Of a DNA stretch of 64,000 nt, positions 1-64,000 are shown one piece after another. The position numbers and the translations under genes were made by a program. Each line of letters starts with the position of its first letter. Positions within the stretch are counted from its first letter, which is position 1. Below the pieces are notes generated by a model. The model saw nothing but the letters and a program-made list of their open reading frames with translations. It was not told the origin of the DNA and did no database searches. Source of the DNA: Nitrospirota bacterium (GTDB lineage Bacteria; Nitrospirota; UBA9217); NCBI GenBank assembly GCA_963749655.1, contig CAVVOB010000022.1, positions 32,001-96,000 of the forward strand. Reading direction: 5' to 3'.

Positions 1-227
1 GGACATCAAGTTCTCCGCCGAAGAAGGAAGCCGACCGCTGCATGTCCTGCGGCTCCTGCCGCGACTGCGGCATGTGCGAACAGTCGTGCTACTACGGCGC
101 CATCACGCGGAAGAAGCTTCCGAACAAGTCCTTCGAGTACGTGGTGGATGAATCGAAGTGCATCGGCTGCGGCTTCTGCGCGGGCATCTGCCCCTGCGGC
201 GTGTGGGAGATGGTGGAGAACGTGTAG
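1..227 (+). CDS. C-terminal 2x[4Fe-4S] domain of an FAD-dependent oxidoreductase, probably glutamate-synthase-associated (5' partial)
   Basis: RCMSCGSCRDCGMC and CIGCGFCAGICPCG ferredoxin motifs; TAG stop at 225-227; runs off the window start. Confidence 0.7.
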   Translation, partial: TSSSPPKKEADRCMSCGSCRDCGMCEQSCYYGAITRKKLPNKSFEYVVDESKCIGCGFCAGICPCGVWEMVENV

Positions 228-313
228 AATTCATCAACCGCGACGGGAAATGAATTCGCACGATCGGAATGAAAACGAAGCATTCAGAACATGCGGAAAA
301 ATGATTCTGATCG

Positions 314-563
314 GCCACGAATTTCACGAATTGAATTCTTAGGCCAGGTTTAATTCGTTAATGCTTGTTTCTAATTCGTGTCAATCCGTGTTAATTCGTG
401 GTAAAAACTGTTTTTGATTTAGCGTCTGTAAACTGATTAAAATCAGCCACGAATTTCACGAATTTTCACGAGTTGAATTCTTAAACCAGGTTTAATTCGT
501 TAATGCTTCGTTTCTAATTCGTGCCAATCCGTGTTAATTCGTGGCAAAAGCTGCTTTTGATTT
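314..563. repeat. Tandem duplication (314-420, 446-563) of a ~110 bp palindromic element bounded by GCCACGAATT...AATTCGTGG
   Basis: Two near-identical copies are visible directly, each with inverted CACGAATT/AATTCGTG ends. Confidence 0.9.
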
Positions 564-565
564 AA

Positions 566-595
566 AAGCCCGCCAAAAATCCGGCGGGCTTCTTT
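566..595 (+). terminator. Rho-independent terminator
   Basis: AAGCCCGCC...GGCGGGCTT stem followed by CTTT. Confidence 0.7.
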
Positions 596-704
596 ATTCC
601 TCCCTTTACATCTCTCCAAATCTGTTGTACTGTTTCCTTAAAGTAAAATAGATAATGGCCGGCATATGCCGGACCGGATTTGTTATGATATAAGGAGAGA
701 CCAT

Positions 705-1043
705 ATGTCGGATTTTTTCGGGAAAATGAAAATCAAGGCCATCCTTATTGCAGTCGTTGCTTGTATCCTGACGATCCTGTACAGCTACTTCGTCGCGGAC
801 ACGGTGCAGACGAGGATCACCGACGCCCAGATGACGAAGGTCGACGGGAGATTCATGATCGCCACCGAGTATCGTCCCTTCGTCAATGAAGACGCCCGGT
901 ACCGGTTCAAGTTCGATTCCGGCACGGTCCAGAATGAGGCGATCCGGCTGAAGGGCAAGGAAGTCAGGATCAAGAAATACGGTTGGAGAATACCGATTTT
1001 GTCGATGTATGAGAACGTGGTGAAGATCGAAGAAGCAAAGTAG
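705..1043 (+). CDS. DUF1523-like membrane-anchored protein
   Basis: AAGGAG RBS, N-terminal TM helix, C-terminal YGWRIPILSMYEN motif. Confidence 0.7.
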   Translation: MSDFFGKMKIKAILIAVVACILTILYSYFVADTVQTRITDAQMTKVDGRFMIATEYRPFVNEDARYRFKFDSGTVQNEAIRLKGKEVRIKKYGWRIPILSMYENVVKIEEAK

Positions 1044-1132
1044 CAAAGCCAGGGAGCCCGTGGTCCGAAAAAAGTCACGTCTCTTCCTTTAATCTGAAAG
1101 TCGTCGCGGCTCACTCCGCCCTCCCCGTTGTC

Positions 1133-1161
1133 TTGACTCCTGCGGCATGATGAAGTACAAT
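1133..1161 (+). promoter_or_regulatory. sigma70-like promoter
   Basis: TTGACT-17bp-TACAAT upstream of the HD gene. Confidence 0.5.
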
Positions 1162-1189
1162 CACGCATTCTCGGGGACGTATTTTTTAC

Positions 1190-1984
1190 ATGGATCATAA
1201 CGAACTTCTTGCGCTCAAGCAGTGGTTTGACGACTACTGCAGCTCCTTTTCGACGCCTGTCGAGGAAGACCAGCGAAATTTCGCGATCAAGCAGTATCAT
1301 ACGCGGCAGGTCTGCCTGAACGCCCTGCGAATCGCCGGCGATTTGGGGCTCGGTGCGAACGAAACGCTTCTTGCCGAGGCGATCGCCCTGTTCCACGACG
1401 TGGGGAGGTTCCCGCAATACCGCCGGTTCAAGACGTTCGACGACGGCATCTCGGTTAATCACGCAGCGATCGGAGCAAAGGTCCTCCTGGACGAAAACGT
1501 ACTCCACCGGCTGCCGGACCAGGAGCGCACCATCATACTTCGGGCCGTCACCCTTCACAACGTCTTCATGCTTCCCCCGGATCTCGACCAGGCAACCCTC
1601 CTGCTTTCCCGGCTGATCCGCGACGCCGACAAACTCGATATCCTGCGGGTGGTCATTGAGTATTTTTATCAGGACGAGCATTCCCGGGCCGAGGCGGTGG
1701 CATTGGGGCTGAAGGACACGACGGGATATTCAGAAAAGGTCCTGGCCTCGCTGAAACGGGGCGAAATGGCCCGCAAGTCGGATCTGACGAACCTGAACGA
1801 TTTCAAGCTGCTGCAGCTTGCGTGGCTGTATGACCTCAATTTTTCCGGCTCGCTGCGGATTGCCCTGGAACGGGATTATATCGATGAACTCGTGCGCCTG
1901 CTGCCCGCCACGGACGCCGTCAGGGAAGCGGCGGACCTCGTCCGGTCCTTTGTCTCCAAGAAGCTGCGCGCCGTGGAAGTGTGA
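1190..1984 (+). CDS. HD-domain phosphohydrolase
   Basis: HT...LFHDVGR...NH...H...RDADKLD HD motifs. Confidence 0.85.
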   Translation: MDHNELLALKQWFDDYCSSFSTPVEEDQRNFAIKQYHTRQVCLNALRIAGDLGLGANETLLAEAIALFHDVGRFPQYRRFKTFDDGISVNHAAIGAKVLLDENVLHRLPDQERTIILRAVTLHNVFMLPPDLDQATLLLSRLIRDADKLDILRVVIEYFYQDEHSRAEAVALGLKDTTGYSEKVLASLKRGEMARKSDLTNLNDFKLLQLAWLYDLNFSGSLRIALERDYIDELVRLLPATDAVREAADLVRSFVSKKLRAVEV

Positions 1985-2123
1985 GGCGGAGTCCGAACCA
2001 GTCTAAGAATTGGCTTTACTCCGTGCGGTCTTATTTGGTATGATAACGGTTATCCGCATTCCAACCGGGTGGAACCTCTTCACGAGGCGTATCCCGGAAT
2101 GATGCATTTTGGTGAGGAGTTTC

Positions 2124-3425
2124 ATGAGAAACAATATCGTTTCACTCGGGGCTGAAGAACTCAAGTATGAGATCCGCGAGATCGTCGCCGTGGCCAAGGA
2201 ATTCGCGGGCCTGGGCCTTGAGATCAACTGGGAGAACATAGGCGATCCGGTCCAGAAAGGTGAGAAGGTCCCGGAATGGATCAAGGAAATCATCATTGCG
2301 ACCATGAAGGAGGATATGACCTACGCATACTCGCCTACCAAAGGCCTGGATGCGACGAGGGAATATCTGGCCCGGAAAACCAACGGACACCGGGAGGTCA
2401 AGATCACCAAAGAGGACATTATCTTCTTCAACGGTCTGGGCGACGCCATCAGCAAGGTCTACGGCCAGCTGCGGAAGGAATACCGCGTCATCGGTCCCAG
2501 CCCGGCTTACAGCACCCATTCATCGGCCGAGGCGTCCCATGCCGGGTCGGAATACGTTTCCTACCGCCTCGACCCGAACAATTTGTGGTACCCCGATCTG
2601 ACCGATCTACGGATGAAGGTGAAGTACAATCCTTCCATCTCGGGCATCCTGGTCATCAATCCCGACAACCCCACCGGCGCGGTGTACCCGAGGGAGATCC
2701 TGCAGGAGATCACGGCCATTGCGAAGGAGTACGATCTGTTCGTGGTCTGCGACGAGATCTATATCAATCTGACGTACAACGGCAGGAAGGCAGTCCCCCT
2801 GGCCGACGTGATCAACGGTGTGTGCGGCATATCGATGAAGGGGATCTCCAAGGAGCTGCCCTGGCCGGGCGCGCGCTGCGGCTGGATCGAAGTTTACAAC
2901 GCGGACAAGGACCCCATTTTTGCGAAGTACATCAAGAGCATCGTCGACGACAAGATGCTGGAGGTCTGCTCCACGACGCTTCCCCAGAAGGTGATTCCGG
3001 CCATCATGGACGATGCGCGGTACGAGAGCCACATCGCCCATCGCAACGCAGTGTACGAGAAGAGGTCGCGCATTGCCTACGATCAGTTGAAAGACATCGC
3101 GGGAGTCATCGTGAACCGGACAAACGGCGCATTCTATATGACCGTCATGTTCAAGGAAGGCGCGCTGACCGCGAACCAGAAGCTCGAGGTGACGAACTCC
3201 GCGGCTCGGGAGAGGGTCGAACAGCTTGTTAAAAATGTAGCGCTCGACAAGCGGTTCGTCTACTACCTGTTGGCCGCGACCGGCATCTGCGTCGTGCCGC
3301 TGACGGGATTCAACTGCGACCTGCAGGGGTTCCGCGTCACGCTCCTTGAATCGGACGACGCCAAGTTTGCGTGGATCTTCAAGACCCTGCGCGATAAGAT
3401 AGAAGAATATCTCCGGAGCGCCTGA
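2124..3425 (+). CDS. PLP-dependent class I/II aminotransferase (alanine/aspartate type)
   Basis: NIGDP, NPDNPTG, DEIY and SKELPWPGARCGW motifs; GAGGAG RBS. Confidence 0.9.
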   Translation: MRNNIVSLGAEELKYEIREIVAVAKEFAGLGLEINWENIGDPVQKGEKVPEWIKEIIIATMKEDMTYAYSPTKGLDATREYLARKTNGHREVKITKEDIIFFNGLGDAISKVYGQLRKEYRVIGPSPAYSTHSSAEASHAGSEYVSYRLDPNNLWYPDLTDLRMKVKYNPSISGILVINPDNPTGAVYPREILQEITAIAKEYDLFVVCDEIYINLTYNGRKAVPLADVINGVCGISMKGISKELPWPGARCGWIEVYNADKDPIFAKYIKSIVDDKMLEVCSTTLPQKVIPAIMDDARYESHIAHRNAVYEKRSRIAYDQLKDIAGVIVNRTNGAFYMTVMFKEGALTANQKLEVTNSAARERVEQLVKNVALDKRFVYYLLAATGICVVPLTGFNCDLQGFRVTLLESDDAKFAWIFKTLRDKIEEYLRSA

Positions 3426-3469
3426 GAACGCCGGCGGAAGCAAACCGTATGTACAAAGAAATTTCGAAG

Positions 3470-3500
3470 AAGGCCGTCCCCGAGCAGGATGGCCTTTTTT
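3470..3500 (+). terminator. Rho-independent terminator
   Basis: AGGCCGTCC/GGATGGCCT stem plus T tract. Confidence 0.8.
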
Positions 3501-3586
3501 ATTGAGAAGCGCCGGCTCCGACGTCATGGTTCCTGTCGAATATTTCCGCAGCGTTCCTGCGCCGGCTCGCCTTCAAGGCATCGCTC

Positions 3587-3615
3587 TTGACAAGAAACAG
3601 GTGAAATGCTAGAGT
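3587..3615 (+). promoter_or_regulatory. sigma70 promoter for the riboswitch-led operon
   Basis: TTGACA-17bp-TAGAGT with an extended -10 TG. Confidence 0.7.
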
Positions 3616-3649
3616 AACATCCATCGATTTCCATACCACACGAGTATTC

Positions 3650-3783
3650 CTTTGCTCAGAGCAAACTCCGGGAAACCGGAGGACGCAGAGCCACGAAGCT
3701 ACGTAAGACAACCCGGACTTCCCGGAAACCACACTGCCGGCGCAAAGTCTTTGTCGTTTTATACGCTAGTCGAGCCGCCAAAG
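3650..3783 (+). ncRNA. GEMM-I (c-di-GMP-I family) riboswitch aptamer, A20 variant (putative 3',3'-cGAMP sensor)
   Basis: P1 CTTTG/CAAAG; GAGCAAAC; P2 CTCCGG-GAAA-CCGGAG with GNRA loop; GACGCAGAGCCACG junction; 3' TAGTCGAGCCGCC; A at 3660 in the G20 position. Confidence 0.8.
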
Positions 3784-3822
3784 AACCGGCAGTGATCTGT
3801 TGACTTTGGCGGCATTTTTTTT
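3774..3822 (+). terminator. Riboswitch expression-platform terminator
   Basis: GCCGCCAAAG/CTTTGGCGGC 10 bp stem plus A(T)8; overlaps the 3' strand of P1. Confidence 0.85.
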
Positions 3823-3885
3823 GCGCTGACGCCCTGCCGTGCAGTCCGAGTCCACAGCAACCATTCTATCCTTCAGGAGGAAACC

Positions 3886-4344
3886 ATGACCTACTCGAAA
3901 AATATTCTGCTTCCCGTTCTGGCGCTTCTGGCGCTCGCGCTGGGCGCCTGTTCGCCGAAGATATACGGAACGGTCCAGCTCGTCGATGCGAACATGCAGC
4001 CGATCCCCCCTGCCGCGGATAATCCCCAGGGCACGGTGGTGAATATGATCAACACGAGCGTCGCGATCGAGAAAGCCTCCCAGTCCGTGTCGGTGAATGC
4101 CGAAGGCAAATACGAGTCCCTGAAGGATCAGGTGACGCCGGGTATCTACAAAGTGGAGGCGAGCAGGATCGGATACCTCACCGAGACCCTTTCCGTCGAG
4201 GTCACACGATTCGGCGGGAAAAAGGCGGACTTCAAGCTCAAGAAGATCCAGGAAGGGAAACGTAAGAGCATTGAAGGGTCCACCACCGATGAGAACAAGA
4301 TCGTGAACCCCGGCGAAGTCAACATCCAGCCGCCGACGATGTAG
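3886..4344 (+). CDS. Lipoprotein with carboxypeptidase-regulatory-like (Ig-like) domain
   Basis: AGGAGG RBS, lipobox LGAC, PGIYKVEASRIGY motif. Confidence 0.8.
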   Translation: MTYSKNILLPVLALLALALGACSPKIYGTVQLVDANMQPIPPAADNPQGTVVNMINTSVAIEKASQSVSVNAEGKYESLKDQVTPGIYKVEASRIGYLTETLSVEVTRFGGKKADFKLKKIQEGKRKSIEGSTTDENKIVNPGEVNIQPPTM

Positions 4345-4450
4345 GCCTTTTCAAGGCATCGCCCGGAATCCGCAAGAACCCGGTTCGTTCTTGCGGGGAA
4401 ACGGTTCCATGCAATACTATGGTTGCGTTTAACGACCAGGAGGCAGAGAT

Positions 4451-7026
4451 ATGATGAAGCGCATGATCCAGACGGCCCTGTTACTTTCGGCATCAATGCT
4501 TCTGTTCGCCTGTGGAGGCGAGAAATTCGAGCTCAAGGTCAAAGCGAATATGAACGGACAGCCTGCGGCCCTGGCAAAGGTTTCCGTGGACGGCCAGGAG
4601 CTGGGGCTCACCGATAACAACGGCGACTTTTCAAAGAATCTTGAAAGAAAGGCCGGTACCGAAGTCGCGATCACCGTGGCCAAGGAGCAGCCGGGCCATC
4701 ATACGAATCCCTGGAAAGGTTCCTTTGTCGTGAAGGCCTCGCGCAACGCTGCCGAGGTGTATTCCTTTACGGCGGATCTTTCCTCGGCCCCCTTTGTGAC
4801 GATCAAGGCTACCTCGAAAAACGAGCCTCTTTCCGATGCCGTAGTCAAGGTCGGGGGAAGGAAGCGGGCCGGACCAACGAGAAGGGCGAACTCCTTTACG
4901 AATACAAAGAAGCACCCGCCAAGGGCTTTGACATCTCCGTGAGCAAGGCCGGTTACGGAACATGGCACAAGACCGCAGCCGTCGAGCCCGGGCAGCAGAT
5001 CGAGGCGGCACTCAACAGACGGGTGACCGTGACGATCAATGCCCTTTCGGATGAATACGGAGAGCAGCGCGGCGTTCCGGGAATCAGTGTGAGCATCAAC
5101 CACACGACGGTCGGCAAGACGGATGCCAAGGGCACATTCGCCTGGACGTCCGACAAGGACCTGGGCAAAAAAGTTCCCATCGCGCTGTCCGCCTCCGGTT
5201 ACCTGCCGGAGAGCTGGCAGGGTTCGATCACCCTGGACGGCGAGGTCAGGGTCCAGCGCTATTTTTATCCCGTCACACCCCGGCCCATCAGGACCGGCAT
5301 CTACCGGTTTGCCGGCAATACGCCCAACGTGGATCTGAGGGACGTCCTTACGCAGACCGAGGATGCGATCGCGGCGCAGCTTTTCAAGAATGTCTGCTTC
5401 AGCAAAGTTCCGTCCCAGACCCTTCAGAGCGATATGAAACGCGCGAAGGTGAGCATCGAAAAGGTCACCACCAAGGGGTGGCGGACGACACCGCTCAAAA
5501 AGACGGTGGACATGATCGTCGTCGGAAGCGTGGCCAAGGACGACAAGGGCTATCTGATCGAAGCGAAGTTTTATGCGCCGGGCGGGACCCAGATCATCAG
5601 CCAGATCGCCCGGGCCAAGAGCGCTTCGGACATTGACGGCGCGGCGAAGGAAATCGTGAACGCGGTGATAGAGCGCTTTCCCTTCGAAGGGACGGTGGTC
5701 GGGACCGAGGAGGAGCGCTATCGCATCAATCTCGGCAAGTCCGGACTACCGGATTATCGAGGGGCACCGACTTCCAGGTCATGACGCCGCGCATGGATGA
5801 TGCCGGCAAGATCACGGCATATCGGGAAGCCGGCAAATTGCGGGTCAGGAAAGCGGAGGACAGCGGCTCCTGGACCGAAGTGGAGGAACTGAAAAAGGAC
5901 GAGAAGATCTCCATCGGAGACCGTGTCGTGCGTCGTGTCTACCGGGAAGGAGAGGAAGAAGGCGCCCGCAACTATTTCATTCTGTCCAGCAAAAGGCGGC
6001 ATTGCCTCCCGATGTGACTCCGCTGTCCGGCGTGAACATCTATGTGAACAACGAGTGGCTCGGCTCGACCGGCCCCGACGGCAAGGCGGAGGTCCCGGCG
6101 CGGATCAACAAGAGCGTCACCCTGCTCCTTGTACCGGCACGGATACCAGCAGGTGACCGAGAAGATCACGATCGAGAAGAACAAGGAAACGAAGGAGTTC
6201 GTCCTGGCAGTGAACAACGCAGTGTTCAGGGTCGATTCGCGTCCGCAGGGGGCTGAAGTTTTCGTGGACGACGAGCAGATCGGCAAGACCCCGCTCCTGG
6301 CCGGCAAGGCCGTGCCCCTGGGATTCCACACGATCAAAGTCACCATCGGCGGGGACTACCGCGACTGGGAAGAGGTCGTGGAGTTCGCCAAGAAAGAAGA
6401 AGACCGCACCGGTGAACGGTCGATCGTCCTTCCGAAGGACTGTCTGAAGATCGGCGAGCGCGCAGAGCAGAAGGGCGACGTCGACGGCGCGATCGCAGCG
6501 TACCAGAGCACCGAGAAGGGGCACCCCGATTATTCCGTGGCCCATCACCGGCTGGCGCAGCTGTATCTGGACGACAAGGCCGACTTTGACGGGGCCATCC
6601 GCGAGTTCGAGAACGTGCTGTCCCTCCCCGAGAACCAGCAGCTGGTGTACAAGCAGTTCTCCGTGGCCTTTATGAACCTCGGCCATGCCTATTACGAGAA
6701 GGGCAGCGCGCTCGTGCAGAAGGACACGCGAGGCGGCGGCGCAGAACTTCGGCAAGGCGATCCAGAACCTTCAGATTGCGAAGCAGAACACGCGGTTCTT
6801 CCCGAACGACCGTTATGACGAGGCGGTGCACGATACGTACTACTACACCGCACTCTCGTATCATAAGCTCTACCAGTTGACCAAAAAAGGCAATATCCTG
6901 AACAGCGCCAACCAGGCGTGGCGGGATTACTTCGACTTCTTCCCGAAAAAGCTCGAGGGGAACAGCACCTTTGAGCAGAGCCGGGAAGCGGCGCAGAAAT
7001 ACTGGGACCAGATCAAGAACCTGTAG
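4451..7026 (+). CDS. Large multidomain lipoprotein (Ig-like repeats, CsgG/TolB_N-like, FlgT_C-like, PEGA, TPR), split by several frameshifts
   Basis: Lipobox LFAC; repeated GxTD/xTxxxG beta motifs; PEGA motif VDSRPQGAEVFVDDEQIGKTP; TPR-like helices; overlapping ORF fragments from 4451 to 7026. Confidence 0.7.
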
Positions 7027-7047
7027 CGCCTGTCGGAGGACGGTATT

Positions 7048-8344
7048 GTGATAGTCGGGAAGGGACGTTCCATACTGGCATGCGCCGCGATCGTCGTTAC
7101 GCTGCAATCTTCAGCAACGGCGGGCGAGGTCCTGTCGGGGCCTGCGGGGACAACCGATTGCCAGTGCAGCGCGGGCGGGACAGTCAACGGGAGCGCCGGT
7201 TTCGGCGCCGTCCGCCACCCTGCAGAGCGTTATGAGCAGCGCCACGGGAACGTGCCCGTGCCCGGAAGAAAAAAAGCCCGCGCCGCTCGAGCCGCTGTCC
7301 CTTCGTCCCCTGGTCCCCATCGAAGCCGGCCGTAACGACTCGAATCCGGTCGTGGTCTCCCCGCGGCACCTTCATCGCCTTTGAGCGGAGCGTCGGGGAT
7401 ACGAAGGAGATCCGCATCGCACTGCCGGACGGCACGCCGGTTCAGACCATTTACTTCCTGCTGTCCGGCGGGCAGCAGGGACATGAAGTTCTTTTTCCCC
7501 GGGGTATCCGAGGAAACCAGCTATAACGCGGGCATCACCTGGTCGCCCGACGAGTACCGGTTCGTGTTCATGAGCAACGGCGGCGAGGGCAACTATGACC
7601 TGTATCTGCAGGACCTCGGCGCGGCAGCGCCGAAGCGGCTGACGGACCATAAGGAAAAGGACGGCCAGGCGCACTGGTCGCCGTTCCGGGGACCGCATCG
7701 TCTTCGTGTCGGGCAGGTCGGGCAACGGCGATGTGTACAGTCATGGACCTCGCGACGCGCGCCCTCACGCGCCTGACGCGGGGAGGCAAGGCATAGCTCT
7801 ATCCCCGGTGGTCGCCGGACGGCGAAGAAGATGGCCGTGATGCACGGCAGCAACGAGAACCATGATATCGTTCTGATCAATGACGCGGCCAGGCCGGCGG
7901 AGTCGCAGAGAGCGCTTACGACGTGGACCTCGGACGATCTGAGGCCTGTCTGGTCGCCGGACGGAAGGAAGATCGCCTTTTATTCCAATTATAATGCCGC
8001 AGGTGATCCCCGGGCCTGGTCGCTTGCGGTGATTGCCGCAGACGGTTCGGATCCCGCGGAGGGAGACGGGCTTGCCGCATGCGTCGTGGCGACGGACATC
8101 ATCCCCGATGTGGAGGCGGGTCCTGCGTGGATGCCCGACAGCAACCGGATCGTTTTCGTCAAGAACGACCGGCAGGAGTACAATCCGCTCTATGTTGCCG
8201 ATGTCGGTCCGGAAGACGGCCATTCCGATCAGGACGGACACGAAGATGAACCACGATGTCGCCGGTTCGGCCGACGGGACGATCGCGTTCCGCGCCCAGG
8301 TCAATCAGTGGGACCAGATCTATATCATGAAGCTGAAGGAGTGA
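7048..8344 (+). CDS. TolB-like beta-propeller (PD40 repeats) protein, frameshifted
   Basis: Repeated WSPRG/WSPDE/PRWSPDG/PVWSPDGRKIAF/PAWMPDS motifs across frames; signal-peptide-like N-terminus. Confidence 0.8.
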
Positions 8345-8349
8345 TTTAA

Positions 8350-8379
8350 GTGCGGAATGCGGAATGCGGAATGCGGATT
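8350..8379 (+). repeat. (GCGGAAT)n heptamer array
   Basis: gtgcggaatgcggaatgcggaatgcggatt. Confidence 0.9.
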
Positions 8380-9880
8380 GGGAAAATCGTTATCACGGGC
8401 ATTGTTGTCGGTTTCAGCGTCTGTTCATCATGCCCTGACGACGGGGACCGGCTTCCTGCTGCCGGATGATCGCCGTTGCCAAGGCGATGAAGCTCTATGA
8501 AAAGCGGCATTACGACGAAGCTGCCGGCGTGCTTCGCTCCGGCGCCGTCGATCCGTCCCGGCAGGGCGCGGCGAACCTTGCGCTCGGCATGGTCTATTTC
8601 AAGAATGCGGTGCTGCACCGCGAACTGTACCGGACCTCGGAACTGGTGTTCCAGGACTATCTGAAAAAGCTGTCCGCTGCCCAGGGCAGGGACCGGAGCC
8701 GCTTCGTCGATCTGTACTTCGGCGAGACCCTGCTCGAAGCGGGCAAGCCCGACGTGGCCGCGATCTATCTCGAAAAGTTCGCCAACACGGCGGGAATCGA
8801 TCAGAAATACCAGGCGATCGCGAACGTCAGTCTCGGCCTCAGCTACTACCGGAGCAAGGAAAGCCAGAAGGCCGCGGACCTGTGGGCGGCCATCGATGCC
8901 ACGGACCCCGAGGTGAAGGCCGAGCTGGCGGCGGCCTACAGCAAGGCGGGCATCACGGACAAGAACGCCGAGGCGCTCATCGACGAGGCCCTGGGTGCAG
9001 CGAAAAAATCGGGCAAGCCGGTCACGGTACGGATGGTGAAGAACATGCTGGCCGTCTATGTCCGGGCCGGACAGACCGAGAAAGGCCTGGACCTGCTCAA
9101 GCGCGCGGACCTGAAGGCGTTTTCGTACCGGGAGACGCTGGGAAAGTCCAAGGTCATCAATTTCTACGACTTGTCCCTGCTGGGCGACATGGCCGACATC
9201 TACGGACGAGCGGCAATAACGTACCTCGATAAGGCCGCAGCGGACGGGAAGACGAAGAGCATCGCCGAATTCTATCTCGCTCAGGCCCAGGCGCTGTTCG
9301 GCTCCCTCGATCAGTCCTCGAAGGTCGCCGCTTCGTTCATGGCGACAGCGCAGCTGCCGCAGCAGTACAAGGACCTTATGCAGGTGTGGCAGACCGCCAA
9401 CGTATACCAGCGAAGCCGCAAGGCAGAGGCAACCGCCCTCTGGAATGAGTTTTCCCAGAAGCAGGCCGCGGATCCGGACGTGCTCGCCGAGATTTTGTTC
9501 ACCTGCGGCAGGCTGAAGATCGATTGTCCGAAGGTCGTTCAAAAGGCCTCGATTGCGGCCGAAGCCGGGGAAGGGAAAAAGTTCGCGAACCTGAACATCG
9601 CCGTCGGAACCTACTATCTCGGCCGTCTGGACACTGCAAGGGCGTCGCCTACCTGGAGGCCGGCCGCGACAAGGGCAACAAGAACAAGATCGAGTCGAAT
9701 GATCCGGTGATGCTCGTGAGCCTTGCCGATGCCTACTTCCGGACCAAGAAATTTTCCGAAGCCCTTGAGATCTATTTCGAGATGAGCAAACAGTTCCCCG
9801 AGGTGCGCCAGATCCAGGACGCCCTGCAGGGGGTCTATGCCATGGAGCACAAAAGCGCGGGAGACGTGAAGATCAATTAA
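8371..9880 (+). CDS. Secreted TPR-repeat protein, frameshifted
   Basis: Signal-like MRIGKIVITGIVV; helical TPR-like ORFs 8466-9710 and 9524-9880. Confidence 0.7.
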
Positions 9881-9886
9881 GGTAAT

Positions 9887-10038
9887 CCGCGCCTTGGCAT
9901 CCCCCGGCTCCTGCGGGGGTGGAAAGCGCTCACTCGCGCGTGACACAAACGTGTCACGCTCCGCGAGTGAGCAGTTCCGGGAGGTCGCGTCAGTTTTAGT
10001 CCCGACAGATCGGGATGCCGGAGGGGGCTCCACTGCGG
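9887..10038. repeat. REP-like palindromic element, copy 1
   Basis: Shares 5' and 3' segments with 23851-24044; internal hairpin GCGTGACAC/GTGTCACGC. Confidence 0.85.
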
Positions 10039-10223
10039 AATTCAGAATGTGGAATGAGAAGGAAAATATCCATGGTGTGCGAGCCGGGAGTGAAACGGCA
10101 TGCCGGACTGCGCAACGGAAGAAGACGATTTGATTCGATCGAAATAAAAAGTACAGCGGTGTCGGAGACAAAAAGTGCGACCTTGGTCTTTATTCCGCAT
10201 TCCGCATTCCGAATTCCGAAATT
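10035..10223. repeat. Inverted pair of GCGGAAT-type arrays enclosing ~130 bp
   Basis: gcggaattcagaatgtggaatg ... attccgcattccgcattccgaattccgaaatt. Confidence 0.75.
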
Positions 10224-10239
10224 CGTTGAGGAGGACACT

Positions 10240-11856
10240 ATGAAACGGACACTGGTGATGCTGCTGCTGATCGCGCCTTCATTACGGCGGGGGCCGATGC
10301 CTGGGCGGGCCGCAAGAACGACAACCGGCCCGACGGCGGGACCCTCAGCTACGGCGAGTACGGCCGGCCGGCGACGCTCGACCCGATCACGAGCAACGAG
10401 ATGATCTCGCTGCGGCTCACGGAGCTGATCTTCAACGGGCTCGTGGGCATCAACGAGAAGCAGGAGATCGTGCCCGAGCTGGCGGAGAAGTGGGAGACGC
10501 TCCCGGACCGGCGCACCTACACGTTCTTCCTCTGCGCAAGGACGTGACCTGGCACCCGAACGAAGGCGAGGAAGCCAAACCGTTCACGGCCGATGATGTG
10601 GTCTTCACCTACAACATCATGATGCACCCCAAGACCATCACGCCGCTCAAGGTGCGGTACGAGTTCATCGCCGCGTCGAGAAGATCGATGACTAGACGGT
10701 GAAATTCACGCTCAAGCGGCCGATCCTGAACGCGCTGGCCAAGTTCAGCTTCAAGATCATCCCGAAGCACGGCCCGGCCAACTCCGCTGTACCTCACGCG
10801 GGACGATCCCTTTGTCCAGAACCCCATCGGCACCGGCCCCTATATGCTGAAGAACGTTACCGCCGAGCGCGAGATCGTGCTGGTGGCGAACGAAAATTAT
10901 TTCAAGGGCAGGCCGCATATCGACAAGTTGGTGGCCAAACCCTTTGCGGACCAGAACATCATGACGCAGGCGCTCATGTTCAACGCCATCGACATGATCG
11001 TGCTGGTGAACCCGCGCGACATTCCCGAGATCCAGGGCGACAAGCGCTTCATCCTGCAGCCCTACAACGCGCTGTCGTACTCGTTCTTCGGCTACAACTC
11101 TGCGGAACCCGCTGCTTGCGGACAAGCGCGTGCGCAAGGCCTTCACCTATGCCGTGAACCGGCAGGAGATGCTCGACTCCTTCTTCAACGGACAGGGCAC
11201 CATCATCTCCGGGCCCTTTTGCGCCCGGGAGCTGGGCCTACAACCTCGATGTGCAGCCCCTTGCCTTTGATCCCGAAAAGGCGAAGGCGCTGCTGCAGGA
11301 GGCGGGCTTCACCCGCGGCGCGGACGGCATCATGCAGAAGGACGGCAAGAGGCTGTCGCTGACCCTCAAGGTGCCGATCGAGAAGGAGAGCGAGGCGGTG
11401 AAGCGCGTGGTGCTCGCGTTCAAGAACTATCTCAAGAACGTCGGCGTCGACGTCAAGGTGGAGTTCAAGGAGTGGCAGGCCTGGAAGGAAGACGTGTTCC
11501 TGGAGCACGATTTCGACATCGTTTTCGCCTCCTGGGTGTTCGACGATTCGGCGGACATCTCGTCGCTGTTCCATTCCGCCGAGATCGGAGCATGGAAAAA
11601 CAATTTCGGCGGCTATTCGAATCCCGAGGTGGACGGTCTGATCAACGAAAGCAAGCTCACGCTGGACCATGAGAAGCGGCGGACCATCAACCGCAAGCTG
11701 CACGCGATCCTGGCCGACGAGAACCCCTATACGTTCCTCTGGACGCTCACGAACTACGCGGGATACCACAAGAAGGTCCGGCACGTGGCGATCCATCCCT
11801 ACAAGTTCTTCTCCTATGCCGATGACTGGTTCATGGAAGGGAAAGACCAGAAGTAA
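10240..11856 (+). CDS. ABC transporter substrate-binding protein, family 5 (OppA/DppA-like); frameshifted with one in-frame TAG
   Basis: GAGGAGG RBS; TLDP, PELAEKW, FTADDVVFT, PIGTGPY, YSNPEVD motifs. Confidence 0.85.
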
Positions 11857-11861
11857 CCTTC

Positions 11862-11893
11862 AATGCGGATTGCGGAATGCGGAATGCGGAATG
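11862..11893 (+). repeat. (GCGGAAT)n heptamer array
   Basis: aatgcggattgcggaatgcggaatgcggaatg immediately after the SBP stop. Confidence 0.9.
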
Positions 11894-11914
11894 TAAAAAA
11901 AGGCTGAGTGGCTC

Positions 11915-12883
11915 ATGAAGCTCTCAGCCATCCGGCCCATAGCCCTGGTGCTGTCCAGGGAGCTGGCGATCACCGGGCTCCTGCTCCTCGGCGTGAGCTT
12001 CGTGGTCTTCACCATCCTCTACGTTTCGCCCGGCGATCCCTTCAGCGTGCTGCTGGAAGGACAGCTTGTCCACGGCAGATGCACGGAGCGGCGTGCGCGA
12101 AGCCCTGGGCGTTCCGACGTCCTGGTATGGCCAGTATCTCTCCTGGCTTGCCGGCATGCTGCAGGGGAATTTCGGCACCTCGATCCGCACCGGCTTGCCG
12201 GTCCTGGGCGAGGTCTTCCGCGTCGGACTCAACACGCTCATCCTTACCCTCGGATCGATGCTGGTCACGCTCCTGATCGCCGTGCCGATCGCCCTGTATT
12301 CCGCGGTGCGCGGCGTCAACGCAGTGATCCTGGCCGCTCACCATGTTCGCCTACGTGGTCTCGGCGCTTCCGGTCTTCTGGCTCGGCTATATCGTCATCT
12401 ATTTCTTCACGCATAAACTCGGGCTTTTCCCGCTTGCCTTCGGCTTCTCGGGCAGCGATCAGAAGTACGCGCTGGCTCTACGAGCTCCTGCCGATCTTGG
12501 TGCTCGGCGTGGGCAACGGCACCATCAGCGAAGTGATCCGCTACCTGCGCGAGGAAATGGGCAGGGTCATGGCCGAGGATTACATCCGCACGGCACGGGC
12601 CAAGGGAGCCTCGGTCTGGAAGCACTCGTTCAAGGAAGGGCTCCTTATTCCGGTGACCGAGATCATCGCTGCCAAGATCCCCTTCATCCTCGGCGGGGCC
12701 GTCATCGTCGAGCAGGTGTTCAACTGGCCGGGCATGGGCAGGATGGCCTGGCAGGCGGCGCAGGACCGCGACTATCCCGTGATCATGGGCATCGCGATCC
12801 TGGCCGCCGTGTTCGTGCGCATGGGAAGCCTGTTCCAGAGCATCGTGTACGTGGCGGTGAATCCGAGGGCGTCGAAGGAATAA
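11915..12883 (+). CDS. Peptide ABC transporter permease (OppB/DppB-like), frameshifted
   Basis: PGDP, GNFGTS, EDYIRTARAKG, GAVIVEQVFNWPGMG, RDYPVI motifs. Confidence 0.9.
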   Translation: MKLSAIRPIALVLSRELAITGLLLLGVSFVVFTILYVSPGDPFSVLLEGQLVHGRCTERRARSPGRSDVLVWPVSLLACRHAAGEFRHLDPHRLAGPGRGLPRRTQHAHPYPRIDAGHAPDRRADRPVFRGARRQRSDPGRSPCSPTWSRRFRSSGSAISSSISSRINSGFSRLPSASRAAIRSTRWLYELLPILVLGVGNGTISEVIRYLREEMGRVMAEDYIRTARAKGASVWKHSFKEGLLIPVTEIIAAKIPFILGGAVIVEQVFNWPGMGRMAWQAAQDRDYPVIMGIAILAAVFVRMGSLFQSIVYVAVNPRASKE

Positions 12884-12887
12884 CTTG

Positions 12888-12924
12888 ATTTCGGAATGCG
12901 GATTGCGGAATGCGGAATTAAAAA
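12888..12924 (+). repeat. GCGGAAT array containing the left 19 bp direct repeat (12906-12924)
   Basis: cggaatgcggaattaaaag is also present at 14039-14057. Confidence 0.85.
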
Positions 12925-13019
12925 GATGCAATGACAGAAGCCGGGGCTGGTTCCGGCCAGCAGTCGGCAATTCTTAAGGCTCGGTTGATCTGTGGGATTG
13001 GAACAGCTAAAGAAGACAC

Positions 13020-13978
13020 ATGGAAAAGGTCTGGGTAGTACAGGATCCTGATGAGGAGCGCACGCAGGTTCGGAAGACGAAGCTCCTCAAGAATGAAGAG
13101 CCCAAACCCGAAAAGAGTCCCGCTGTTGCCTACTCGCTTTCGATGGTCTGCTGGGGTGCAGGGCAGCTGTTCAATCGTCGGCAAACCAAGGGCGCGGCGT
13201 TCATGGTTCTGATGTTCCTCGCGGGGTCCGGAGCGTATCTTGTACACTTTTACCTGCAGGACCTGATTTCGTTTGCAGCCGGCCGTGGAATATCCGGGGC
13301 AAGCCTGTTCCTGTTCGCGGAAGCTACGTTCATGGGCATTCTGCTTTTTGGGGCCTATAATGCCGGCGATGCATATCACTGCACCAGAAGGGGACGGACA
13401 AATCCTTTCCCCGGGGTATCGAGCCGCGTGTATCCCGTTCTCTGTTCTCTGCTCGTCCCGGGATGGGGGCAGTTTATGAACGGCCAAGCAGTCAAGGGAA
13501 GCATCTTCACGGGATTTTCGGTCATCAGTTTCTTTTCGCTGGCAACGCTTCCCGCGGTCTTTCTGGCCTGGCCGGTCCTTGAGCCTTCCGGCGCCCGGTT
13601 CATCGTGGAAGCGCTTTTTACAGGGTCGGTTCTGTTTGCCCCCCTTATTCCGCTTATCTGGTTATTCGGCGCCTATGATGCGCTTCAGGTAAGCCTCGAC
13701 GACTACAGAAAGGAACCGCTCTGGGAACGGATCAAGGCGGCCAACAACCGCCGGCGTGTGCAGGGGTGGGTGCGCGGAGTTTTCCCGCAGATAAAAGCGA
13801 CCGTTGCGCTCGGCTTGTTCCTGCTGCTGTTCGCCATCATTGCGTATCGATATTTTCCGGCTGGCTATTACGACGACGTATTCCTTTCGGTCCAGTCGCT
13901 TCTGAAGAAACGGGAATGACCTTGGTGCCGGAGCTCATCGACAGGCTGCACGTCTTGATGACGACAGTGGGGAAGTGA
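13020..13978 (+). CDS. Hypothetical multi-pass membrane protein with an internal duplication; probable frameshift near 13915
   Basis: Two copies of an S-x-x-x-(W/P)-G-x-G-Q-x-x-N motif followed by TM helices. Confidence 0.7.
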
Positions 13979-14057
13979 TGCAATTGCGGAATTCCTGCGC
14001 ACTCCGTGCATCCGCACTCGTAAACGCTGGGGACAGGTCGGAATGCGGAATTAAAAG
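13979..14057 (+). repeat. GCGGAAT array interrupted by a CCTG...CAGG module; contains the right 19 bp direct repeat
   Basis: cgtgcatccgcactcgtaaacgc at 14005-14027 is identical to 23953-23975. Confidence 0.8.
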
Positions 14058-14107
14058 CAGTCCACCGCGAAGGTGCACAAAGGACGTACGCCGCTTCATT
14101 AAACGAT

Positions 14108-15001
14108 ATGAAGACTTATACGCAAATATCCGGTGAGATCGGCGAGTTTTCAGACCTGCCGTTCTGGAAAAAGGCCGATGCAATCGATCTTGCCTATGTT
14201 GCCTACGGCCTGCTGATAGCGACGCTCGTGGTGGTGTCCTACATCCTCGGGTCCTTCCACCTGTTGAGCCATGATCCCCAGGATATCGACCTCGAGCTCA
14301 TGCTGGCCCCTCCGGGGACGGCGGGGCACCTTCTCGGCACGGACTATATGGGAAGGGACATGCTCTCGCGCCTCATCATGGGCATCCAGGCATATTTTCT
14401 GCCGGGGCTCCTCGCCATCACCATTTCGCTTCTCGTGGGGACGGTGCTCGGTGTGCTGGCCGGATACCGGGGAGGCGCCTACGACAGGATTATCACCTAC
14501 TTTAATAATCTGGTGGACTCCTTTCCCCGCCTCGTCCTGATCCTGCTGGTGGTTGCGGCATTCAAGCCCGACATCTATTACATCATGCTCGTCGTGGGCG
14601 TCACGAACGTGCCTGTCGTGGCGTCGCTCATCAGGGGCAAGATCCTGTTCCTCAAGCAGAAGAACTTCATCGAGGCTGATATCGCGCTGGGAGTGCCCAC
14701 CGGTACGATCATCCTGAAGCACATCCTGTGGCACAATTGCCGCTCCCTTCTCATCATCCAGGCGACCCTCGGCATGGCGGAGGCGATCCTGATGGAAACC
14801 TCGCTCAGCTATCTCGGGTTCGGCGTGCAGGAGCCGGCGCCTTCGTGGGGCAACATGGTCCAGTCCGGGTCCAATTACTTCATGCGGGGCACCTTCTGGC
14901 CTTCCACGGCGCCTGCGCTTGCGATCCTCTTCACCATCCTCGGGTTTCACCTGCTCGGCGACGGACTGAACAACATTCTCGAAGGCAAGAGGAGCACATG
15001 A
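14108..15001 (+). CDS. Peptide ABC transporter permease (OppC/DppC-like)
   Basis: HLLGTDYMGRD, ETSLSYLGFG, PSWGNM, LLGDGL motifs. Confidence 0.92.
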   Translation: MKTYTQISGEIGEFSDLPFWKKADAIDLAYVAYGLLIATLVVVSYILGSFHLLSHDPQDIDLELMLAPPGTAGHLLGTDYMGRDMLSRLIMGIQAYFLPGLLAITISLLVGTVLGVLAGYRGGAYDRIITYFNNLVDSFPRLVLILLVVAAFKPDIYYIMLVVGVTNVPVVASLIRGKILFLKQKNFIEADIALGVPTGTIILKHILWHNCRSLLIIQATLGMAEAILMETSLSYLGFGVQEPAPSWGNMVQSGSNYFMRGTFWPSTAPALAILFTILGFHLLGDGLNNILEGKRST

Positions 15002-16098
15002 CCGCGGCGCCGCTTCTGAAGATCGAGAACCTCCGCACCTACTTCCATTCGCGCAGCAAGCGGGCCTTTATCCGCTCCGTGGACGGCGTGAGCCTCGATG
15101 TGGCCCGCGGCGAAACCCTCGGCATCGTGGGCGAGAGCGGAAGCGGCAAGAGCATCACGGCGCTGTCGACAGTCGGCCTCGTGAGCGCCGGACCGGGCGT
15201 CATCAGCGGAAGGATCGAGTTCACGCTGGGCGATGCCACCCGCGATCTGCTTCAGGGCCTGGAAGATTACGTCACGCTCACGAAGAACGACGGAAGGATC
15301 ATGACGGTGCGCAAGGATGTTGCCGGCTGGATGCGGAACACCGAGCGGATTATGGACGGCGTGCGCGGCAGGCAGATCGCCATGATCTTCCAAAACCCCA
15401 AGTCATCGCTCAATCCCTTCACCACCGTGGGCAAACAGATAACGGAAGCGGTCAGGCTCCACACGTCCGTCCGCAGCGAGGCAGAAGCGCGGGAACGTGC
15501 CATTGCCTGGCTCGACCGGGTCAAGATCGACTCACCGCGTCTCCGGTACAACAACCATCCCTACGGACTGTCGGGCGGCATGTGCCAGCGCGCCATGATC
15601 GCCATGGCGCTGGCCTGCGAGCCCGCGCTGCTCATTGCCGACGAACCCACGACAGGTCTTGACGCCACGATCCAGACGAAGATCGTCGATCTCCTTGCCG
15701 AGCTCAAGTCCGAGCTCGGCACCACGACCATGCTGATCAGCCATGATATCGGCATCATCTCGCGCCTCGCCGACCGTGTTGCCGTCATGTACGGCGGGAC
15801 GGTCGTGGAGTACGGCAGCGCCCCGGACATCCTGTCTCCCGGTGAGGGCACGAAGCATCCCTATACGGCCGCGCTCATGGCGTCGGTCCCGAGCAGGCGG
15901 AACGTGCGGGAGAAGGGCTATCTTCAGGCCATTGAGGGCGATGTGCTCGACACCATCAACATCCCGGCGGGGTGCAGGTTCTACGGCCGGTGCAGCCGCG
16001 TGACCGATGCCATCCGGGAAAAATGTGAACACTGCGAGCCGGACCTGAGGGAAATTGCGGCGGGTCATAAGGTACGGTGCTGGCTGTATTTTGATTAA
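14998..16098 (+). CDS. Peptide ABC transporter ATPase (OppD/DppD-like)
   Basis: GESGSGKS, LSGGMCQR, IADEPTT, C-terminal GCRF..RC..C..C; GGAG RBS; ATGA overlap with the permease. Confidence 0.93.
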   Translation: MTAAPLLKIENLRTYFHSRSKRAFIRSVDGVSLDVARGETLGIVGESGSGKSITALSTVGLVSAGPGVISGRIEFTLGDATRDLLQGLEDYVTLTKNDGRIMTVRKDVAGWMRNTERIMDGVRGRQIAMIFQNPKSSLNPFTTVGKQITEAVRLHTSVRSEAEARERAIAWLDRVKIDSPRLRYNNHPYGLSGGMCQRAMIAMALACEPALLIADEPTTGLDATIQTKIVDLLAELKSELGTTTMLISHDIGIISRLADRVAVMYGGTVVEYGSAPDILSPGEGTKHPYTAALMASVPSRRNVREKGYLQAIEGDVLDTINIPAGCRFYGRCSRVTDAIREKCEHCEPDLREIAAGHKVRCWLYFD

Positions 16099-16128
16099 TT
16101 TGAAAAGAAATGTTAACGTAAGGTTGTT

Positions 16129-17142
16129 ATGCCCAAGACGATCCTCGAAGTCATAGATCTCAAGAAGCATTTCGCCCCCCCCAGAGGGATTTTTTCTTCC
16201 TTCCGTACGGGACGGGCCGTGCCCGCGGTGGACGGAGTGAGCTTCTATCTCAAAGAGCATGAGACCGTCGGCCTCGTCGGCGAATCGGGATGCGGGAAGA
16301 CCACCATCGGCAGGACCATCCTGCGGCTCGAAAAACCCACGTCAGGAAGCATCATTTTCGACGGCAGGGACATTACAACGGTCCCGACAGCGGAGCTGCG
16401 CCAGCTCCGCGGCCAGATGCAGATGATCTTCCAGGACCTGGACGCGGCGCTCAATCCGAAGATGCGCATCCGGGACATCCTGAAGGAAGCCATTACGGTA
16501 CACCATCAGGTAAGCGGCGAAGAGGCGGACAAACGCATCGGCGACCTGCTTGAACAGGTGAACCTGAAAAAGAGCAAGCTTCAGAATTTTCCCCATGAGC
16601 TGTCAGGCGGCGAGAAACGCAGGGTCGGCGTGGCGCGCGTTCTGTCCGTCGGCGCCCGGTTCATCGTGGCCGACGAGCCCACGAGCGCGCTCGACGTGTC
16701 CATCCAGGCGCAGGTCGTGAACCTGCTGCGGGATCTCCAGGAGAAGCTCGGCCTTTCCTATCTGTTCATTTCCCATGATCTGCGGGTCGTGGAACTGGTC
16801 AGCCACAAAGTGGCGGTCATGTATCTGGGCAAGATCGTGGAAATGGGTCTTGCCGACAGGATCGCCCATGCCGCCCTTCACCCGTACACCCATATCCTCT
16901 GGTCGTCGCTCGTGGAGAAGCGGAGCATGGAGCTGGCCCGCACGGCGAAAAGCGTCCACGCGGGAAGTTGGGGCGTGTTCGACTTCGAACGTCCGCCCGT
17001 AGGATGCCGCTTCGCCCCGCGCTGTCCTGTATATGAATCCAAGAACAGGCCCGCAATCTGCACTGATCCCCAATCCGAACCACAGCTGACGGATGTCGGA
17101 AACGGCCACCGGGTGGCTTGCCATTTTCCGATCGGCTCCTGA
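16129..17142 (+). CDS. Peptide ABC transporter ATPase (OppF/DppF-like)
   Basis: GESGCGKT, LSGGEKRR, VADEPTSALD, GCRFAPRCP motifs. Confidence 0.93.
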   Translation: MPKTILEVIDLKKHFAPPRGIFSSFRTGRAVPAVDGVSFYLKEHETVGLVGESGCGKTTIGRTILRLEKPTSGSIIFDGRDITTVPTAELRQLRGQMQMIFQDLDAALNPKMRIRDILKEAITVHHQVSGEEADKRIGDLLEQVNLKKSKLQNFPHELSGGEKRRVGVARVLSVGARFIVADEPTSALDVSIQAQVVNLLRDLQEKLGLSYLFISHDLRVVELVSHKVAVMYLGKIVEMGLADRIAHAALHPYTHILWSSLVEKRSMELARTAKSVHAGSWGVFDFERPPVGCRFAPRCPVYESKNRPAICTDPQSEPQLTDVGNGHRVACHFPIGS

Positions 17143-17299
17143 TCCTCTTCCCGCAATTCCGCCTTTCCTGTGATGAGCCCGGATCATCGTTGCTCCAACC
17201 GAAGTACTCCGCTAGTTGCATACCTTCTTGACAATCAACATTGTTGTGCTAGGCTTAGGACAAGATGTGGAAGATTTAAAAAGAAAAGAGGCGATCACA

Positions 17300-17629
17300 A
17301 TGAAAAAAATTCTTTACATAGTTATGGCAATGGCCTTTGCCCTTCCTGTGGGACTGGCCTTGGCTGATGAAAATATGCCGAAGGGCCCCGAAAAAGGCCT
17401 GTACACACCGAACGGCATCACCTATATGGACAGAGAAGGAGCCGCCTGCTCCCATGCAAGCGATATGAGCGTGGAAGGTTCGGCTGCAGGCGGGCTAAGC
17501 TCGGGCGCAGTTGTCGAGGTGGGCAACGGAATCACTGCTTTTGAACTGGGCAAGGCCGTATGCGCCAGCGGACCGGCAGAACGAGAATCGGGCAAGAAAA
17601 TCGAGAACGGCATTACTTATTTTGACTGA
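17300..17629 (+). CDS. Small secreted hypothetical protein with three NGIT(Y/A)(M/F) repeats
   Basis: Signal peptide MKKILYIV...ALA; GAGG RBS; upstream TTGACA. Confidence 0.75.
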   Translation: MKKILYIVMAMAFALPVGLALADENMPKGPEKGLYTPNGITYMDREGAACSHASDMSVEGSAAGGLSSGAVVEVGNGITAFELGKAVCASGPAERESGKKIENGITYFD

Positions 17630-17747
17630 GGGCTGATCCGGGCGGGACCTTTTGCACATGCGGGCGACGCCATCGATACCAAGCAGGCTGAAATCAGCCT
17701 GCTTGTTTTTTGTTTTAAGGAGTGACGGCGGAGCAAAATGCGTGCTC

Positions 17748-18383
17748 CTATTGGAAGTACGCGCCTTGCTTGATGCCATGACAGGTATCGGCATCATATT
17801 GTTTTTCAGCTGTGCTCAGTTGCTGCATGCGTTGACTGCAGAGTGCCAATACCCGCCGGTCGATCTCGGCGCAGCTGGAGGCAGGGGGGAGTTCGGCCAC
17901 AGCGCGGCTCAGCTCCGTAACTGCCTGAACCGCCCTGTCGCGATGGCCGTTTTCGTGGGTGCTGAGGTTTTTCATGTAGGCATTCCATTTATCTGAGAGC
18001 TGGCGGGGCGCGCCGGCCGTCTGCACCCATTTGGGGTAGCGGAATACGATATCAATGGTTGCTCTGAAAGAATCAGCCGTACACGACCTCGGAGCCCGTC
18101 CATAATTATAATCCCACGTGACATACCACTTTGTCAGGGAATCATACTGCCGCCCGTCGCTTAACGTGGGGCCTTTCAGGCGCATCTCGCTCACAAGGTC
18201 CTTTTCGCAGTTGCCTCTTACTTCGTAATACTCGGTTTTTTCCGTTATCCGGGGCGGAAGGTGTCCGTTCCTGCCCGCCATGCCGTTCGCAGGGTCGATG
18301 TTTGCAATTTCCATCCCTCTTTCTGCGGCTGATGCGGACACGACAGCAGTAAGCACGATGGTGATGATAAATCCCCGTGTCAT
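17748..18383 (-). CDS. DUF922-type secreted Zn-dependent protease-like protein
   Basis: Signal peptide; EYYEVRG, YPKW, HENGH (HExxH), YDADTCHG motifs. Confidence 0.8.
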   Translation of the reverse strand: MTRGFIITIVLTAVVSASAAERGMEIANIDPANGMAGRNGHLPPRITEKTEYYEVRGNCEKDLVSEMRLKGPTLSDGRQYDSLTKWYVTWDYNYGRAPRSCTADSFRATIDIVFRYPKWVQTAGAPRQLSDKWNAYMKNLSTHENGHRDRAVQAVTELSRAVAELPPASSCAEIDRRVLALCSQRMQQLSTAEKQYDADTCHGIKQGAYFQ

Positions 18384-18739
18384 CGCGGTACTCTTCTGAG
18401 AAAGGTTGGCGCCGGAAGCCCCTGTAATGAAACCGCCTGCAAAAAATAGTGAAAACTTCGGCCTCCGTCGGAAGCTGCCGGATCAAGTTCCCCGGCTCCC
18501 TGTTGTATCGTCAGAGTTCTTCCCGGCCATATGAGATATAGTTTACTTCGAGTCTCGGCTGAATTCAAGGTAGGGAGAACAGTAATGAAGAAGGCACGCA
18601 GCACCCGTGAACGGCAGACAAAAAGCATCCTCTGTGCTATAGTTTATGAACGCTCCATATTTTTCTTCAATACCGTCCGTGGGCCAGGTGCGGCCAAGGC
18701 CGTATATAAACGGCCCCGCGGAACTTGTCTGAGGTGTAC

Positions 18740-19805
18740 GTGAAAGACGACAGGAGCACTGCGTCGGGCATCGGGGAATCAATCCTGCGGGAGCAGGTGC
18801 GCCTTGCCGTCGACCAGCTGCCGACGATGCAGATTGCCTCCTTTCTCGTGGCGGTTGTTCTGTCCTTTGTTGTTCGCGAGTTCGTTCCGGACGAGAACAT
18901 TGCCATATGGCTTTCCCTGGTTGCGCTTGTCGCTGTCAGCAGGATCATATTTTATTACCGGTTTGTCGGAGTGAGCAAGGGGCCTTTCGACGGCAGGTTA
19001 TGGAGAAAGGCATACCTCCTCCTGGCGCTGGCTTCGGGCGTCATCTGGGGTCTTTCGGCTTTTCTCATTTTTCCCGTTCAGAATATTGCTTTCATCTCTT
19101 TGTTCGTCCTCGTCATTGCCAGTTTGTCGGCAGCCACAACCATATCCCATTCGTCACTGCGGCTCGGTCCCGCAGCATGGGCTTTCCCGGCCATGCTGCT
19201 CTATGCCACGCGCTGTTTCATCGAACGCGGAGCGGCGGAATATACCATAGGGCTGCTTATCGTGCTGTATCTCATCGCGACCGTGATCCATTCATTCAAG
19301 CACAACAAGCTCATTACCTCCGCTATCTCCCTGAAGTTCGAGAACATTGAACGAGAGTCTGGACCGCGAGTGGCGTCGAGCGGCGCGAGAGGGCAAGTCG
19401 ATTTCCCTGGTCATGGTGGACATCGATCATTTCAAGGCATTCAATGATACCTACGGCCATCAGGCAGGAGACGAATGTCTCAAAAAGGTGGCTCTTGAAA
19501 TAGCCCGCTCCGCCAAACGTCCGGCCGATCTGGCTGCCAGGTACGGCGGCGAGGAGTTCATAATACTGCTCCCCGACACCGATATCCAAGGCGCGACCGA
19601 GATCGCGGAAAAGCTGCGCATTGCGATCGAAGTCCTCGGCACGCCCCATGCTCATTCCTCCGCCGCAAGTGTCGTGACCGTCAGCGTGGGAGCAACCGCT
19701 CTCGTCCCCGAGCAGGGAACGGAACCGACCCGGCTCGTCAGGCTGGTGGATAAGGGGTTATATGCCGCCAAACATGACGGACGCAACCGAGTGAGAGCGC
19801 TCTGA
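18740..19805 (+). pseudogene. Membrane-bound diguanylate cyclase (GGEEF) with apparent internal deletion and frameshift
   Basis: Multi-TM N-terminus; DIDHFKAFNDTYGHQAGD and RPADLAARYGGEEF present; DxLT/NRR region absent at the ~19347 junction. Confidence 0.7.
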
Positions 19806-19950
19806 GACCGGCCGATCGGGTCGAACCCTGGCCTTCAACCGAGGCAGTCCATCCGAAGCCGCACACAGACCGGTCTCTCGTTGTTCCGCTGACCTCTTAC
19901 TTCTCCCGGGTATGGACCGGAGTCCACTGCTTTCGGCATTCACGCGCTTA

Positions 19951-20295
19951 CTATTTCCACGAATCCGGCTCTTTTGCCGGGGCACGGGCACCCGATCCTT
20001 CCTCGCCTGATCCCGCTGATCCTTTGTCAACCGGCTGTCTATTCTGGTCGCTGTCGCTCTTCAGCGTGTCTGGTTCTTTGCTTGCGCCGCCGGCAGCGGA
20101 GCCTTCGCTTCCTGATCCTGCAGGCATCTGGTTGACCGTCGCCCGGTCCTGATCCATCTCGCTGTGAGAGATATCGTCATTGGTGATCATCTTGTCGTCC
20201 GGGTAGTCCGTTCCGGCATGGCTGACTTTTGCATATGCCAGGCCCAAGGCGGCTATCAAAGAAATCCCTGCCGCCACTGTAAGGAGCTTTTTCAT
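19951..20295 (-). CDS. Small secreted hypothetical protein
   Basis: Signal peptide MKKLLTVAAG; GAGG RBS; EGSAAGG motif. Confidence 0.7.
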   Translation of the reverse strand: MKKLLTVAAGISLIAALGLAYAKVSHAGTDYPDDKMITNDDISHSEMDQDRATVNQMPAGSGSEGSAAGGASKEPDTLKSDSDQNRQPVDKGSAGSGEEGSGARAPAKEPDSWK

Positions 20296-20466
20296 TCTGA
20301 TCGCCTCTTTTCTTCGTCAAAATTTATTTGTTATATAGTCACTATATCGCCGCTGGTTTCTTTGTCAAGGAACGTGCGCAATTCGTGCGGCACCGTCATA
20401 CTAGGTTATTACACGGAAGGAGTGCCCTGGAGGAAGTAAGAATATTGACGTATATTCCAGATCGTA

Positions 20467-20922
20467 CTAGAACATTCCGTTCGCATTGGCCGGTTTCTCG
20501 ACGATGTCCTCGTGCACGTCCCAATGCTCCACGATCTTTCCGCCCTGAAGCCGGAAGATGTCAACGACGGCAATACCGCGCGTCCCGGGCACCCGGACGG
20601 CATGAACGTGGAGTATCACGTAGTCGCCGTCGGCAAAGACCTTCTTGATCTCACTGCGTGAATCAGGGAACTTTTCGCGCAGGAAAGCCAGAAATTTCCG
20701 AATGCCCTCGATTCCGTCAGCAGCCATCTGATTGTGCTGTATGTAGCGCGGCCCCAGATACTTCGCTGCGGCCGCGAAGTCCTTCTGATTGATTGCTTTT
20801 TCGTAAAACTCGAGGACGATCTTTTTGTTTTGCTCCTGCATTGATTCCGATGCCTTTACTACGCCGTCTCCCGCAAAGGTTACAACGCCAAGAGCTAATG
20901 CAATGATGGATAATTGTGACAT
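20467..20922 (-). CDS. SnoaL-like/NTF2 family protein, secreted
   Basis: NKKIVLEFY, YIQHN, ADGDYVILH, DIFRL..GKIVEHWD motifs; GAGGAG RBS. Confidence 0.88.
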   Translation of the reverse strand: MSQLSIIALALGVVTFAGDGVVKASESMQEQNKKIVLEFYEKAINQKDFAAAAKYLGPRYIQHNQMAADGIEGIRKFLAFLREKFPDSRSEIKKVFADGDYVILHVHAVRVPGTRGIAVVDIFRLQGGKIVEHWDVHEDIVEKPANANGMF

Positions 20923-21280
20923 GGTGTCTACGCTCCTCAACAGTCTGCTGTTCGTACGTGTTCATAATTCATACATAGCGCCGGGCTGTCACGCTGTCAA
21001 GACACGCCTGATTTGAATAGGGCTTCAGGGTAAACCCGGTTTCGTCAGGATAGGCATGTTTAGTGCTATTAAAGTCGTAGTGCCGGCCCCGGCCATGACC
21101 TCAAGCTTCACTTCCTCTGTCGGCACGACGGGCAAACCCGCTTACTTGACACCGTTAGGATGCGGTGATACCGTTTAAGAAAAGAAACCATCCCGAGAAC
21201 GCTGAACCTGCAGCAAGACAGGGAAACGATGGGTCTTCGATCAGGGCATCAGGCATGCCGTAGTGGCCAGGAGAAATGGT

Positions 21281-22243
21281 ATGAACAGCACACAACATGA
21301 TTTAATGCATCCGTCCGCTTTTCCTTTCCCGAGCCGTTTTGTGAATGTCGAGGGGTACAACATTCACTACGTGGAGCAAGGGGCGGGCTCACCGGTCATC
21401 TTTGTCCACGGAAATCCCACGTCATCCTATATCTGGCGGAACATCCTGCCCAAGGTCGCAGAGGACGGGAGGACACGGGGCATCGCTCTGGATCTGCTGG
21501 GATTCGGCAAGTCAGACAAACCGGATGATTTGCATTATTCCCTGCGATTCCATGCCGATGTCCTCGAGGGGTTCATTGAAAAACTCGGCTTGCGGGACAT
21601 CGTGCTCGTTCTGCACGACTGGGGAGGGCCGATCGGCATGTGGTATGCCGTTCATCATCCCGGCAATATCCGCGGCATTGCTCTCATGGAGACCTTTTTG
21701 TGGGAGCTCTCGTGGAAAGACTTCGGACCGGCCAAATTCCTGTTCAAGCTTTTTCGATCCCCCTTCGGGTTCTTCGCAATCCAGGTGCTGAACATGTTCG
21801 TAAACCGCGTGCTTCCCGCAGCGGTCCTGAAGAAGGAAAACATCACCGCCGATGTCCTTTATCGCTATCAGGAACCCTTCCCGACGATCCGTTCGCGCAG
21901 AGCGGTCCGGATATTTCCGCAGCTGCTGCCTATCGAGGGGGAACCGGCGGACAGCTGGCTCTTCATCAAAAGGCTGGAGGAGAAGATTTTCTCCATCACC
22001 TCGCCGGTCCTCTGGCTCAGGGCCGCACCGGGTGTGATCGTTTCGAAGCAGACGGAGTATCATCTCGAACAGCTGGGCCGCAGACTGCCCGGGCTGGAGG
22101 TTGAGGAGTTCGGTCCCGGCCTTCACTATCTCCAGGAAGACGATCCCGGCAGGATCGCCGATATGCTTTTGTCCTGGATGAGAAAACACAGAATGATCAG
22201 CGGCGCACGCCCGGTGGAGCAACAGTATCGACGCGTGGCATGA
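21281..22243 (+). CDS. Haloalkane dehalogenase-like alpha/beta hydrolase
   Basis: HGNPTSSYIWR, LHDWGG, LMET, GLHYLQED motifs. Confidence 0.85.
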   Translation: MNSTQHDLMHPSAFPFPSRFVNVEGYNIHYVEQGAGSPVIFVHGNPTSSYIWRNILPKVAEDGRTRGIALDLLGFGKSDKPDDLHYSLRFHADVLEGFIEKLGLRDIVLVLHDWGGPIGMWYAVHHPGNIRGIALMETFLWELSWKDFGPAKFLFKLFRSPFGFFAIQVLNMFVNRVLPAAVLKKENITADVLYRYQEPFPTIRSRRAVRIFPQLLPIEGEPADSWLFIKRLEEKIFSITSPVLWLRAAPGVIVSKQTEYHLEQLGRRLPGLEVEEFGPGLHYLQEDDPGRIADMLLSWMRKHRMISGARPVEQQYRRVA

Positions 22244-22290
22244 CGGGCTTGTCAGCGGAGATTCTCACAGGCCGGGAAGGATTTGTACCC

Positions 22291-22707
22291 GTGACAACGC
22301 CAGGCTGGCTCATACCTGCCCTCCTCGCCATGGTTTTGTGGGGGGTATGGGGGGTATTTCAGAAATTCGCCACGAACACGATGGCGCCGCAGAACGTCTA
22401 TTTCATCTCCGCTGTCGGGGCCTTTGCAGTGGTTCTGATGTTCCTGTCCACAGGGAGGTTCACGTTCCGCGCCGGCAATTTTGAAGGGGCGGTGTATGCT
22501 CTTATCGCGGGCATGTGCAGTTCCCTCGGCGGCATGCTCTTCCTCAGGTCGTTGAGCAGGGGGGAAGCCGCCATCGTGATCACGTTCACGGCACTCTATC
22601 CCGTTGTGACCATTATCCTCTCGTTCATTCTGCTCAGCGAAACGATCACCGTGAAGCAGGGCATCGGCATCGTGCTGGCCGTGCTCTCGATGGTTCTTCT
22701 GATCTGA
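22291..22707 (+). CDS. EamA/DMT family transporter
   Basis: About 5 TM helices; LYPVVTIILS..LLSE motif; start uncertain (22240 alternative). Confidence 0.8.
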   Translation: MTTPGWLIPALLAMVLWGVWGVFQKFATNTMAPQNVYFISAVGAFAVVLMFLSTGRFTFRAGNFEGAVYALIAGMCSSLGGMLFLRSLSRGEAAIVITFTALYPVVTIILSFILLSETITVKQGIGIVLAVLSMVLLI

Positions 22708-22902
22708 AGCAGGCGGGACGCCTCCTAAAGCAGCAGTCCGCCTTTTGCCTGCCGCAGTATCGTCCCTTCCACTGTTACGTTTCTCCGCATTTTAGGTCGT
22801 TTTTGACAGCCGCATGACGCAGTGGTATGCTGATGTCCAGGATGAAACAAGTCCCGATGCAGAAAGAGGGGCTGAAGGGATAGGCCCTGAAGGAGGTACA
22901 CT

Positions 22903-23169
22903 ATGAAATTTGTGATCGAAACTCCGCATACCCCGCAGGAATGTCTAAGGGCTCTCGATGAGCAGCTGGAAAAGGGGCCGGATGTGCTGAGGAAGTTCAA
23001 CTATGGTTGCAAAGCCGGTGATCACACCGGGTACGCAATTGCAGAGGTGAAGGACGAAAAGGAAGCACGGGACCTCATTCCGGGGTTCCTGCTGAATAAG
23101 GCGCGCATTATCGCTGTCGATGTTTTCACTCCTGAAGTGATCAAGTCACTGCATGCAAAGGCGGCATAG
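22903..23169 (+). CDS. Small conserved hypothetical protein (H/C-containing)
   Basis: AAGGAGG RBS; PHTPQEC and GCKAGDH motifs. Confidence 0.75.
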   Translation: MKFVIETPHTPQECLRALDEQLEKGPDVLRKFNYGCKAGDHTGYAIAEVKDEKEARDLIPGFLLNKARIIAVDVFTPEVIKSLHAKAA

Positions 23170-23266
23170 TATTCCGTACCAGCCTATAGCAGGACGACCA
23201 AAAGAAAATGACAGCACCGGACGGGATCTTTTCCCGTCCGGATTTTTGTCCCTCTTTGCCGCTGCC

Positions 23267-23806
23267 CTAGTCTCTTCCGCCCTGATCCCTGTCAGGGGAA
23301 TCGCCTTCGTCCCTCCTCCTCACATCCGGAGACAGCCTGATATAGGCGGTCACCTTTCCTTCTTTCAGCGTGTACGTGATGAGCAGAGGGTCTGTGGACC
23401 CGATGTCATAAGGCAGGTAGCCGGGCCGCATGTCGTAGCCGATAATGCCTCCGCGGTCGTCGACGATCCTGCGAACGCGCGTTTCGACGACGGTGTGAAA
23501 AGTGCACCGCAGGAACTTATTCGCCTTCGCGAGCGCCTCCTGTGCGGGTAAACCTCGTTGCACGGAGTACATGGACGGAAGGGAGAAAATATCGAGCGGA
23601 TAAGGACTGGGGTCATCGACGAGGATCGCGGCATTCTCAATGTCGTCCGGATACTTGCAGCCGTACAGCATCAGGGTGTACGAGCCTCCGATACCCGCCG
23701 GATCAGTTCCTTCCGTCACGAGCCGCTGTCCCGCAACACAGGATTGCGCGGACAGGGCCAGGAATATGAGCAGAGCAAATCCAATGCTGGCTTCCCGTTG
23801 TTTCAT
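23267..23806 (-). CDS. Hypothetical exported or lipoprotein
   Basis: GGAGGA RBS; hydrophobic leader ending QSC. Confidence 0.65.
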   Translation of the reverse strand: MKQREASIGFALLIFLALSAQSCVAGQRLVTEGTDPAGIGGSYTLMLYGCKYPDDIENAAILVDDPSPYPLDIFSLPSMYSVQRGLPAQEALAKANKFLRCTFHTVVETRVRRIVDDRGGIIGYDMRPGYLPYDIGSTDPLLITYTLKEGKVTAYIRLSPDVRRRDEGDSPDRDQGGRD

Positions 23807-23850
23807 GTTCGGGTCCTCCCACCGCAGGGGATCATTTCCGGTCCGCAATC

Positions 23851-24044
23851 CCGCGCCTTGGCATCCCCCGGCTCCTGCCGGGGGTGGAAAGCGCTCACTC
23901 GCGCGTGACACGAACGTGTCACGCATGCGCGAGTTCGCAGTTCCACCTGGCACGTGCATCCGCACTCGTAAACGCCGGGTGCAGGCGGGAGGTCGCGTTG
24001 TTCGAGGGAGCCTCCGGCTCCTGCCGGAGGGGGCTCCACTGCGG
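23851..24044. repeat. REP-like palindromic element, copy 2, with nested module
   Basis: Homologous to 9887-10038; contains an insert shared with 14005-14027. Confidence 0.85.
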
Positions 24045-24190
24045 TTATGCGCGACGACTACTTATTAGTATAACCCCGTCGGTAAAAAAAATCAGGCATC
24101 CTTGCCGCGAATCATTCGGAGGTTGTATAATACAACCAAGGGGTCGGCTGCTCCGAGAAAAAGCGGACAAGGGCGAGGATTGCGACCGTT

Positions 24191-24622
24191 ATGACATCAT
24201 GGGCTAAGTGGGCGAATAAACGGGTGCTCGTTGCAGACGATTCCCAGACGATGAGGATGCTGATCCTTTTTCACCTCATCAAGATGCTTCCCGGCGTGCA
24301 GATCGTGGAGGCGGTGAACGGCGCCCACGCGCTGGAAAAGCTGAAGATGCAGGAAGTGGACCTCATCCTGACCGACATGAACATGCCGGAAATGGACGGC
24401 GCCGGGCTTATCTGCGCAGTGCGTCAGGAATTGAACAGGGATACGCCGATCATCATTATCACCACGAGGGGCGAGCAGCGCGACCGGGAGCGCGGAATGG
24501 CGCTCGGCGCAAACGGCTACATCACGAAACCGATCGATATACGCCAGTTCCGTGAAACGATCCGGAGGTTCATCTTCAAGGCGGATACGGACAGCGCCGG
24601 CAGCGCAGAGGCTGGAGGGTGA
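24191..24622 (+). CDS. Single-domain response regulator (CheY-like)
   Basis: VLVADDS, LTDMNMPEMDG, ITT, YITKP motifs. Confidence 0.9.
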   Translation: MTSWAKWANKRVLVADDSQTMRMLILFHLIKMLPGVQIVEAVNGAHALEKLKMQEVDLILTDMNMPEMDGAGLICAVRQELNRDTPIIIITTRGEQRDRERGMALGANGYITKPIDIRQFRETIRRFIFKADTDSAGSAEAGG

Positions 24623-25035
24623 GGCGGCGTTTGCACCGGTCCGGCTGACGGCTGAAGGTCGCAGCCGATTCCCCCTCAGAACATTCCCTCAGTCAAAGAA
24701 AACTTCAATATTATCTTCTGCCCTTGCCCCCATTCCTTTGGTTCTTCTTCATGCTGTTTCCTTGCGCGACGGCCGAATAGAGGTGAAACGCACAATCGGG
24801 TCCGATCAGGCCGAGAGCGCCGCTGAGTGAAATCCGGACTTTTCCGCGCTGGATCATGCTTCGGTAGAGAAACCGGAGCCGGATTTCCTCGGATGCGCTG
24901 CCTGCCGGCACTGTGCCGGTTCTTTCCGATATGGGCAGCTTTGTTCTGCTCATGGTTATCATACTAATCCTGCCGAGGGTCTTCATCAACTGAAAATCAA
25001 TGTTTCCCGAAGAGAGCGGAAACCACGGAAATCCG

Positions 25036-25971
25036 CTATATTTTCAAAAAAGCGCTGAGCGCTGAAATGGCTTCTGTATACACGGTGTCCTGGGAGATGT
25101 CCTCCATCGATCCGGACGCGCCTGCCGAGACGACCGTGACACGGTTGCCCGCAGGCTTCCAGAGCTGCGGATCAGAGGGGCCGAAAAGGGCGATGACCGG
25201 GCGGCCAAGCGCTGCAGCCAGATGGGTCATGCCGGAATCATTCCCTACGTAGAGCGTGCAAAGAGACAAAAGAGCGGCGGCATCGATCAGCTTCATTGAG
25301 GCGGCATGGAGGGCAAGAGCATGGTCCTGCGCGAACAGGTCGAGCTCCTGCGTTGTGTCCGGGGATTCCGCGGGTCCGGAAAAGAGAATGATGAAGTTTT
25401 TTCCATCCCGGTGAATTTTGTGTGCAAGTTCGAGATAACGGTCCAGAAGCCAGCATTTTGACCGGCCGCCGCTGCCGGGATGGATGGCGAGCAGGCCTCT
25501 CCCTGTTGTCCATCCATGATGCCGAAGAAGGGCCGCTGCTGCGTCCAACCGCTCCCGTGACAGCTGCAGAGAAGAAAAGGCGGTTTCGCCAGGAAGATCG
25601 GCATTGAATTGAGTAAGCCGGTAGCGAGCCACAGGGATGCCTGCGCCGGAAGGGGGGGTCGTGCGGATCCTATGGGTGCGTGGAATTACCGACGCGATGT
25701 CGAGCTCTGCGCCTGAGGTGAAGACAAAGGCGCGGTCGAATCCTTCGAGAAATGTGCGCGCACACTCGTCGACACGGGCATAAAAGGAAGTGAAGCGGGC
25801 GCTGTCCGCAGAGGAAGCTTCATCAACAACCCCGGCATCGCGCAGAAATTCGGCCACATCACTGCGGCCGATGAAGTGGAGGTGCGAGGCATCCTCCCTG
25901 ATGATCCGAAAACAAGGCAGCGACAGGAGAACATCGCCGAGCGCCCCGGGGTGGTGGATGAGCGTTTTCAT
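25036..25971 (-). CDS. Glycosyltransferase family 9 (heptosyltransferase-like)
   Basis: GALGDV, IHPGSG..KCW, GNDSGMTHLAAA, LFGPS motifs. Confidence 0.88.
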   Translation of the reverse strand: MKTLIHHPGALGDVLLSLPCFRIIREDASHLHFIGRSDVAEFLRDAGVVDEASSADSARFTSFYARVDECARTFLEGFDRAFVFTSGAELDIASVIPRTHRIRTTPPSGAGIPVARYRLTQFNADLPGETAFSSLQLSRERLDAAAALLRHHGWTTGRGLLAIHPGSGGRSKCWLLDRYLELAHKIHRDGKNFIILFSGPAESPDTTQELDLFAQDHALALHAASMKLIDAAALLSLCTLYVGNDSGMTHLAAALGRPVIALFGPSDPQLWKPAGNRVTVVSAGASGSMEDISQDTVYTEAISALSAFLKI

Positions 25972-26275
25972 CGAGGCATCCTCAGATTTCGTCGGGGGCA
26001 ACGTTTACCGTTTCAATACGGAGCATGTCCGCAGACTCCGCGTGATTTGGTTTGCTTCCCGCGGCAGTGAGCGCTGCGGAACCGGTGATGCGGCTGCCAT
26101 GATATGCTCCTCTCTAAGATTGCGGTCCTCATCTTGCCGGATTATAACAGACAAGAGCACCCGTTTTCCAGTATGACAGGGTTGATGAAAGGAGGGGAAG
26201 GGGATATAATGATGAAGCATCAGCTTTATATACTACTTTATATACTACGGGATGACAGGAAGAGGAGGGTGGTTC

Positions 26276-26827
26276 ATGCCGAAAGTTGCCGTTATTCTTG
26301 CCGATGGATTTGAGGAAGTGGAGGCCGTTGCAGTCATTGATGTGCTGCGCAGGGCCGGGATCGAGACGGTCATTGCAGGGCTCCATGCCGGGCCCGTCTC
26401 AAGCGCGCGGAACGTGAAGATCGTTCCCGACGCGGTGATCGACGCGGTGAAGGTCGACGATTTCGATATGATCATCCTGCCCGGCGGCCAGCCGGGTTCA
26501 GACAACCTGAATGCCGATGAGCGCGTGAAAGACCTTATCAAGGGATTTTCTCAGAAAGGCAAACTCACCGCCGCCATATGCGCCGCTCCTTTTGTTCTTG
26601 CGAACGCGGGAGTCCTGAAGGGCAAGCGTGTGACATCCTACCCGTCATACAAGGACCGGTTGGGAGGCGCAACCTACGAGGAGAAGTCCGTGGTCGTCGA
26701 CGGCACGGTGCTTACCAGCAGGGGCGCGGGCACGGCTCTCCATTTCGGCCTTGCCATTGTCGAAAAGCTCATCAACAAGGAAAAGGCGCAGAAGATTAAA
26801 GAGGCAATGCTGATAGCCAACGACTGA
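26276..26827 (+). CDS. yajL: DJ-1/PfpI family protein (YajL/ThiJ-like)
   Basis: GFEEVEA, LPGG, AAICAAP, TSRGAGT motifs. Confidence 0.88.
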   Translation: MPKVAVILADGFEEVEAVAVIDVLRRAGIETVIAGLHAGPVSSARNVKIVPDAVIDAVKVDDFDMIILPGGQPGSDNLNADERVKDLIKGFSQKGKLTAAICAAPFVLANAGVLKGKRVTSYPSYKDRLGGATYEEKSVVVDGTVLTSRGAGTALHFGLAIVEKLINKEKAQKIKEAMLIAND

Positions 26828-26861
26828 TTCTGACGGCAAACTTTTCTCCCGGGGGCCGAGT

Positions 26862-27975
26862 ATGAACCTAAGAACAGTGTTCGGAACCTTTATTTCGGCA
26901 GCAGCGCTGAGCTCAGTTCTTGTCATCGCACTGCACTGCATCGTCCTGGCCGGATCCGGTGAGGTCCGGTCCGGCGGGTCTTTTAACGTCGGCTATACCG
27001 TCCTCGATTTTCCCCATCACTCCGGCAAACAGAACAAGACGTTGACCGTGGCCGTTTGGTATCCGACAGAGTCAGCCCCGGCACACCATGATTACGGCGG
27101 AAAGGCCAAAGGCATTGTTGCTCTCAATGCGCCGCCCTACCAGGCCGGAGGCCCCTATCCCTTTCTCCTCTTTTCCCACGGCTTCGGAGGCAGCGGGCTT
27201 GCGCACCGGTTTTTGGCGGAAAAACTCGCAGCCCGGGGCTGGATAGTCGCCGCGCCTGACCACGGGGACAGGTATTCCGCTTTCCGCATTCGCACCGGCC
27301 CGAACAATGATCTGGACCGCCCGGGCTTCCTGATCGAGGCGAGGAAAATAGGCCTGTCGGGCCCGGACCAGCGGGGAAAGTATGAGTACCGGCTTGATGA
27401 ATTAAAAGCCGTGCTTGACGGGATGCTTGAATCGTCGCCATTCAAGATGCTGATCAACAGGAACCAGATCGCCGTGGGCGGACATTCCCTGGGCGGCTTC
27501 ACTGCGTTGGGATTGTGCGGGCCTGTCGAGGAGAGGCGGGACGCCCGCATCAAGGCGGTGCTCCTGTTCTCCACGGGAGCAGGGGGATACCTCTTCCGCG
27601 AAAACGAGCTGGACCGCCTGAAGATCCCTTACCTGTATTTTCTGGGAGAACGCGAGGAGGGGCAGAAGCGGGGAGATAGAACCATGAAGGAACTGGCCGA
27701 GAAGGTCTTCCTCCGCGCCGCACCGCCGAAGTATCTCGTGGTGCTGAAAGGCGGCGGTCATTTTTCATTCAATGAAGCGCTTATCGGACAGGCCGGGCTC
27801 GGACGTTTTTGGGGGCAGTGAACAACAGTTTGAGGTGATCCGGCGATACTCCATTGCGTTCCTGGAAAAATACGTCGCCGGTAAGGACGACCTCTCCGGG
27901 ATCCTGGAACATCAGGATCCGCTCGTGACACGCATTATCAGTGAAACCAGCAGTGGCGTTCCGGGAAAAAACTGA
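26862..27975 (+). CDS. Secreted alpha/beta hydrolase (dienelactone hydrolase-like), frameshift near 27780-27810
   Basis: VWYP, FSHGFGG, GHSLGG, GGHFSF motifs; C-terminus continues in ORF 27772-27975. Confidence 0.8.
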
Positions 27976-28055
27976 AAGGGCGACACTTACTAATAAACCT
28001 TTATCCGCAGATTTCGCCGATGGACGCAGATGAAGGCTACAAGAAAACCAAACAG

Positions 28056-29430
28056 CATTGCTGTCCAAGATAATCTGATTTCCTGAAGCTCACCCCTACC
28101 AATCAAGGCTTTTAGACAGGTAATTCCATCATCTCGGATTCAGGTTCTTTGTTCTGCTGTCCAATTACCGATAGCTCATTACCAGTTGTTCTGCCGACGG
28201 TACAATCGGCGGTGTTTCAAACGGATTATCCAGCCATGTCCATAAATCTCGATACGTGAACAGGTTATACCGGAGCATGGCAACCAAATTCGACAACGAC
28301 CAGCCGAGTGTGGAACGGAACTTCAAGTACTTCAACACCAGGATTGCGATTAATGCTGTCCAAATCTGGGTCAGCAAAGCATTCCGGCTCGTTCCCACAA
28401 ACGTCTTGATCTTCAGATTCTGCTTGATCGTCTTGAAAAATATCTCAATCTGCCAACGGTCTTTATATATGCTCGCGATGGTCGTAGCGCCAAAAGTGAG
28501 ATGATTTGTCCACAGAACAATCACCCGCTCATTGTCTGCGTCCCATACTTCTACCCGCCGCAGGATATATGGGCATTTCCTGATTGAGTAATGGCCTGTC
28601 AGCTCAATGAGCTGGTCTTTAATGATGTTTCTGTTGTCGGGTACCGCTCTCTTTTCGATCACCTTGAAAGCGGCGTTATCCTTCTCTCTCGTTACAAAAA
28701 AAATTCCGGCCTCGGTCCATCGGGCAAACTGCTCATAGTCCACATAACCCCGATCAATTGCCAGGATGGAGCCTTTGGGGAACGTGAGCGTATGCGCGAT
28801 GTTCACTTCATGCACATTCCCCTCGGTCATACTGCAGAAGACCGGAAGATAGCCGTCGTGGTCCAACAGCAGGTGAAGCTTGATAGCTCCTTTTTTCTGC
28901 CGATACTTTGCCCAGTCAAACAAAGTGATGCAAAGTTCTATCAGCGTGGCATCGAGGCTGAACAGCTTGTTCTTGAACCGAAACGGCTTCTTGCCGTGTG
29001 CCAGAACCCGGCACTTGGCCAGGAGCTGATAAAAGACCTTCTGGTACAGCTGCCACGGCCGATGCTCGTTGGCATAGGCCAGTGTGGAACGTTTGGGCGC
29101 TACATCTATCCCGAGGTGCTTAAGCTTGCCTAGGCATGTCGCCAATCCGCCGCAAATCTCCCGCAGCGAGTGTGCTTGTCCCAACTGACAGAACACCATT
29201 GCAACGAACTGACCCCAGCAACTGAACCCTTTTACGCCTCTTTCTGCCCGTGTTTCCCGCACCGCTCTCACAAAATCCTGCTGCGAAAATATATCTAGAA
29301 TCTGTCCGAAAATGCTGTTAAACTTGTTCACGGGGATGTCCTCCTTCGGATATTTTGGTCTTCGACAAACCTACTTTATCCGATTGAGGCTTCCCCTGCA
29401 ATTACTCAAATCCTATCTTGGACGGGTCTG
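28056..29430 (-). mobile_element. IS4-family insertion sequence (1375 bp)
   Basis: Terminal inverted repeats CATTGCTGTCCAAGATA / CAGACCCGTCCAAGATA; 9 bp TSD ACCAAACAG at 28047-28055 and 29431-29439. Confidence 0.9.
28165..29331 (-). CDS. IS4-family transposase (DUF4372 + DDE)
   Basis: LDAT, DRGY, YKDRWQIEIFFK (YREK) motifs; SLREIC N-terminal region. Confidence 0.93.
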   Translation of the reverse strand: MNKFNSIFGQILDIFSQQDFVRAVRETRAERGVKGFSCWGQFVAMVFCQLGQAHSLREICGGLATCLGKLKHLGIDVAPKRSTLAYANEHRPWQLYQKVFYQLLAKCRVLAHGKKPFRFKNKLFSLDATLIELCITLFDWAKYRQKKGAIKLHLLLDHDGYLPVFCSMTEGNVHEVNIAHTLTFPKGSILAIDRGYVDYEQFARWTEAGIFFVTREKDNAAFKVIEKRAVPDNRNIIKDQLIELTGHYSIRKCPYILRRVEVWDADNERVIVLWTNHLTFGATTIASIYKDRWQIEIFFKTIKQNLKIKTFVGTSRNALLTQIWTALIAILVLKYLKFRSTLGWSLSNLVAMLRYNLFTYRDLWTWLDNPFETPPIVPSAEQLVMSYR

Positions 29431-29572
29431 ACCAAACAGCTTCTTTGAATTTGGAGATTCCTTCCTGCTTACCCAAGTGTTGCACTTCACAATTGAACTT
29501 GCGACTTTCTGCGAAATCTGCGAATAAAGGTCCCGCTTTGCTGCTTTGGATCGGCATCAAACCGGTCAAGCG

Positions 29573-30220
29573 TCATTTCTTTTGCACAGGCAGCCGAATT
29601 TCAAACCTGCAGTTTGGATGTTCCCCATGGTCGCAATGCTCGGTGACCGGCAGTCCGGTCAGATCCTTCAGCAGCGTTTCCATCGCTATGCAGGAACGGG
29701 CGTCGGCGCTCACGGCTTCGGCGATCGGACATCCAAAGCTGCTGACGACGAGCTTCCCCTTTTCCTCGGTGACCTCAGCCGCTGACCCCAGTATCTTGAG
29801 AAACCCGAGGGCGGATTTGACCCGCTCCCGGGGATTGCCCGAGGGGCGGGGCACTGAGTTCGCGAGCCGCTGCCCCAGTTCCCGCATCACCGTGCGGAAT
29901 TCGCTCTCATCGAGCTTTTGCGACAGCACGCCGACCAGGTGCGAGAGAATGACGGGGTACGCCTTGGAGAAATGCACGTCTGCGCCGGGCCTGACGCCGT
30001 AAACCGCGGCCGGTCTGCGCGTTCCCTTCACCGCGCCGCGGACCTCCACCATCCCCTCCCGCTGAAGAAGGGCGATCTGCGCCCGCACGGCGTTTTTCGT
30101 GACGCCGAGTTTCTCCGCGAGCGATTCAACGGTGTCTCCGCCCTTGAGCAGCAGCTTGACAATCCGCTCCCGCGCCCCTGCAGGCTTTTCCGTTCCGGCA
30201 TTCAAGGAAGACAGGACCAT
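29573..30220 (-). CDS. ArsR/SufR-like HTH transcriptional regulator with C-terminal Cys cluster
   Basis: HTH LAEKLGVTKNAVR; GCPI, C, HC...C residues. Confidence 0.8.
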   Translation of the reverse strand: MVLSSLNAGTEKPAGARERIVKLLLKGGDTVESLAEKLGVTKNAVRAQIALLQREGMVEVRGAVKGTRRPAAVYGVRPGADVHFSKAYPVILSHLVGVLSQKLDESEFRTVMRELGQRLANSVPRPSGNPRERVKSALGFLKILGSAAEVTEEKGKLVVSSFGCPIAEAVSADARSCIAMETLLKDLTGLPVTEHCDHGEHPNCRFEIRLPVQKK

Positions 30221-30274
30221 AGTAATTCTCCTTTTCTATTTTCACTATACGGCACCCCGGGTAAATTGTCAAAT

Positions 30275-30318
30275 AAGTCAAATAAGAATTTGACTTGTTG
30301 TTATTATCGCGCTACACT
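30275..30318 (+). promoter_or_regulatory. sigma70 promoter overlapped by a perfect 9 bp inverted repeat (putative operator)
   Basis: AAGTCAAAT-AAGA-ATTTGACTT at 30275-30296; TTGACT-17bp-TACACT. Confidence 0.7.
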
Positions 30319-30359
30319 TCTATCAGGTTACGTACTGAGCAACAAAGGAGGACACTTCC

Positions 30360-31013
30360 ATGAAGCGCACACTTTTTGTAGCAATCGCATTGATCTTCGC
30401 CGCCAGCCTGCTGTTTTTTCCGGGCCCTGCAGCAGCTGCTGGGGAACACCAGAGCATGGATAAAGCCGCATACCCGCAATCGGTAGTTGCTCTGCGGGAG
30501 GCCATGCGCCAGCTCTGGGAGGAGCACATCGTGTATACCCGGAACTTTATTATCAGCGCCCTTGCCGGTCTTGACGACACCGGCAAGATCGCCGAACGGC
30601 TTCTCAAGAACCAGGACGATATCGGCAACGCCATCAAGCCGATCTATGGAGAGGAAGCTGGCAACAAGCTTGCCGCCCTGCTCAGAGACCATATCCTGAT
30701 CGCCGCGGACATCGTAAAGGCCGCCAAGGCGGGCGACAACGAAGGCGTCGGCGCGGGAGAAAAACGGTGGGCCCGGAATGCGGACGATATTGCCGTCTTC
30801 CTGAGCAGCGCAAACCCGAATTGGCAACTCCAGTCCCTGAAGAACATGCTGTATGTCCATCTGGCCCTGACGACCACGGAGGTCGTATCGCGGATCAAGA
30901 AGGACTGGCCTTCGGACATTGAAGCCTATGACAAAGGTCACGCCCATATGCTCATGTTTTCCGATCTGCTTGCCGACGGGATCGTGAAGCAATTTCCGAA
31001 GAAGTTCCAGTAG
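30360..31013 (+). CDS. Secreted helical His-containing conserved protein
   Basis: GGAGG RBS; signal peptide; LWEEH, LRDH, LYVH, HAHM on predicted helices. Confidence 0.75.
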   Translation: MKRTLFVAIALIFAASLLFFPGPAAAAGEHQSMDKAAYPQSVVALREAMRQLWEEHIVYTRNFIISALAGLDDTGKIAERLLKNQDDIGNAIKPIYGEEAGNKLAALLRDHILIAADIVKAAKAGDNEGVGAGEKRWARNADDIAVFLSSANPNWQLQSLKNMLYVHLALTTTEVVSRIKKDWPSDIEAYDKGHAHMLMFSDLLADGIVKQFPKKFQ

Positions 31014-31158
31014 CGCAGGGAGTCATGGCCTCTCCCGCCTCCTGACGGAATGCAGGGCGATAGTGGTATCCTAGGAGAAAGGATACGCAATCGCCCTGCG
31101 GGGGAAGGGCTGCGAATCCGGGAACTTCGCATTGAAGTAAAAAGGAGTGTGACTTACC

Positions 31159-31587
31159 ATGAAGAAGAATGCAAAAGGATTATTATTCATATACAGTCTG
31201 GCTGCGATCGCAGTCGTATTGGCGAGCTGCGGCGGTGGAGGGTCGATGGGCTACGGCAGCAGTGGATCTTCTACCACCAGCGCGACGTCCACGGTCCAGC
31301 TGGTCACGTGTCCTGCGAGCGGCACCACGGACGTTTCGATCGTGAGCATGGTCGCCGGTTTCAGTCCTGCCAGCATGACGGTGCCCCTGAACACTACGGT
31401 AAAATGGACGAACATCGATACAACAACCCATACAGTCACGAGTACGACGGTGCCGACCAACGGCGCCTTCAACGCTCAGGTAAACCCCGGAACATCGGTC
31501 TGTTATAAATTTACGTCAGGAGGGACGTTTAACTATCATTGCTCGATCCATCCGACAATGCCTGCCGCGGCCCTGACAGTGCAGTGA
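31159..31587 (+). CDS. Cupredoxin (plastocyanin/amicyanin-like) lipoprotein
   Basis: Lipobox LASC; HTVT and YHCSIHPTM type-1 copper ligands. Confidence 0.88.
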   Translation: MKKNAKGLLFIYSLAAIAVVLASCGGGGSMGYGSSGSSTTSATSTVQLVTCPASGTTDVSIVSMVAGFSPASMTVPLNTTVKWTNIDTTTHTVTSTTVPTNGAFNAQVNPGTSVCYKFTSGGTFNYHCSIHPTMPAAALTVQ

Positions 31588-31724
31588 CAAGCTGACTCCT
31601 GCAGTAATTCGAACAACGGTGCGGGGCACGGGGACCATGCTCCGCACCTTCCTTTTTAACCGGGCTTGAATTCTGATTTCTGAGGATCAGTGATCCTATG
31701 GAATTCCGTCTGCACATGACAGTT

Positions 31725-31822
31725 GGAACCACTGATGAACACGGTAAAAACCCACTCAAGATCAGGCTGTCCGGACAGGTATCCTTTGATGGGCGGCATT
31801 AACCGTGTTCATCCGTGGTTCC
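31725..31822. repeat. Inverted-repeat element with 21 bp arms
   Basis: ggaaccactgatgaacacggt / accgtgttcatccgtggttcc (20 of 21 match). Confidence 0.8.
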
Positions 31823-31853
31823 CTGTCTTTTTTCAGTCATCGACCGGTGGGCC

Positions 31854-32590
31854 ATGCGAATCGCAGTGATCGCCGACATCCATGCGAACCTGGAGGCCTT
31901 GCGCGCCGTACTCGAACGGACCCGCGAGCTCAAACCCGATGCAATGGTCTGCCTCGGAGACATCGTCGGGTACAACGCTAATCCCAACGAGTGCATCGAA
32001 ATCGCGAGAAGCGAAGGGATACTGTGCATACTCGGCAACCACGATGCGGTCGCTGCAGGCCTCGATCAACCGGACAATTTCAATCCTCTGGCCCGGGCCG
32101 CTGTCCTCTGGACCCGGGACCAGCTTACTGCAGAGAACAGGGCATTCCTGTCCGGCCTCCCGACAGAGCGCGATTTTCGGGGTTCTTACCTGTTTCACGG
32201 CTCCATTCATGACAGGGACCGCTATATCCTGCACCGGAGGATGCTGTAAAGAATTTTCGTTTCTTGTCCGGACTTCCGGGCAACATCAGGACGGGATTTT
32301 TCGGCCACACTCACGTCAGGGCAGTGCTCATAGAGCAGGGGGGTGGTATTGCTTCATCACTTGCATTGGATTCGCTGGACCTCCTGTCCGGGCACCGATA
32401 CCTGATTAATCCCGGAAGCGTGGGCCAGCCGAGGGACGGAAACCCGCAAGCTTCGTTTCTGATGTTCGACGATCAGGCGCGGCGGGCGGTTTTTTATCGG
32501 GTTGCCTATGACATCGGAGCCTGCCAGGAAAAAATCATCCGGGCCGGTCTTCCTCCGAGGCTGGCTGAACGGCTGGAGTGGGGATCGTGA
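31854..32590 (+). CDS. Metallophosphoesterase family protein, frameshift near 32245
   Basis: DIHAN, LGDIVGY, GNHD, FHGS, GHTH, NPGSVGQPRDG motifs. Confidence 0.88.
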
Positions 32591-32634
32591 GGTCCTTCAG
32601 ACCTGACAAGAGAAGGGGTAAGGGGAACCTGCCG

Positions 32635-32838
32635 TCACCTGGCAAGAAGAAGGTAGATAGCGACAGCCCATACAGCGAGGCTCAATGAAAAGCCGTGCAA
32701 GAGCCCCCGCATTGCTTCAATCCGATCATCAGGGATGATGGGCGCCTCTTTGCAGTCCCCTGCAGAAGGAGTGTGCGGTCTGCGGAATCTTACCTTGCAT
32801 CTTTGTGGCTGCTCTGTTGTCAGCAGTGAAATTCCCAT
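32635..32838 (-). CDS. Small protein with a C-terminal TM helix
   Basis: GGAGG RBS at 32845-32849; sigma54 site upstream; hydrophobic C-terminus. Confidence 0.55.
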   Translation of the reverse strand: MGISLLTTEQPQRCKVRFRRPHTPSAGDCKEAPIIPDDRIEAMRGLLHGFSLSLAVWAVAIYLLLAR

Positions 32839-32888
32839 TGTTCGCCTCCTGGTCGTTGTTGAAGGAATTCAATATTTACCGAATAAGT

Positions 32889-32905
32889 TGCAAAGCGGAT
32901 GCCAA
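32889..32905 (-). promoter_or_regulatory. sigma54 (-24/-12) promoter
   Basis: Minus strand reads TTGGCATCCGCTTTGCA (GG-N10-GC). Confidence 0.65.
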
Positions 32906-33096
32906 ACAGTGGTGAAAAATTTGTTTCAATATATTCATGTCTTACACGGCCGAGAATAGACGGTTCGTTCGCCGCGACCGGGTCATTTTCAACAGGTAAT
33001 CCACTTTAGTCAGTCCTATGCGGCCAGTCGATAAGGGTGGAGAAGAGAGCAGGGGGACTTTCAAACAATGCAGAAGCAACTTGAGGAAAGCCGTGA

Positions 33097-35684
33097 TCAG
33101 GCAGGCGTTTCGTCAAGAACGGACCTTATCTTCTGCAGCAGTTCGTCGATGGCGACGGGTTTCTGCAAGAAGTGCGCGTCCTGGCCGACCATCCCTTTGG
33201 TCCGTATGATGTCTCCGGTGTAGCCGCTCGTGAAGATAACTTTGATCCGGGGGTTCACTATCTTTATGGCCTCGTAGACCTCCCGGCCGTTCATCTTCGG
33301 CATGATTACGTCGAGAATGAGCAGGTCTATGCGGTCCCGGTGTTCCATGAATTTTCTGACCGCCTCCGGTCCGTCTGCAGCGTCGATCACCTCGTATCCG
33401 AAATCATCCAGCAGGTCTTTGGTCATGAACCGTACCGTATCGTTGTCCTCGCCGAGCAAAATGGTTTCGGAGCCGCCGGTGACGGCGTCGTGCCGAATAT
33501 CGGGCGCGCTCCGGCCGGCGCTCCGGGGCGCAAGCGGAAGATAGATCGCGAAAGATGTTCCGCGGCCCGGTGTGCTGGATACGGCGATGTAGCCGTCATG
33601 CTGTTTGATGATCCCGTAGACCATGGCAAGGCCGAGGCCGGTGCCTTTGCCGACCTCCTTGGTGGTGAAGAAGGGCTCGAAGATCTTCTCCCGCGTGGCG
33701 TCATCCATGCCCTCGCCCGTGTCGGATACGGTCATCAGGGCGTAGGAGCCCGGCTTCATGCCGCGGTGCGCCCGGGCCTTTTCCGGCGCCACGTTTTCCT
33801 CCCGGGTCTCAATGGTCAGGCTGCCGCCGCGGGGCATCGCGTCCCGTGCATTCGTCGCCAGGTTCATGAGCACCTGTTCCACCTGTACGCTGTCCGCGAT
33901 GACCACCAGGGCGTTGTTTCCCGCGACGGTCCTCAGCTCGATGTCTTCGCCGATCAGCCGGACCAGGAGCTTGTCGGCTTTCCGGACGATCTCATTGAGG
34001 TCCACGGGGCCTGGGTTCATGATCTGTTTCCTGCTGAATGCAAGGAGGCTTCGCGTCAGGCTGGACGCCCGCTCCGATGCGGACAGGATGTGTTCCACAT
34101 AGGCCCGGTGCGGATCGCCGTCGCTCATCCGCCGCCGCAGGATCCCCGCATATCCGACGATCGCCGTCAAAATATTGTTGAAGTCGTGGGCGATGCCCCC
34201 GGCGAGCTGGCCGACGGCCTCCATCTTCTGCGACTGCAGCAGCTGCAGCTCCAGTTTTTTCTGCTCCGTCACGTCGCGGATGATCCCCCGAAATGCGGCG
34301 AGATGTCCTGCCGCGTCCCGCACAGCCGTGCTGGTGATGAGCACGGTCAACATCTCGCCGTTCTTGCGTTTCATGTGCACTTCATAGTCCTTGGCATAGC
34401 CGGTCCGGTCCACAAGATCGACGAACCTGACGCGCTCCTCGGGGTAGACGTAGAGGTCCTGCGTGATGTCCAGGTTGAGCAGCTCTTCTTTTGATGCGTA
34501 TCCGAACAGCTCCACGCCGGCGGGATTGATATCCAGGAACCTGCCCTCCGGCACGCTGATGTAGAAAACGTCCCGCGACTCCTCGAAGAGCGTGCGGAAC
34601 TTTTCCTCCGACTCCTGCAGCGCGAGCTCGGAGCGCCTGCGCTCGGTCACGTCGGCGATGAAGTTGACCGTCGCGGGCTTTCCCTCCCAGGTCGTCACCG
34701 CGCCCCGCGTTTCGACCCACCGGGTGTGATTGCCGCGGGTAATGATCCGCAGGGGATAGGAAAAGGTGGGGGAAGCTCGCCCCGCAGCCGCTTGACATGC
34801 TGCTGCATCACGGCATCCCGGTCATCGGGATGCACGAATTCGAGGAAGGTCCTTCCCGTGAGCTCCTCCCGGTCATAACCGGTTATTGCGGCCAGGTGGG
34901 GATTGACGAACTTCAGGATGCCGTCCTGGGCCACGAGGACCCCTTCTCCCGCGTGCTCTGCGAGCTGGCGGTATTTTTCCTCCGACTCGAGCAGCTCCTG
35001 TCCGGTCTTCCTCCGCTCGGCAAGCACTTTCTTCAGATCGATGATCGCCGCGTTGAGCTGGGCCGTCTGCGCCTTTACTTCTTCAGCGAGGGAAGCCTGC
35101 TGCCTGTCGAGATCATACTGGAGGCCCAGCTCCCGGATGAGGCTCCTCTGGCCCAGATATTTCAGCAGGACAATGGACAGCAGCGAGGTGAATACAAACG
35201 CATTGGCGGCGAAGAACCCGCGAAAATCGGTGATCGTTTCGAACAGTATGATGGGAATCACGAAGATGAGATAGATAATCCCTGCAGCGACCGCATGGAG
35301 CCAGAGCTGCGCCGGGACAAACCCGATGGCGCACAGCCCGAGCAGAATGACGCCCTCATGATAGGGAGACCGGTGGCCTCCGGACCTCAGGATTATGAAC
35401 TCGAGGGCCGCCGACGCGCAGACAAGGGTGATCAGGGCCAGTGCCCGGTCAAAGACGGGGGATATCCCTCGTTGTTGAGCGGCGATCCGTGCAACGCCCA
35501 CGAGGATCGCCGCCATGCCGACGCGCACGGCAAGGAAGGACGAAAAATGTTCGGGGAGGCTGATGTAGTCAAGACATCCGAGCAGGAGAAAAATAACCGC
35601 GCCCCAGCGGCAGGCCTGGATGAGAGACGCGACGAACATCTCGTTCAGCTTTTCGTTGATGTATTTTTCTTTGTCCGCCGTCAT
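33097..35684 (-). CDS. Membrane hybrid sensor kinase (TM-PAS-PAS-HisKA-HATPase-REC), frameshifted near 34700-34770
   Basis: [41 protein letters not shown] motifs. Confidence 0.9.
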
Positions 35685-35764
35685 CGTGAAAATAGAGAGC
35701 TTCGGTGATACCCTTTATTCCCGAACCCCATAACGTCCCTTCAAAGATCGCTGAGTCCGCCGTC

Positions 35765-37972
35765 TTATGGATGGATGGTCCCGACCGCGGGCTCCCGGGC
35801 GGAAACCGGCTCCAATGTCGTCAAGGGTTCCCGCGGCGCCAGTTTCGCCATTCCCGTCTTTTTGAGAAAACCGCTCTTTCCCGGCATGAAGACCGTCAAC
35901 GGAGAGTCGAGGACCGGCCATCGACCTTTGACCACATTCTCCGGTTCATTGCCTTCGAAAGCGAGGTAGCTGTACTTGTGATAGTGGGGCAGTTTTCGCG
36001 CCAGGCCGGGCAACGGCGCGGGGCCGTCGGAGGCGATGAAACTGAGGGCCATGCTGTGGTTGCGCGGAAACCGGGACGTCAGCACGAAGGAATGCGCCTT
36101 GACCGGAACCAGGTCGCCGCTGATGCGGACGGATCGGTCCTTTACCGAGACATCGTAGTTGAACAGCGCTTCGAACAGGTCGACCGCGAAGCGGTTCTCC
36201 CATCCCAAAAGCATCACCGACCGGTCCGCGGGAAGGGTTTTCAGGTCGCTGTCGAGTTTCACGTCTACTTCGTCGGGGCCTGCTTGCTTGAGGGCCGCTG
36301 CAAATTCCCGGTACGCTTGCAGCAGGTCCTCGACGGCCCCCGACGGCAGGACGACCAGCATCCGTTTTGCGCCCAGGGCCTGCGACAGCGCGGGTGGCAG
36401 CTCGTCGCGGTCGACCCTGCGGAACAGGTCGTATTCGGGATCGATGTCGAGCCGCAACGGCGTGCCGGATAAGGGGAGATCTACCGTGAGCTCTTTATTA
36501 TTCATTTCCACTACGGTCTGGACCGTCTGTTCCCGCCCCTCGATCGTCACGGCAAGGGGAACCCGCAGCCGGTATGCCTCGCCGGGCTGCTTCTGTTCCA
36601 GGCGGACCTGCAGGACCGCTCCTCCGGCTCCGTTGCTGACGAGAGGCTTCGACACCGCGAGCTGCGGCGCGCCCGTGCGCGTCACCCATTCCCTGAATTC
36701 CTGTTGAAGGTCTTTTCCCGATGTTGCTTCGAACGTCCTACGGAGGTCGTCGAAGGACGCGTATCGGAACCGGTATTGCAGGTAGAACTCGCGGAGGCCC
36801 TTGACGAACGACCCGTCGCCGAGCTCCCGGCGGAGCATGTGAAAGAACATGAGCGACTTGCCGTAGCCGATCGCTTCCGTGGCCGGGTTGTGGCGCGACC
36901 GGAACTGGTCGAGGGGGAAGTCCCAGTTGCCCTGGACGTAGTCCGCGTATTTCTGGAGCGTGGTCATGCGGTATTCTGCGCCCGCGCCCTGCTGTTCCTT
37001 GACGAGATGGTCGGCGAGGTAGGCCGTCAGCCCCTCGGACCAGTTGCCCTTCGCGAAGTCGGGAAACACGCTGTTGCCCCACCAGTTGTGCAGGATCTCG
37101 TGGGGGTAGGAGGAATTGATGATGAAGGGCAGCCTGATGATCCGGGAGCCGAGGAGCGTGAAGGAGGGCATGCCGAAGCCCGATTCCCAGAAGTTCTCCA
37201 CAAGGGCGAACTTTCGGTAGGGATAGGGCCCGATGAGCCTGCTGTACAGGGCAAGATAACCCGCTGTTGCGTCGAGGTACCGGTCGGCCAGTCCCTGGTC
37301 AGGCGTTCGGAGGTAGACCATGGCCTGGGCGAGATCGGCGGTTCTCGAGTATTCGGTGAACCGTGCCGCAACGAGATAGATCTCCTCCTGAGGCTCCGGA
37401 GATTTCCAGCGCACGAGGGTTGCGTTTTCTTTCCGGTCCCGCTTCGTGCGTTCTCCCTGGCTCACCGCGTCCCACGCAGCCGGCAGTTTGATCTCCAGAT
37501 CGAAGGTCACGAAATCGGTCTCGAAGTCGGCGTACCAGCCTGACGAGCCGGACAGGAACACGCCCTCGGATGAAATGAGCCCCGGTGTTTCGTCAATCCC
37601 CTGCGCCTGGGGCCCTCCGCGCCGTTCAAGAGGATGGTCGATCGACCCCTCATACGAAAGGGTGAACGTTCGCGCTTTTGCAGGAAGGAACGCGGTGTAT
37701 TTTTCCAGGGGAACAGCCGCCTGCACGGTCCCCTGCCGGATGATGCGTACGCCGGACGTTGCGCACGCGGGCTTCATGCCGCTGTGAAGCGTGAAGGACG
37801 CTTCCCGGGGAGAGCCGTCCGGCAGCGTAATGGCGTCCTTTGCCGCAATGCGGCCTGTCGCAGGATCGAGGGAAACGGTGAGGCTATGGTGGATATAAGC
37901 GTCCCGGGCAAACGTGGGGAAGGCGATGCAGGTCAGAACGAGACCCAGAACGGCCATTTTTTGATATCTCAT
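35765..37972 (-). CDS. M1 family aminopeptidase, secreted
   Basis: GFGMP, HEILHNWWG, NWSEGL motifs; signal peptide. Confidence 0.88.
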   Translation of the reverse strand: MRYQKMAVLGLVLTCIAFPTFARDAYIHHSLTVSLDPATGRIAAKDAITLPDGSPREASFTLHSGMKPACATSGVRIIRQGTVQAAVPLEKYTAFLPAKARTFTLSYEGSIDHPLERRGGPQAQGIDETPGLISSEGVFLSGSSGWYADFETDFVTFDLEIKLPAAWDAVSQGERTKRDRKENATLVRWKSPEPQEEIYLVAARFTEYSRTADLAQAMVYLRTPDQGLADRYLDATAGYLALYSRLIGPYPYRKFALVENFWESGFGMPSFTLLGSRIIRLPFIINSSYPHEILHNWWGNSVFPDFAKGNWSEGLTAYLADHLVKEQQGAGAEYRMTTLQKYADYVQGNWDFPLDQFRSRHNPATEAIGYGKSLMFFHMLRRELGDGSFVKGLREFYLQYRFRYASFDDLRRTFEATSGKDLQQEFREWVTRTGAPQLAVSKPLVSNGAGGAVLQVRLEQKQPGEAYRLRVPLAVTIEGREQTVQTVVEMNNKELTVDLPLSGTPLRLDIDPEYDLFRRVDRDELPPALSQALGAKRMLVVLPSGAVEDLLQAYREFAAALKQAGPDEVDVKLDSDLKTLPADRSVMLLGWENRFAVDLFEALFNYDVSVKDRSVRISGDLVPVKAHSFVLTSRFPRNHSMALSFIASDGPAPLPGLARKLPHYHKYSYLAFEGNEPENVVKGRWPVLDSPLTVFMPGKSGFLKKTGMAKLAPREPLTTLEPVSAREPAVGTIHP

Positions 37973-38213
37973 GGTGGATTCATTGCTCCCTGGCTGAACG
38001 GATTGCGGCTGCTGGCCCGGCCGCATGGCCGTATGATGACTATCCCAATGATTATATTCTATGCTAAAGAATGGACCGGGTAAAGGAAATTTCGCGTTCA
38101 ACAGCCTCTTGTTTTCAGGAGGAACAACGTCGCATTTGTGGTACAATAATCATGGCTTGCGGCCTCATGGAGATCAGTGGGGCGGCAAGCGCGATCGATG
38201 ACGGAGGCCTGGC

Positions 38214-38738
38214 ATGCGGAACATCATTCTCTTCATTGCAACGAGCCTGGACGGGTACATCTCCCGGCCGGACGGCGGCATCGAGTGGCTCTTTACGGAC
38301 CAGGATTACGGCAATGCTGAGTTCGCTGCCGGCGTGGACACCATCGTGATGGGACGGAAGACCTACGAACAGTCCCTTGCCCTCGGCAACGATCCCTACC
38401 GCGGGAAGGAACTCCTGGTCTTTTCGCGGAGCAGGGCCGGGGCGCGGGATGAGCATGCCCGGTTCGTTGCAGGGAACGAGAAGAGCATTATGGATGATCT
38501 GAGGCTCAGGCAGGGGAGAAACATCTGGCTCGTGGGCGGCGCAGAGCTCGTGCAGGCCTTCATGCAGTACGATCTGATAGACGTGCACATCATCTCCATC
38601 CATCCTATTGTGCTCGGGGGCGGCATTCCCCTGTTCAAGCCGCCGGTCCCGTCGGCAAGGCTGAAGCTTGTGGACTGCACGACCTTCAACAGCGGTCTGG
38701 TGCAGATGACCTATGTCCGCCGGGAGGGAAGACCGTGA
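38214..38738 (+). CDS. Dihydrofolate reductase/RibD C-terminal family protein
   Basis: SLDGYI, MGRKTY, WLVGGA, PIVLGGGIPLF motifs. Confidence 0.9.
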   Translation: MRNIILFIATSLDGYISRPDGGIEWLFTDQDYGNAEFAAGVDTIVMGRKTYEQSLALGNDPYRGKELLVFSRSRAGARDEHARFVAGNEKSIMDDLRLRQGRNIWLVGGAELVQAFMQYDLIDVHIISIHPIVLGGGIPLFKPPVPSARLKLVDCTTFNSGLVQMTYVRREGRP

Positions 38739-38790
38739 ACCTTTCGGGTCTGTGGACTGCGTGCACAGCATCAACTCCCATCCATGAACC

Positions 38791-41193
38791 ATGAAGTCTG
38801 ATCAGAAGCTCATTTCCGTCGCTCTCCGCGACTTCGCCCTGCCCGCTCCCCGCACGGGCAGCATTGAGACCCATTCCGGGTACGGCCGGTCTTTTGAGGA
38901 AGGCCGGGAGATCCATGTCCGGGTGCAGCGGAAAAGGGCAAAGTCCGATCCTTCCTACGAAGCCGAGGTCCCCGTCACCTGCACATTCGATCGGGAAGGG
39001 TATCGGTTCCGCGTCGACGGCAGGATGGACGGGATCTTTCGGCGCGAGCAGCCCCTGATCGAAGAGATCAAGACAAGCTTCAATATCGGAGATCTTTCCC
39101 GCCGACTTGCTAAGAATCCCGTTGGCCATCCTTACAGCCTGCAACTGTTGACCTACGGTTATTTCCACTGGCTCGCCCACGGCACGGTTCCTGTGCTTTC
39201 ATTTCATCTTGTCTCGACCCGAAGCAGGGAGTCCCTTGACCTGGGGATTCCTCTCGATCTGCCTGCCTACGAACAGTGGCTGGACCTTCGCCTTGCCGAG
39301 CTCGTCGAGGAAACGAAAAAGGCCGAAAAGCGGGCGGCGCGGAGAAGGAAGATCGCGGCACGATTCTCCTTTCCCTTCGAAAGCCCCCGGCCGGGACAGG
39401 TCGAACTCATGCGCACCCTCGAAGAGGGAATGACGGAAAAGAGGCCGATGCTGCTCCAGGCCCCGACCGGCCTCGGCAAGACTGCGGGCGTCCTCGTTCC
39501 CCTGCTCAGAAACGCGCTGGAGCGCGGTCAGCGTACGGTCTATATCACTCCCAAGAACAGCCAGCACCTCGTTGCCGAGGACGCTGTCGAGCGCTTTCAG
39601 GCGCAGGGCATGAAGGTCAAGTCCCTCACGATCACTGCAAAAAGCAAGATCTGCTTTAAAAACGAACCGCTCTGCGACCCCGCTTATTGCGAGTACAGCC
39701 TCGACTATTACGCCAAGCTCCACCGCCATAGCGTCCTGGACAAGCTCGCAAAAAAACGAAAGCTGACGGCTCGCGCATTCCGGGACCTGGGCGAGGAGCA
39801 CGAGGTCTGCCCCTTTGAGCTGCAGCTCGACGGAGCAGAGGAAGCGGACCTCGTTATCTGCGACTACAACTACGTCTTTGCTCCGCGCTCGGCCTTCGGC
39901 AGGATGACGAAGACCGGCATCGACCAGGACGGCTTGCCGAACCTCGTGATCGACGAGGCCCACAACCTTCCCGCCCGCGCCATGGACTACTACTCGCCCT
40001 CGCTTTCGACCGTTGTCCTGGAGCAGATGCGGAGCGGGTTCAGGAGCATGCCCGCCCTCATCCGACATGAGGCCGAAGAACTGCTCGACGGCTGCATCGG
40101 CGCCATCGCCTCGTGCCGGCCGGAAGGCAGCGCTCAACCGTCAAAGATCGACCCGCCGGAGGACCTTTTCCGCGACCAGGATGGAAAACTGCGCTCATTC
40201 CTGTCCCGCTACCTCGACTCCGAGTGCGAGATAGAGCGGGGTGATGCGGTCATGAAGCTCTGTTTCTACTGGTCTGAATTCACCGAAGCTCTGGAGCATG
40301 TAAACAATCCGCTGGTCGAGGAATTCTTCACGACCTTCCATCCCCATCCCGCAGGCGGCATCGTGAAGATCACCTGCTGCGACGCCTCATCCATGTTGAA
40401 GGACTCCTATGACGCGTACGAGCAGGTGGTAGGATTCTCGGCGACGCTGAAGCCCTTCGAGTACTATGCACGGCTTTCCGGCCTCGACGCGGCAACGGTG
40501 AAGACCGCGGAATTCGGCAGCCCCTTCCCGAAAGAGCATCGCAAGCTCCTGGTCATACCGCAGATTTCGACCAAGTATTCGGACCGCGAGCGGAACTACG
40601 GCCGCATCAGCGACGCGATCGCACGGATCGCGGCACAGCGTCAGGGGAATTATTTCGCCTTCTTCCCGAGCTTTGAATTCCTCGAGCGGGTGCTGGCGTT
40701 GTTTCAGGCCCCGCCGGGCTTTACGGTCCTGAAACAGGAGCGGGACATGCGCGTTTCCCGTGTGGAGGAGGTTTTGGACCGGCTCCGTGAAGGAACGGAT
40801 CCGACAATCCTTTTCGCTGTCCAGGGGGGGACGTTCTCCGAAGGCGTGGATTACCCCGGCGACATGGCCATCGGCGCTTTCGTGGTCGGGCCGCCGCTGC
40901 CGACCTTCGATCTCGAACGGGAGGAGATGCGCGCCTATTACGAGAAGCGCTACAGCGCCGGGTTCGACTACGCCTACGCCATTCCGGCCATGGCCAAAGC
41001 GATCCAGGCGGCAGGCAGGGTGATCCGCTCCGAAACCGATCGCGGCCTCATCGTACTCATGGACAGCCGCTTCGTGCAGCCCGGCTTTTCACGCGCCATG
41101 CCGAGCGACTGGTTCGAGACGGACGCGACCGAGCTGGTATCCGAGAGCATCCTGAAGGAAGTTGCAGAGTTCTGGGGGAGACGGACCGCATAA
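38791..41193 (+). CDS. Fe-S DinG/Rad3-type helicase with N-terminal PD-(D/E)xK nuclease domain
   Basis: GRMDG..IEEIKT..QLLTY; APTGLGKT; four Cys; DEAH; SATL; QAAGRVIR. Confidence 0.9.
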   Translation: MKSDQKLISVALRDFALPAPRTGSIETHSGYGRSFEEGREIHVRVQRKRAKSDPSYEAEVPVTCTFDREGYRFRVDGRMDGIFRREQPLIEEIKTSFNIGDLSRRLAKNPVGHPYSLQLLTYGYFHWLAHGTVPVLSFHLVSTRSRESLDLGIPLDLPAYEQWLDLRLAELVEETKKAEKRAARRRKIAARFSFPFESPRPGQVELMRTLEEGMTEKRPMLLQAPTGLGKTAGVLVPLLRNALERGQRTVYITPKNSQHLVAEDAVERFQAQGMKVKSLTITAKSKICFKNEPLCDPAYCEYSLDYYAKLHRHSVLDKLAKKRKLTARAFRDLGEEHEVCPFELQLDGAEEADLVICDYNYVFAPRSAFGRMTKTGIDQDGLPNLVIDEAHNLPARAMDYYSPSLSTVVLEQMRSGFRSMPALIRHEAEELLDGCIGAIASCRPEGSAQPSKIDPPEDLFRDQDGKLRSFLSRYLDSECEIERGDAVMKLCFYWSEFTEALEHVNNPLVEEFFTTFHPHPAGGIVKITCCDASSMLKDSYDAYEQVVGFSATLKPFEYYARLSGLDAATVKTAEFGSPFPKEHRKLLVIPQISTKYSDRERNYGRISDAIARIAAQRQGNYFAFFPSFEFLERVLALFQAPPGFTVLKQERDMRVSRVEEVLDRLREGTDPTILFAVQGGTFSEGVDYPGDMAIGAFVVGPPLPTFDLEREEMRAYYEKRYSAGFDYAYAIPAMAKAIQAAGRVIRSETDRGLIVLMDSRFVQPGFSRAMPSDWFETDATELVSESILKEVAEFWGRRTA

Positions 41194-41359
41194 GAGGAAA
41201 CCCGCCTCGTCAAATAAATCCCTGAATGCTCTTTATTTCCCGGTGAAATTATTTATACTTGAGTCATGAAGGAATGAGCGGGTGTGAACGACGCAAGGAC
41301 GCCGCTCTATCGAATAACACAGGTCGTTTTACATCGGTTTTTCAAAGGCCCTGTAACGC

Positions 41360-43405
41360 ATGCCGAAAATATTGATCGTTGAAGACAGCCAGAAGCTTTC
41401 CGACCTGATCGCCAGATTCCTGAAAAAGAAGGGAATGGATGCCGAAGTCGCAAACGACGGCATCAACGCGGTCAGTTCCTTCCTGGCGGATACCTATGAC
41501 CTCCTGTTCGTGCACCGGGAGCTCCCGAGGATGGACGGCGTTGCTTTTTGCAGAAAAATACGCGAACTGCCGAAGGGGAAAGAAAGTCCCGATCATCATG
41601 ATGAGCGGGTTGCTGAAGCAGCCGGCGGACATCGCGGCCCTCAAGGAGGACCTCCGGCTCTCGGACTTTCTGACAACACCCTTTACCGTCGACATCCTGC
41701 TTTCATCGATCCTGTCCTCGCTCGGCGCCGCCCCTGCCGACGCTCCGCCCCCCCAGGCGCCGCCGCAGCCCCCGGCAGACCAGCAGGTTCGGGCGCTCAA
41801 GGGCAGTCTCGAAAAAATGCCCTTTGAACGGGTACTCTTTTACCTGCTCCAGCATAAAAGGACCGGAGTCCTGACGCTGACCAGGGATTCGGTCAATCGG
41901 ACCTATTTTCTGATCGACGGGGCCGTGACAGACCTGGACTATCGCGCCCGAGGACAGCGACTTCGGAGACTACCTGGCCGGGAGGAAGCTGGTCGAGGCA
42001 GCGGAACTCCGTGAATATAAAGAGCGGCGGAAACAGGATGGGGCCGACTGTCGGGATCTTATTCGTGAAGATGGGATGTCTAACGCCGGCGCAATTCCTT
42101 GAGGAAAACAGGAATTTTCTGCAGGATCGCCTGTTGGAATCGTTCGCCTGGAAGACCGGATCGATCACTTTTGAGCCTTCACCCTCGGCCATGAGCACGT
42201 TTCCGCCTGCGGCCGTGTTCATGCCCGCGCTGTTCTATCTGGGTTTTCACGGGATGCCTTCGCCGCCGCCGTCCGCTCCTTCATAAGCGAAAAAGGAAAG
42301 CTTTTCCCGGTCGAGGACAGCGGAATTCTTCGAGTATCAGAACCATCTTTCCGCGGACGCAGCGGTGACCGAGGCGCTCGATCTTTGTGACGGTCCGAAA
42401 ACCTGCTCGGAGATCCTCGGCTCCACCGATGCCGGAGACAGCGCGGTGCTCCTGTACACCCTGGATTACCTTAAGTGTCTTTCCTACAGCGAAACACCGG
42501 TTAAGACCTCTGTTCCGCCTCCGTTTCCCCTGCGCGAGCGGATGCGCGATGCCTGCGGACGAGAGTCACGGAAAAGTTCGAGGATCTCCGGGGAGAACTG
42601 AACGAGCTGGCAGACGAGGTCGGCTCTTTCGACCCGGCGCTGTTGACCCAGGCGGCGCCTGCCCAGACCGAGGGGCTTTCCGGTCTGGAGGAGGACTTGA
42701 AGCAGAGCTGGGAAGCGCCATCAAGGACAAGAACTATTACGAAATGTTCGGGATGACAGCAGAACAACATTCTCCTTTGACAAACTGAAAAAAGCCTATT
42801 TCGAACTGACGAAAACGTACGGCCCGGAAAAATTCTTCGCCAGCTCGAGCGAAATCATGAGCCTGGCCGGTGAGATGCTGTCCAAGGTTTCGAATGCATA
42901 TGAAACGCTGACGAACGTGGTTTCGAAGGAGAACTACGACGAGCTGTTGGCATCTCAGGAAGAGGTGCCGGAAAAGGTCGACGACAAACAGTTTTACGAG
43001 CAGATCCAGTTCCAGTCGGGGAAAGTGTTCATAGAGCAGAGTCAGTACGACAGCGCGGAGAAGGCCTTCACGAACTGCCTCACCATCGATCCGGAGAAGT
43101 CAGAGTATCTCGCGTACCTGGCCATTGCAATCTACCACAACCCCGCGAACAGGGGGAATCTCGCGGCGATCAAACGCGCGAAGGACCTGGTCAACAAGTC
43201 GCTGCAGAAGGGAAAGCTTTCCGTTGCCTACGCCCTGAAAGGCACGATCTACCTCGATGAAGGCGGCATCAATTTCGCCGAAGCGGAGTTCTTCAAGGCG
43301 CTCAAGCTCAACCCGAACAACAAGACGGCCCTCAAGAAGCTGGAGGTGATCAGGTTGAAACGGGAAGAGGAAAGCAAGGGCCTTTTCCGGAAAATATTCA
43401 AGTAG
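41360..43405 (+). CDS. REC - DUF4388-like - J-like - TPR multidomain protein, multiply frameshifted
   Basis: KILIVED; LKGSLEKMPFERVL..RTGVL; NYYEMFG..KKAYFEL; TPR C-terminus across ORF fragments. Confidence 0.7.
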
Positions 43406-43467
43406 GCGGGAAATGACAGTTCAGGGCTCTGAGCTGGAGGTTACTGGATTCCACTGCCTGCTGCGGA

Positions 43468-44286
43468 TTATTTCAGGCGGCGCTGGCGGAAGGCTTCATA
43501 GAGGATCACTGCTGCCGACGTTGCAACGTTCAGCGAATCTATCGTCTCGGCCATCGGGATCCTGACGGCATGATCGATGCCTGATAAAATCTCCTGCGGC
43601 AGGCCCGAGCCTTCCCGTCCGAAAACGACGGCCGTCGGCCTGGTGAGGTCGATGTCGAAGTGCGTGGTGTCGCCCATCAGCGCTGCTCCGATCGTTTGGA
43701 ATCCCCGCTGTCTGCAGGCCGCGATGAATGCCGCCGTATCTGAAACCGGTACGACCGGCAGCCGCAGAATGCTGCCCATGGAAGCGCGCACTGCTTTTGC
43801 GTTGTAAGGGTCCACCGTGTTCGACGTGACAGCCAGGCCTGATGCGCCGACCGCCTCTGCGGTCCGTATGATCGTGCCGAGGTTGCCCGGATCCTGCAGC
43901 TGATGGGCGATGATGATCAGGGCGGAACCGTTTCCCAGCAGCTGTTCTTCGGGAAATGACCTCATCCCTACGACGGCCATGACGGGCTGCGGCGTTTTAT
44001 TCTCCGACAGCGCATCCATGAGGCGTTCGGAAATCCAGAGGATCTCGACTCCCGCTGCTTCGGCAAGCTTCAGCACTCCCTTCCCATGATGCTGTACGAG
44101 AGAAGGCGCGGCCACCACGAGCTTGACGCCGGCCCGGTCCCTGAGAGCTTCCTCGACCATCTTGATTCCCTCAACGAGGTATGACTGCTCCCGCTTGCGG
44201 TGCTTCGGGTCGGCCAGCGCGTGCAGTTGTTTTACGGCGCTGTTTTCCCTGCTCGCTATCGGGGTGTGAGGTGTTGTCCGGTGCAT
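43468..44286 (-). CDS. TrmH/SpoU family RNA methyltransferase
   Basis: QDPGNLGTIIRTA, FGREGSGL, IPM..SLNV motifs. Confidence 0.9.
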   Translation of the reverse strand: MHRTTPHTPIASRENSAVKQLHALADPKHRKREQSYLVEGIKMVEEALRDRAGVKLVVAAPSLVQHHGKGVLKLAEAAGVEILWISERLMDALSENKTPQPVMAVVGMRSFPEEQLLGNGSALIIIAHQLQDPGNLGTIIRTAEAVGASGLAVTSNTVDPYNAKAVRASMGSILRLPVVPVSDTAAFIAACRQRGFQTIGAALMGDTTHFDIDLTRPTAVVFGREGSGLPQEILSGIDHAVRIPMAETIDSLNVATSAAVILYEAFRQRRLK

Positions 44287-44477
44287 GCCGGACAGTATAA
44301 CACAGACTCCGACGCAGAGAAATCGAAAACCCCCTTTATCGTCAGGTGACAGTGCCCGCGCCTTCGCTTGTGTCGAAGTGAGGAGCATGAGTCCGCCCTT
44401 GTTCTTTTTCGGCGTAACCGCCGCGTTGTTTTTCTTCGTGAAAAGCCTCACTGCACTTTCTTTCGGTGAAAAACTTT

Positions 44478-44510
44478 ATACTTGACAGAAATGGTCAAGT
44501 TTGTTATTTT
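44478..44510 (+). promoter_or_regulatory. IscR type-1-like operator overlapping a sigma70 promoter
   Basis: ATACTTGAC-N7-GTCAAGTTT palindrome containing TTGACA; TG-n-TATTTT -10. Confidence 0.7.
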
Positions 44511-44581
44511 TAATCAGGCGTCTGAAAGGATTTAAATGGTCCTGTTTACGTCCCCCGATGCTTTCGGGGCATAAGAAAAGA

Positions 44582-45061
44582 ATGAAGCTCTCTACCAAAG
44601 GAAAATACGGCGTTCGGGCGGTTTTCGAGATTGCGCGGCACTACGGGAAAGGTCCGATCACCATCAAGGAGATCGCGGACCGCCAGGGAATATCCTTTTC
44701 CTATCTCGAGCAGATTCTGCACAAGCTGGGGAAAGCCGGCGTGATAGAAAGCGTGCGGGGCCCGGCGGGAGGATATCTGCTCGCGCGAAAGCCCGGCGAT
44801 CTGACCATCGGCGACATCGTCCGGACGCTGGAAGGCCCCATCGCACTGTCTCATTGCCTCGAACCGGGCGAGGCCGGCGATTGCAACCAGGCGGATGACT
44901 GCGTGGCGCGTATGGTATGGGTCAAGGTGGGCGCCAAGATAGAAGAGGCCCTGGACAGCATCAGTTTTGACGATCTCCTCCATCAGCATAATGAGCAGAA
45001 AGCTCCGGTCACTCTGAAACTCAGGAAGAAGACGGCTCTGGCCGGGAAGGGGGCATGTTAA
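44582..45061 (+). CDS. iscR: Rrf2 family regulator (IscR-like)
   Basis: MKLSTKGKYG, SYLEQ, SVRGPAGGY motifs; three Cys; upstream of iscSU. Confidence 0.8.
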   Translation: MKLSTKGKYGVRAVFEIARHYGKGPITIKEIADRQGISFSYLEQILHKLGKAGVIESVRGPAGGYLLARKPGDLTIGDIVRTLEGPIALSHCLEPGEAGDCNQADDCVARMVWVKVGAKIEEALDSISFDDLLHQHNEQKAPVTLKLRKKTALAGKGAC

Positions 45062-45062
45062 C

Positions 45063-46247
45063 ATGAGAAAAGTCTATCTTGACCACGCAGCTACGACGCC
45101 GGTCCACCCGAAGGTCCTCGAGGCGATGCTTCCTTTTTTTTCCGGCAGATTCGGCAATCCTTCCAACCTGCATGATATCGGCAGGGAGGCGAAGAATGCC
45201 GTTGAGGAAGCCCGCGCGAAAACCGCCGCCCTGATCGGCGCAAAGCCTGAGGAGATTTTTTTTACCGCAAGCGGAGCCGAATCGAACAATTTTGCCCTTA
45301 AGGGCCTCGCGCAGGCGAACAGTCAGAAGGGCAAACACATCATCGTCTCGCAGCTCGAGCATTTTTCGGTGCTCCATCCGGCCAAGACGCTCGAGAAATC
45401 CGGCTTCACGGTGACGGCCCTCCCGACGGACCGTGAGGGGCTGGTGAATCCCGACGATGTGGCAAAGGCCATTACGAAAGACACGGTCCTCGTTTCGATC
45501 ATGCACGCGAATAATGAAATCGGCACGATCGAACCGATCGAAGAAATTTCGAAGATCACGCGGGAACGGGGCGTTTTGTTCCATACCGATGCAGTGGCGA
45601 CCACGGGCTGGGTACCGGTCAACGTCGGAGCTCTCGGCGTGGACGCACTCTCGCTTTCAGGCCATCAGTTTTACGGGCCGAAAGGCGCCGCAGCGCTTTT
45701 CGTCCGAAAAGGGGTCCGCATCAAACCGCAGATCGAAGGCGGGATCCAGGAGGAAGGGCGGCGCGCCGGGACGGAGAACGTGCCCGGCATCGTGGGCCTC
45801 GGAAGAGCTGCGGAACTTGCGGCGGCCGAGATCCCGCAGCGGATGAGCTACCTTGCCCCGCTTCGCGACCGTCTGCAGAAGGGCCTTCTGGACAAGATCG
45901 ACCACATGGTGATCAACGGGCATCCGACGAAGCGGTTGCCGCACAACCTGAACGTGTCGATGTGGTACGTCGAGGGAGAGTCGATGCTCCTGTTTTTGAA
46001 CATGGAAGGGATCTCGGTATCGAGCGGCTCCGCATGCACGTCGCGGTCGCTGAAATCATCACACGTTCTTACCTGCATCGGCACCGACGCCGCCGTTGCA
46101 AACGGAACGCTGCTGCTTTCGCTCGGCATGGGAAATACGAAAGAAGATATCGATTACGTTACGGAGAAGCTGCCCCCCATTGTTCAGCGGCTGCGGGAGA
46201 TGTCTCCTCTGTATGAAGATATGATCAAAAAAGAAAAAGTCCGGTGA
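45063..46247 (+). CDS. iscS: Cysteine desulfurase (IscS/NifS type)
   Basis: YLDHAATTP, HANNEIG, SSGSACTS motifs; the usual PLP-lysine HK reads HQ (SGHQFYGPKG). Confidence 0.88.
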   Translation: MRKVYLDHAATTPVHPKVLEAMLPFFSGRFGNPSNLHDIGREAKNAVEEARAKTAALIGAKPEEIFFTASGAESNNFALKGLAQANSQKGKHIIVSQLEHFSVLHPAKTLEKSGFTVTALPTDREGLVNPDDVAKAITKDTVLVSIMHANNEIGTIEPIEEISKITRERGVLFHTDAVATTGWVPVNVGALGVDALSLSGHQFYGPKGAAALFVRKGVRIKPQIEGGIQEEGRRAGTENVPGIVGLGRAAELAAAEIPQRMSYLAPLRDRLQKGLLDKIDHMVINGHPTKRLPHNLNVSMWYVEGESMLLFLNMEGISVSSGSACTSRSLKSSHVLTCIGTDAAVANGTLLLSLGMGNTKEDIDYVTEKLPPIVQRLREMSPLYEDMIKKEKVR

Positions 46248-46257
46248 GGAGGACCAC

Positions 46258-46686
46258 ATGGAACAGTACAGTTCGAAAGTAATGGAACATTTCGCCCATC
46301 CGCACAATGTGGGCGAGATAGAAAACGCCGACGGCGTGGGCACGGTCGGGAACCCGGTGTGCGGCGATGTCATGCGCCTTTATATCAAGGTGGAAGGCGA
46401 CGTGATTGCCGATGCAAAGTTCAAGACCTTCGGATGCGGCGCGGCCATCGCCACAAGCAGCATGGTGACCGATCTGGTGAAGGGAAAAACCATCAATGAA
46501 GCGCTCAAGATCTCGAACGCCGCCGTTGCGGAGGCGCTCGGGGGCCTGCCGAAGGTGAAAATGCATTGTTCCGTGCTGGCAGAGGAAGCGCTGAAATCCG
46601 CCCTCGACGATTACTACAAGAAAAAGGGCGTTCCTTCTCCGGTAAAAATATCCGCGGAAACAGGCCACGAACACGAGATGGAATGA
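46258..46686 (+). CDS. iscU: Fe-S scaffold protein (IscU/NifU N-terminal)
   Basis: GNPVCGD, FKTFGCG, KMHCS motifs. Confidence 0.92.
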   Translation: MEQYSSKVMEHFAHPHNVGEIENADGVGTVGNPVCGDVMRLYIKVEGDVIADAKFKTFGCGAAIATSSMVTDLVKGKTINEALKISNAAVAEALGGLPKVKMHCSVLAEEALKSALDDYYKKKGVPSPVKISAETGHEHEME

Positions 46687-46777
46687 TCCGGTTGCGAATG
46701 CCGATTTCGGACCGTCGGCTGACCGGCTCATAGGATGATCGAAAATCCGCAATCCGGAAAGAGAAAAGGATTTAAGC

Positions 46778-47020
46778 GTGGATATTAAAGACATCAAACC
46801 CGATGCCGTGCTGGACTGTGTCGGCCTGGCTTGCCCCATGCCGATCTTCAAGGCCTCCAGCAAAATCAAGGAATTGAAAACCGGTCAGGTTCTTGAGGTG
46901 CAGTCCGATGATGACGGCATTGTAAAGGACATGCCGGCGTGGTGCCGGCTTACCGGCAACGAATATCTCGGCTTGACCGAGAATGGCGGCGAGTACCACG
47001 TATATGTGCGTAAGCAGTAA
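46778..47020 (+). CDS. tusA: TusA family sulfurtransferase
   Basis: LDCVGLACPMP, SDD, DMPAWC motifs. Confidence 0.85.
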   Translation: MDIKDIKPDAVLDCVGLACPMPIFKASSKIKELKTGQVLEVQSDDDGIVKDMPAWCRLTGNEYLGLTENGGEYHVYVRKQ

Positions 47021-47334
47021 GTAAGCACTATCATCCTTATTCGCTCCGTCCGGCATTTCCGCAACACCATAAGCAGGAGACACCGTCGGGGGAAAGCGAT
47101 GCATGCCGGCAGGCGTTACCGTGTCCACAGTCAGGGAGGTTCGTGTCAGTTCGGCGTGGGTCCGACCTTTCGGCGGCCTTCGCACTGATCAGCAGTACTG
47201 CCGTTTTCACTCAACCGTCGCCCCCTGCTCGTCGGACATCGTGATATGCTTAATGATGCGGGCTGGTTCTCAGGATCGCTGGAGGGAGAAAGCCTCTTCG
47301 GAGGTTTTCCCGGTTCCCTCAGAGTGCTTTTGCC

Positions 47335-48300
47335 ATGAACGCTTCCGGAGTCTATACCGTCGTCATCGTCGGGCTCGGTGCCATCGGGACCGTTTTTGCA
47401 ACGCTGCTTAAAAAGGCGGGACACTCCGTCTTTGCGCTGACGAAGGACAAGCATCTTCCTGCTCTCGCGGACCGGAAAGTCCGGATCTCCGGTATATGGG
47501 GCGAACACGAGTCCGCGCTCGACGGCGTTTACAGTTCCATCGGCCTGCTTGCCGAAAAGCGTCCCGACATCATCCTCATCACCGTCAAATCCTATGACAC
47601 GCTCGCAGCGATCGAACAGGTAAAGCAACTAGTGGGCCGAGAGACGCTCGTAATCTCGGCGCAGAACGGCTACGGCAATTATGAAACGTTGTCCTCTGCC
47701 GTCGGAGAGGACCATACCCTGCTGGCGAGAATCATCTTCGGCGCGAAACTTTCCGCCCCCGGCAGGGCCGAGGTTACGGTCATTGCGGACGACGTACGCA
47801 TCGGTCAGCCGCACGGCGCTGTCGAGTCGGAGCGGATCCGGGAAATAGCCTCGGTTTTTACGTCAGCCGGGATACCCACCGTCTATGCGGGGAACGTCGA
47901 GGCGGTCCTTTGGGACAAGATCCTCTACAACGCGGCGCTGAATCCGCTCGGAGCGCTTCTCGAATGCACGTACGGGCAGCTTGCGGAGAACGCCGAATCT
48001 CGTCAGGTCATGGATGCGGTCATCGATGAAATCTTTGCCGTCGCACGCGCGAACGGGATTCCGCTTGCCTGGCCGTCCCCGGAGGCGTACCGCAAGCACT
48101 TCTATGGCAGACTGGTTCCTCCAACGGCAAAGCATTATCCGTCCATGTACTACGATGTAAAGGCAGGCAAGCGGCTGGAGATCGACGCCCTGAACGGAGC
48201 CGTCGTGCGGCTCGCTCGTGAAAAAGGGATCCCGGCTCCGGTGAACGAGACCGTTACAAACCTCATCAAGGCGAAAGAAATGATGGCAAGGAAACCGTAA
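47335..48300 (+). CDS. panE: 2-dehydropantoate 2-reductase
   Basis: GLGAIG, VKSYD, QNG, WDKILYN, SMYYD, EIDALNG motifs. Confidence 0.85.
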   Translation: MNASGVYTVVIVGLGAIGTVFATLLKKAGHSVFALTKDKHLPALADRKVRISGIWGEHESALDGVYSSIGLLAEKRPDIILITVKSYDTLAAIEQVKQLVGRETLVISAQNGYGNYETLSSAVGEDHTLLARIIFGAKLSAPGRAEVTVIADDVRIGQPHGAVESERIREIASVFTSAGIPTVYAGNVEAVLWDKILYNAALNPLGALLECTYGQLAENAESRQVMDAVIDEIFAVARANGIPLAWPSPEAYRKHFYGRLVPPTAKHYPSMYYDVKAGKRLEIDALNGAVVRLAREKGIPAPVNETVTNLIKAKEMMARKP

Positions 48301-48474
48301 ATGCCCTTTCGCTGGCCACCACAAGGAGGCAGAACGGGCGCCTGCTCCTGGTTGTGGAAGCCGACGTACTTTCTGAGCAACAAAGGCGTTTCATCGGATT
48401 CACAACCGAACATCGCCCGATGATCATTGAGAACCCGTCGGCATCCGTTTCCACACTGAATCTCGGGAGGACCC

Positions 48475-48921
48475 ATGGACGAATTTATGACGGCAGCGAT
48501 CGAGGAGGCCGCCGCCGGGAAAAATGAAGGAGGCATTCCCATCGGCGCGGTGCTGGTATACGGCGGACAGATCATCGGACGCGGTCATAACCGCCGCGTA
48601 CAAAAGGAAAGCGCCATCCTGCACGCGGAGATGGACGCACTGGAGAACGCCGGCCGATTGTCGCCCGCCATCTATCACGCTACGACCCTCTACACCACGT
48701 TGTCCCCCTGTGTCATGTGCAGCGGGGCCATTCTGCTGTACGGCATACCGCGCGTGGTCATCGGCGAGAACATGTCTTTCAAGGGGGAGGAAGCATTGCT
48801 GAGGAGCCGCGGGGTCAGAGTGGACGTACTTCAGGATTCCCGCTGTATGATGCTTATGATGGAGTTCATCCAGACCGAGCCGGACCTCTGGTTCGAGGAC
48901 ATCGGGAAAGAGGGGCCGTGA
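48475..48921 (+). CDS. Nucleoside/cytosine deaminase (Zn-dependent, CDA superfamily)
   Basis: HAE and PCVMC motifs; WFEDIG C-terminus. Confidence 0.88.
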   Translation: MDEFMTAAIEEAAAGKNEGGIPIGAVLVYGGQIIGRGHNRRVQKESAILHAEMDALENAGRLSPAIYHATTLYTTLSPCVMCSGAILLYGIPRVVIGENMSFKGEEALLRSRGVRVDVLQDSRCMMLMMEFIQTEPDLWFEDIGKEGP

Positions 48922-49096
48922 ATTCTGAATGAACGGCTCCTCCCGCATTTCGGTGCCCTGCCTCAACCCATCGATTCCGCCGATTTCCTGTTTTTTTCCT
49001 TCTTGCCTTGCCATTCTTTTTGTGATACCGTTTCGCTTCTTCACCTTGGAGACAACACCCACCGGCATTCCAGGCGATCAGGGAGCGGATTTTTTC

Positions 49097-49696
49097 ATGG
49101 AAATAGTCCTTGCCACGCGCAATAAGAAAAAAATAGAAGAGATCAGGCGGATCATCGCCGATCTGCCCATAACCATCCTGTCTCTTGATGACTTTCCCGG
49201 TTGTCCTGAAACCGTGGAGGACAGGGATACATTCGAAGGAAATGCCGTAAAAAAAGCTGTTGAGGTCTGCACCTGGACAGGCAATCCGGCCCTTGCTGAT
49301 GATTCCGGCCTAGAGGTTGATGCGCTGAACGGAGCGCCGGGAGTTTATTCAGCGCGGTATGCAGGAGGCAGCAGTGTAAATGATGTAAAAAATTATGAAA
49401 AGATACTTTCCCAAATTATTACTGTTGAGAGCGGGAAAAGGGGGGCTCAATTCGTTTGTTGTATGGCATTGGCCTTGCCGGGTGGGGAAGTATATACTTT
49501 TTTTGGGTATTCCGAGGGCAGCATAAGCCTGGATCCAAGGGGAAACTCGGGTTTTGGATACGATCCGATATTCATCCCAGTGGGATACAACAGGACATTT
49601 GGCGAGATGTCTGCCTTAGAGAAGGACCACCTCAGTCACAGAGGAAAAGCTCTTGAAAAATTAGCTGAATTTCTTCATTCGCGTCCCCATTTATAA
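49097..49696 (+). CDS. rdgB: Non-canonical purine NTP pyrophosphatase
   Basis: LATRNKKK, ADDSGL, PGVYSAR, GFGYDPIF, SHR motifs. Confidence 0.92.
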   Translation: MEIVLATRNKKKIEEIRRIIADLPITILSLDDFPGCPETVEDRDTFEGNAVKKAVEVCTWTGNPALADDSGLEVDALNGAPGVYSARYAGGSSVNDVKNYEKILSQIITVESGKRGAQFVCCMALALPGGEVYTFFGYSEGSISLDPRGNSGFGYDPIFIPVGYNRTFGEMSALEKDHLSHRGKALEKLAEFLHSRPHL

Positions 49697-49845
49697 ACAA
49701 AACTAATATTCAAATTATAATTTTTAACTTGAAAAATAACTCGTTTTAAACGATTATAGGCCGGTTAAAAATCATCAAAGGGTTTGGTGCGTCCTTTAGC
49801 GTTCTCTTCCGAATAAAATCTTAATCCTACTGGAGGATCGTTCTC

Positions 49846-50496
49846 ATGGCCAAGAGAGTCGTCTTACTTGGAGCTCCCGGTGCAGGCAAAGGCACGCAGG
49901 CGAAGATGCTGATCGAAAAATACAAAATTCCGCAGATTTCCACGGGAGACATTCTGCGCAAGGCCGTGGCAGACGGCACGCCCCTCGGCAAGGAAGCCAA
50001 GGTGATCATGGACCAGGGCGGCCTCGTATCCGACAAAATCGTGCTCGGCCTCGTTGAGGAACGCATCAAACAGCCGGACTGCAAAGGCGGGTTCATTCTC
50101 GACGGGTTCCCGCGCAACACTGCCCAAGCCGAAGCGCTTGACAAGATGCTCTCCTCCATGGGGGCACCTCTCACCATTGCACTCAACATCGACGTTGATA
50201 TGAACGACCTCCTCAAACGGCTCACCGGACGCAGGACCTGCAAAGGCTGCCAGCAGATGTACAATATCTTTTTCTCAGCACCCAAGAAAGACGGAGTTTG
50301 CGACAAGTGCGGCGGCTCGCTGTTCCAGCGCGACGACGACAAGGAAGAAACGATCAAGAAGCGCCTCGATGTATATCAGAAGCAGACCGCTCCTCTTATC
50401 GACTACTACTCCAAGAAGAACATCATGAAAACGGTCATGGGAGTCGGCAGCATCAACGATATCTTCAACAAGGTCACGGCCGTTCTGGGAGCATAG
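49846..50496 (+). CDS. adk: Adenylate kinase with Zn-lid
   Basis: GAPGAGKGTQ, LDGFPR, CxxC..CxxC, RDDD motifs. Confidence 0.95.
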   Translation: MAKRVVLLGAPGAGKGTQAKMLIEKYKIPQISTGDILRKAVADGTPLGKEAKVIMDQGGLVSDKIVLGLVEERIKQPDCKGGFILDGFPRNTAQAEALDKMLSSMGAPLTIALNIDVDMNDLLKRLTGRRTCKGCQQMYNIFFSAPKKDGVCDKCGGSLFQRDDDKEETIKKRLDVYQKQTAPLIDYYSKKNIMKTVMGVGSINDIFNKVTAVLGA

Positions 50497-50586
50497 GGAA
50501 TCACGATAGGCCTTGGGGAACCGAGGACCTATTTCCGTTTTCGTAGACATTGATCTTATCTAAATTCTTTCAAGGAGGAAAATGTC

Positions 50587-51828
50587 ATGGCACTGGTAAA
50601 GCCTCACGGTAAAAAGAAGAAGCTCATGCCGCTTCTTCTCGAAGGGGCGGCCCTTCAGAAAGAGCTCAAGAAGGCAGCAAAGCTGAAGCAGCTCAAGATC
50701 TCATCGCGCGAGACCGCAGACCTCGTGATGATGGGAATCGGCGCTTTCACGCCGCTCACGGGATTCATGACCAAGAAGGACTGGAAGGGCGTGTGCGACA
50801 AGTACAAACTGGCGGACGGCACGTTCTGGCCGGTACCGGTCACGTTGTCCGCATCTGCGGACTTCGCCGCGTCGCTCAAGAAGAACGAAGAGATCGCCCT
50901 TGTGGACGACGAGTCGGGCACGATGATGGCCACCATGAAGGTGACCGAGAAGTATGCCATGACCAAGGCCGACAAGGAGCATGAGTGCAAGCAGATCTTC
51001 CGCACCAATGATGTCGCAGGCCACCCCGGTGTGCAGAAGGTCATGAATCAGCCTGATGTCAACCTGGCCGGTCCTGTAAAGGTTCTCTCGGAGGCCCATT
51101 TCCCCGAGACCTTCAAGGGCATTTACATGAAGCCGGTCGAGACCCGCAAAATGTTCGAGGCCAAAGGCTGGAGCACGATCGCTGCGTTCCAGACCCGGAA
51201 CCCCATGCACCGTTCGCACGAGTACCTTGCAAAGATCGCCATCGAGACCATGGACGGCGTTCTGATCCACCAGATCCTCGGCAAGCTCAAAGAGGGCGAT
51301 ATCCCGGCCGATGTGCGCGCCGATGCGATCAACACCCTGATGGACAAGTACTTTGTAAAGGATTCCTGCATCCAGTGCGGTTATCCCATGGAGATGCGCT
51401 ATGCCGGACCCCGTGAAGCATTGCTTCACGCGCTCTTCCGCCAGAACTTCGGCTGCAGCCACCTGATCGTCGGCCGCGACCATGCCGGCGTGGGCGACTA
51501 CTACGGCCCGTTCGATGCGCAGAAGATTTTCGACGAGATCCCGAAGGGCGCGCTCGAGACCCAGCCGCTCAAGATCGACCACACGTTCTACTGCTTCAAG
51601 TGCGACGGCATGGCTTCGATGCGGACCTGCCCCCACCAGAAGGAAGACCGGCTCATGCTCTCCGGCACCAAGCTCCGGAAGATGCTGTCCGAAGGCGAGA
51701 ACGTACCTGATCATTTCAGCCGTCCCGAAGTGCTCGAGATCCTCAAGAAGTACTATGCGGGCCTCACGGAGAAGGTGGAGATCAAGCTGCACAGCCATGC
51801 AGAGGGAACGCATACGGAGAAGAGATAA
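50587..51828 (+). CDS. sat: Sulfate adenylyltransferase (dissimilatory)
   Basis: [24 protein letters not shown] motifs. Confidence 0.96.
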
Positions 51829-51888
51829 CCAAGGTTTAACGACTGCAAGAGCAGTTAACTACATTCCATAGATAGGAGGTTCAGAACA

Positions 51889-52326
51889 ATGCCGAGTTAT
51901 GTTATTACCGAGAAGTGTGACGGCTGCAAGGCGCAGGATAAGACTGCTTGCCAGTATATCTGCCCGAACGACCTCATGACCCTGAACAGGGACCTCATGA
52001 AGGCCTACAACCAGGAGCCGGATCAGTGCTGGGAGTGCTACAACTGCGTAAAGATCTGCCCGCAGCAGGCGATCGAAATCCGTGCTTACCAGGATTTCGC
52101 CCCCCTGGGTGCGAACGTTATCCCGATGCGGGGTACGGATTCCATCATGTGGACCATCAAGTTCCGCAACGGGATCCTGAAGCGTTTCAAGTTCCCGATC
52201 AGGACCACGGCTGAAGGCTCGGTCGATCCCTTCAAGGGCAAGCCTGAAGCAGATATGGCCAAGATCAAGCAGCCCGGATACTTCACCCATCATGGTGCAG
52301 GCAAGACCATGCCGGTGATCAAATAA
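51889..52326 (+). CDS. aprB: Adenylylsulfate reductase beta subunit
   Basis: CDGC..CQYICPNDLM, CWECYNCVKICP, KRFKFPIRTT motifs. Confidence 0.96.
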   Translation: MPSYVITEKCDGCKAQDKTACQYICPNDLMTLNRDLMKAYNQEPDQCWECYNCVKICPQQAIEIRAYQDFAPLGANVIPMRGTDSIMWTIKFRNGILKRFKFPIRTTAEGSVDPFKGKPEADMAKIKQPGYFTHHGAGKTMPVIK

Positions 52327-52338
52327 GGAGGAATGACA

Positions 52339-54378
52339 ATGGAAAAAGAGACCTGCAATTTTTCATTCTGCAAGAAGCCGGCGATTGAAGAAGTAGAGAC
52401 CGATCTCCTCCTCATCGGCGGCGGTATGGCCTGCTGCGGCGCGGCCTTCGAAGGCGCACGCTGGGCGAACCCCAAGAAAATCAAGATAACCATGGTGGAC
52501 AAGGCCGCGACCGACCGGTCCGGCGCCGTTGCCATGGGTCTGTCCGCGATCAACACCTTTATGGGTGAGAACGATCCGAAGGATTATGTAAAGATGGTTC
52601 GGAACGACCTCATGGGAATCATCCGTGAAGACCTGGTCTATGACCTCGGCCGTCACGTTGATGATTCCGTGCAGCTCTTCGAGGAGTGGGGTCTCCCGAT
52701 CTGGAAAGTGGGCGACGACGGGTTCTCGCTCGACGGCTTCCAGGCAAAGGAAGCGGGCAAGGCTTCCCTCAAGGACGGCGGCAAGCCGGTCCGCTCCGGC
52801 AAGTGGCAGATCATGATCAACGGCGAGTCCTACAAGGTCATCGTGGCCGAGGCAGCCAAAAAGGCGCTGGAGACCAACCGCGCCGCTACCGGTGTCAAGC
52901 AGAACCACTACGAGCGCGTGTTCATCGTGAAGCTCTACAACGATGCCAAGGAGCCCAACAGGGTTGCGGCGGCAGCGGGCTTCAGCGTTCGTGAGAACAA
53001 GATCTATGTATTCAAGGCAAAGGCCATGGTCCTGGCAGCCGGCGGCGCGGTGAACGTGTTCCGCCCCCGGTCCACCCAGGAAGGCCAGGGCCGCGCCTGG
53101 TACCCGGTGTGGAATTCCGGTTCCGGCTACGCGTTGGGCCTCCAGGCCGGCGCAGAGCTGACCCTGATGGAAAACCGGTTCGTGCCCGCCCGCTTCAAGG
53201 ACGGCTACGGCCCGGTGGGCGCCTGGTTCCTGTTCTTCAAGGCAAAGGCGACCAACAGCCTCGGTGAAGACTATTGCGCCAATGCGGAAGCCCTGGCTGA
53301 GGCCAAAAAGAAGTATGGCAAGTATGTCGATGCCCTCGGCACCGCGATCCGCAACCACCTGATGATGCGCGATATGAAGCTCGGCAAAGGCCCGATCCTC
53401 ATGAACACGCACCATGCCATGGAGGCGATCAACAAGACCTTCAAGGAAAAACTCGGCGATAAGGAAGGTGCCAAGAAGGTGAAGCACCTCGAGGCTGAGG
53501 CATGGGAAGACTTCCTCGATATGGCCATCGGCCAGGCCGGCCTCTGGGCCGCGCAGAACATTGAGCCGGACAAGGTCCCGTCCGAAATCATGCCGACCGA
53601 ACCGTATCTCCTTGGGTCCCACGCGGGCTGCGCAGGCTTCTGGTGCTGCGGTCCCGATGATTTGGGTGCTCCCGAAGAGTGGAACAAGAAGTGGCCGGCA
53701 GGGAACTACAACCGCCAGTCCACCGTGAAAGGCCTCTTCATGTGCGGCGACATCTGCGGCGCTTCGGGCCACAAGTTCTCCTCTGGTTCGCATGCAGAGG
53801 GACGTATCGCCGCGAAGAGCGCGATCGCGTTCCTGCTCGACAACCCGAACTACACCCCGACGATCAACGAGACCGCCGACCACCTGGCAGCCGAGCTCTA
53901 TCTGCCCTTCGAGGTGTATGAGAAGTACAAGAACCACACCACGGCACCGGAGATCAACCCGAATTACATCAAGCCGAAGATGCTCCAGACCCGTCTGCAG
54001 AAGATCGCCGACGAATATTTTGGCGGCATCTCGACCTGGTACATGACCTCCAAGACCATGCTCGAAGCAGGCCTGGGCAAGCTCCAGGTGCTCAAGGAAG
54101 ACACCTCCAAGATGGCGGCTGCCAATCTGCACGAACTGATGCGCTGCTGGGAACAGTATCATCGTATTCTCTCCGTCGAAGCCCATGCACGCCACATCCT
54201 GTTCAGGGAAGAGTCGCGGTATCCTGGCTACTACTATCGCGGCGACTTCGATCTGATCGATGACAACAACTGGAAGTGCTTCGTGAACTCGAATTACGAC
54301 CAGAAGACCGACAAGTGGACGGTCAAGAAGGTACCGTACGTACAGATGGTCGAAGATGCAGCTCCTGTAAAACATTAA
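52339..54378 (+). CDS. aprA: Adenylylsulfate reductase alpha subunit
   Basis: RSGAVAMGLSAIN, WQIMINGES, RFKDGYGPVGAW, HKFSSGSH motifs; start 52333 or 52339. Confidence 0.96.
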   Translation: MEKETCNFSFCKKPAIEEVETDLLLIGGGMACCGAAFEGARWANPKKIKITMVDKAATDRSGAVAMGLSAINTFMGENDPKDYVKMVRNDLMGIIREDLVYDLGRHVDDSVQLFEEWGLPIWKVGDDGFSLDGFQAKEAGKASLKDGGKPVRSGKWQIMINGESYKVIVAEAAKKALETNRAATGVKQNHYERVFIVKLYNDAKEPNRVAAAAGFSVRENKIYVFKAKAMVLAAGGAVNVFRPRSTQEGQGRAWYPVWNSGSGYALGLQAGAELTLMENRFVPARFKDGYGPVGAWFLFFKAKATNSLGEDYCANAEALAEAKKKYGKYVDALGTAIRNHLMMRDMKLGKGPILMNTHHAMEAINKTFKEKLGDKEGAKKVKHLEAEAWEDFLDMAIGQAGLWAAQNIEPDKVPSEIMPTEPYLLGSHAGCAGFWCCGPDDLGAPEEWNKKWPAGNYNRQSTVKGLFMCGDICGASGHKFSSGSHAEGRIAAKSAIAFLLDNPNYTPTINETADHLAAELYLPFEVYEKYKNHTTAPEINPNYIKPKMLQTRLQKIADEYFGGISTWYMTSKTMLEAGLGKLQVLKEDTSKMAAANLHELMRCWEQYHRILSVEAHARHILFREESRYPGYYYRGDFDLIDDNNWKCFVNSNYDQKTDKWTVKKVPYVQMVEDAAPVKH

Positions 54379-54391
54379 GAACGTGAACACC

Positions 54392-54424
54392 TCCGGGGAG
54401 GGGCAACCCTCCCCGGAATTTATT
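54392..54424 (+). terminator. Hairpin/terminator after aprA
   Basis: TCCGGGGAGGG-GCAA-CCCTCCCCGGA followed by ATTTATT. Confidence 0.65.
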
Positions 54425-54547
54425 GAAAATTGTAAAGTGGAGTTGTTTTTGTTCAACACATCGAACGAAGGTACTTTACAGTGTTCAATCGATATCAACT
54501 TCGACGTAACGTTTCAGTTTCACTGCCTTAAGGAGGAATAGATTATT

Positions 54548-55798
54548 ATGGCGGAAAATAAGTTGTTGGTTGTCGGCGGAGGCTTCAGCGGCCTCACGGC
54601 AGCAGTAGAAGCCGCGGAAGCAGGATCCGATGTCATTATCGTCGAAAAGAACCCCTATCTCGGCGGCCGGGTGACGCAGCTGAACAAGTACTTCTGGAAG
54701 ATGTGTCCCCCAAACTGCGGCCTCGAAATCCAGTATAAGAGGATCAAGAACAACGGCAAGGTGACGATCTATACCATGGCCGAGGTGGAAAAAGTGGCCG
54801 GGACCGAGGGCAACTTCGACGTCACGATCAAGACCACGCCCCGGTTCGTGAACGACAAGTGTACGGGCTGCAACAAATGCGCCGAAGCCTGCGATGTGGA
54901 GCGGTCGAACGATTTCGATTTCGGCATGAGCAAAACGAAAGCAGCTTACCTCCCGCACAACCAGGCATTTCCGCTGAAGTACGTCATCGACGCAAAAGCC
55001 TGCAAGGGAGCGTCCTGCGCCAAGTGTGTTGCCGCATGTAAGTACGATGCAATCCACCTCGACATGAAGACGGAGACCATAAACGTGAAGGTCGGCGCCG
55101 TGGTCATGGCAACGGGCTGGAACCCCTACGATGCGACCAGGATGGACAACCTCGGGTTCGGGAAAGTCCAGAACGTCGTTACGAACATGATGATGGAGCG
55201 TCTAGCAGCGCCGAACGGTCCCACGGCAGGCAAGATCGTACGGCCGTCGGACGGCAAGGAAGTGAAGAACATCGCCTTTGTGCAGTGCGCCGGTTCGCGC
55301 GACGAGAACCATCTCGCCCATTGTTCCTACATCTGCTGCCTGGCGTCGATCAAGCAGGCGACCTACGTGCGCGAGCTTTACCCCGATTCCAAGGCGAAGA
55401 TCTTCTATATCGATATGCGGACCCCCGGCCTCTATGAGAACCGGTTCTACACCAAGATCAAGGAAGACCAGAATGTGTCCTTCCTCAAGGGCAAAGTCGC
55501 CAAAGTGGAGCAGGGAGAGAACGGCGACGTGAAGGTGACCGCCGAGGACATTCACGGCGGCGGCAAGATAACCGAGACCTTCGATATGGTCGTGCTTGCC
55601 ACGGGGATGCAGCCCTCGACAGAGTCCTTCAAAGGTGCGGGAATTGTACCGACCGCTGACGGGTTCGTGGACCAGGCAACGCTCCCGAAGGGCATGTATG
55701 CGACCGGGACGCTCAAGACCCCCGTTGATGTGGCGCGGTCGGCCCAGGATGCCACCGGCGTGGTCATGAAAAGCATCCAGAGCTTGAGGAGGAAATAG
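54548..55798 (+). CDS. qmoA: QmoA (HdrA-like)
   Basis: GGGFSG, KMCPPNCG, QCAGSRDENH..CSYICC motifs; follows aprBA. Confidence 0.93.
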   Translation: MAENKLLVVGGGFSGLTAAVEAAEAGSDVIIVEKNPYLGGRVTQLNKYFWKMCPPNCGLEIQYKRIKNNGKVTIYTMAEVEKVAGTEGNFDVTIKTTPRFVNDKCTGCNKCAEACDVERSNDFDFGMSKTKAAYLPHNQAFPLKYVIDAKACKGASCAKCVAACKYDAIHLDMKTETINVKVGAVVMATGWNPYDATRMDNLGFGKVQNVVTNMMMERLAAPNGPTAGKIVRPSDGKEVKNIAFVQCAGSRDENHLAHCSYICCLASIKQATYVRELYPDSKAKIFYIDMRTPGLYENRFYTKIKEDQNVSFLKGKVAKVEQGENGDVKVTAEDIHGGGKITETFDMVVLATGMQPSTESFKGAGIVPTADGFVDQATLPKGMYATGTLKTPVDVARSAQDATGVVMKSIQSLRRK

Positions 55799-55800
55799 GG

Positions 55801-58037
55801 ATGGAGAAGAAATACTGCGTATATATCTGCAAAGGCTGCGGCATCAAGGATGCAATGGACGTCGAGAAGGTGTCCGGGGCGGCCAAAAAGGTGCAGAATT
55901 TCAAGTTTCATGATGCCCTGTGCAGCCCCGAAGGCGTGCAGCTGATCAAGGACGATATCGCAAAAGAGGGTGTCAATACGATCGTCATCGCCGCCTGTTC
56001 GCCGCGTGCCAAGGCAGCCGAATTCACGTTCCCCGGCGTCCTCACCGAGCGGGTCAACATCCGCGAGTTCGTGGCCTGGACCATGGAGCCGAATACGGAA
56101 GGAACGAACGATGCGGCCTATGACTACATTTCCATGGGTATCACGAAAGTTCAGAAGGCCGAATTGCCTGAGCCCAATATCCTGCCTGACCTGAACAGCA
56201 CGATTCTGGTCATCGGCGGCGGTATTGCCGGCATGACCGCGGCGCTTTCAGCTGCCGATGCGGGCCAGCAGGTCGTCCTTGTCGAGAAAGACGCCAAGCT
56301 CGGCGGGTTCGTGAACCAGCTCTATAAAAAGATCCCGACCGGCTCCTATATCAACAAGCCGCTGATCGTTGATACGGAGATCGAGAAGACCGTAAGCCAG
56401 GTCGAGAGCAACCCGAATATCAAAGTATACAAATCAACCACGGTATCAAAGACCGAGGGACAGCCGGGCCTGTACGACGTGACGCTTTCGAACGGCGAGA
56501 CGATGAAGATCGGCGCCATCGTCATGGCAACGGGCTGGAAGGCCTATGATGCGACCAAGCTCGACTACCTCGGCTACGGCAAGATGAAGAACGTGGTGAC
56601 GAACTTCGAGCTCGAGGAAATCGCGAAGAAAAATAACGGAAAACTCCTCCGCCCGTCCGACGGCAAGCCGGCCCTCAAAGTCGCCTTTATCCAGTGCGCC
56701 GGGCAGCGCGATCCGAATCACCTTCCCTACTGCTCCTCCATGTGCTGCGCCACCTCGCTCAAGCAGGCGCAGTATGTCCGTCAGAACGAGCGATGCCCTT
56801 GCCATGATCTTCTACAAGGACATCCGGACGCCCGGCAGGACCGAGCTCTACTACAAGGAAGCCCAGAACAATCCGGGTATCATGCTTTCGAAGGCGGACG
56901 TGACCGGCGTTTCCGATGCCGGCAACGGCAATATGTTCGTCGAGATGGAGAACACGCTCTTCGGCCTGAAGACCGGCGAGAAAGTGAAGGTCGAGGCAGA
57001 CCTCGTGGTGTTGGCGACGGGCATGGTCCCGACCACGCGTGCTCCCCAGGAATACGCCGACGGGCTCACCAAGGCGGCGGGCGGCGGCGATGAATCCAAG
57101 AAGAACTACCTCGAACAGACTCCCCAGCCCGATTACATCCTGAATCTCGGCTATCGCCAGGGGCCGGAAATCCCGACCCTCGAAGGAGCGTCGGGTTTCG
57201 CCGATTCGAACTTCATCTGCTTCCAGTACGAAACCCGCAGGACCGGCATCTACGCGGCCGGCGGCGTGCACCAGCCCATGAACATGGCGGAAGCCATGGA
57301 AGACGGGGCCGGCGCGGCTTTCAAGGCAATCCAGGCCATCGATCACGTATCCCGCGGTATCGCGGTCCATCCCCGCGCCTGGGATGTGACGTATCCTGAC
57401 CCGCTCCTCATCAAGTGCACGGCCTGCAAGCGGTGCACGGAAGAGTGCCCCTTCGGCGCCATCGACGAAGACGAAAAAGGCATCCCGAAATACAATCTCA
57501 ACCGCTGCCGGCGGTGCGGCACCTGCATGGGCGCCTGCCCCGAACGTATCGTTTCGTTCAAGGACTACAGCGTCGATATTGTCGGCTCCATGCTTAAGTC
57601 TGTGGAATACTCCGATGATGAGGACAAGCCGACGATCATCTGCCTGGTCTGCGAGAACGACTCCTACCCGGCGCTCGACACGGCGGCTATTGCCGGAAAG
57701 AAGATCGACCCGGCATTCCGGTTCATTTCCATGCGGTGCCTGGGCGGAATGAACTCTGGTGTGGGTTGCCGACGCGCTGTCCAAGGGCGCCGACGGTATG
57801 CTGCTTCTCGGTTGCAAGTACGGGGAGAACTATCAGTGCCACTTCGTCAAGGGGAGCGAACTCGCGAACACCCGCTTCAGCAAGGTCAGTGAGACTCTGA
57901 ACCGGCTCCAGCTCGAGTCCGAGCGCGTTCAGCTGATGCAGGTCGCCATCAACGAGTATGATAAACTGCCGGACATGCTCAATGACTTTGCTGCCAGGAT
58001 CAGGGAGATCGGGCCGAATCCGTTCAGGACCATGTAA
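55801..58037 (+). CDS. qmoB: QmoB (HdrA-MvhD fusion), frameshifted near 56790 and 57760
   Basis: ACSPR, QCAGQRD, 2x[4Fe-4S], CENDSYP, GCKYGENYQCHF motifs. Confidence 0.92.
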
Positions 58038-58119
58038 GCCGAAAGCGGAATTCGGATTTCGGAGTGCGGAATGAAATACAAACATCACTCCTAACAAAGT
58101 AAGTGGAGGATAAGATATT

Positions 58120-59281
58120 ATGTCAGAAGCAACCGTAATTAAACCAGATTTAGCGTTTGTGAACGAGATCATCAAGGGCGGCGGCGAATCCCTGAAGAAG
58201 TGCTACCAGTGCGCCACCTGCTCGGTGGTCTGTAACGTGACGCCCGAGGGCAACCCGTTTCCCGCGCAAGGAAATGGTGCTCGCCCAGTGGGGCCAGAAA
58301 GACAAGCTCATCGCGAGCCCCGATGTCTGGCTTTGCCACCAGTGCAGCGACTGTACGGCATACTGCCCGCGTGGCGCAAAACCGGGCGAAGTCCTGAATG
58401 CCATACGGAAACAGAGCATCAAGGAAATGGCCATGGTGCCCTTTTTCGCGAAGATCGCCACGGACGCCAAACTCGTGCCGGTCCTCTTCGCCATTCCCAT
58501 GGTTCTGTTTTACGTTATCCTGGCTGTGCTCGGCAACGGCGGCTTTACCGCACCGCGGGCCGAGGGCAATATCATGGCCTACCACAAGTTCGTGCCCGTG
58601 CCGATCATCGACACGGTATTCATCCTGACGGCGATCTTCGCCGCTGTTTCGGCCTTTGTCGGCATCAAGAAGCTCTGGAGCGGCATGAAGGCCCAGGCCG
58701 GGGAGATGAAGTCCACCGGCAGTCTGGGCGGTGACATCGTCGCCTCGATCACGGAGATCCTGGCCCATACCAAGTTCGCAGACTGCAACGTGAACCGGAT
58801 GCGGCAGTGGGGGCACATGCTCCTGTTCTACAGCTTTGCCGGTCTTGCGGTCGTCACGACCTGGGCGATCGTCTATCTCTACGGCTTTGAATTGCTGGGT
58901 ATCCAGCCTTTCGGTCCATTCCACTTCGGCGAGTCTCCGTACCCGAACAGCGATCCCGTGAAGATCCTGGCGCTCATCAGCTCGATTGCGTTTGCTGCCG
59001 GCGTGGTGATACTGTTGCTTAACCGCCTTGGCAAGGCCGGAAAAGCAGGTATCGGCTCTTATTTCGACTGGATTTTTCTGACCATCGTGATCGGCGTCGG
59101 CGCAACGGGCATGCTTTCCTGGGCGCTCCGGCTGGCGGATATGGAAATCGGATACCTCGTTTATTATTTCCACCTGGTATTTGTATGGTCTCTCTTTGCC
59201 TACGCACCCTATTCCAAGTTTGCGCACCTTTTTTATCGAACCACGGCGATGGTTTTTGCACGTCGCAGCGGGCGCAAGTAG
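58120..59281 (+). CDS. qmoC: QmoC (Fe-S plus membrane heme b subunit), frameshifted near 58265
   Basis: [27 protein letters not shown] helices, PYSKFAH. Confidence 0.92.
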
Positions 59282-59365
59282 CAAGGGAACTGACCAGCAC
59301 GGTATCAGGCATGAGCAACATAAGGGCCATGGCGGGGGGCTTCCCCATCAGGGATCGGTGAAATT

Positions 59366-59812
59366 ATGAAAGTTAAAGAACTACTCAGTATCAAGGGACT
59401 TGAGTGCTTCAGCATCACCAGCGATCAGACGCTCCTGGACGCGGCGAAACAGCTGTCGGAATGCAACATCGGCGCTCTGCTCGTGATGGACCGTGGTTCT
59501 CTCGCCGGGATCATCACCGAGCGCGATATCGTCAAGAACGCTGCGAACGAGGCAAAACAGTGCAAGGAAGTGAAGATCAAGGATGTGATGAGCACAAACC
59601 TGCTCGTTGTCAAGCCCGGCGACGATCTTGATTACGTGATGGCGATCATGATCCAGAATAATATCCGGCATACACCGGTCGTCGAGCCCAGCGGTCTGGT
59701 GGGACTGCTCTCTATGCGCGATGTGGTGCGTGTCCTGGTCAAGAATCTCAAGGCGGAAAATACCTACCTCAAGGACATGATCGGCGGCAAGCTCGGTGAA
59801 ATGGGCGATTAG
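59366..59812 (+). CDS. Tandem CBS-domain protein
   Basis: IGALLV..GIITERD and IRHTPVV..GLLSMRD motifs. Confidence 0.9.
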   Translation: MKVKELLSIKGLECFSITSDQTLLDAAKQLSECNIGALLVMDRGSLAGIITERDIVKNAANEAKQCKEVKIKDVMSTNLLVVKPGDDLDYVMAIMIQNNIRHTPVVEPSGLVGLLSMRDVVRVLVKNLKAENTYLKDMIGGKLGEMGD

Positions 59813-59956
59813 TGAATTAATTTTGCTTCAGAGGGAGGGATGCCTGGGGGGGATTCGCTATTAGGTTGTTCGCGCCCAAGTCTTCTGAGATGAGCGCATT
59901 ATTATCGGATAGGCAACATCAGAACGTTATAATCTAATTTAAAGGAGGAGAACTTA

Positions 59957-62040
59957 ATGAGTAACACGATTCTTTTTGCCCTCGTGTGCGGCGTTGCCGG
60001 CGTCATTTACGGCATCATGACCGCAATGTGGGTGAACAAGCAGGATTCAGGCAATCAGAAAATGATCGACATTTCCAATGCAGTGAAGGAAGGCGCTAAT
60101 GCGTTCCTGGCGCGCGAGTACAAGACAGTTGCAGTGGTCGCAGTGATTCTGCTTGTGGCCTGGCGCTCGTTCCCGCCCTCGGTATGTGGACAGCAGTCGG
60201 ATTCGTCATCGGCACGGTGGGTTCCGCCCTTGCCGGCTTCATCGGCATGTGGGTGTCGCTCCGCGCTAACGTTCGTACGGCAGCGGCAGCCAGCAAAGGC
60301 CTCCAGGCCGCGCTCAGCCTCGCGTTCAAGGGCGGCTCCGTGACCGGCATCATGGTCGTGGGCCTCGGCATCATCGGTCTTGCCGGTTTTTACTTCGTCG
60401 CTAAGACGGCTTGCTCCGCGAGCAGGTTCACACGCTCTGATCGGACTCGGCTTCGGCTGCTCGCTGATGAGCGTGTTCGCCCGTATCGCGGGCGGTATCT
60501 ACACCAAGGCCGCTGACGTGGGCGCCGACCTCGTGGGTAAGGTCGAGAAGAACATCCCCGAAGACGATCCGCGCAACCCCGCCGTGATCGCCGACAACGT
60601 GGGCGACAACGTGGGCGACTGTGCCGGTATGGCCGCTGACCTCTATGAGACCTACACGGTGACCCTCGTGGCCGCCATGCTTCTCGCCAAGACCGTGTTC
60701 GGTGCGGACAGCCCGTGGATCGAGTTTCCGCTCATGCTGGGCGGTGTTTCGATCATCGCTTCCATCGTGGGCACCTACTGCGTCAGACTCGGCAAGAACA
60801 ACTACATCATGGGCGCCCTGTATAAGGGATTGGCCGTTGCAGGCGTTATCGCGGCAGCTCGCGTTCTACTTTCGTGTCCAAGAGCTTTATCGCCGGCCTC
60901 GGCGACCAATGCCGGCGTGTTTCACGGCGAACACCGTGTTCTTCATCTCCCTCATCGGCCTTGCCTTGACCGGCCTGATCGTGTGGCTCACCGAGTACTT
61001 CACCGCTAAAGAGTATCCCCCGGTGCAGCACATCGCACAGGCGAGCCTCACCGGCCACGGCACGAACGTGATCGCCGGACTCGCAGTCAGCATGAAGTCC
61101 ACCGCACCGCCCGTGCTCGTGATCGTTGCCTCGATCCTGGGCGCCTACTGGCTCGGCGGCGGATTCTCCGGCCAGGCAGAACGCAGCATCCGGCGGCATC
61201 TTCGCCATCGCGCTTGCAGCAGTTTCCATGCTTTCCATGACCGGCATCGTCGTGGCCATCGACTCGTACGGCCCGATCACGGACAATGCGGGCGGCGTCG
61301 CTGAAATGGCTGGTCTCCCGAAAGAGATCCGCGATATCACGGACCCCCTCGATGCGGTCGGCAACACCACCAAGGCAGTGACCAAGGGCTATGCCATCGG
61401 TTCCGCAGCACTGGCAGCTTTGGTGCTGTTCTCGGAATATTCACGCTCCTTCACCGGCGGGGTTGTATCATTCGAACTTTCGAACCCCCTGGTTCTTTGC
61501 GGCTTGTTCATCGGCGGCATGCTCCCCTACTACTTCGGCGCGCTCCTTATGGAGTCCGTTGCTAAGGCTGCAGGCGGCGTGGTGGTGGAAGTTCGCAGAC
61601 AGTTTGCGGAGATCAAGGGCATCATGGAAGGCACCGGCAAGCCTGATTACGCAGCGTGCGTTGACATCGTGACCAAGGGCGCCATCAGCGAGATGATGAT
61701 CCCGGCGCTCCTTCCGGTCGTCGTGCCGGTGCTGGTGGGCCTCCTCCTGGGCAAAGAAGCCCTGGGCGGCGTGCTTATCGGCGCCATCGTGACCGGCCTG
61801 TTCCAGGCCATCGCCATGACCTCCGGCGGCGGCGCATGGGACAATGCCAAGAAGTCCTTCGAAGACGGCGTCACGGACAGCAAGGGCGTTGTGCACAAGA
61901 AGGGCAGCGACGGACACAAGGCTTCGGTCACGGGCGACACGGTCGGCGATCCTTACAAGGACACCGCAGGTCCGGCCATCAACCCGATGATCAAGGTCAT
62001 CAACATCGTGGCGCTCCTGATTGTTCCGTTGATCAAGTAA
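59957..62040 (+). CDS. hppA: Membrane-bound H+-translocating pyrophosphatase (K+-independent type), multiply frameshifted
   Basis: [36 protein letters not shown] motifs. Confidence 0.92.
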
Positions 62041-62057
62041 GCAGCATTCGCAATCAC

Positions 62058-62090
62058 AAGGCTGCCCCAGGTCCTGGGGCAGCCTTTTTT
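62058..62090 (+). terminator. Rho-independent terminator
   Basis: AAGGCTGCCCCAG/CTGGGGCAGCCTT stem plus T tract. Confidence 0.9.
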
Positions 62091-62217
62091 ATTCACGGTT
62101 CGGATTCCCTGCTTGTAATTTGACGATAAAGTGGTATTATTCAATCCGTTAGAGCAGTCATCGGATAGCTTTATCTTTGGAGATAGAGGTAAAGTTATTA
62201 TTCGTTTTCGTTAGGGC

Positions 62218-62742
62218 ATGTTGAGCTCTGACGTATTTCATGCGCTTATGAAGGATGCTGAGGTACTCGTAAGGGCCGGCTGTTCTGCCGACGTTGTTGC
62301 CCACTGTATAACGGTGTCGAATATGGCACTTTCGGTAGCGGAGCGTATGAAGGTTGCTGTTGATCGAGAGCTTGTACGCCAGGGCGGGCTGTTCCACGAC
62401 ATCGGCAGGTCGCGTACGCATGGGATTGAACACGCAATCGCCGGCGTAGAAATTGCGAAGGACCTCGGTTTTTCAGACGCGCTCTCAAAGATCATCGAAC
62501 GTCATATCGGCGCGGGTATCACAGCGGAAGAGGCGGAGAGACTTGGGTTGCCGAAAAGGGATTACCTGCCGCTGACAACAGAAGAAAAGATCGTCTCCTA
62601 TGCCGATAACCTTGTCAGCGGTGTGCGGGAGATGCCATTTTTTGAAGCGCTTGACCGGTTCAGGGACATTCTCGGACCTGACCACGAAGGTGTCGAACTT
62701 TTCATAAAGCAGCATCACGAAATACAAAGCTGGATGAAATAG
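62218..62742 (+). CDS. HDIG-domain protein
   Basis: VVAHC, FHDIGRS, ERHIGAG, EEKIVSYAD motifs. Confidence 0.85.
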   Translation: MLSSDVFHALMKDAEVLVRAGCSADVVAHCITVSNMALSVAERMKVAVDRELVRQGGLFHDIGRSRTHGIEHAIAGVEIAKDLGFSDALSKIIERHIGAGITAEEAERLGLPKRDYLPLTTEEKIVSYADNLVSGVREMPFFEALDRFRDILGPDHEGVELFIKQHHEIQSWMK

Positions 62743-62800
62743 AGTCAGAAGAAGAACACACGAGATGCCTCGCATCAAGTGGGCGTTGAAGGGAATGTAC

Positions 62801-63721
62801 ATGAGAAAAAGCAAAGACGAAAAGAAGGATTTCGATCAGGAACTAGCTGAGGACAGCATACCGGTCGTGAGTAAAAACAAGTCCGATAAGGTCGTGCCGG
62901 TCAAACTCACCGGGGCGAGCAAGTTCAAGTTCCGCTGCCACAAAGGCGTCCGGTGTTTCACCGCATGTTGCAGCAACATCAACATCGTCCTGCCGCCGTT
63001 CGATCTTCTCCGTCTCAGGAAGCGGCTCGGCATGACGAGCGAAGACTTCATCAACACATACTGCGAAATCGAGATCCTGGCAAAGACGCTCCTTCCCGTG
63101 ATCACGCTCAAAATGCGGAACGATGAAAAAAAGAGCTGCCCGTTCCTGACTCCCGACGGCTGCACGGTTTACGAGGACCGTCCGAACATCTGCCGCTACT
63201 ATCCCGTGGGCATGGCCACGCTCAGGAAAAAGGACGCGGAGGGCGGCAAGGACGAGTTCTACTTCATGACCAAAGAGGACCACTGCAAGGGCTTCGAGGA
63301 AGACAAGGAGTGGACCATCGAGGAGTGGCGCAAGGATCAGGGGTCGGACCTGCACGATGAAATGAACCGCGGATGGATGGAGATCCTGATCAAGAAAAAG
63401 TCATTCGGCGAGAAGGAATTCCCCGAGATCAAGAATCAGATGTTCTTCATGGTCAGCACGAATACGGATTATTTACGCGAGTTCGTGTTCGGGAGCAGCT
63501 TCCTTGAAACGTACGATATCCCGCAGGAGCGGATCGAAAAAGTGCGCACCGACGATGCCGAACTCCTGAAGCTGGGGTACGAGTGGCTCAGGTCGGCGAT
63601 GTTTGCCGAAGAGACGATGAAGCTGAAAGACGGCGTTGCCGAGGCTCGCAAAGAGCGGACAGACGCTATTATGAAAAAAGTCTATGGAAATAAGCCGAAG
63701 GCAGAGTTCGGGGATGAGTGA
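62801..63721 (+). CDS. YkgJ-family CxxCxxCC Fe/Zn cysteine-cluster protein
   Basis: FRCHKGVRCFTACC, CPFL..GCTVYEDRP..CRYYP motifs. Confidence 0.85.
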   Translation: MRKSKDEKKDFDQELAEDSIPVVSKNKSDKVVPVKLTGASKFKFRCHKGVRCFTACCSNINIVLPPFDLLRLRKRLGMTSEDFINTYCEIEILAKTLLPVITLKMRNDEKKSCPFLTPDGCTVYEDRPNICRYYPVGMATLRKKDAEGGKDEFYFMTKEDHCKGFEEDKEWTIEEWRKDQGSDLHDEMNRGWMEILIKKKSFGEKEFPEIKNQMFFMVSTNTDYLREFVFGSSFLETYDIPQERIEKVRTDDAELLKLGYEWLRSAMFAEETMKLKDGVAEARKERTDAIMKKVYGNKPKAEFGDE

Positions 63722-63748
63722 TCAGTAGACAGCAGGCAAGACTTCCTT

Positions 63749-64000
63749 CTAGCTGTCGTTTTGGAGGAGGATGCTCATCTCATCATAAATAGCATTGCCG
63801 ATTGTTATCCCCTGGTCAATGAATTCCGGACCATACCGCTTGCCGGTCTCGGTCCGGAAGGTTTCCTTGATTTTTTCGATGCCCTTCATTTTTTCCCGGA
63901 ACGTCCTGTGAAGGGATTCCAGCGGCGTATTCCGTGACGACACCATCAGCCACAGCGTCGTGCTGAAGTTCTCGGGGCCCCACCGGAACTTGTCCGCATC
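63749..64000 (-). CDS. C-terminal part of a probable HD-domain protein (5' partial)
   Basis: Minus strand reads DADKFRWGPENFSTTLW...; open to the window end. Confidence 0.6.
   Translation of the reverse strand, partial: DADKFRWGPENFSTTLWLMVSSRNTPLESLHRTFREKMKGIEKIKETFRTETGKRYGPEFIDQGITIGNAIYDEMSILLQNDS

Follow-up and report, generated by a model that had tools for sequence, protein, structure and literature searches.

The 64-kb window, that is, the whole stretch of DNA analysed here, carries on its forward (+) strand, where all features of the window described below lie, a riboswitch that by its sequence and predicted structure has the GEMM-I fold and belongs to the A20 (GEMM-Ib-like) type of cyclic-dinucleotide riboswitches. 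It most likely turns on a downstream operon of predicted envelope proteins as its signal rises. Studies of cGAMP riboswitches and of Hypr GGDEF enzymes exist for Geobacter, Myxococcus and Bdellovibrio; the RNA described here is a further example of a riboswitch type already known.

The whole window was scanned on both strands with Rfam models at gathering thresholds. The sole match was RF01051 (c-di-GMP-I) at positions 3650-3782, with a score of 52.9 bits (cut-off 35, E 1.7e-07), and it spanned model positions 1-87 of 87. All the elements of a GEMM-I aptamer that an earlier note on this DNA had named were located: the P1 strands CUUUG (3650-3654) and CAAAG (3779-3783), which pair with each other, a GCAAAC element (3661-3666), a GAAA-capped hairpin (3666-3681; stem 3666-3671/3676-3681, loop 3672-3675), a GACGC element (3682-3686) and a GCCGCC element (3774-3779). 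A G-C clamp joins 3661-3662 with 3685-3686. P3 consists of a lower stem (3689-3699/3765-3776) and an upper stem (3704-3711/3754-3761), with a species-variable insertion at 3712-3753. Relative to the RF01051 model, 50 nt are inserted in the P3 loop, a feature absent from the earlier note; among relatives the insert is about 5-72 nt long and its sequence is not conserved.

The fold was examined in an alignment (A1) of 28 related sequences, which were found with an RNA pattern fixing parts of the 5' half. It was found that 89.7% of the cells were paired and that 14 of the 31 pairs showed compensatory change, values reached by none of 500 shuffles. The compensatory changes fell in four of the six pairs of the GAAA-capped hairpin and in ten pairs of the two P3 helices. 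P1 and the G-C clamp are identical in all 28 sequences, so that P1 shows no covariation. The pattern used to pick the rows includes A20 and the AGA junction, so the invariance of these columns in A1 proves nothing.

Three linked positions set the ligand pocket apart from the RF01051 consensus, namely A20, G48 and the C opposite A49. A3660 occupies the ligand-specificity position, model position 11, where the consensus is an unpaired G located 5' of a G-C pair; we take this position to be G20 of Vc2. The junction at 3687-3689 reads A-G-A, with G3688 in place of the usual A, and A3687 falls in the column of A47, presumably the intercalating base. A3689 faces C3776 and forms with it a conserved A.C mismatch beside the pocket (A1 columns 40/157); in none of the 28 rows is this a standard pair. 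Both the AGA junction, in place of AAA, and the A.C mismatch were missing from the earlier note. C3778 stands in the column of Vc2 C92 and is invariant in A1. C92 is described as pairing with the G of the ligand (PMC6140456), and the description of G20, A14 and C92 there agrees with the column assignment of A3660.

Conservation of A3660 was assessed in a protein-anchored test, in which loci were chosen by homology of the protein encoded by the first downstream gene and the RNA was not used. This protein was present in 41 of the 64 genomes of the family. An RF01051 match was found in 27 of the 29 loci outside the own genome, and in all 27, spanning 15 or more genera, model position 11 was A and the junction contained the G of AGA. 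From this comparison, A at the specificity position is evidently under selection in riboswitches upstream of orthologous genes. The A in the G20 column, as claimed in the earlier note, is a genuine base and not the read error which that note had allowed for, because the same A recurs in loci that were picked through the downstream protein.

Across the family's 64 genomes we also counted how the bases at positions 20 and 48 are combined. A20 occurred together with G48 in 46 of 63 genomes and in the own genome. A20 with A48 gave 17 matches, about ten of them hairpin-like by our reading, and G20 with A48 gave 113 matches; G20 with G48 gave seven, none of them hairpin-like, against ten control hits. 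These counts indicate that A20 is coupled to a second change in the predicted pocket, AGA replacing AAA in the junction. The own genome contains five further riboswitches in which position 20 is G, so that it holds sensors of two types.

Outside the family, the riboswitch pattern was seen in the families f2, f6, f8 and others, and the A20/AGA signature also in Acidobacteriota, Gemmatimonadota and Geobacteraceae. One subtype in a Geobacteraceae genome, which we take to be Gs1761-like, has the junction AAA and not AGA. The riboswitches of Geobacteraceae/Desulfuromonadales with the A20/AGA signature were those at loci L306, L311, L317, L319 and L323, and this is the group in which many cGAMP-selective GEMM-I RNAs have been reported (PMC6456294). 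A literature search with a 9-letter riboswitch motif gave unrelated papers only, and the signature motifs were absent from the main texts of PMC8835794 and PMC9262584.

An intrinsic terminator at 3774-3822 was present in the MFE fold as well as in the centroid fold. Its stem is formed by GCCGCCAAAG (3774-3783) and CTTTGGCGGC (3804-3813), which enclose a 20-nt loop (3784-3803) and are followed by A3814 and U8 at 3815-3822. The fold of 3622-3830 has an energy of -69.1 kcal/mol (z -3.54), and none of 200 shuffles was as stable. The 5' arm of the terminator is the 3' strand of the aptamer, C3778 included, and the terminator lies on this strand in 28 of 28 related sequences, with hairpins of -12.8 to -29.9 kcal/mol. 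In the relatives, 96.8% of the cells of the terminator pairing were paired, compared with 34-58% for slid registers; the 5' arm shows no covariation because it never varies. Since one strand serves both structures, the aptamer and terminator folds are mutually exclusive, and the element is therefore read as an ON switch. This agrees with the earlier note, which had placed the terminator on the 3' strand of P1 and deduced the same logic, and the same ON design was shown experimentally for the cGAMP riboswitch of G. metallireducens pilM (PMC9262584).

Upstream of the aptamer we found a sigma-70-like promoter at 3587-3615 (TTGACA-17-TAGAGT with a TG extension), assigned by consensus match, with 10 of 12 consensus positions matched and one such site found where 50 shuffles gave 0.2 on average. 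Transcription would start at about 3622, some 28 nt 5' of P1, and the aptamer (3650-3783) would be made first. When ligand is bound, C3778 would pair with its G, A3660 would read the second base and P1 would close; the strand 3774-3783 would then be kept in the aptamer, the terminator would be blocked and RNA polymerase would read into the operon. When ligand is absent, 3774-3783 would pair with 3804-3813 and transcription would stop at U8.

In addition, CACUGCCGG in the P3 insertion (3732-3740) is a perfect complement of CCGGCAGUG (3786-3794) in the terminator loop, and none of 500 loop shuffles reached this 9-nt complementarity. No significant counterpart was detected in 27 relatives, where the longest match was 6 nt, and neither the length nor the sequence of the insertion is constant; pairing between the insertion and the terminator loop was thus rejected as a general mechanism. 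The 9-nt match is specific to the own lineage.

The first regulated gene has a ribosome-binding site, AGGAGG, at 3875-3880 and an ATG at 3886-3888. From strand and spacing, the operon probably extends over 3886-9710, about 6 kb, and encodes predicted lipoproteins and periplasmic proteins of the envelope with PEGA, TPR and TolB-like parts. The gene at 3886-4344 has a weak CarboxypepD_reg-like match and is followed by genes at 4451-4942, 4939-5784 and 5781-6017, a gene with PEGA and TPR at 6129-6818, PD40/TolB-like genes at 7381-7776 and 7831-8349, and a gene at 8466-9710. A cluster of ABC-transporter genes starts at about 10.8 kb, beyond the operon.

The closest known systems are the GEMM-Ib riboswitches of Geobacter (Gs1761 (pgcA), Gmet_0970 and pilM), which have the GEMM-I fold, A at position 20 (A14 of Gs1761) and C at 92 in common with the RNA studied here. 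They likewise control genes for extracytoplasmic proteins, and a subset of the riboswitches of Geobacteraceae shares the AGA/GCCGCC signature. According to PMC9262584, the terminator of the pilM riboswitch, also an ON switch, takes the 3' strand of the aptamer including the ligand-pairing C. The element in the window differs from them in its Nitrospirota host, in its long variable P3 insertion and in its operon, which encodes PEGA, TPR and PD40 lipoproteins instead of cytochromes or pilus genes; its genome also differs in having no GacA-type Ser/GGDEF cyclase among the parsed domains. With Vc2 and other c-di-GMP-I riboswitches having G20 (RF01051) it shares the family model, the helices, the GNRA tetraloop of the first hairpin and the A47 and C92 columns, whereas it has A for G at 20, AGA for AAA and the A.C mismatch at the base of P3. 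The related model c-di-GMP-I-GGC (RF03167) belongs to the same clan, CL00126, and is not the best model of the element. The own genome has one match to RF03167 and four similar riboswitches of the GCC...GG type; in these, unlike in the studied element, position 20 is G and the clamp is flipped to C-G.

The earlier note had described the host as sulfate-reducer-like. The genome indeed carries dsrA (560 bits against a cut-off of 393), and its nearest named relatives are Nitrospirota MAGs. Nor did the literature searched include a paper on cGAMP signalling in Nitrospirota, in line with the earlier note, whose author knew of no characterised cGAMP signalling in such a context. That note had also proposed a search of the genome for a Hypr GGDEF enzyme or a CD-NTase. 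There was no match to the SMODS-type CD-NTase (PF18144) in the own genome, which is 86.6% complete, and no canonical Ser/GGDEF Hypr enzyme among its 21 parsed GGDEF domains (of 31 matches) or among the 12 (of 19) parsed from a second genome of the genus, which is 100% complete. No Rec-GGDEF ortholog of GacA was seen. The search did yield three non-canonical candidates in the own genome: a GAF-GGDEF protein of the Ser/GGEEF type, a GSU1937-like Ser/GGDDF protein and one HD-GYP protein with RxxQ. Two of its GGDEF proteins share with the Hypr GGDEF cGAMP pathway (GacA GSU1658, GSU1937 and the cGAMP-specific HD-GYP protein PmxA) a serine at the position of PleD D344, and the HD-GYP protein with RxxQ is a further point in common. 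Hypr GGDEF domains are defined by Ser or Thr at this position and make up 0.17% of GGDEF domains (PMC9140294).

The GAF-GGDEF protein, L044, has the serine in GHLEGSRVL, aligned to GHLVGSQVL of GacA (PDB 6d9m), which was also its top PDB match with 115 bits versus 112 for WspR. In contrast to GacA, it pairs this serine with GGEEF and not GGDEF; both Ser and GGEEF were found in 30 of 30 orthologs. L044 therefore lacks the GGDE[F/Y] motif demanded alongside Ser by the 'Goldilocks' rule, according to which Ser/GGEEF is inactive and absent from natural Ser/Thr enzymes (PMC6456294). In the tree it grouped with an Asn/GGEEF protein, apart from the Ser/GGDEF cluster. The enzyme was found in 61 of 63 genomes of family f1 and in none of 337 elsewhere. 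Its co-occurrence with the riboswitch is only partial, the enzyme being restricted to f1 and the riboswitch pattern reaching f2, f6, f8 and other families.

The second candidate, L059, is a TM-HAMP-GGDDF protein whose ORF reads GYANGSEVI ... GGDDF, with the Hypr serine present, and which has neither an EAL nor an HD-GYP domain. Ser and GGDD[FY] were found in 12 of 12 orthologs of the family, and L059 shares 45-46% identity with Desulfuromonadales proteins that are built alike. GSU1937, described as a second cGAMP cyclase of HAMP-GGDDF architecture (PMC8835794), matches this build, and L059 is likened to it by description only. The HAMP-GGDDF family was present in 202 of 401 genomes, among them 33 of 35 in f11 and 14 of 14 in f16. 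Its presence does not discriminate, because f11 and f16 are families without the riboswitch pattern, and we rejected its co-occurrence with the riboswitch as uninformative. The RxxQ motif was found in one of the ten HD-GYP domains of the genome, located on the minus strand of its contig 15 at 142623-143057; at the published frequency of 4.69% (bioRxiv 10.1101/600031), one in ten would, by our arithmetic, arise by chance in about 4 of 10 cases. Canonical Ser/GGDEF enzymes were present in both of the riboswitch-rich Nitrospirota genomes examined outside the family and in neither of two Nitrospirota genomes without the riboswitch pattern.

As to the ligand, the likeliest physiological signal is 3',3'-cGAMP, to which we give about even odds, perhaps with a residual response to c-di-GMP; in this family, cGAMP would be made by a non-canonical Ser-type GGDEF enzyme. 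In Geobacter, an A20G change turned a cGAMP riboswitch into one for c-di-GMP (PMC6456294). A20 is required for cGAMP recognition and yet does not prove selectivity: Vc2 G20A bound c-di-GMP at 53 nM and cGAMP at 120 nM, and bispecificity was also seen in several natural GEMM-Ib RNAs (PMC6140456). The same riboswitch with the same ON mechanism may thus respond physiologically to c-di-GMP alone, A20 and AGA making it a lower-affinity variant with a threshold other than that of the five G20 riboswitches of the genome. A20 RNAs are described as binding c-di-GMP through a protonated adenine (PMC6140456), and the own genome has about 25 GGDEF domains, most of them with Asp; the lack of a canonical Hypr enzyme in both genomes of the genus examined and of a CD-NTase match, together with the inactivity reported for Ser/GGEEF, also speaks for c-di-GMP. 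On the other hand, the orthologous riboswitches show no drift from A to G, G48 is never seen together with G20, the A20/AGA signature is common to Geobacteraceae, and canonical Hypr enzymes do occur in the other riboswitch-rich Nitrospirota genomes examined. We therefore regard c-di-GMP alone as plausible but rather unlikely.

It is improbable, to a greater degree, that cGAMP and c-di-GMP both open the switch in vivo, the operon integrating two pools; nothing speaks directly against this, although the tight coupling of A20 to AGA suggests a pocket shaped for one ligand. The three linked departures of the pocket from consensus could also reflect an undescribed specificity of AGA and the A.C mismatch for another purine-containing cyclic or linear dinucleotide, and the only Ser-type cyclases of the family are non-canonical, so that their product spectrum may differ. 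The C in the C92 column and the A in the A47 column are nevertheless kept, and the signature is found in Geobacteraceae, where cGAMP signalling is established, which makes such a ligand very unlikely. In the own copy the P3 insertion is unusually long and the upper part of the terminator stem is weak, as might be the case in a decayed or non-regulatory remnant; its score well above the Rfam cut-off makes this hardly credible, as does the conservation of aptamer and terminator, which show compensatory changes and precede the same gene at 27 of 29 loci.

A cGAMP ligand would fit a wider proposal, which we put forward tentatively and with some doubt: A20/AGA/GCCGCC may define a class of cGAMP riboswitches in at least four phyla (listed as Nitrospirota, Desulfuromonadales, Acidobacteriota and Gemmatimonadota), served here by a Ser/GGEEF or HAMP-GGDDF writer, with cGAMP as a general signal for surface remodelling in anaerobic sediment bacteria beyond Geobacter. 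Such a writer would contradict the rule, stated in the literature, by which cyclases of the serine type require GGDEF. If the RNA is selective for cGAMP, the known range of cGAMP signalling would be wider, AGA/GCCGCC would be a cheap marker for re-annotating 'c-di-GMP-I' matches in metagenomes, and the Ser/GGEEF enzyme would put the 'Goldilocks' model directly to the test; if the RNA binds c-di-GMP only, A20 would be unreliable as a marker outside Geobacter. The uncultured, dsrA-bearing Nitrospirota thus offer a testable case, with a conserved A20 riboswitch, a terminator read-out, a defined operon and three candidate enzymes.

The best public sequencing runs contained no more than 0.14 of the sampled words, and the single RNA run contained 0.08. 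We also noticed, as leads from a protein atlas, that a 414-aa protein is TPR-like (0.95) and that a 281-aa protein points to PEGA/CsgG (0.86).

An Rfam scan of the whole window at gathering thresholds gave a sole match, to the c-di-GMP-I model RF01051, at 3650-3782 on the forward strand (52.9 bits, cut-off 35; E 1.7e-07; full model), and all GEMM-I elements that the earlier note had read from the sequence were found in their places. A3660 falls on model position 11, where the consensus has a conserved unpaired G directly 5' of the G-C clamp. We take this to be the Vc2 G20 column, and on that equivalence the claimed A in place of G20 was confirmed. C3778 occupies the C92 column. The roles of G20 (A14 in Gs1761) and C92 in ligand recognition are treated in PMC6140456. 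The junction is AGA where AAA is usual, P3 opens with an A.C mismatch, and the P3 loop carries a 50-nt insertion. By consensus match, TTGACA-17-TAGAGT with TG at 3587-3615 (+) resembles a promoter.

Folding placed a terminator stem on the same strand between GCCGCCAAAG (3774-3783) and CTTTGGCGGC (3804-3813), after which come an A and a run of eight U. When 3622-3830 was folded (-69.1 kcal/mol, z -3.54), the hairpin was present in the minimum-energy structure and in the centroid alike. Its 5' arm is the aptamer 3' strand, from the last part of P3 through C3778 to the 3' strand of P1, so the aptamer and the terminator are mutually exclusive and ligand binding should permit read-through. In the proposed mechanism, the ligand-bound aptamer would keep 3774-3783 from the terminator and allow read-through into the operon (ON). 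The exclusivity of P1 and terminator and the ON logic suggested previously agree with this prediction, 3774-3783 being common to both folds. The pilM cGAMP riboswitch of G. metallireducens is similar, as its terminator captures the ligand-pairing C75 (PMC9262584). We also noticed a 9-nt perfect complementarity between the P3 insertion (3732-3740) and the terminator loop (3786-3794), which was matched in 0 of 500 shuffles and in none of 27 relatives; the insertion further contains CAAAG (3743-3747) and CUUUG (3749-3753), copies of the P1 strand words.

RF01051 was present in all 24 genomes of the host family that were searched. To avoid RNA-pattern bias, 64 family genomes were queried with the first-gene protein, which turned up in 41 of them; 27 of the 29 loci retrieved from outside the source genome had an RF01051 match upstream of the gene. 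In each of these 27 matches, model position 11 is A and the AGA junction has its G; a GCCGCC end is shared by 26. At locus L513 the aptamer was seen by pattern, with a score under the Rfam cut-off, and at one of the 29 loci (L507) there was no aptamer upstream of the gene. The 28 sequences of an alignment had been picked by RNA pattern, which makes the columns of that pattern uninformative; in the aptamer helices 89.7% of cells were paired and 14 pairs were compensatory, and 0 of 500 shuffles were as good. The terminator uses the same shared strand in 28/28 aligned relatives. The P3 insertion is of variable length (a few to about 70 nt), and its sequence is not conserved. We regard the fold, the conserved A and the predicted ON design as solid, with very high confidence. 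One locus (L124; genome G019, contig 12, 559950-560850) has a tandem pair of complete A20 riboswitches about 290 nt apart, each with its own terminator and with one gene downstream.

The pattern AGAGCAAAC-N(12-24)-CGCAGAGC occurred in 72 of 401 sampled genomes of the phylum, and a reversed-pattern control gave 3 matches. By family, it was found in 46/63 genomes of the host family (f1), and elsewhere in 6/6 (f2), 3/3 (f6), 4/11 (f8), 2/76 (f9), 0/28 (f10) and 0/40 (f17). When the middle junction base (position 48) was considered in 64 genomes of the host family, G20 with A48 gave 113 matches and A20 with A48 gave 17, about 10 of them real-looking hairpins by eye; the 7 matches of G20 with G48 (control, 10) included no hairpin-like sequence, thus G48 was found only together with A20. 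Scanning one genome per species for the signature yielded at least 120 stretches, 80 of which were classified. Read by eye, about 36 of these 80 matches listed were true aptamers, labelled Nitrospirota (about 11), Gemmatimonadota (12), Acidobacteriota (6), Desulfuromonadales/Geobacteraceae (4) and 'delta proteobacteria' (2), with 1 on a mislabelled contig of the source genus. A Geobacteraceae MAG had 24 GEMM-I matches of several subtypes; one subtype shares A20, AGA and GCCGCC with the window element, and another, with AAA, presumably resembles the Gs1761 aptamer.

Hypr enzymes are recognised by a Ser or Thr in the place of PleD D344 (PMC9140294). Among 31 PF00990 matches in the source genome, 21 domains were parsed, with 16 Asp, 3 Asn and 2 Ser at this position. 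The search for a Hypr-GGDEF or a CD-NTase that the earlier note had proposed gave two Ser candidates, both of other than the canonical Ser/GGDEF type. No SMODS CD-NTase was found in the genome, which comprises 4.27 Mb in 39 contigs, is 86.6% complete and includes the window on its contig 22. One candidate (L044:760-2052 (+); contig 14, about 23659-24951) is a GAF-GGDEF protein; in the PDB it matches the Hypr domain of GacA, 6d9m, best (115 bits; WspR, 112 bits), its Ser being aligned to that of GacA. Its motif is GGEEF, and Ser with GGEEF was kept in 30/30 orthologs. In PMC6456294, Ser/GGEEF is described as inactive, with natural Ser/Thr enzymes occurring only with GGDE[F/Y]. The gene is present in 61/63 genomes of the family and 0/337 of other families. 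A FastTree of 111 domains placed it outside the Ser/GGDEF group, its nearest neighbour being an Asn/GGEEF protein from genome G350; two paralogous GGDEF proteins of the source genome with Asn (GHEKGN) and GGEEF (L037 and L040, contigs 35 and 30) are relatives of the latter.

The other candidate, L059, is a TM-HAMP-GGDDF protein with Ser and has an Asn paralog, L060. It resembles, by description, the second cGAMP cyclase GSU1937 (TM-HAMP, Ser, GGDDF) as presented in PMC8835794, and shares 45-46% identity with Desulfuromonadales proteins of like build with Ser and GGDD[FY]; its family is found in 202/401 genomes of the phylum, many without the riboswitch pattern. In a complete genome of the same genus, the 12 domains parsed from 19 matches included one Ser/GGEEF, one Ser/GGDDF and no Ser/GGDEF. 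RxxQ, which has been linked to cGAMP-specific hydrolysis by HD-GYP domains (bioRxiv 10.1101/600031), occurs in 1 of 10 HD-GYP domains of the source genome (RAYQ; contig 15, 142623-143057, minus strand), with a GGDEF gene of the same orientation some 1 kb away (141190-141663).

The riboswitch-rich genomes G044 and G350, from outside the family, carry two canonical GAF-GGDEF enzymes with Ser/GGDEF apiece. In G043 and G207, without the riboswitch pattern, 29 and 25 domains were parsed and no such enzyme was among them. With one canonical enzyme as query against 401 genomes, matches at E 1e-55 or better were found in 173, and Ser with GGDEF was present in 28/28 parsable loci among the best 30 matches, so predicted Hypr enzymes are common in the phylum; Hypr domains are put at 0.17% of all GGDEF domains (PMC9140294). 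Matches were rare in f9 (1/76) and absent from f10 (0/28), f16 (0/14) and f17 (0/40). Among the matches listed, those of the host family were only 35-39% identical to the query, in frames of about 700 aa. Judging from these searches, this family has the most riboswitches, yet it appears to be without a canonical Hypr enzyme.

We give cGAMP about an even chance of being the physiological ligand. It is favoured by the strict retention of A alongside G-type riboswitches of the same genome, the coupling of A20 to a second pocket change, a signature common to Geobacteraceae, and the Hypr enzymes of other riboswitch-bearing Nitrospirota; the lack of a canonical synthase in the family and the dual binding known for A20 RNAs speak against it. 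According to PMC6456294, A20G turns the Gmet_0970 riboswitch from cGAMP- to c-di-GMP-selective, and many Geobacter GEMM-I RNAs are cGAMP-selective, one about 1200-fold. Vc2 G20A binds both cGAMP (120 nM) and c-di-GMP (53 nM), and bispecificity is also known from several natural GEMM-Ib RNAs (PMC6140456); A20 is therefore necessary, but not sufficient, for cGAMP selectivity.

For c-di-GMP alone to be the physiological ligand is possible but rather unlikely, and the use of both ligands is doubtful. Another ligand is improbable, and a non-functional element highly so. In the literature searched, no paper was found to deal with GEMM riboswitches, cGAMP or Hypr GGDEF enzymes of Nitrospirota, apart from one incidental mention, and nothing on c-di-GMP riboswitches in Thermodesulfovibrio; this accords with the earlier statement that no characterised cGAMP signalling is known in this host context. 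The GEMM-I type is already known; the interest of a bench test rests on the ligand assignment and the Ser/GGEEF enzyme.

The sulfate-reducer-like host assumed in the earlier note is supported by dsrA in the source genome (560 bits; cut-off, 393). The predicted regulated operon extends from 3886 to about 9710 and encodes small predicted lipoproteins (with a weak CarboxypepD_reg-like match under the Pfam cut-off), a PEGA and TPR protein, two PD40/TolB-like fragments and a 414-aa protein with a TPR-like atlas match; an ABC-transporter cluster follows. None of the protein families matched gave the operon a named function, and we infer that it is a module of the envelope or cell surface. The first protein has its closest named relatives in three Nitrospirota MAGs (68-71% identity), and others, 45-64% identical, occur in Gallionellaceae, Sulfurifustaceae, Nitrosomonadales, Rokubacteria, Gemmatimonadales and others (L011-L031). 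Of 25 first-gene loci found, 20 were scanned; GEMM-I was present at only three, all Nitrospirota, and at none of the 17 non-Nitrospirota loci. This points to the gene being part of a laterally shared, putative envelope module that is riboswitch-controlled only in Nitrospirota. The coding regions at 7381-8349 (PD40/TolB-like) and 10844-11856 (SBP_bac_5) are each in two overlapping or adjacent frames, which suggests frameshifts or assembly errors in the MAG. At 19341-19790 there is an Asp-type GGDEF domain with GGEEF, in a short frame of 156 aa without the first 12 profile positions.

A second A20/AGA riboswitch (L002, 59.3 bits) lies about 27 kb past the window end (contig 22, 123409-123497, minus strand). 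It has no terminator; pairing of its 5' leader CCUUCUCUGCU with AGCAGAGGAGG, at the ribosome-binding site, is possible and hints at translational ON control, and the gene that follows encodes a lipoprotein with at least five Big_2 repeats (189 bits). Five further GEMM-I riboswitches of the genome (L001, L003, L005, L006 and L007) have G20 and a flipped GCC...GG clamp; L001 scored 72 bits with the c-di-GMP-I-GGC model RF03167, L006 follows an HD-GYP gene at a distance of about 1 kb, and L007 is upstream of a GGDEF gene apparently split into two frames.

Follow-up and report, generated by a model that had tools for sequence, protein, structure and literature searches.

An operon that is conserved yet undescribed, in which the genes of four envelope proteins precede those of a complete ABC importer, is present in uncultured soil and sediment bacteria. 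In the window, the whole 64-kb stretch of DNA analyzed here, it spans positions 3587-17142 of the + strand, from the promoter to the last ATPase gene. Nine genes (g1-g6 and g8-g10) constitute the conserved set. They were colinear in every one of the 63 related loci, all of which come from metagenome-assembled genomes and which belong to several phyla; the full set was seen in 37 of them, the others ending at contig ends, and of 460 genes that should lie inside the fetched DNA, 458 were present. Chance does not account for this arrangement. Across 630 pairs from 36 loci, the pairwise identities of g2 were strongly correlated with those of g5 (r = 0.92), and the flanks are otherwise unconserved, the biggest flank family being present in 10 loci. 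The nine genes were shown to be one unit of inheritance across phyla. The sequence-only reading that preceded this work had staked its case on the co-occurrence of the scaffold and ABC genes in other genomes, which the colinearity bears out. It had assigned the locus to no named system, and our searches of curated families, solved structures, and the literature likewise returned no description of the nine-gene set.

Gene content and organization

As was first read from the sequence, a promoter and a cyclic-dinucleotide riboswitch precede the genes, which all run in one direction. Every element described then is on the + strand, at its stated position or close to it, and the domain calls were right for every protein named. 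Two lipoproteins, g1 (3886-4344; 152 aa, a transthyretin-like, CarboxypepD_reg beta-sandwich) and g2 (4451-7026; about 855 aa, with CarboxypepD_reg, PEGA, and TPR domains), are followed by g3 (7048-8349), a secreted PD40 beta-propeller, and g4 (8466-9880), a secreted TPR-like solenoid of about 495 aa. The importer consists of g5 (10240-11856), a periplasmic family-5 solute-binding protein (SBP; SBP_bac_5), the permeases g6 (11915-12883; OppB/NikB-like) and g8 (14108-15001; OppC/DppC-like), both BPD_transp_1, and the ATPases g9 (14998-16098; OppD-like) and g10 (16129-17142; OppF/DppF-like), each with ABC_tran and a C-terminal oligo_HPY domain. The g8 stop codon is overlapped by the ATG of g9 (ATGA). 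The gene list of the first reading stood except that it overlooked g7 (13020-13919), whose unbroken frame encodes a membrane protein of 299 aa that matches DUF5683 weakly; this gene was found between the permease genes g6 and g8 only in the window copy and in locus L018, and is an insertion outside the conserved set. In one locus, an M24 Xaa-Pro peptidase gene lies between the permease genes.

Downstream (17300-17705, + strand), a small secreted ORF (17300-17629) that showed no conservation among the related loci is followed by the only strong terminator on the + strand (17680-17705), which is probably the 3' end of the transcript. Heptamer arrays on the + strand are found between the genes of the window copy: tandem (GCGGAAT)n directly 3' of the g3 stop codon (8348-8385), tandem arrays 3' of the stop codons of g5 (11862-11893) and g6 (12887-12918), and a short array 5' of g8 (14039-14059). 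Two inverted arrays (10036-10056 and 10190-10225, + strand) pair as a long hairpin immediately 5' of the g5 ribosome-binding site. Of the 44 g4-g5 spacers that were folded, 12 gave an equivalent hairpin (z <= -2.9). In Betaproteobacterial loci, the g3-g4 spacer measures 3-4 nt and the g6-g8 spacer 8-16 nt (rows without over-extended ORF calls).

The envelope proteins and the importer

Lipoboxes were found in 38 of 41 g1 and 41 of 43 g2 sequences, with S or A at position +2 in g1 and G, A, S, T, or Q in g2; judging from these sequences, both are lipoproteins without Asp at +2. The C-terminal tail of g1, DKI(V/I)NPGEVNIQ(P/A)P.M, was near-invariant across phyla (26 of 26 aligned sequences) and may be a docking motif. 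Natural fusions, each a single record and two of them without contig data, join g1 to an OmpA-like peptidoglycan-binding domain (P0276) or to g2 (P0275 and P0277); the tail is internal in P0276, where it runs on into a linker and the OmpA-like domain, and is deleted in P0277.

In g2, Ig-like/CarboxypepD_reg domains are followed by a CsgG-N/LpoB/TolB_N-like module, then by CarboxypepD_reg-like, PEGA, and TPR domains. The profile of this centre reaches lipoproteins whose aligned segment carries Pfam CsgG, FlgO, LpoB, and TolB_N (hhalign 99.1%, E 5e-19, 214 columns), and the CsgG/FlgO/FlgT/LpoB families were absent from the 25 families listed for 42 g2 proteins at E <= 1. An FlgT_C-like part is possible within the module. 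In the relatives, the CsgG model is matched over its N-terminal half only (positions about 5-103 of 210), which gives no reason to infer a membrane pore. Proteins with modules of this type typically assemble into periplasmic rings, as do CsgG and the flagellar H-ring and disk proteins, or dock on other envelope components, as LpoB does on envelope enzymes. The present operon differs from that class in having no curli or flagellar genes nearby. Two relatives of the g2 centre, P0247 and P0272, carry the same module fused to a beta-propeller.

Sec signal peptides are present in g3, g4, and g5. The best solved relatives of g3 are TolB propellers (8.6e-27), and its score on the TolB model was 133 against a cut-off of 343. 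The resemblance to the Tol-Pal/CpoB system thus extends to a TolB-type PD40 propeller, a TolB_N/LpoB/CsgG-N-like module in the adjoining gene g2, lipoproteins, and a TPR protein whose gene follows that of the propeller. It differs in that TolQ, TolR, and TolA are missing here, the propeller lacks TolB_N (0 of 35 g3 sequences), the g1 fold is transthyretin-like rather than OmpA-like, and the inner-membrane partner encoded is an ABC importer.

The products of g5, g6, and g8-g10 were shown to be a complete importer of the Opp/Dpp/Nik family. Its part list is identical to that of the Opp/App/Dpp importers (SBP_bac_5, two BPD_transp_1, and two oligo_HPY ATPases), but the transporter here is obligately linked to four envelope proteins and its SBP is the most conserved of the set. 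All components fell short of the NCBIfam equivalog cut-offs; among the permease matches, the best was that of g6 to the nickel permease model Opp2B (223.7 against 350). This leaves room for a non-peptide cargo. By eye, g9 seems to have an insertion of about 40 residues between Walker A and the Q-loop region relative to OppD. The closest solved SBPs to g5 are AppA (1xoc; 3e-66) and DppA (5e-50), so that by sequence it falls nearest to proteins that bind oligopeptides and dipeptides. At the position aligned to DppA D408, which we take to bind the peptide amino terminus, Asp was invariant (47 of 47), and the residue aligned to DppA R355, presumably also a functional position, is Val. When mean identities were compared between Nitrospirota-type and Betaproteobacteria-type clusters, g5 was the most conserved of the nine (78%, with 39% invariant columns), above the ATPases (65-70%), and g4 was the least conserved (42%), a poor fit with a rigid complex.

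In Escherichia coli, MppA-OppBCDF recycles murein peptide, and NlpI, LpoB, and CpoB are cell-wall scaffolds whose genes are unlinked to it. This combination of TPR and LpoB-like adaptors with Opp-type import of a wall peptide would serve as our working model of the cargo; relative to AppA, MppA matches g5 only distantly (5.7e-27), and the cluster encodes no hydrolase.

The riboswitch and its distribution

A sigma-70-like promoter (3587-3615, + strand; TTGACA, 17 nt, TAGAGT; 10 of 12 matches plus an extended -10 TG) precedes a GEMM-I aptamer (c-di-GMP-I, RF01051; 3650-3782, + strand), the sole Rfam match in the window (E 1.7e-7; score 52.9 bits, gathering cut-off 35). Folding places an intrinsic terminator at 3774-3822 on the + strand (hairpin 3774-3813, -27.4 kcal/mol, z -3.75, then U8), and its 5' arm, GCCGCCAAAG, doubles as the aptamer 3' end. 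Among the 20 riboswitch-bearing sequences, 18 have the arm CTTTGGCGG with a T-run by a strict pattern and the other two have ACTTGGCGG with a T-run; a TTGACA-17/18-TAnnnT site lies 24-44 nt 5' of the aptamer in 18. In the aptamer alignment, 96.7% of cells were paired and five pairs had changed on both sides, and an A aligned to the consensus G of model position 11 was invariant (20 of 20).

A riboswitch was found in 19 of the 44 loci having upstream sequence (18 Nitrospirota and one Geobacteraceae). Its control is lineage-specific. Second-messenger control by riboswitch, proposed earlier for the system, is confined to one lineage and is not general, 25 of the 44 loci being without the riboswitch. 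In seven of these 25, no Rfam match was found; nine further loci have a response-regulator GGDEF gene directly upstream instead. The neighboring GGDEF genes are all canonical, with the Asp present; a Ser in its place presumably marks the Hypr cGAMP synthases.

The terminator, which shares a strand with the aptamer, is the expression platform, probably of an ON switch; a terminator-type platform is consistent with this according to the excerpted text of PMC6456294, which also cites a lipoprotein transpeptidase operon in the switch context. As far as the excerpt of PMC6140456 goes, cGAMP-type GEMM-Ib has G20 replaced by A, the same position as here, so that the GEMM-I/GEMM-Ib regulon of Geobacter shares both the aptamer family and this A. 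The present hosts differ in being mostly Nitrospirota and in the canonical Asp of their neighboring GGDEF genes, and no operon of scaffold and peptide importer was found in the excerpted account of that regulon (PMC6456294).

A candidate peptide-capture system and its alternatives

We tentatively favor, at somewhat less than even confidence, the reading that the whole region is a single operon for a dedicated periplasmic peptide-capture and import system. The lipoproteins g1 and g2 would anchor a scaffold, joined by g3 and g4, to the inner face of the outer membrane; the g2 centre and g3 would together resemble a split TolB, with g1 at the position of Pal and g4 at that of CpoB. At the cell wall or the outer membrane, this scaffold would capture or release a particular peptide and pass it to the SBP, whose sequence is unusually constrained, and ATP would drive the import. 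An oligopeptide derived from peptidoglycan or the envelope would be the likeliest cargo. Against this reading, the cluster encodes no protease, peptidoglycan hydrolase, or outer-membrane barrel and no inner-membrane anchor for the scaffold, and so offers neither a source of the peptide nor a trans-envelope link.

Possible, but in our view rather unlikely, is that g1-g4 form a structural Tol-Pal/CpoB-like tether or ring that stabilizes the outer membrane in attached or biofilm cells, and that the Opp transporter serves nutrient uptake from the same transcript with no hand-over. The TolB-like propeller of g3, the TolB_N/LpoB/CsgG-N-like centre of g2, the CpoB-like place of g4, the OmpA-like domain fused to one g1 variant, and the lack of a peptide-generating enzyme in the cluster are in keeping with this, and the strong g4-g5 hairpin in 12 of the 44 spacers could let the two halves be expressed independently. 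Such a division is difficult to reconcile, however, with strict colinearity in all 63 loci of several phyla despite unconserved flanks, with the correlated divergence of both halves (r = 0.92), with an SBP more constrained than is usual for a nutritional one, and with the absence of a TolQRA-type motor in or adjoining the cluster.

The window copy carries about 20 frame changes in g2, g3, g4, g5, and g6 (8.4 kb), including about five in g2, three in g6, and one near 9600-9700 in g4, and none in g1 or g7-g10, so that its expression in this host is not assured; only some of them lie at homopolymers. We consider it improbable that the cluster is a decaying pseudogene array in this genome, since every piece matches orthologues at 55-90% identity over its whole length and the promoter, riboswitch, and terminator are intact. 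Because other genes of the window are also split (for example an H+-pyrophosphatase gene at 60344-62037 and a GGDEF gene at 18710-19802), assembly indel errors are suspected.

Gram-positive bacteria import pheromones via Opp, and by analogy the g1 tail could be cleaved from its protein in the envelope, captured by the SBP, and taken up to report cell density or contact with a surface. Near-invariance of the tail across phyla, parallel to the extreme conservation of the SBP, the oligopeptide type of that SBP, with AppA as closest solved relative, and the cytoplasmic Xaa-Pro peptidase inserted in one operon point in this direction; we nevertheless judge it quite improbable, because the set has neither a processing protease nor a cytoplasmic receptor, and the internal tail of P0276 and its deletion in P0277 are easier to reconcile with a docking motif than with a released peptide. 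Uptake of a metal or metallophore of the nickel/cobalt type, with the transthyretin-like lipoproteins handling metal in the periplasm for a Nik-like transporter, is very improbable: the Opp2B match of g6, the NikA-type matches of the SBP (1.9e-47 and 6.2e-47), the weak DUF4198 matches of 27 of 42 g2 proteins, and a host with sulfate-reduction-type metabolism, expected to be rich in metalloenzymes, speak for it, but the Nik and DUF scores are all far under curated cut-offs, AppA, DppA, and Opp4A are nearer to the SBP than NikA, the SBP retains the Asp that we take to bind peptide amino termini, and cyclic-dinucleotide control is atypical for metal uptake.

The observation made in the sequence-only reading is thus confirmed, and its interpretation is partly supported; the "trans-envelope machine" that would couple the scaffold to cargo transport is its hypothetical part. 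In the peptide-capture system that we favor, a rise in cyclic dinucleotide (c-di-GMP and/or 3',3'-cGAMP) would keep the ligand-bound aptamer closed, the terminator would not form, and the operon would be switched on.

Layout and inheritance of the operon

The operon starts with a sigma-70-like promoter (3587-3615, + strand; TTGACA, 17 nt, TAGAGT, with TG), which is followed on the same strand by a c-di-GMP-I aptamer matched in Rfam (GEMM-I, RF01051; 3650-3782) and a terminator hairpin with eight U behind it (3774-3813). The ribosome-binding site CAGGAGG precedes the ten co-directional + strand genes, g1 to g10. The first four encode the envelope proteins, referred to here as the scaffold: g1 (3886-4344), a CarboxypepD_reg-like lipoprotein; g2 (4451-7026), a lipoprotein with CarboxypepD_reg, PEGA, and TPR; g3 (7048-8349), a PD40 propeller; and g4 (8466-9880), a TPR protein. 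The transporter is encoded by g5 (10240-11856; the SBP, with SBP_bac_5), the permease genes g6 (11915-12883) and g8 (14108-15001), and the ATPase genes g9 (14998-16098) and g10 (16129-17142), both with oligo_HPY. Every gene named in the sequence-only reading was found, and one had been missed, namely g7 (13020-13919), which encodes a membrane protein with a weak DUF5683 match. A small ORF (17300-17629, +) closes the run together with the sole strong + strand terminator (17680-17705), just 5' of which it lies; its product is secreted and shows three NGIT(Y/A)(M/F/F)(D/E/D)-like repeats, no Pfam match, and no counterpart among 63 related genome loci.

Comparison with intact orthologues reveals ~20 frame changes spread over all five genes from g2 to g6, while g1 and g7-g10 are free of them. 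The spread is uneven: all of the ~20 fall within 4451-12883, the opening 8.4 kb of the operon, and 0 within the last 4.1 kb (13020-17142). We read these as indel errors of assembly. Further split genes are present elsewhere in the window (e.g., H+-pyrophosphatase, 60344-62037, and a GGDEF gene, 18710-19802), and homopolymers are the site of only some of the frame changes. The rival explanation is pseudogene decay of the cluster in the genome of the window, and the uneven spread could stem from local coverage, a mixture of strains, or real decay.

The g4 family is large, with at least 352 clusters at E ≤ 0.001 among 8000 candidates scored and a typical member of ~496 aa. Scanning genome contigs with a 21-member g4 alignment gave the 63 loci, a set that is anchored on g4 and is thus silent on an SBP clade occurring without the scaffold. 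All of them come from metagenome-assembled genomes, labelled Nitrospirota, Thermodesulfobacteriota or "delta proteobacterium," Geobacteraceae, Burkholderiales/Betaproteobacteria, Gallionellaceae, Nitrosomonadales, Acidiferrobacterales, and other Gammaproteobacteria. When gene presence was scored in each locus by tblastn with pieces of the window genes, the complete nine-gene set (g1-g6 and g8-g10) was present in 37 of the 63 loci, the genes present were colinear in 63/63, and 458 of the 460 gene positions expected inside the fetched DNA were found; the two misses (g10 of locus L025 and g8 of locus L030) fall on the far side of insertions or a contig end. The flanks are not conserved, the most frequent flank family, a GGDEF protein, occurring in 10 loci. 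Only 3-16 nt separate several of the genes in Betaproteobacteria-type loci. The nine genes are inherited together, and this synteny comparison bore out the grouping of scaffold and ABC genes in the sequence-only reading.

In the tree, the Pseudomonadota fall into two separate clades, and one Geobacteraceae copy stands apart. Because between-cluster identities are so high across phyla, the sequences indicate a probable horizontal spread of the whole unit. The g2 protein had no match in the plasmid collection searched. The system had been put forward as a candidate undescribed one, and our literature search, with most subscription-journal papers outside its scope, found no published account of the cluster.

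Among the other genes of the window, a DDE transposase is encoded at 28168-29370. The genes at 49825-57889 encode ATP sulfurylase, adenylate kinase, and three FAD/FeS oxidoreductases that are similar to a Qmo/Hdr set, a gene content which suggests that the host is a sulfate reducer. Adenylate kinase is also encoded directly 3' of the operon in locus L035. Three arrays of the 10-nt repeat TAATTCGTGT and its complement occupy 372-543.

Scaffold proteins and importer

The nine-gene set encodes two lipoproteins, three secreted proteins, and a complete Opp-family importer. A lipobox was found in 38 of 41 g1 sequences, with S or A at +2; the fold is of the transthyretin-like sandwich type, and CarboxypepD_reg-type models were the sole matches. 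The g1 tail, DKI(V/I)NPGEVNIQ(P/A)P.M, is near-invariant in 26/26 aligned sequences from all clades. Four records of fused forms of g1 were found by search. In one of these (P0276, 635 aa), the g1 tail is followed by a Pro-rich linker, an OmpA-like peptidoglycan-binding domain (PF00691), and a DUF900 hydrolase, and in two others (P0275 and P0277) g1 is joined to g2 at differing junctions; these three fusions are single records, two of them without contig data. We rejected the possibility that g1 is a copy of a g2 domain, the hhalign match being confined to the signal-peptide region (36% probability).

The lipobox of g2 is present in 41 of 43 sequences, none of which has Asp at +2. PEGA and TPR were matched by 42/42 g2 proteins and CarboxypepD_reg by 40/42; the NCBIfam models matched in g2 (L035 protein) were TPR repeats only, and the comparison of g2 with solved structures by sequence likewise gave generic TPR matches only. 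A profile of the g2 centre (residues 266-503 of the L035 protein), searched against 1.84 billion representatives, retrieved 316 representative clusters (E ≤ 0.001). Pfam was applied to 18 of the 150 listed matches, and CsgG was present at the matched region in six of these, all shorter lipoproteins; the six also match FlgO, LpoB, or TolB_N, with FlgT_C just under the cut-off, and in two of the six the module is fused to a beta-propeller. The g2 centre aligned with the alignment of these relatives at 99.1% probability by hhalign (E 5e-19, 214 columns), and Protein Atlas gave a sub-threshold CsgG and PEGA lead (0.88); no solved structure was matched by the sequence of the centre at E ≤ 10. Members of this class of module form rings or dock on envelope partners.

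The g3 protein has a Sec signal peptide, a variable Pro/Ala-rich linker in Nitrospirota, and PD40 in 35/35 members, and its best solved relatives are TolB structures (8.6e-27). In g4, only a signal peptide and generic TPR likeness were recognized: no solved structure was matched by sequence at E ≤ 0.1, Protein Atlas returned generic TPR clusters, and no g4 fusion turned up when such forms were searched for.

Although these likenesses recall Tol-Pal, the cluster does not match a Tol-Pal system. The TolB model scores g3 at 133.3 bits against a cut-off of 343.15 and covers only profile positions 237-400, the last part of the propeller, and TolB_N, which is part of TolB, was found in 0/35 g3 proteins at E ≤ 1. 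There are no TolQ-TolR-TolA motor genes among the nine, and the OmpA-like domain of Pal is absent from g1, PF00691 being found only in the single fused variant P0276. Nor does g2 match a CsgG curli channel, as it lacks a full-length CsgG match with the membrane hairpins included: CsgG is not among the 25 Pfam families listed for 42 g2 proteins, and the remote relatives of g2 match only model positions ~5-103 of 210.

The part list of an Opp/Dpp/Nik-type importer is complete, with a family-5 SBP, two BPD_transp_1 permeases, and two oligo_HPY ATPases. In the NCBIfam comparison, for which the intact L035 proteins were used, no protein reached a cut-off, and g1 and g4 had no match at all. The five transporter proteins matched Opp, Dpp, and Nik models at approximately half the required scores: the best model was Opp4A for the g5 SBP (220 vs 650), Opp2B for g6 (224 vs 350), and Opp4C for g8 (222 vs 350), and the best scores of g9 and g10 were 270 (vs 541) and 285 (vs 408), respectively. 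None showed an equivalog-level match to Opp, Dpp, Nik, Gsi, Sap, Cnt, or Yej. The transporter is of the Opp/Dpp/Nik kind by part list and stands outside every named equivalog; together with the comparisons with Tol-Pal and CsgG, this agrees with the sequence-only reading, which could not assign the cluster to a named system. The OppD-like g9 ATPase has, between Walker A and FQNP, ~40 extra residues that we take to be an insertion relative to OppD and whose conservation across 44 orthologues is moderate; it also has a four-Cys C-terminal motif.

Leader, cyclic-dinucleotide link, and intergenic repeats

The aptamer at 3650-3782 scored 52.9 bits against a gathering score of 35 (E 1.7e-7, full model 1-87) and is the sole Rfam match in the 64 kb. 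The terminator hairpin at 3774-3813 (-27.4 kcal/mol, z -3.75) was equalled in stability by 0/200 shuffles. Because GCCGCCAAAG is at once the 5' arm of the terminator and the 3' end of the aptamer, the two structures are mutually exclusive, and from this arrangement we infer that the leader is probably an ON switch. With the RNAalifold consensus of 20 riboswitch-bearing sequences as the test structure for those same sequences, 96.7% of helix cells were paired, compared with 26-41% when the partners were slid; five pairs were altered on both sides, and 0/500 shuffles reached the covariation score. A strict pattern found the terminator arm in 18 of the 20, the other two having a one-base variant, and the promoter is kept in 18/20.

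Besides the window, 19 of the 44 loci with upstream sequence have the aptamer 5' of g1 according to blastn and a covariance model, although that model derives from the very copies it was used to find and could miss divergent ones. These are 18 of the 19 loci labelled Nitrospirota and one Geobacteraceae locus. At the gathering threshold, Rfam gave no match, other riboswitch classes included, in 7 of the 25 aptamer-negative loci, which were those scanned. On the tree, L016 and L029 are scored as "none" though their contigs end before the upstream region. In locus L018, the riboswitch upstream of g1 is reduced to a relic (5280-5345) made up of the 3' arm GTCGAGCCGCCAAAG plus a degraded terminator, and neither the covariance model nor Rfam detected an aptamer; here a member of Nitrospirota has lost the switch. 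The second-messenger control proposed from the sequence alone is thus borne out for one lineage, which has the riboswitch-terminator leader, but does not extend to the cluster as a whole, the aptamer being absent from 25/44 loci.

At model position 11, which we take to be G20 in Vc2 numbering, all 20 aptamers have A where the Rfam consensus is G. According to one report, cGAMP-binding GEMM-Ib riboswitches carry the change of G20 to A, and some natural A20 members bind both cGAMP and c-di-GMP (PMC6140456). The GGDEF proteins encoded near the cluster, i.e., ten upstream ORFs and that of the window, have GH.(A/T)GD, with Asp at the base-specificity position. Ser at this position is the signature of Hypr GGDEF proteins, and a Hypr (cGAMP-type) enzyme beside the cluster was rejected since all the neighbouring GGDEF proteins have Asp; judging from these motifs, the canonical neighbours weigh against a purely cGAMP reading. 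Nine of the ten upstream ORFs directly adjoin g1: the four from Nitrospirota loci are of the Rec-GGDEF type and the five from Betaproteobacteria-type loci of the Rec-GAF-GGDEF type, assignments made with Pfam for two ORFs and by blastp clustering and motif for the others. The GGDEF protein of the window (18710-19802), 1.6 kb downstream of the operon, is membrane-anchored, with a canonical GGEEF, and frame-split. A putative link to cyclic dinucleotides thus shows up in two lineages, each in its own way, through a riboswitch or an adjacent GGDEF gene, the predicted ligand being c-di-GMP and/or cGAMP. Published work on the GEMM-I regulon of Geobacter (PMC6456294) is in line with an ON switch and with targets in the envelope.

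The intergenic gaps of the operon are filled by tandem heptamer arrays, (GCGGAAT)n, mostly directly 3' of stop codons (8348-8385, 10036-10056, 10190-10225 in inverted orientation, 11862-11893, 12887-12918, and 14039-14059). Allowing up to two mismatches, 15 of the 17 dimer matches in the 64 kb lie in operon gaps vs 0.99 expected by chance, as do 4/4 of the strict period-7 arrays of the window. Related heptamers (GCGGATT, GCGGAGT, CGCAGAG, and others) occur in the same gaps of Nitrospirota and Thermodesulfobacteriota loci. In these loci, 43 arrays were found in 377 kb of cluster, compared with 14 in 210 kb of flanking DNA, and Pseudomonadota-type loci are almost free of them (two arrays). A permissive Rfam scan of 8300-14150 gave 0 matches to the arrays. 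In Beggiatoaceae and cyanobacteria, heptamer repeats between genes have been described and a role in translation proposed for them (PMC4679880).

Between the scaffold and transporter genes, the opposed arrays at 10036-10225 pair as a long hairpin (-75.9 kcal/mol, z -2.62 for the g4-g5 region of the window). Among 44 folded g4-g5 spacers, 12 had z ≤ -2.9 (100 mononucleotide shuffles each), the spacers listed with a hairpin being those of L001, L002, L005, L006, L010, L014, L015, L016, L017, L025, L030, and L032. The hairpin may serve in processing or as a stability element and so set the ratio of the two halves. The gap between the permease genes g6 and g8 is an insertion hot spot: g7 is found only in the window, where heptamer arrays lie on both sides of the insert, and in L018 (14201-15160; 64% identical), and the same gap holds an M24 Xaa-Pro peptidase in L027 (14107-15324) and a 5.8-kb island (PIN, TPR, MauJ) in L025 (14279-20129).

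Constraint, predicted cargo, and meaning

Mean identities between Nitrospirota-type and Betaproteobacteria-type clusters are highest for the g5 SBP (78%, with 39% invariant columns), followed by g8 (72%), g10 (70%), g6 (67%), g9 (65%), g3 (56%), g2 (55%), g1 (54%), and g4 (42%). It is unusual for an SBP to be more conserved than its own ATPases, and because this is the case here, the comparison suggests that the SBP may be constrained by more than ligand binding. The g5 protein has a signal peptide and no lipobox. Its nearest solved structures are Bacillus subtilis AppA (3e-66) and Escherichia coli DppA (5e-50). DppA D408 aligns with an Asp that 47/47 SBPs share, and DppA R355 with a Val; in DppA, D408 and R355 hold the amino and carboxyl ends of the peptide, respectively.

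The +2 rule for the membrane sorting of lipoproteins, which is not universal, would place g1 and g2 at the outer membrane. There g2, through a central module of the ring- or docking-class, would join g3 and g4 in a scaffold in the periplasm that resembles a rearranged TolB-Pal-CpoB set, and this scaffold would hand a defined oligopeptide to the constrained SBP. On the model of MppA-Opp recycling and the NlpI/LpoB/CpoB adaptors, the predicted cargo that we favour is a peptide derived from the wall or envelope.

One rival explanation would see two unrelated modules on one transcript, one on each side of the g4-g5 spacer. The pairwise identities of g2 and g5 are correlated at r = 0.92 (630 pairs, 36 loci), which shows that scaffold and transporter diverged together. 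The nine-gene set has no protease, hydrolase, outer-membrane barrel, or inner-membrane anchor for the scaffold, so that the trans-envelope machine of the sequence-only reading is not established. A second rival, that a released g1 tail is imported as a signal, would fit the near-invariance of this tail and would have to do with a set that encodes no protease. Metal or metallophore uptake is a further rival; among the solved relatives of the SBP, NikA, like MppA, stands far behind AppA and DppA.

Returning to the scaffold-fed peptide importer, we consider it rather unlikely, taken as a whole, that the cluster represents a new class of envelope machine, in which a Tol-like assembly (a split TolB made up of the g2 centre and g3, a Pal-like g1, and a CpoB-like g4) would be docked on an SBP-dependent importer and not on TolQRA, would couple the state of the outer membrane or wall to import of one defined peptide, and would spread horizontally as a module wired to cyclic dinucleotides by a riboswitch or an adjacent diguanylate cyclase gene. 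Opp-type importers are stand-alone systems in textbooks, and what we rate as new here is the obligate pairing of a peptide-type ABC importer with an envelope scaffold not described before.

All the carriers found are uncultured, belong to several phyla, and are represented by metagenome-assembled genomes only, so the system has been invisible to classical genetics; at ~12 kb, the operon is compact enough for heterologous expression. With this leader, the A20 class of GEMM-I now includes Nitrospirota members and gains a target operon of a new kind. If our reading is true, an obligate, phylum-crossing scaffold of four proteins would be a new way to feed or gate an ABC importer, and the widespread PEGA/TPR/CsgG-like lipoprotein family would have its first function.
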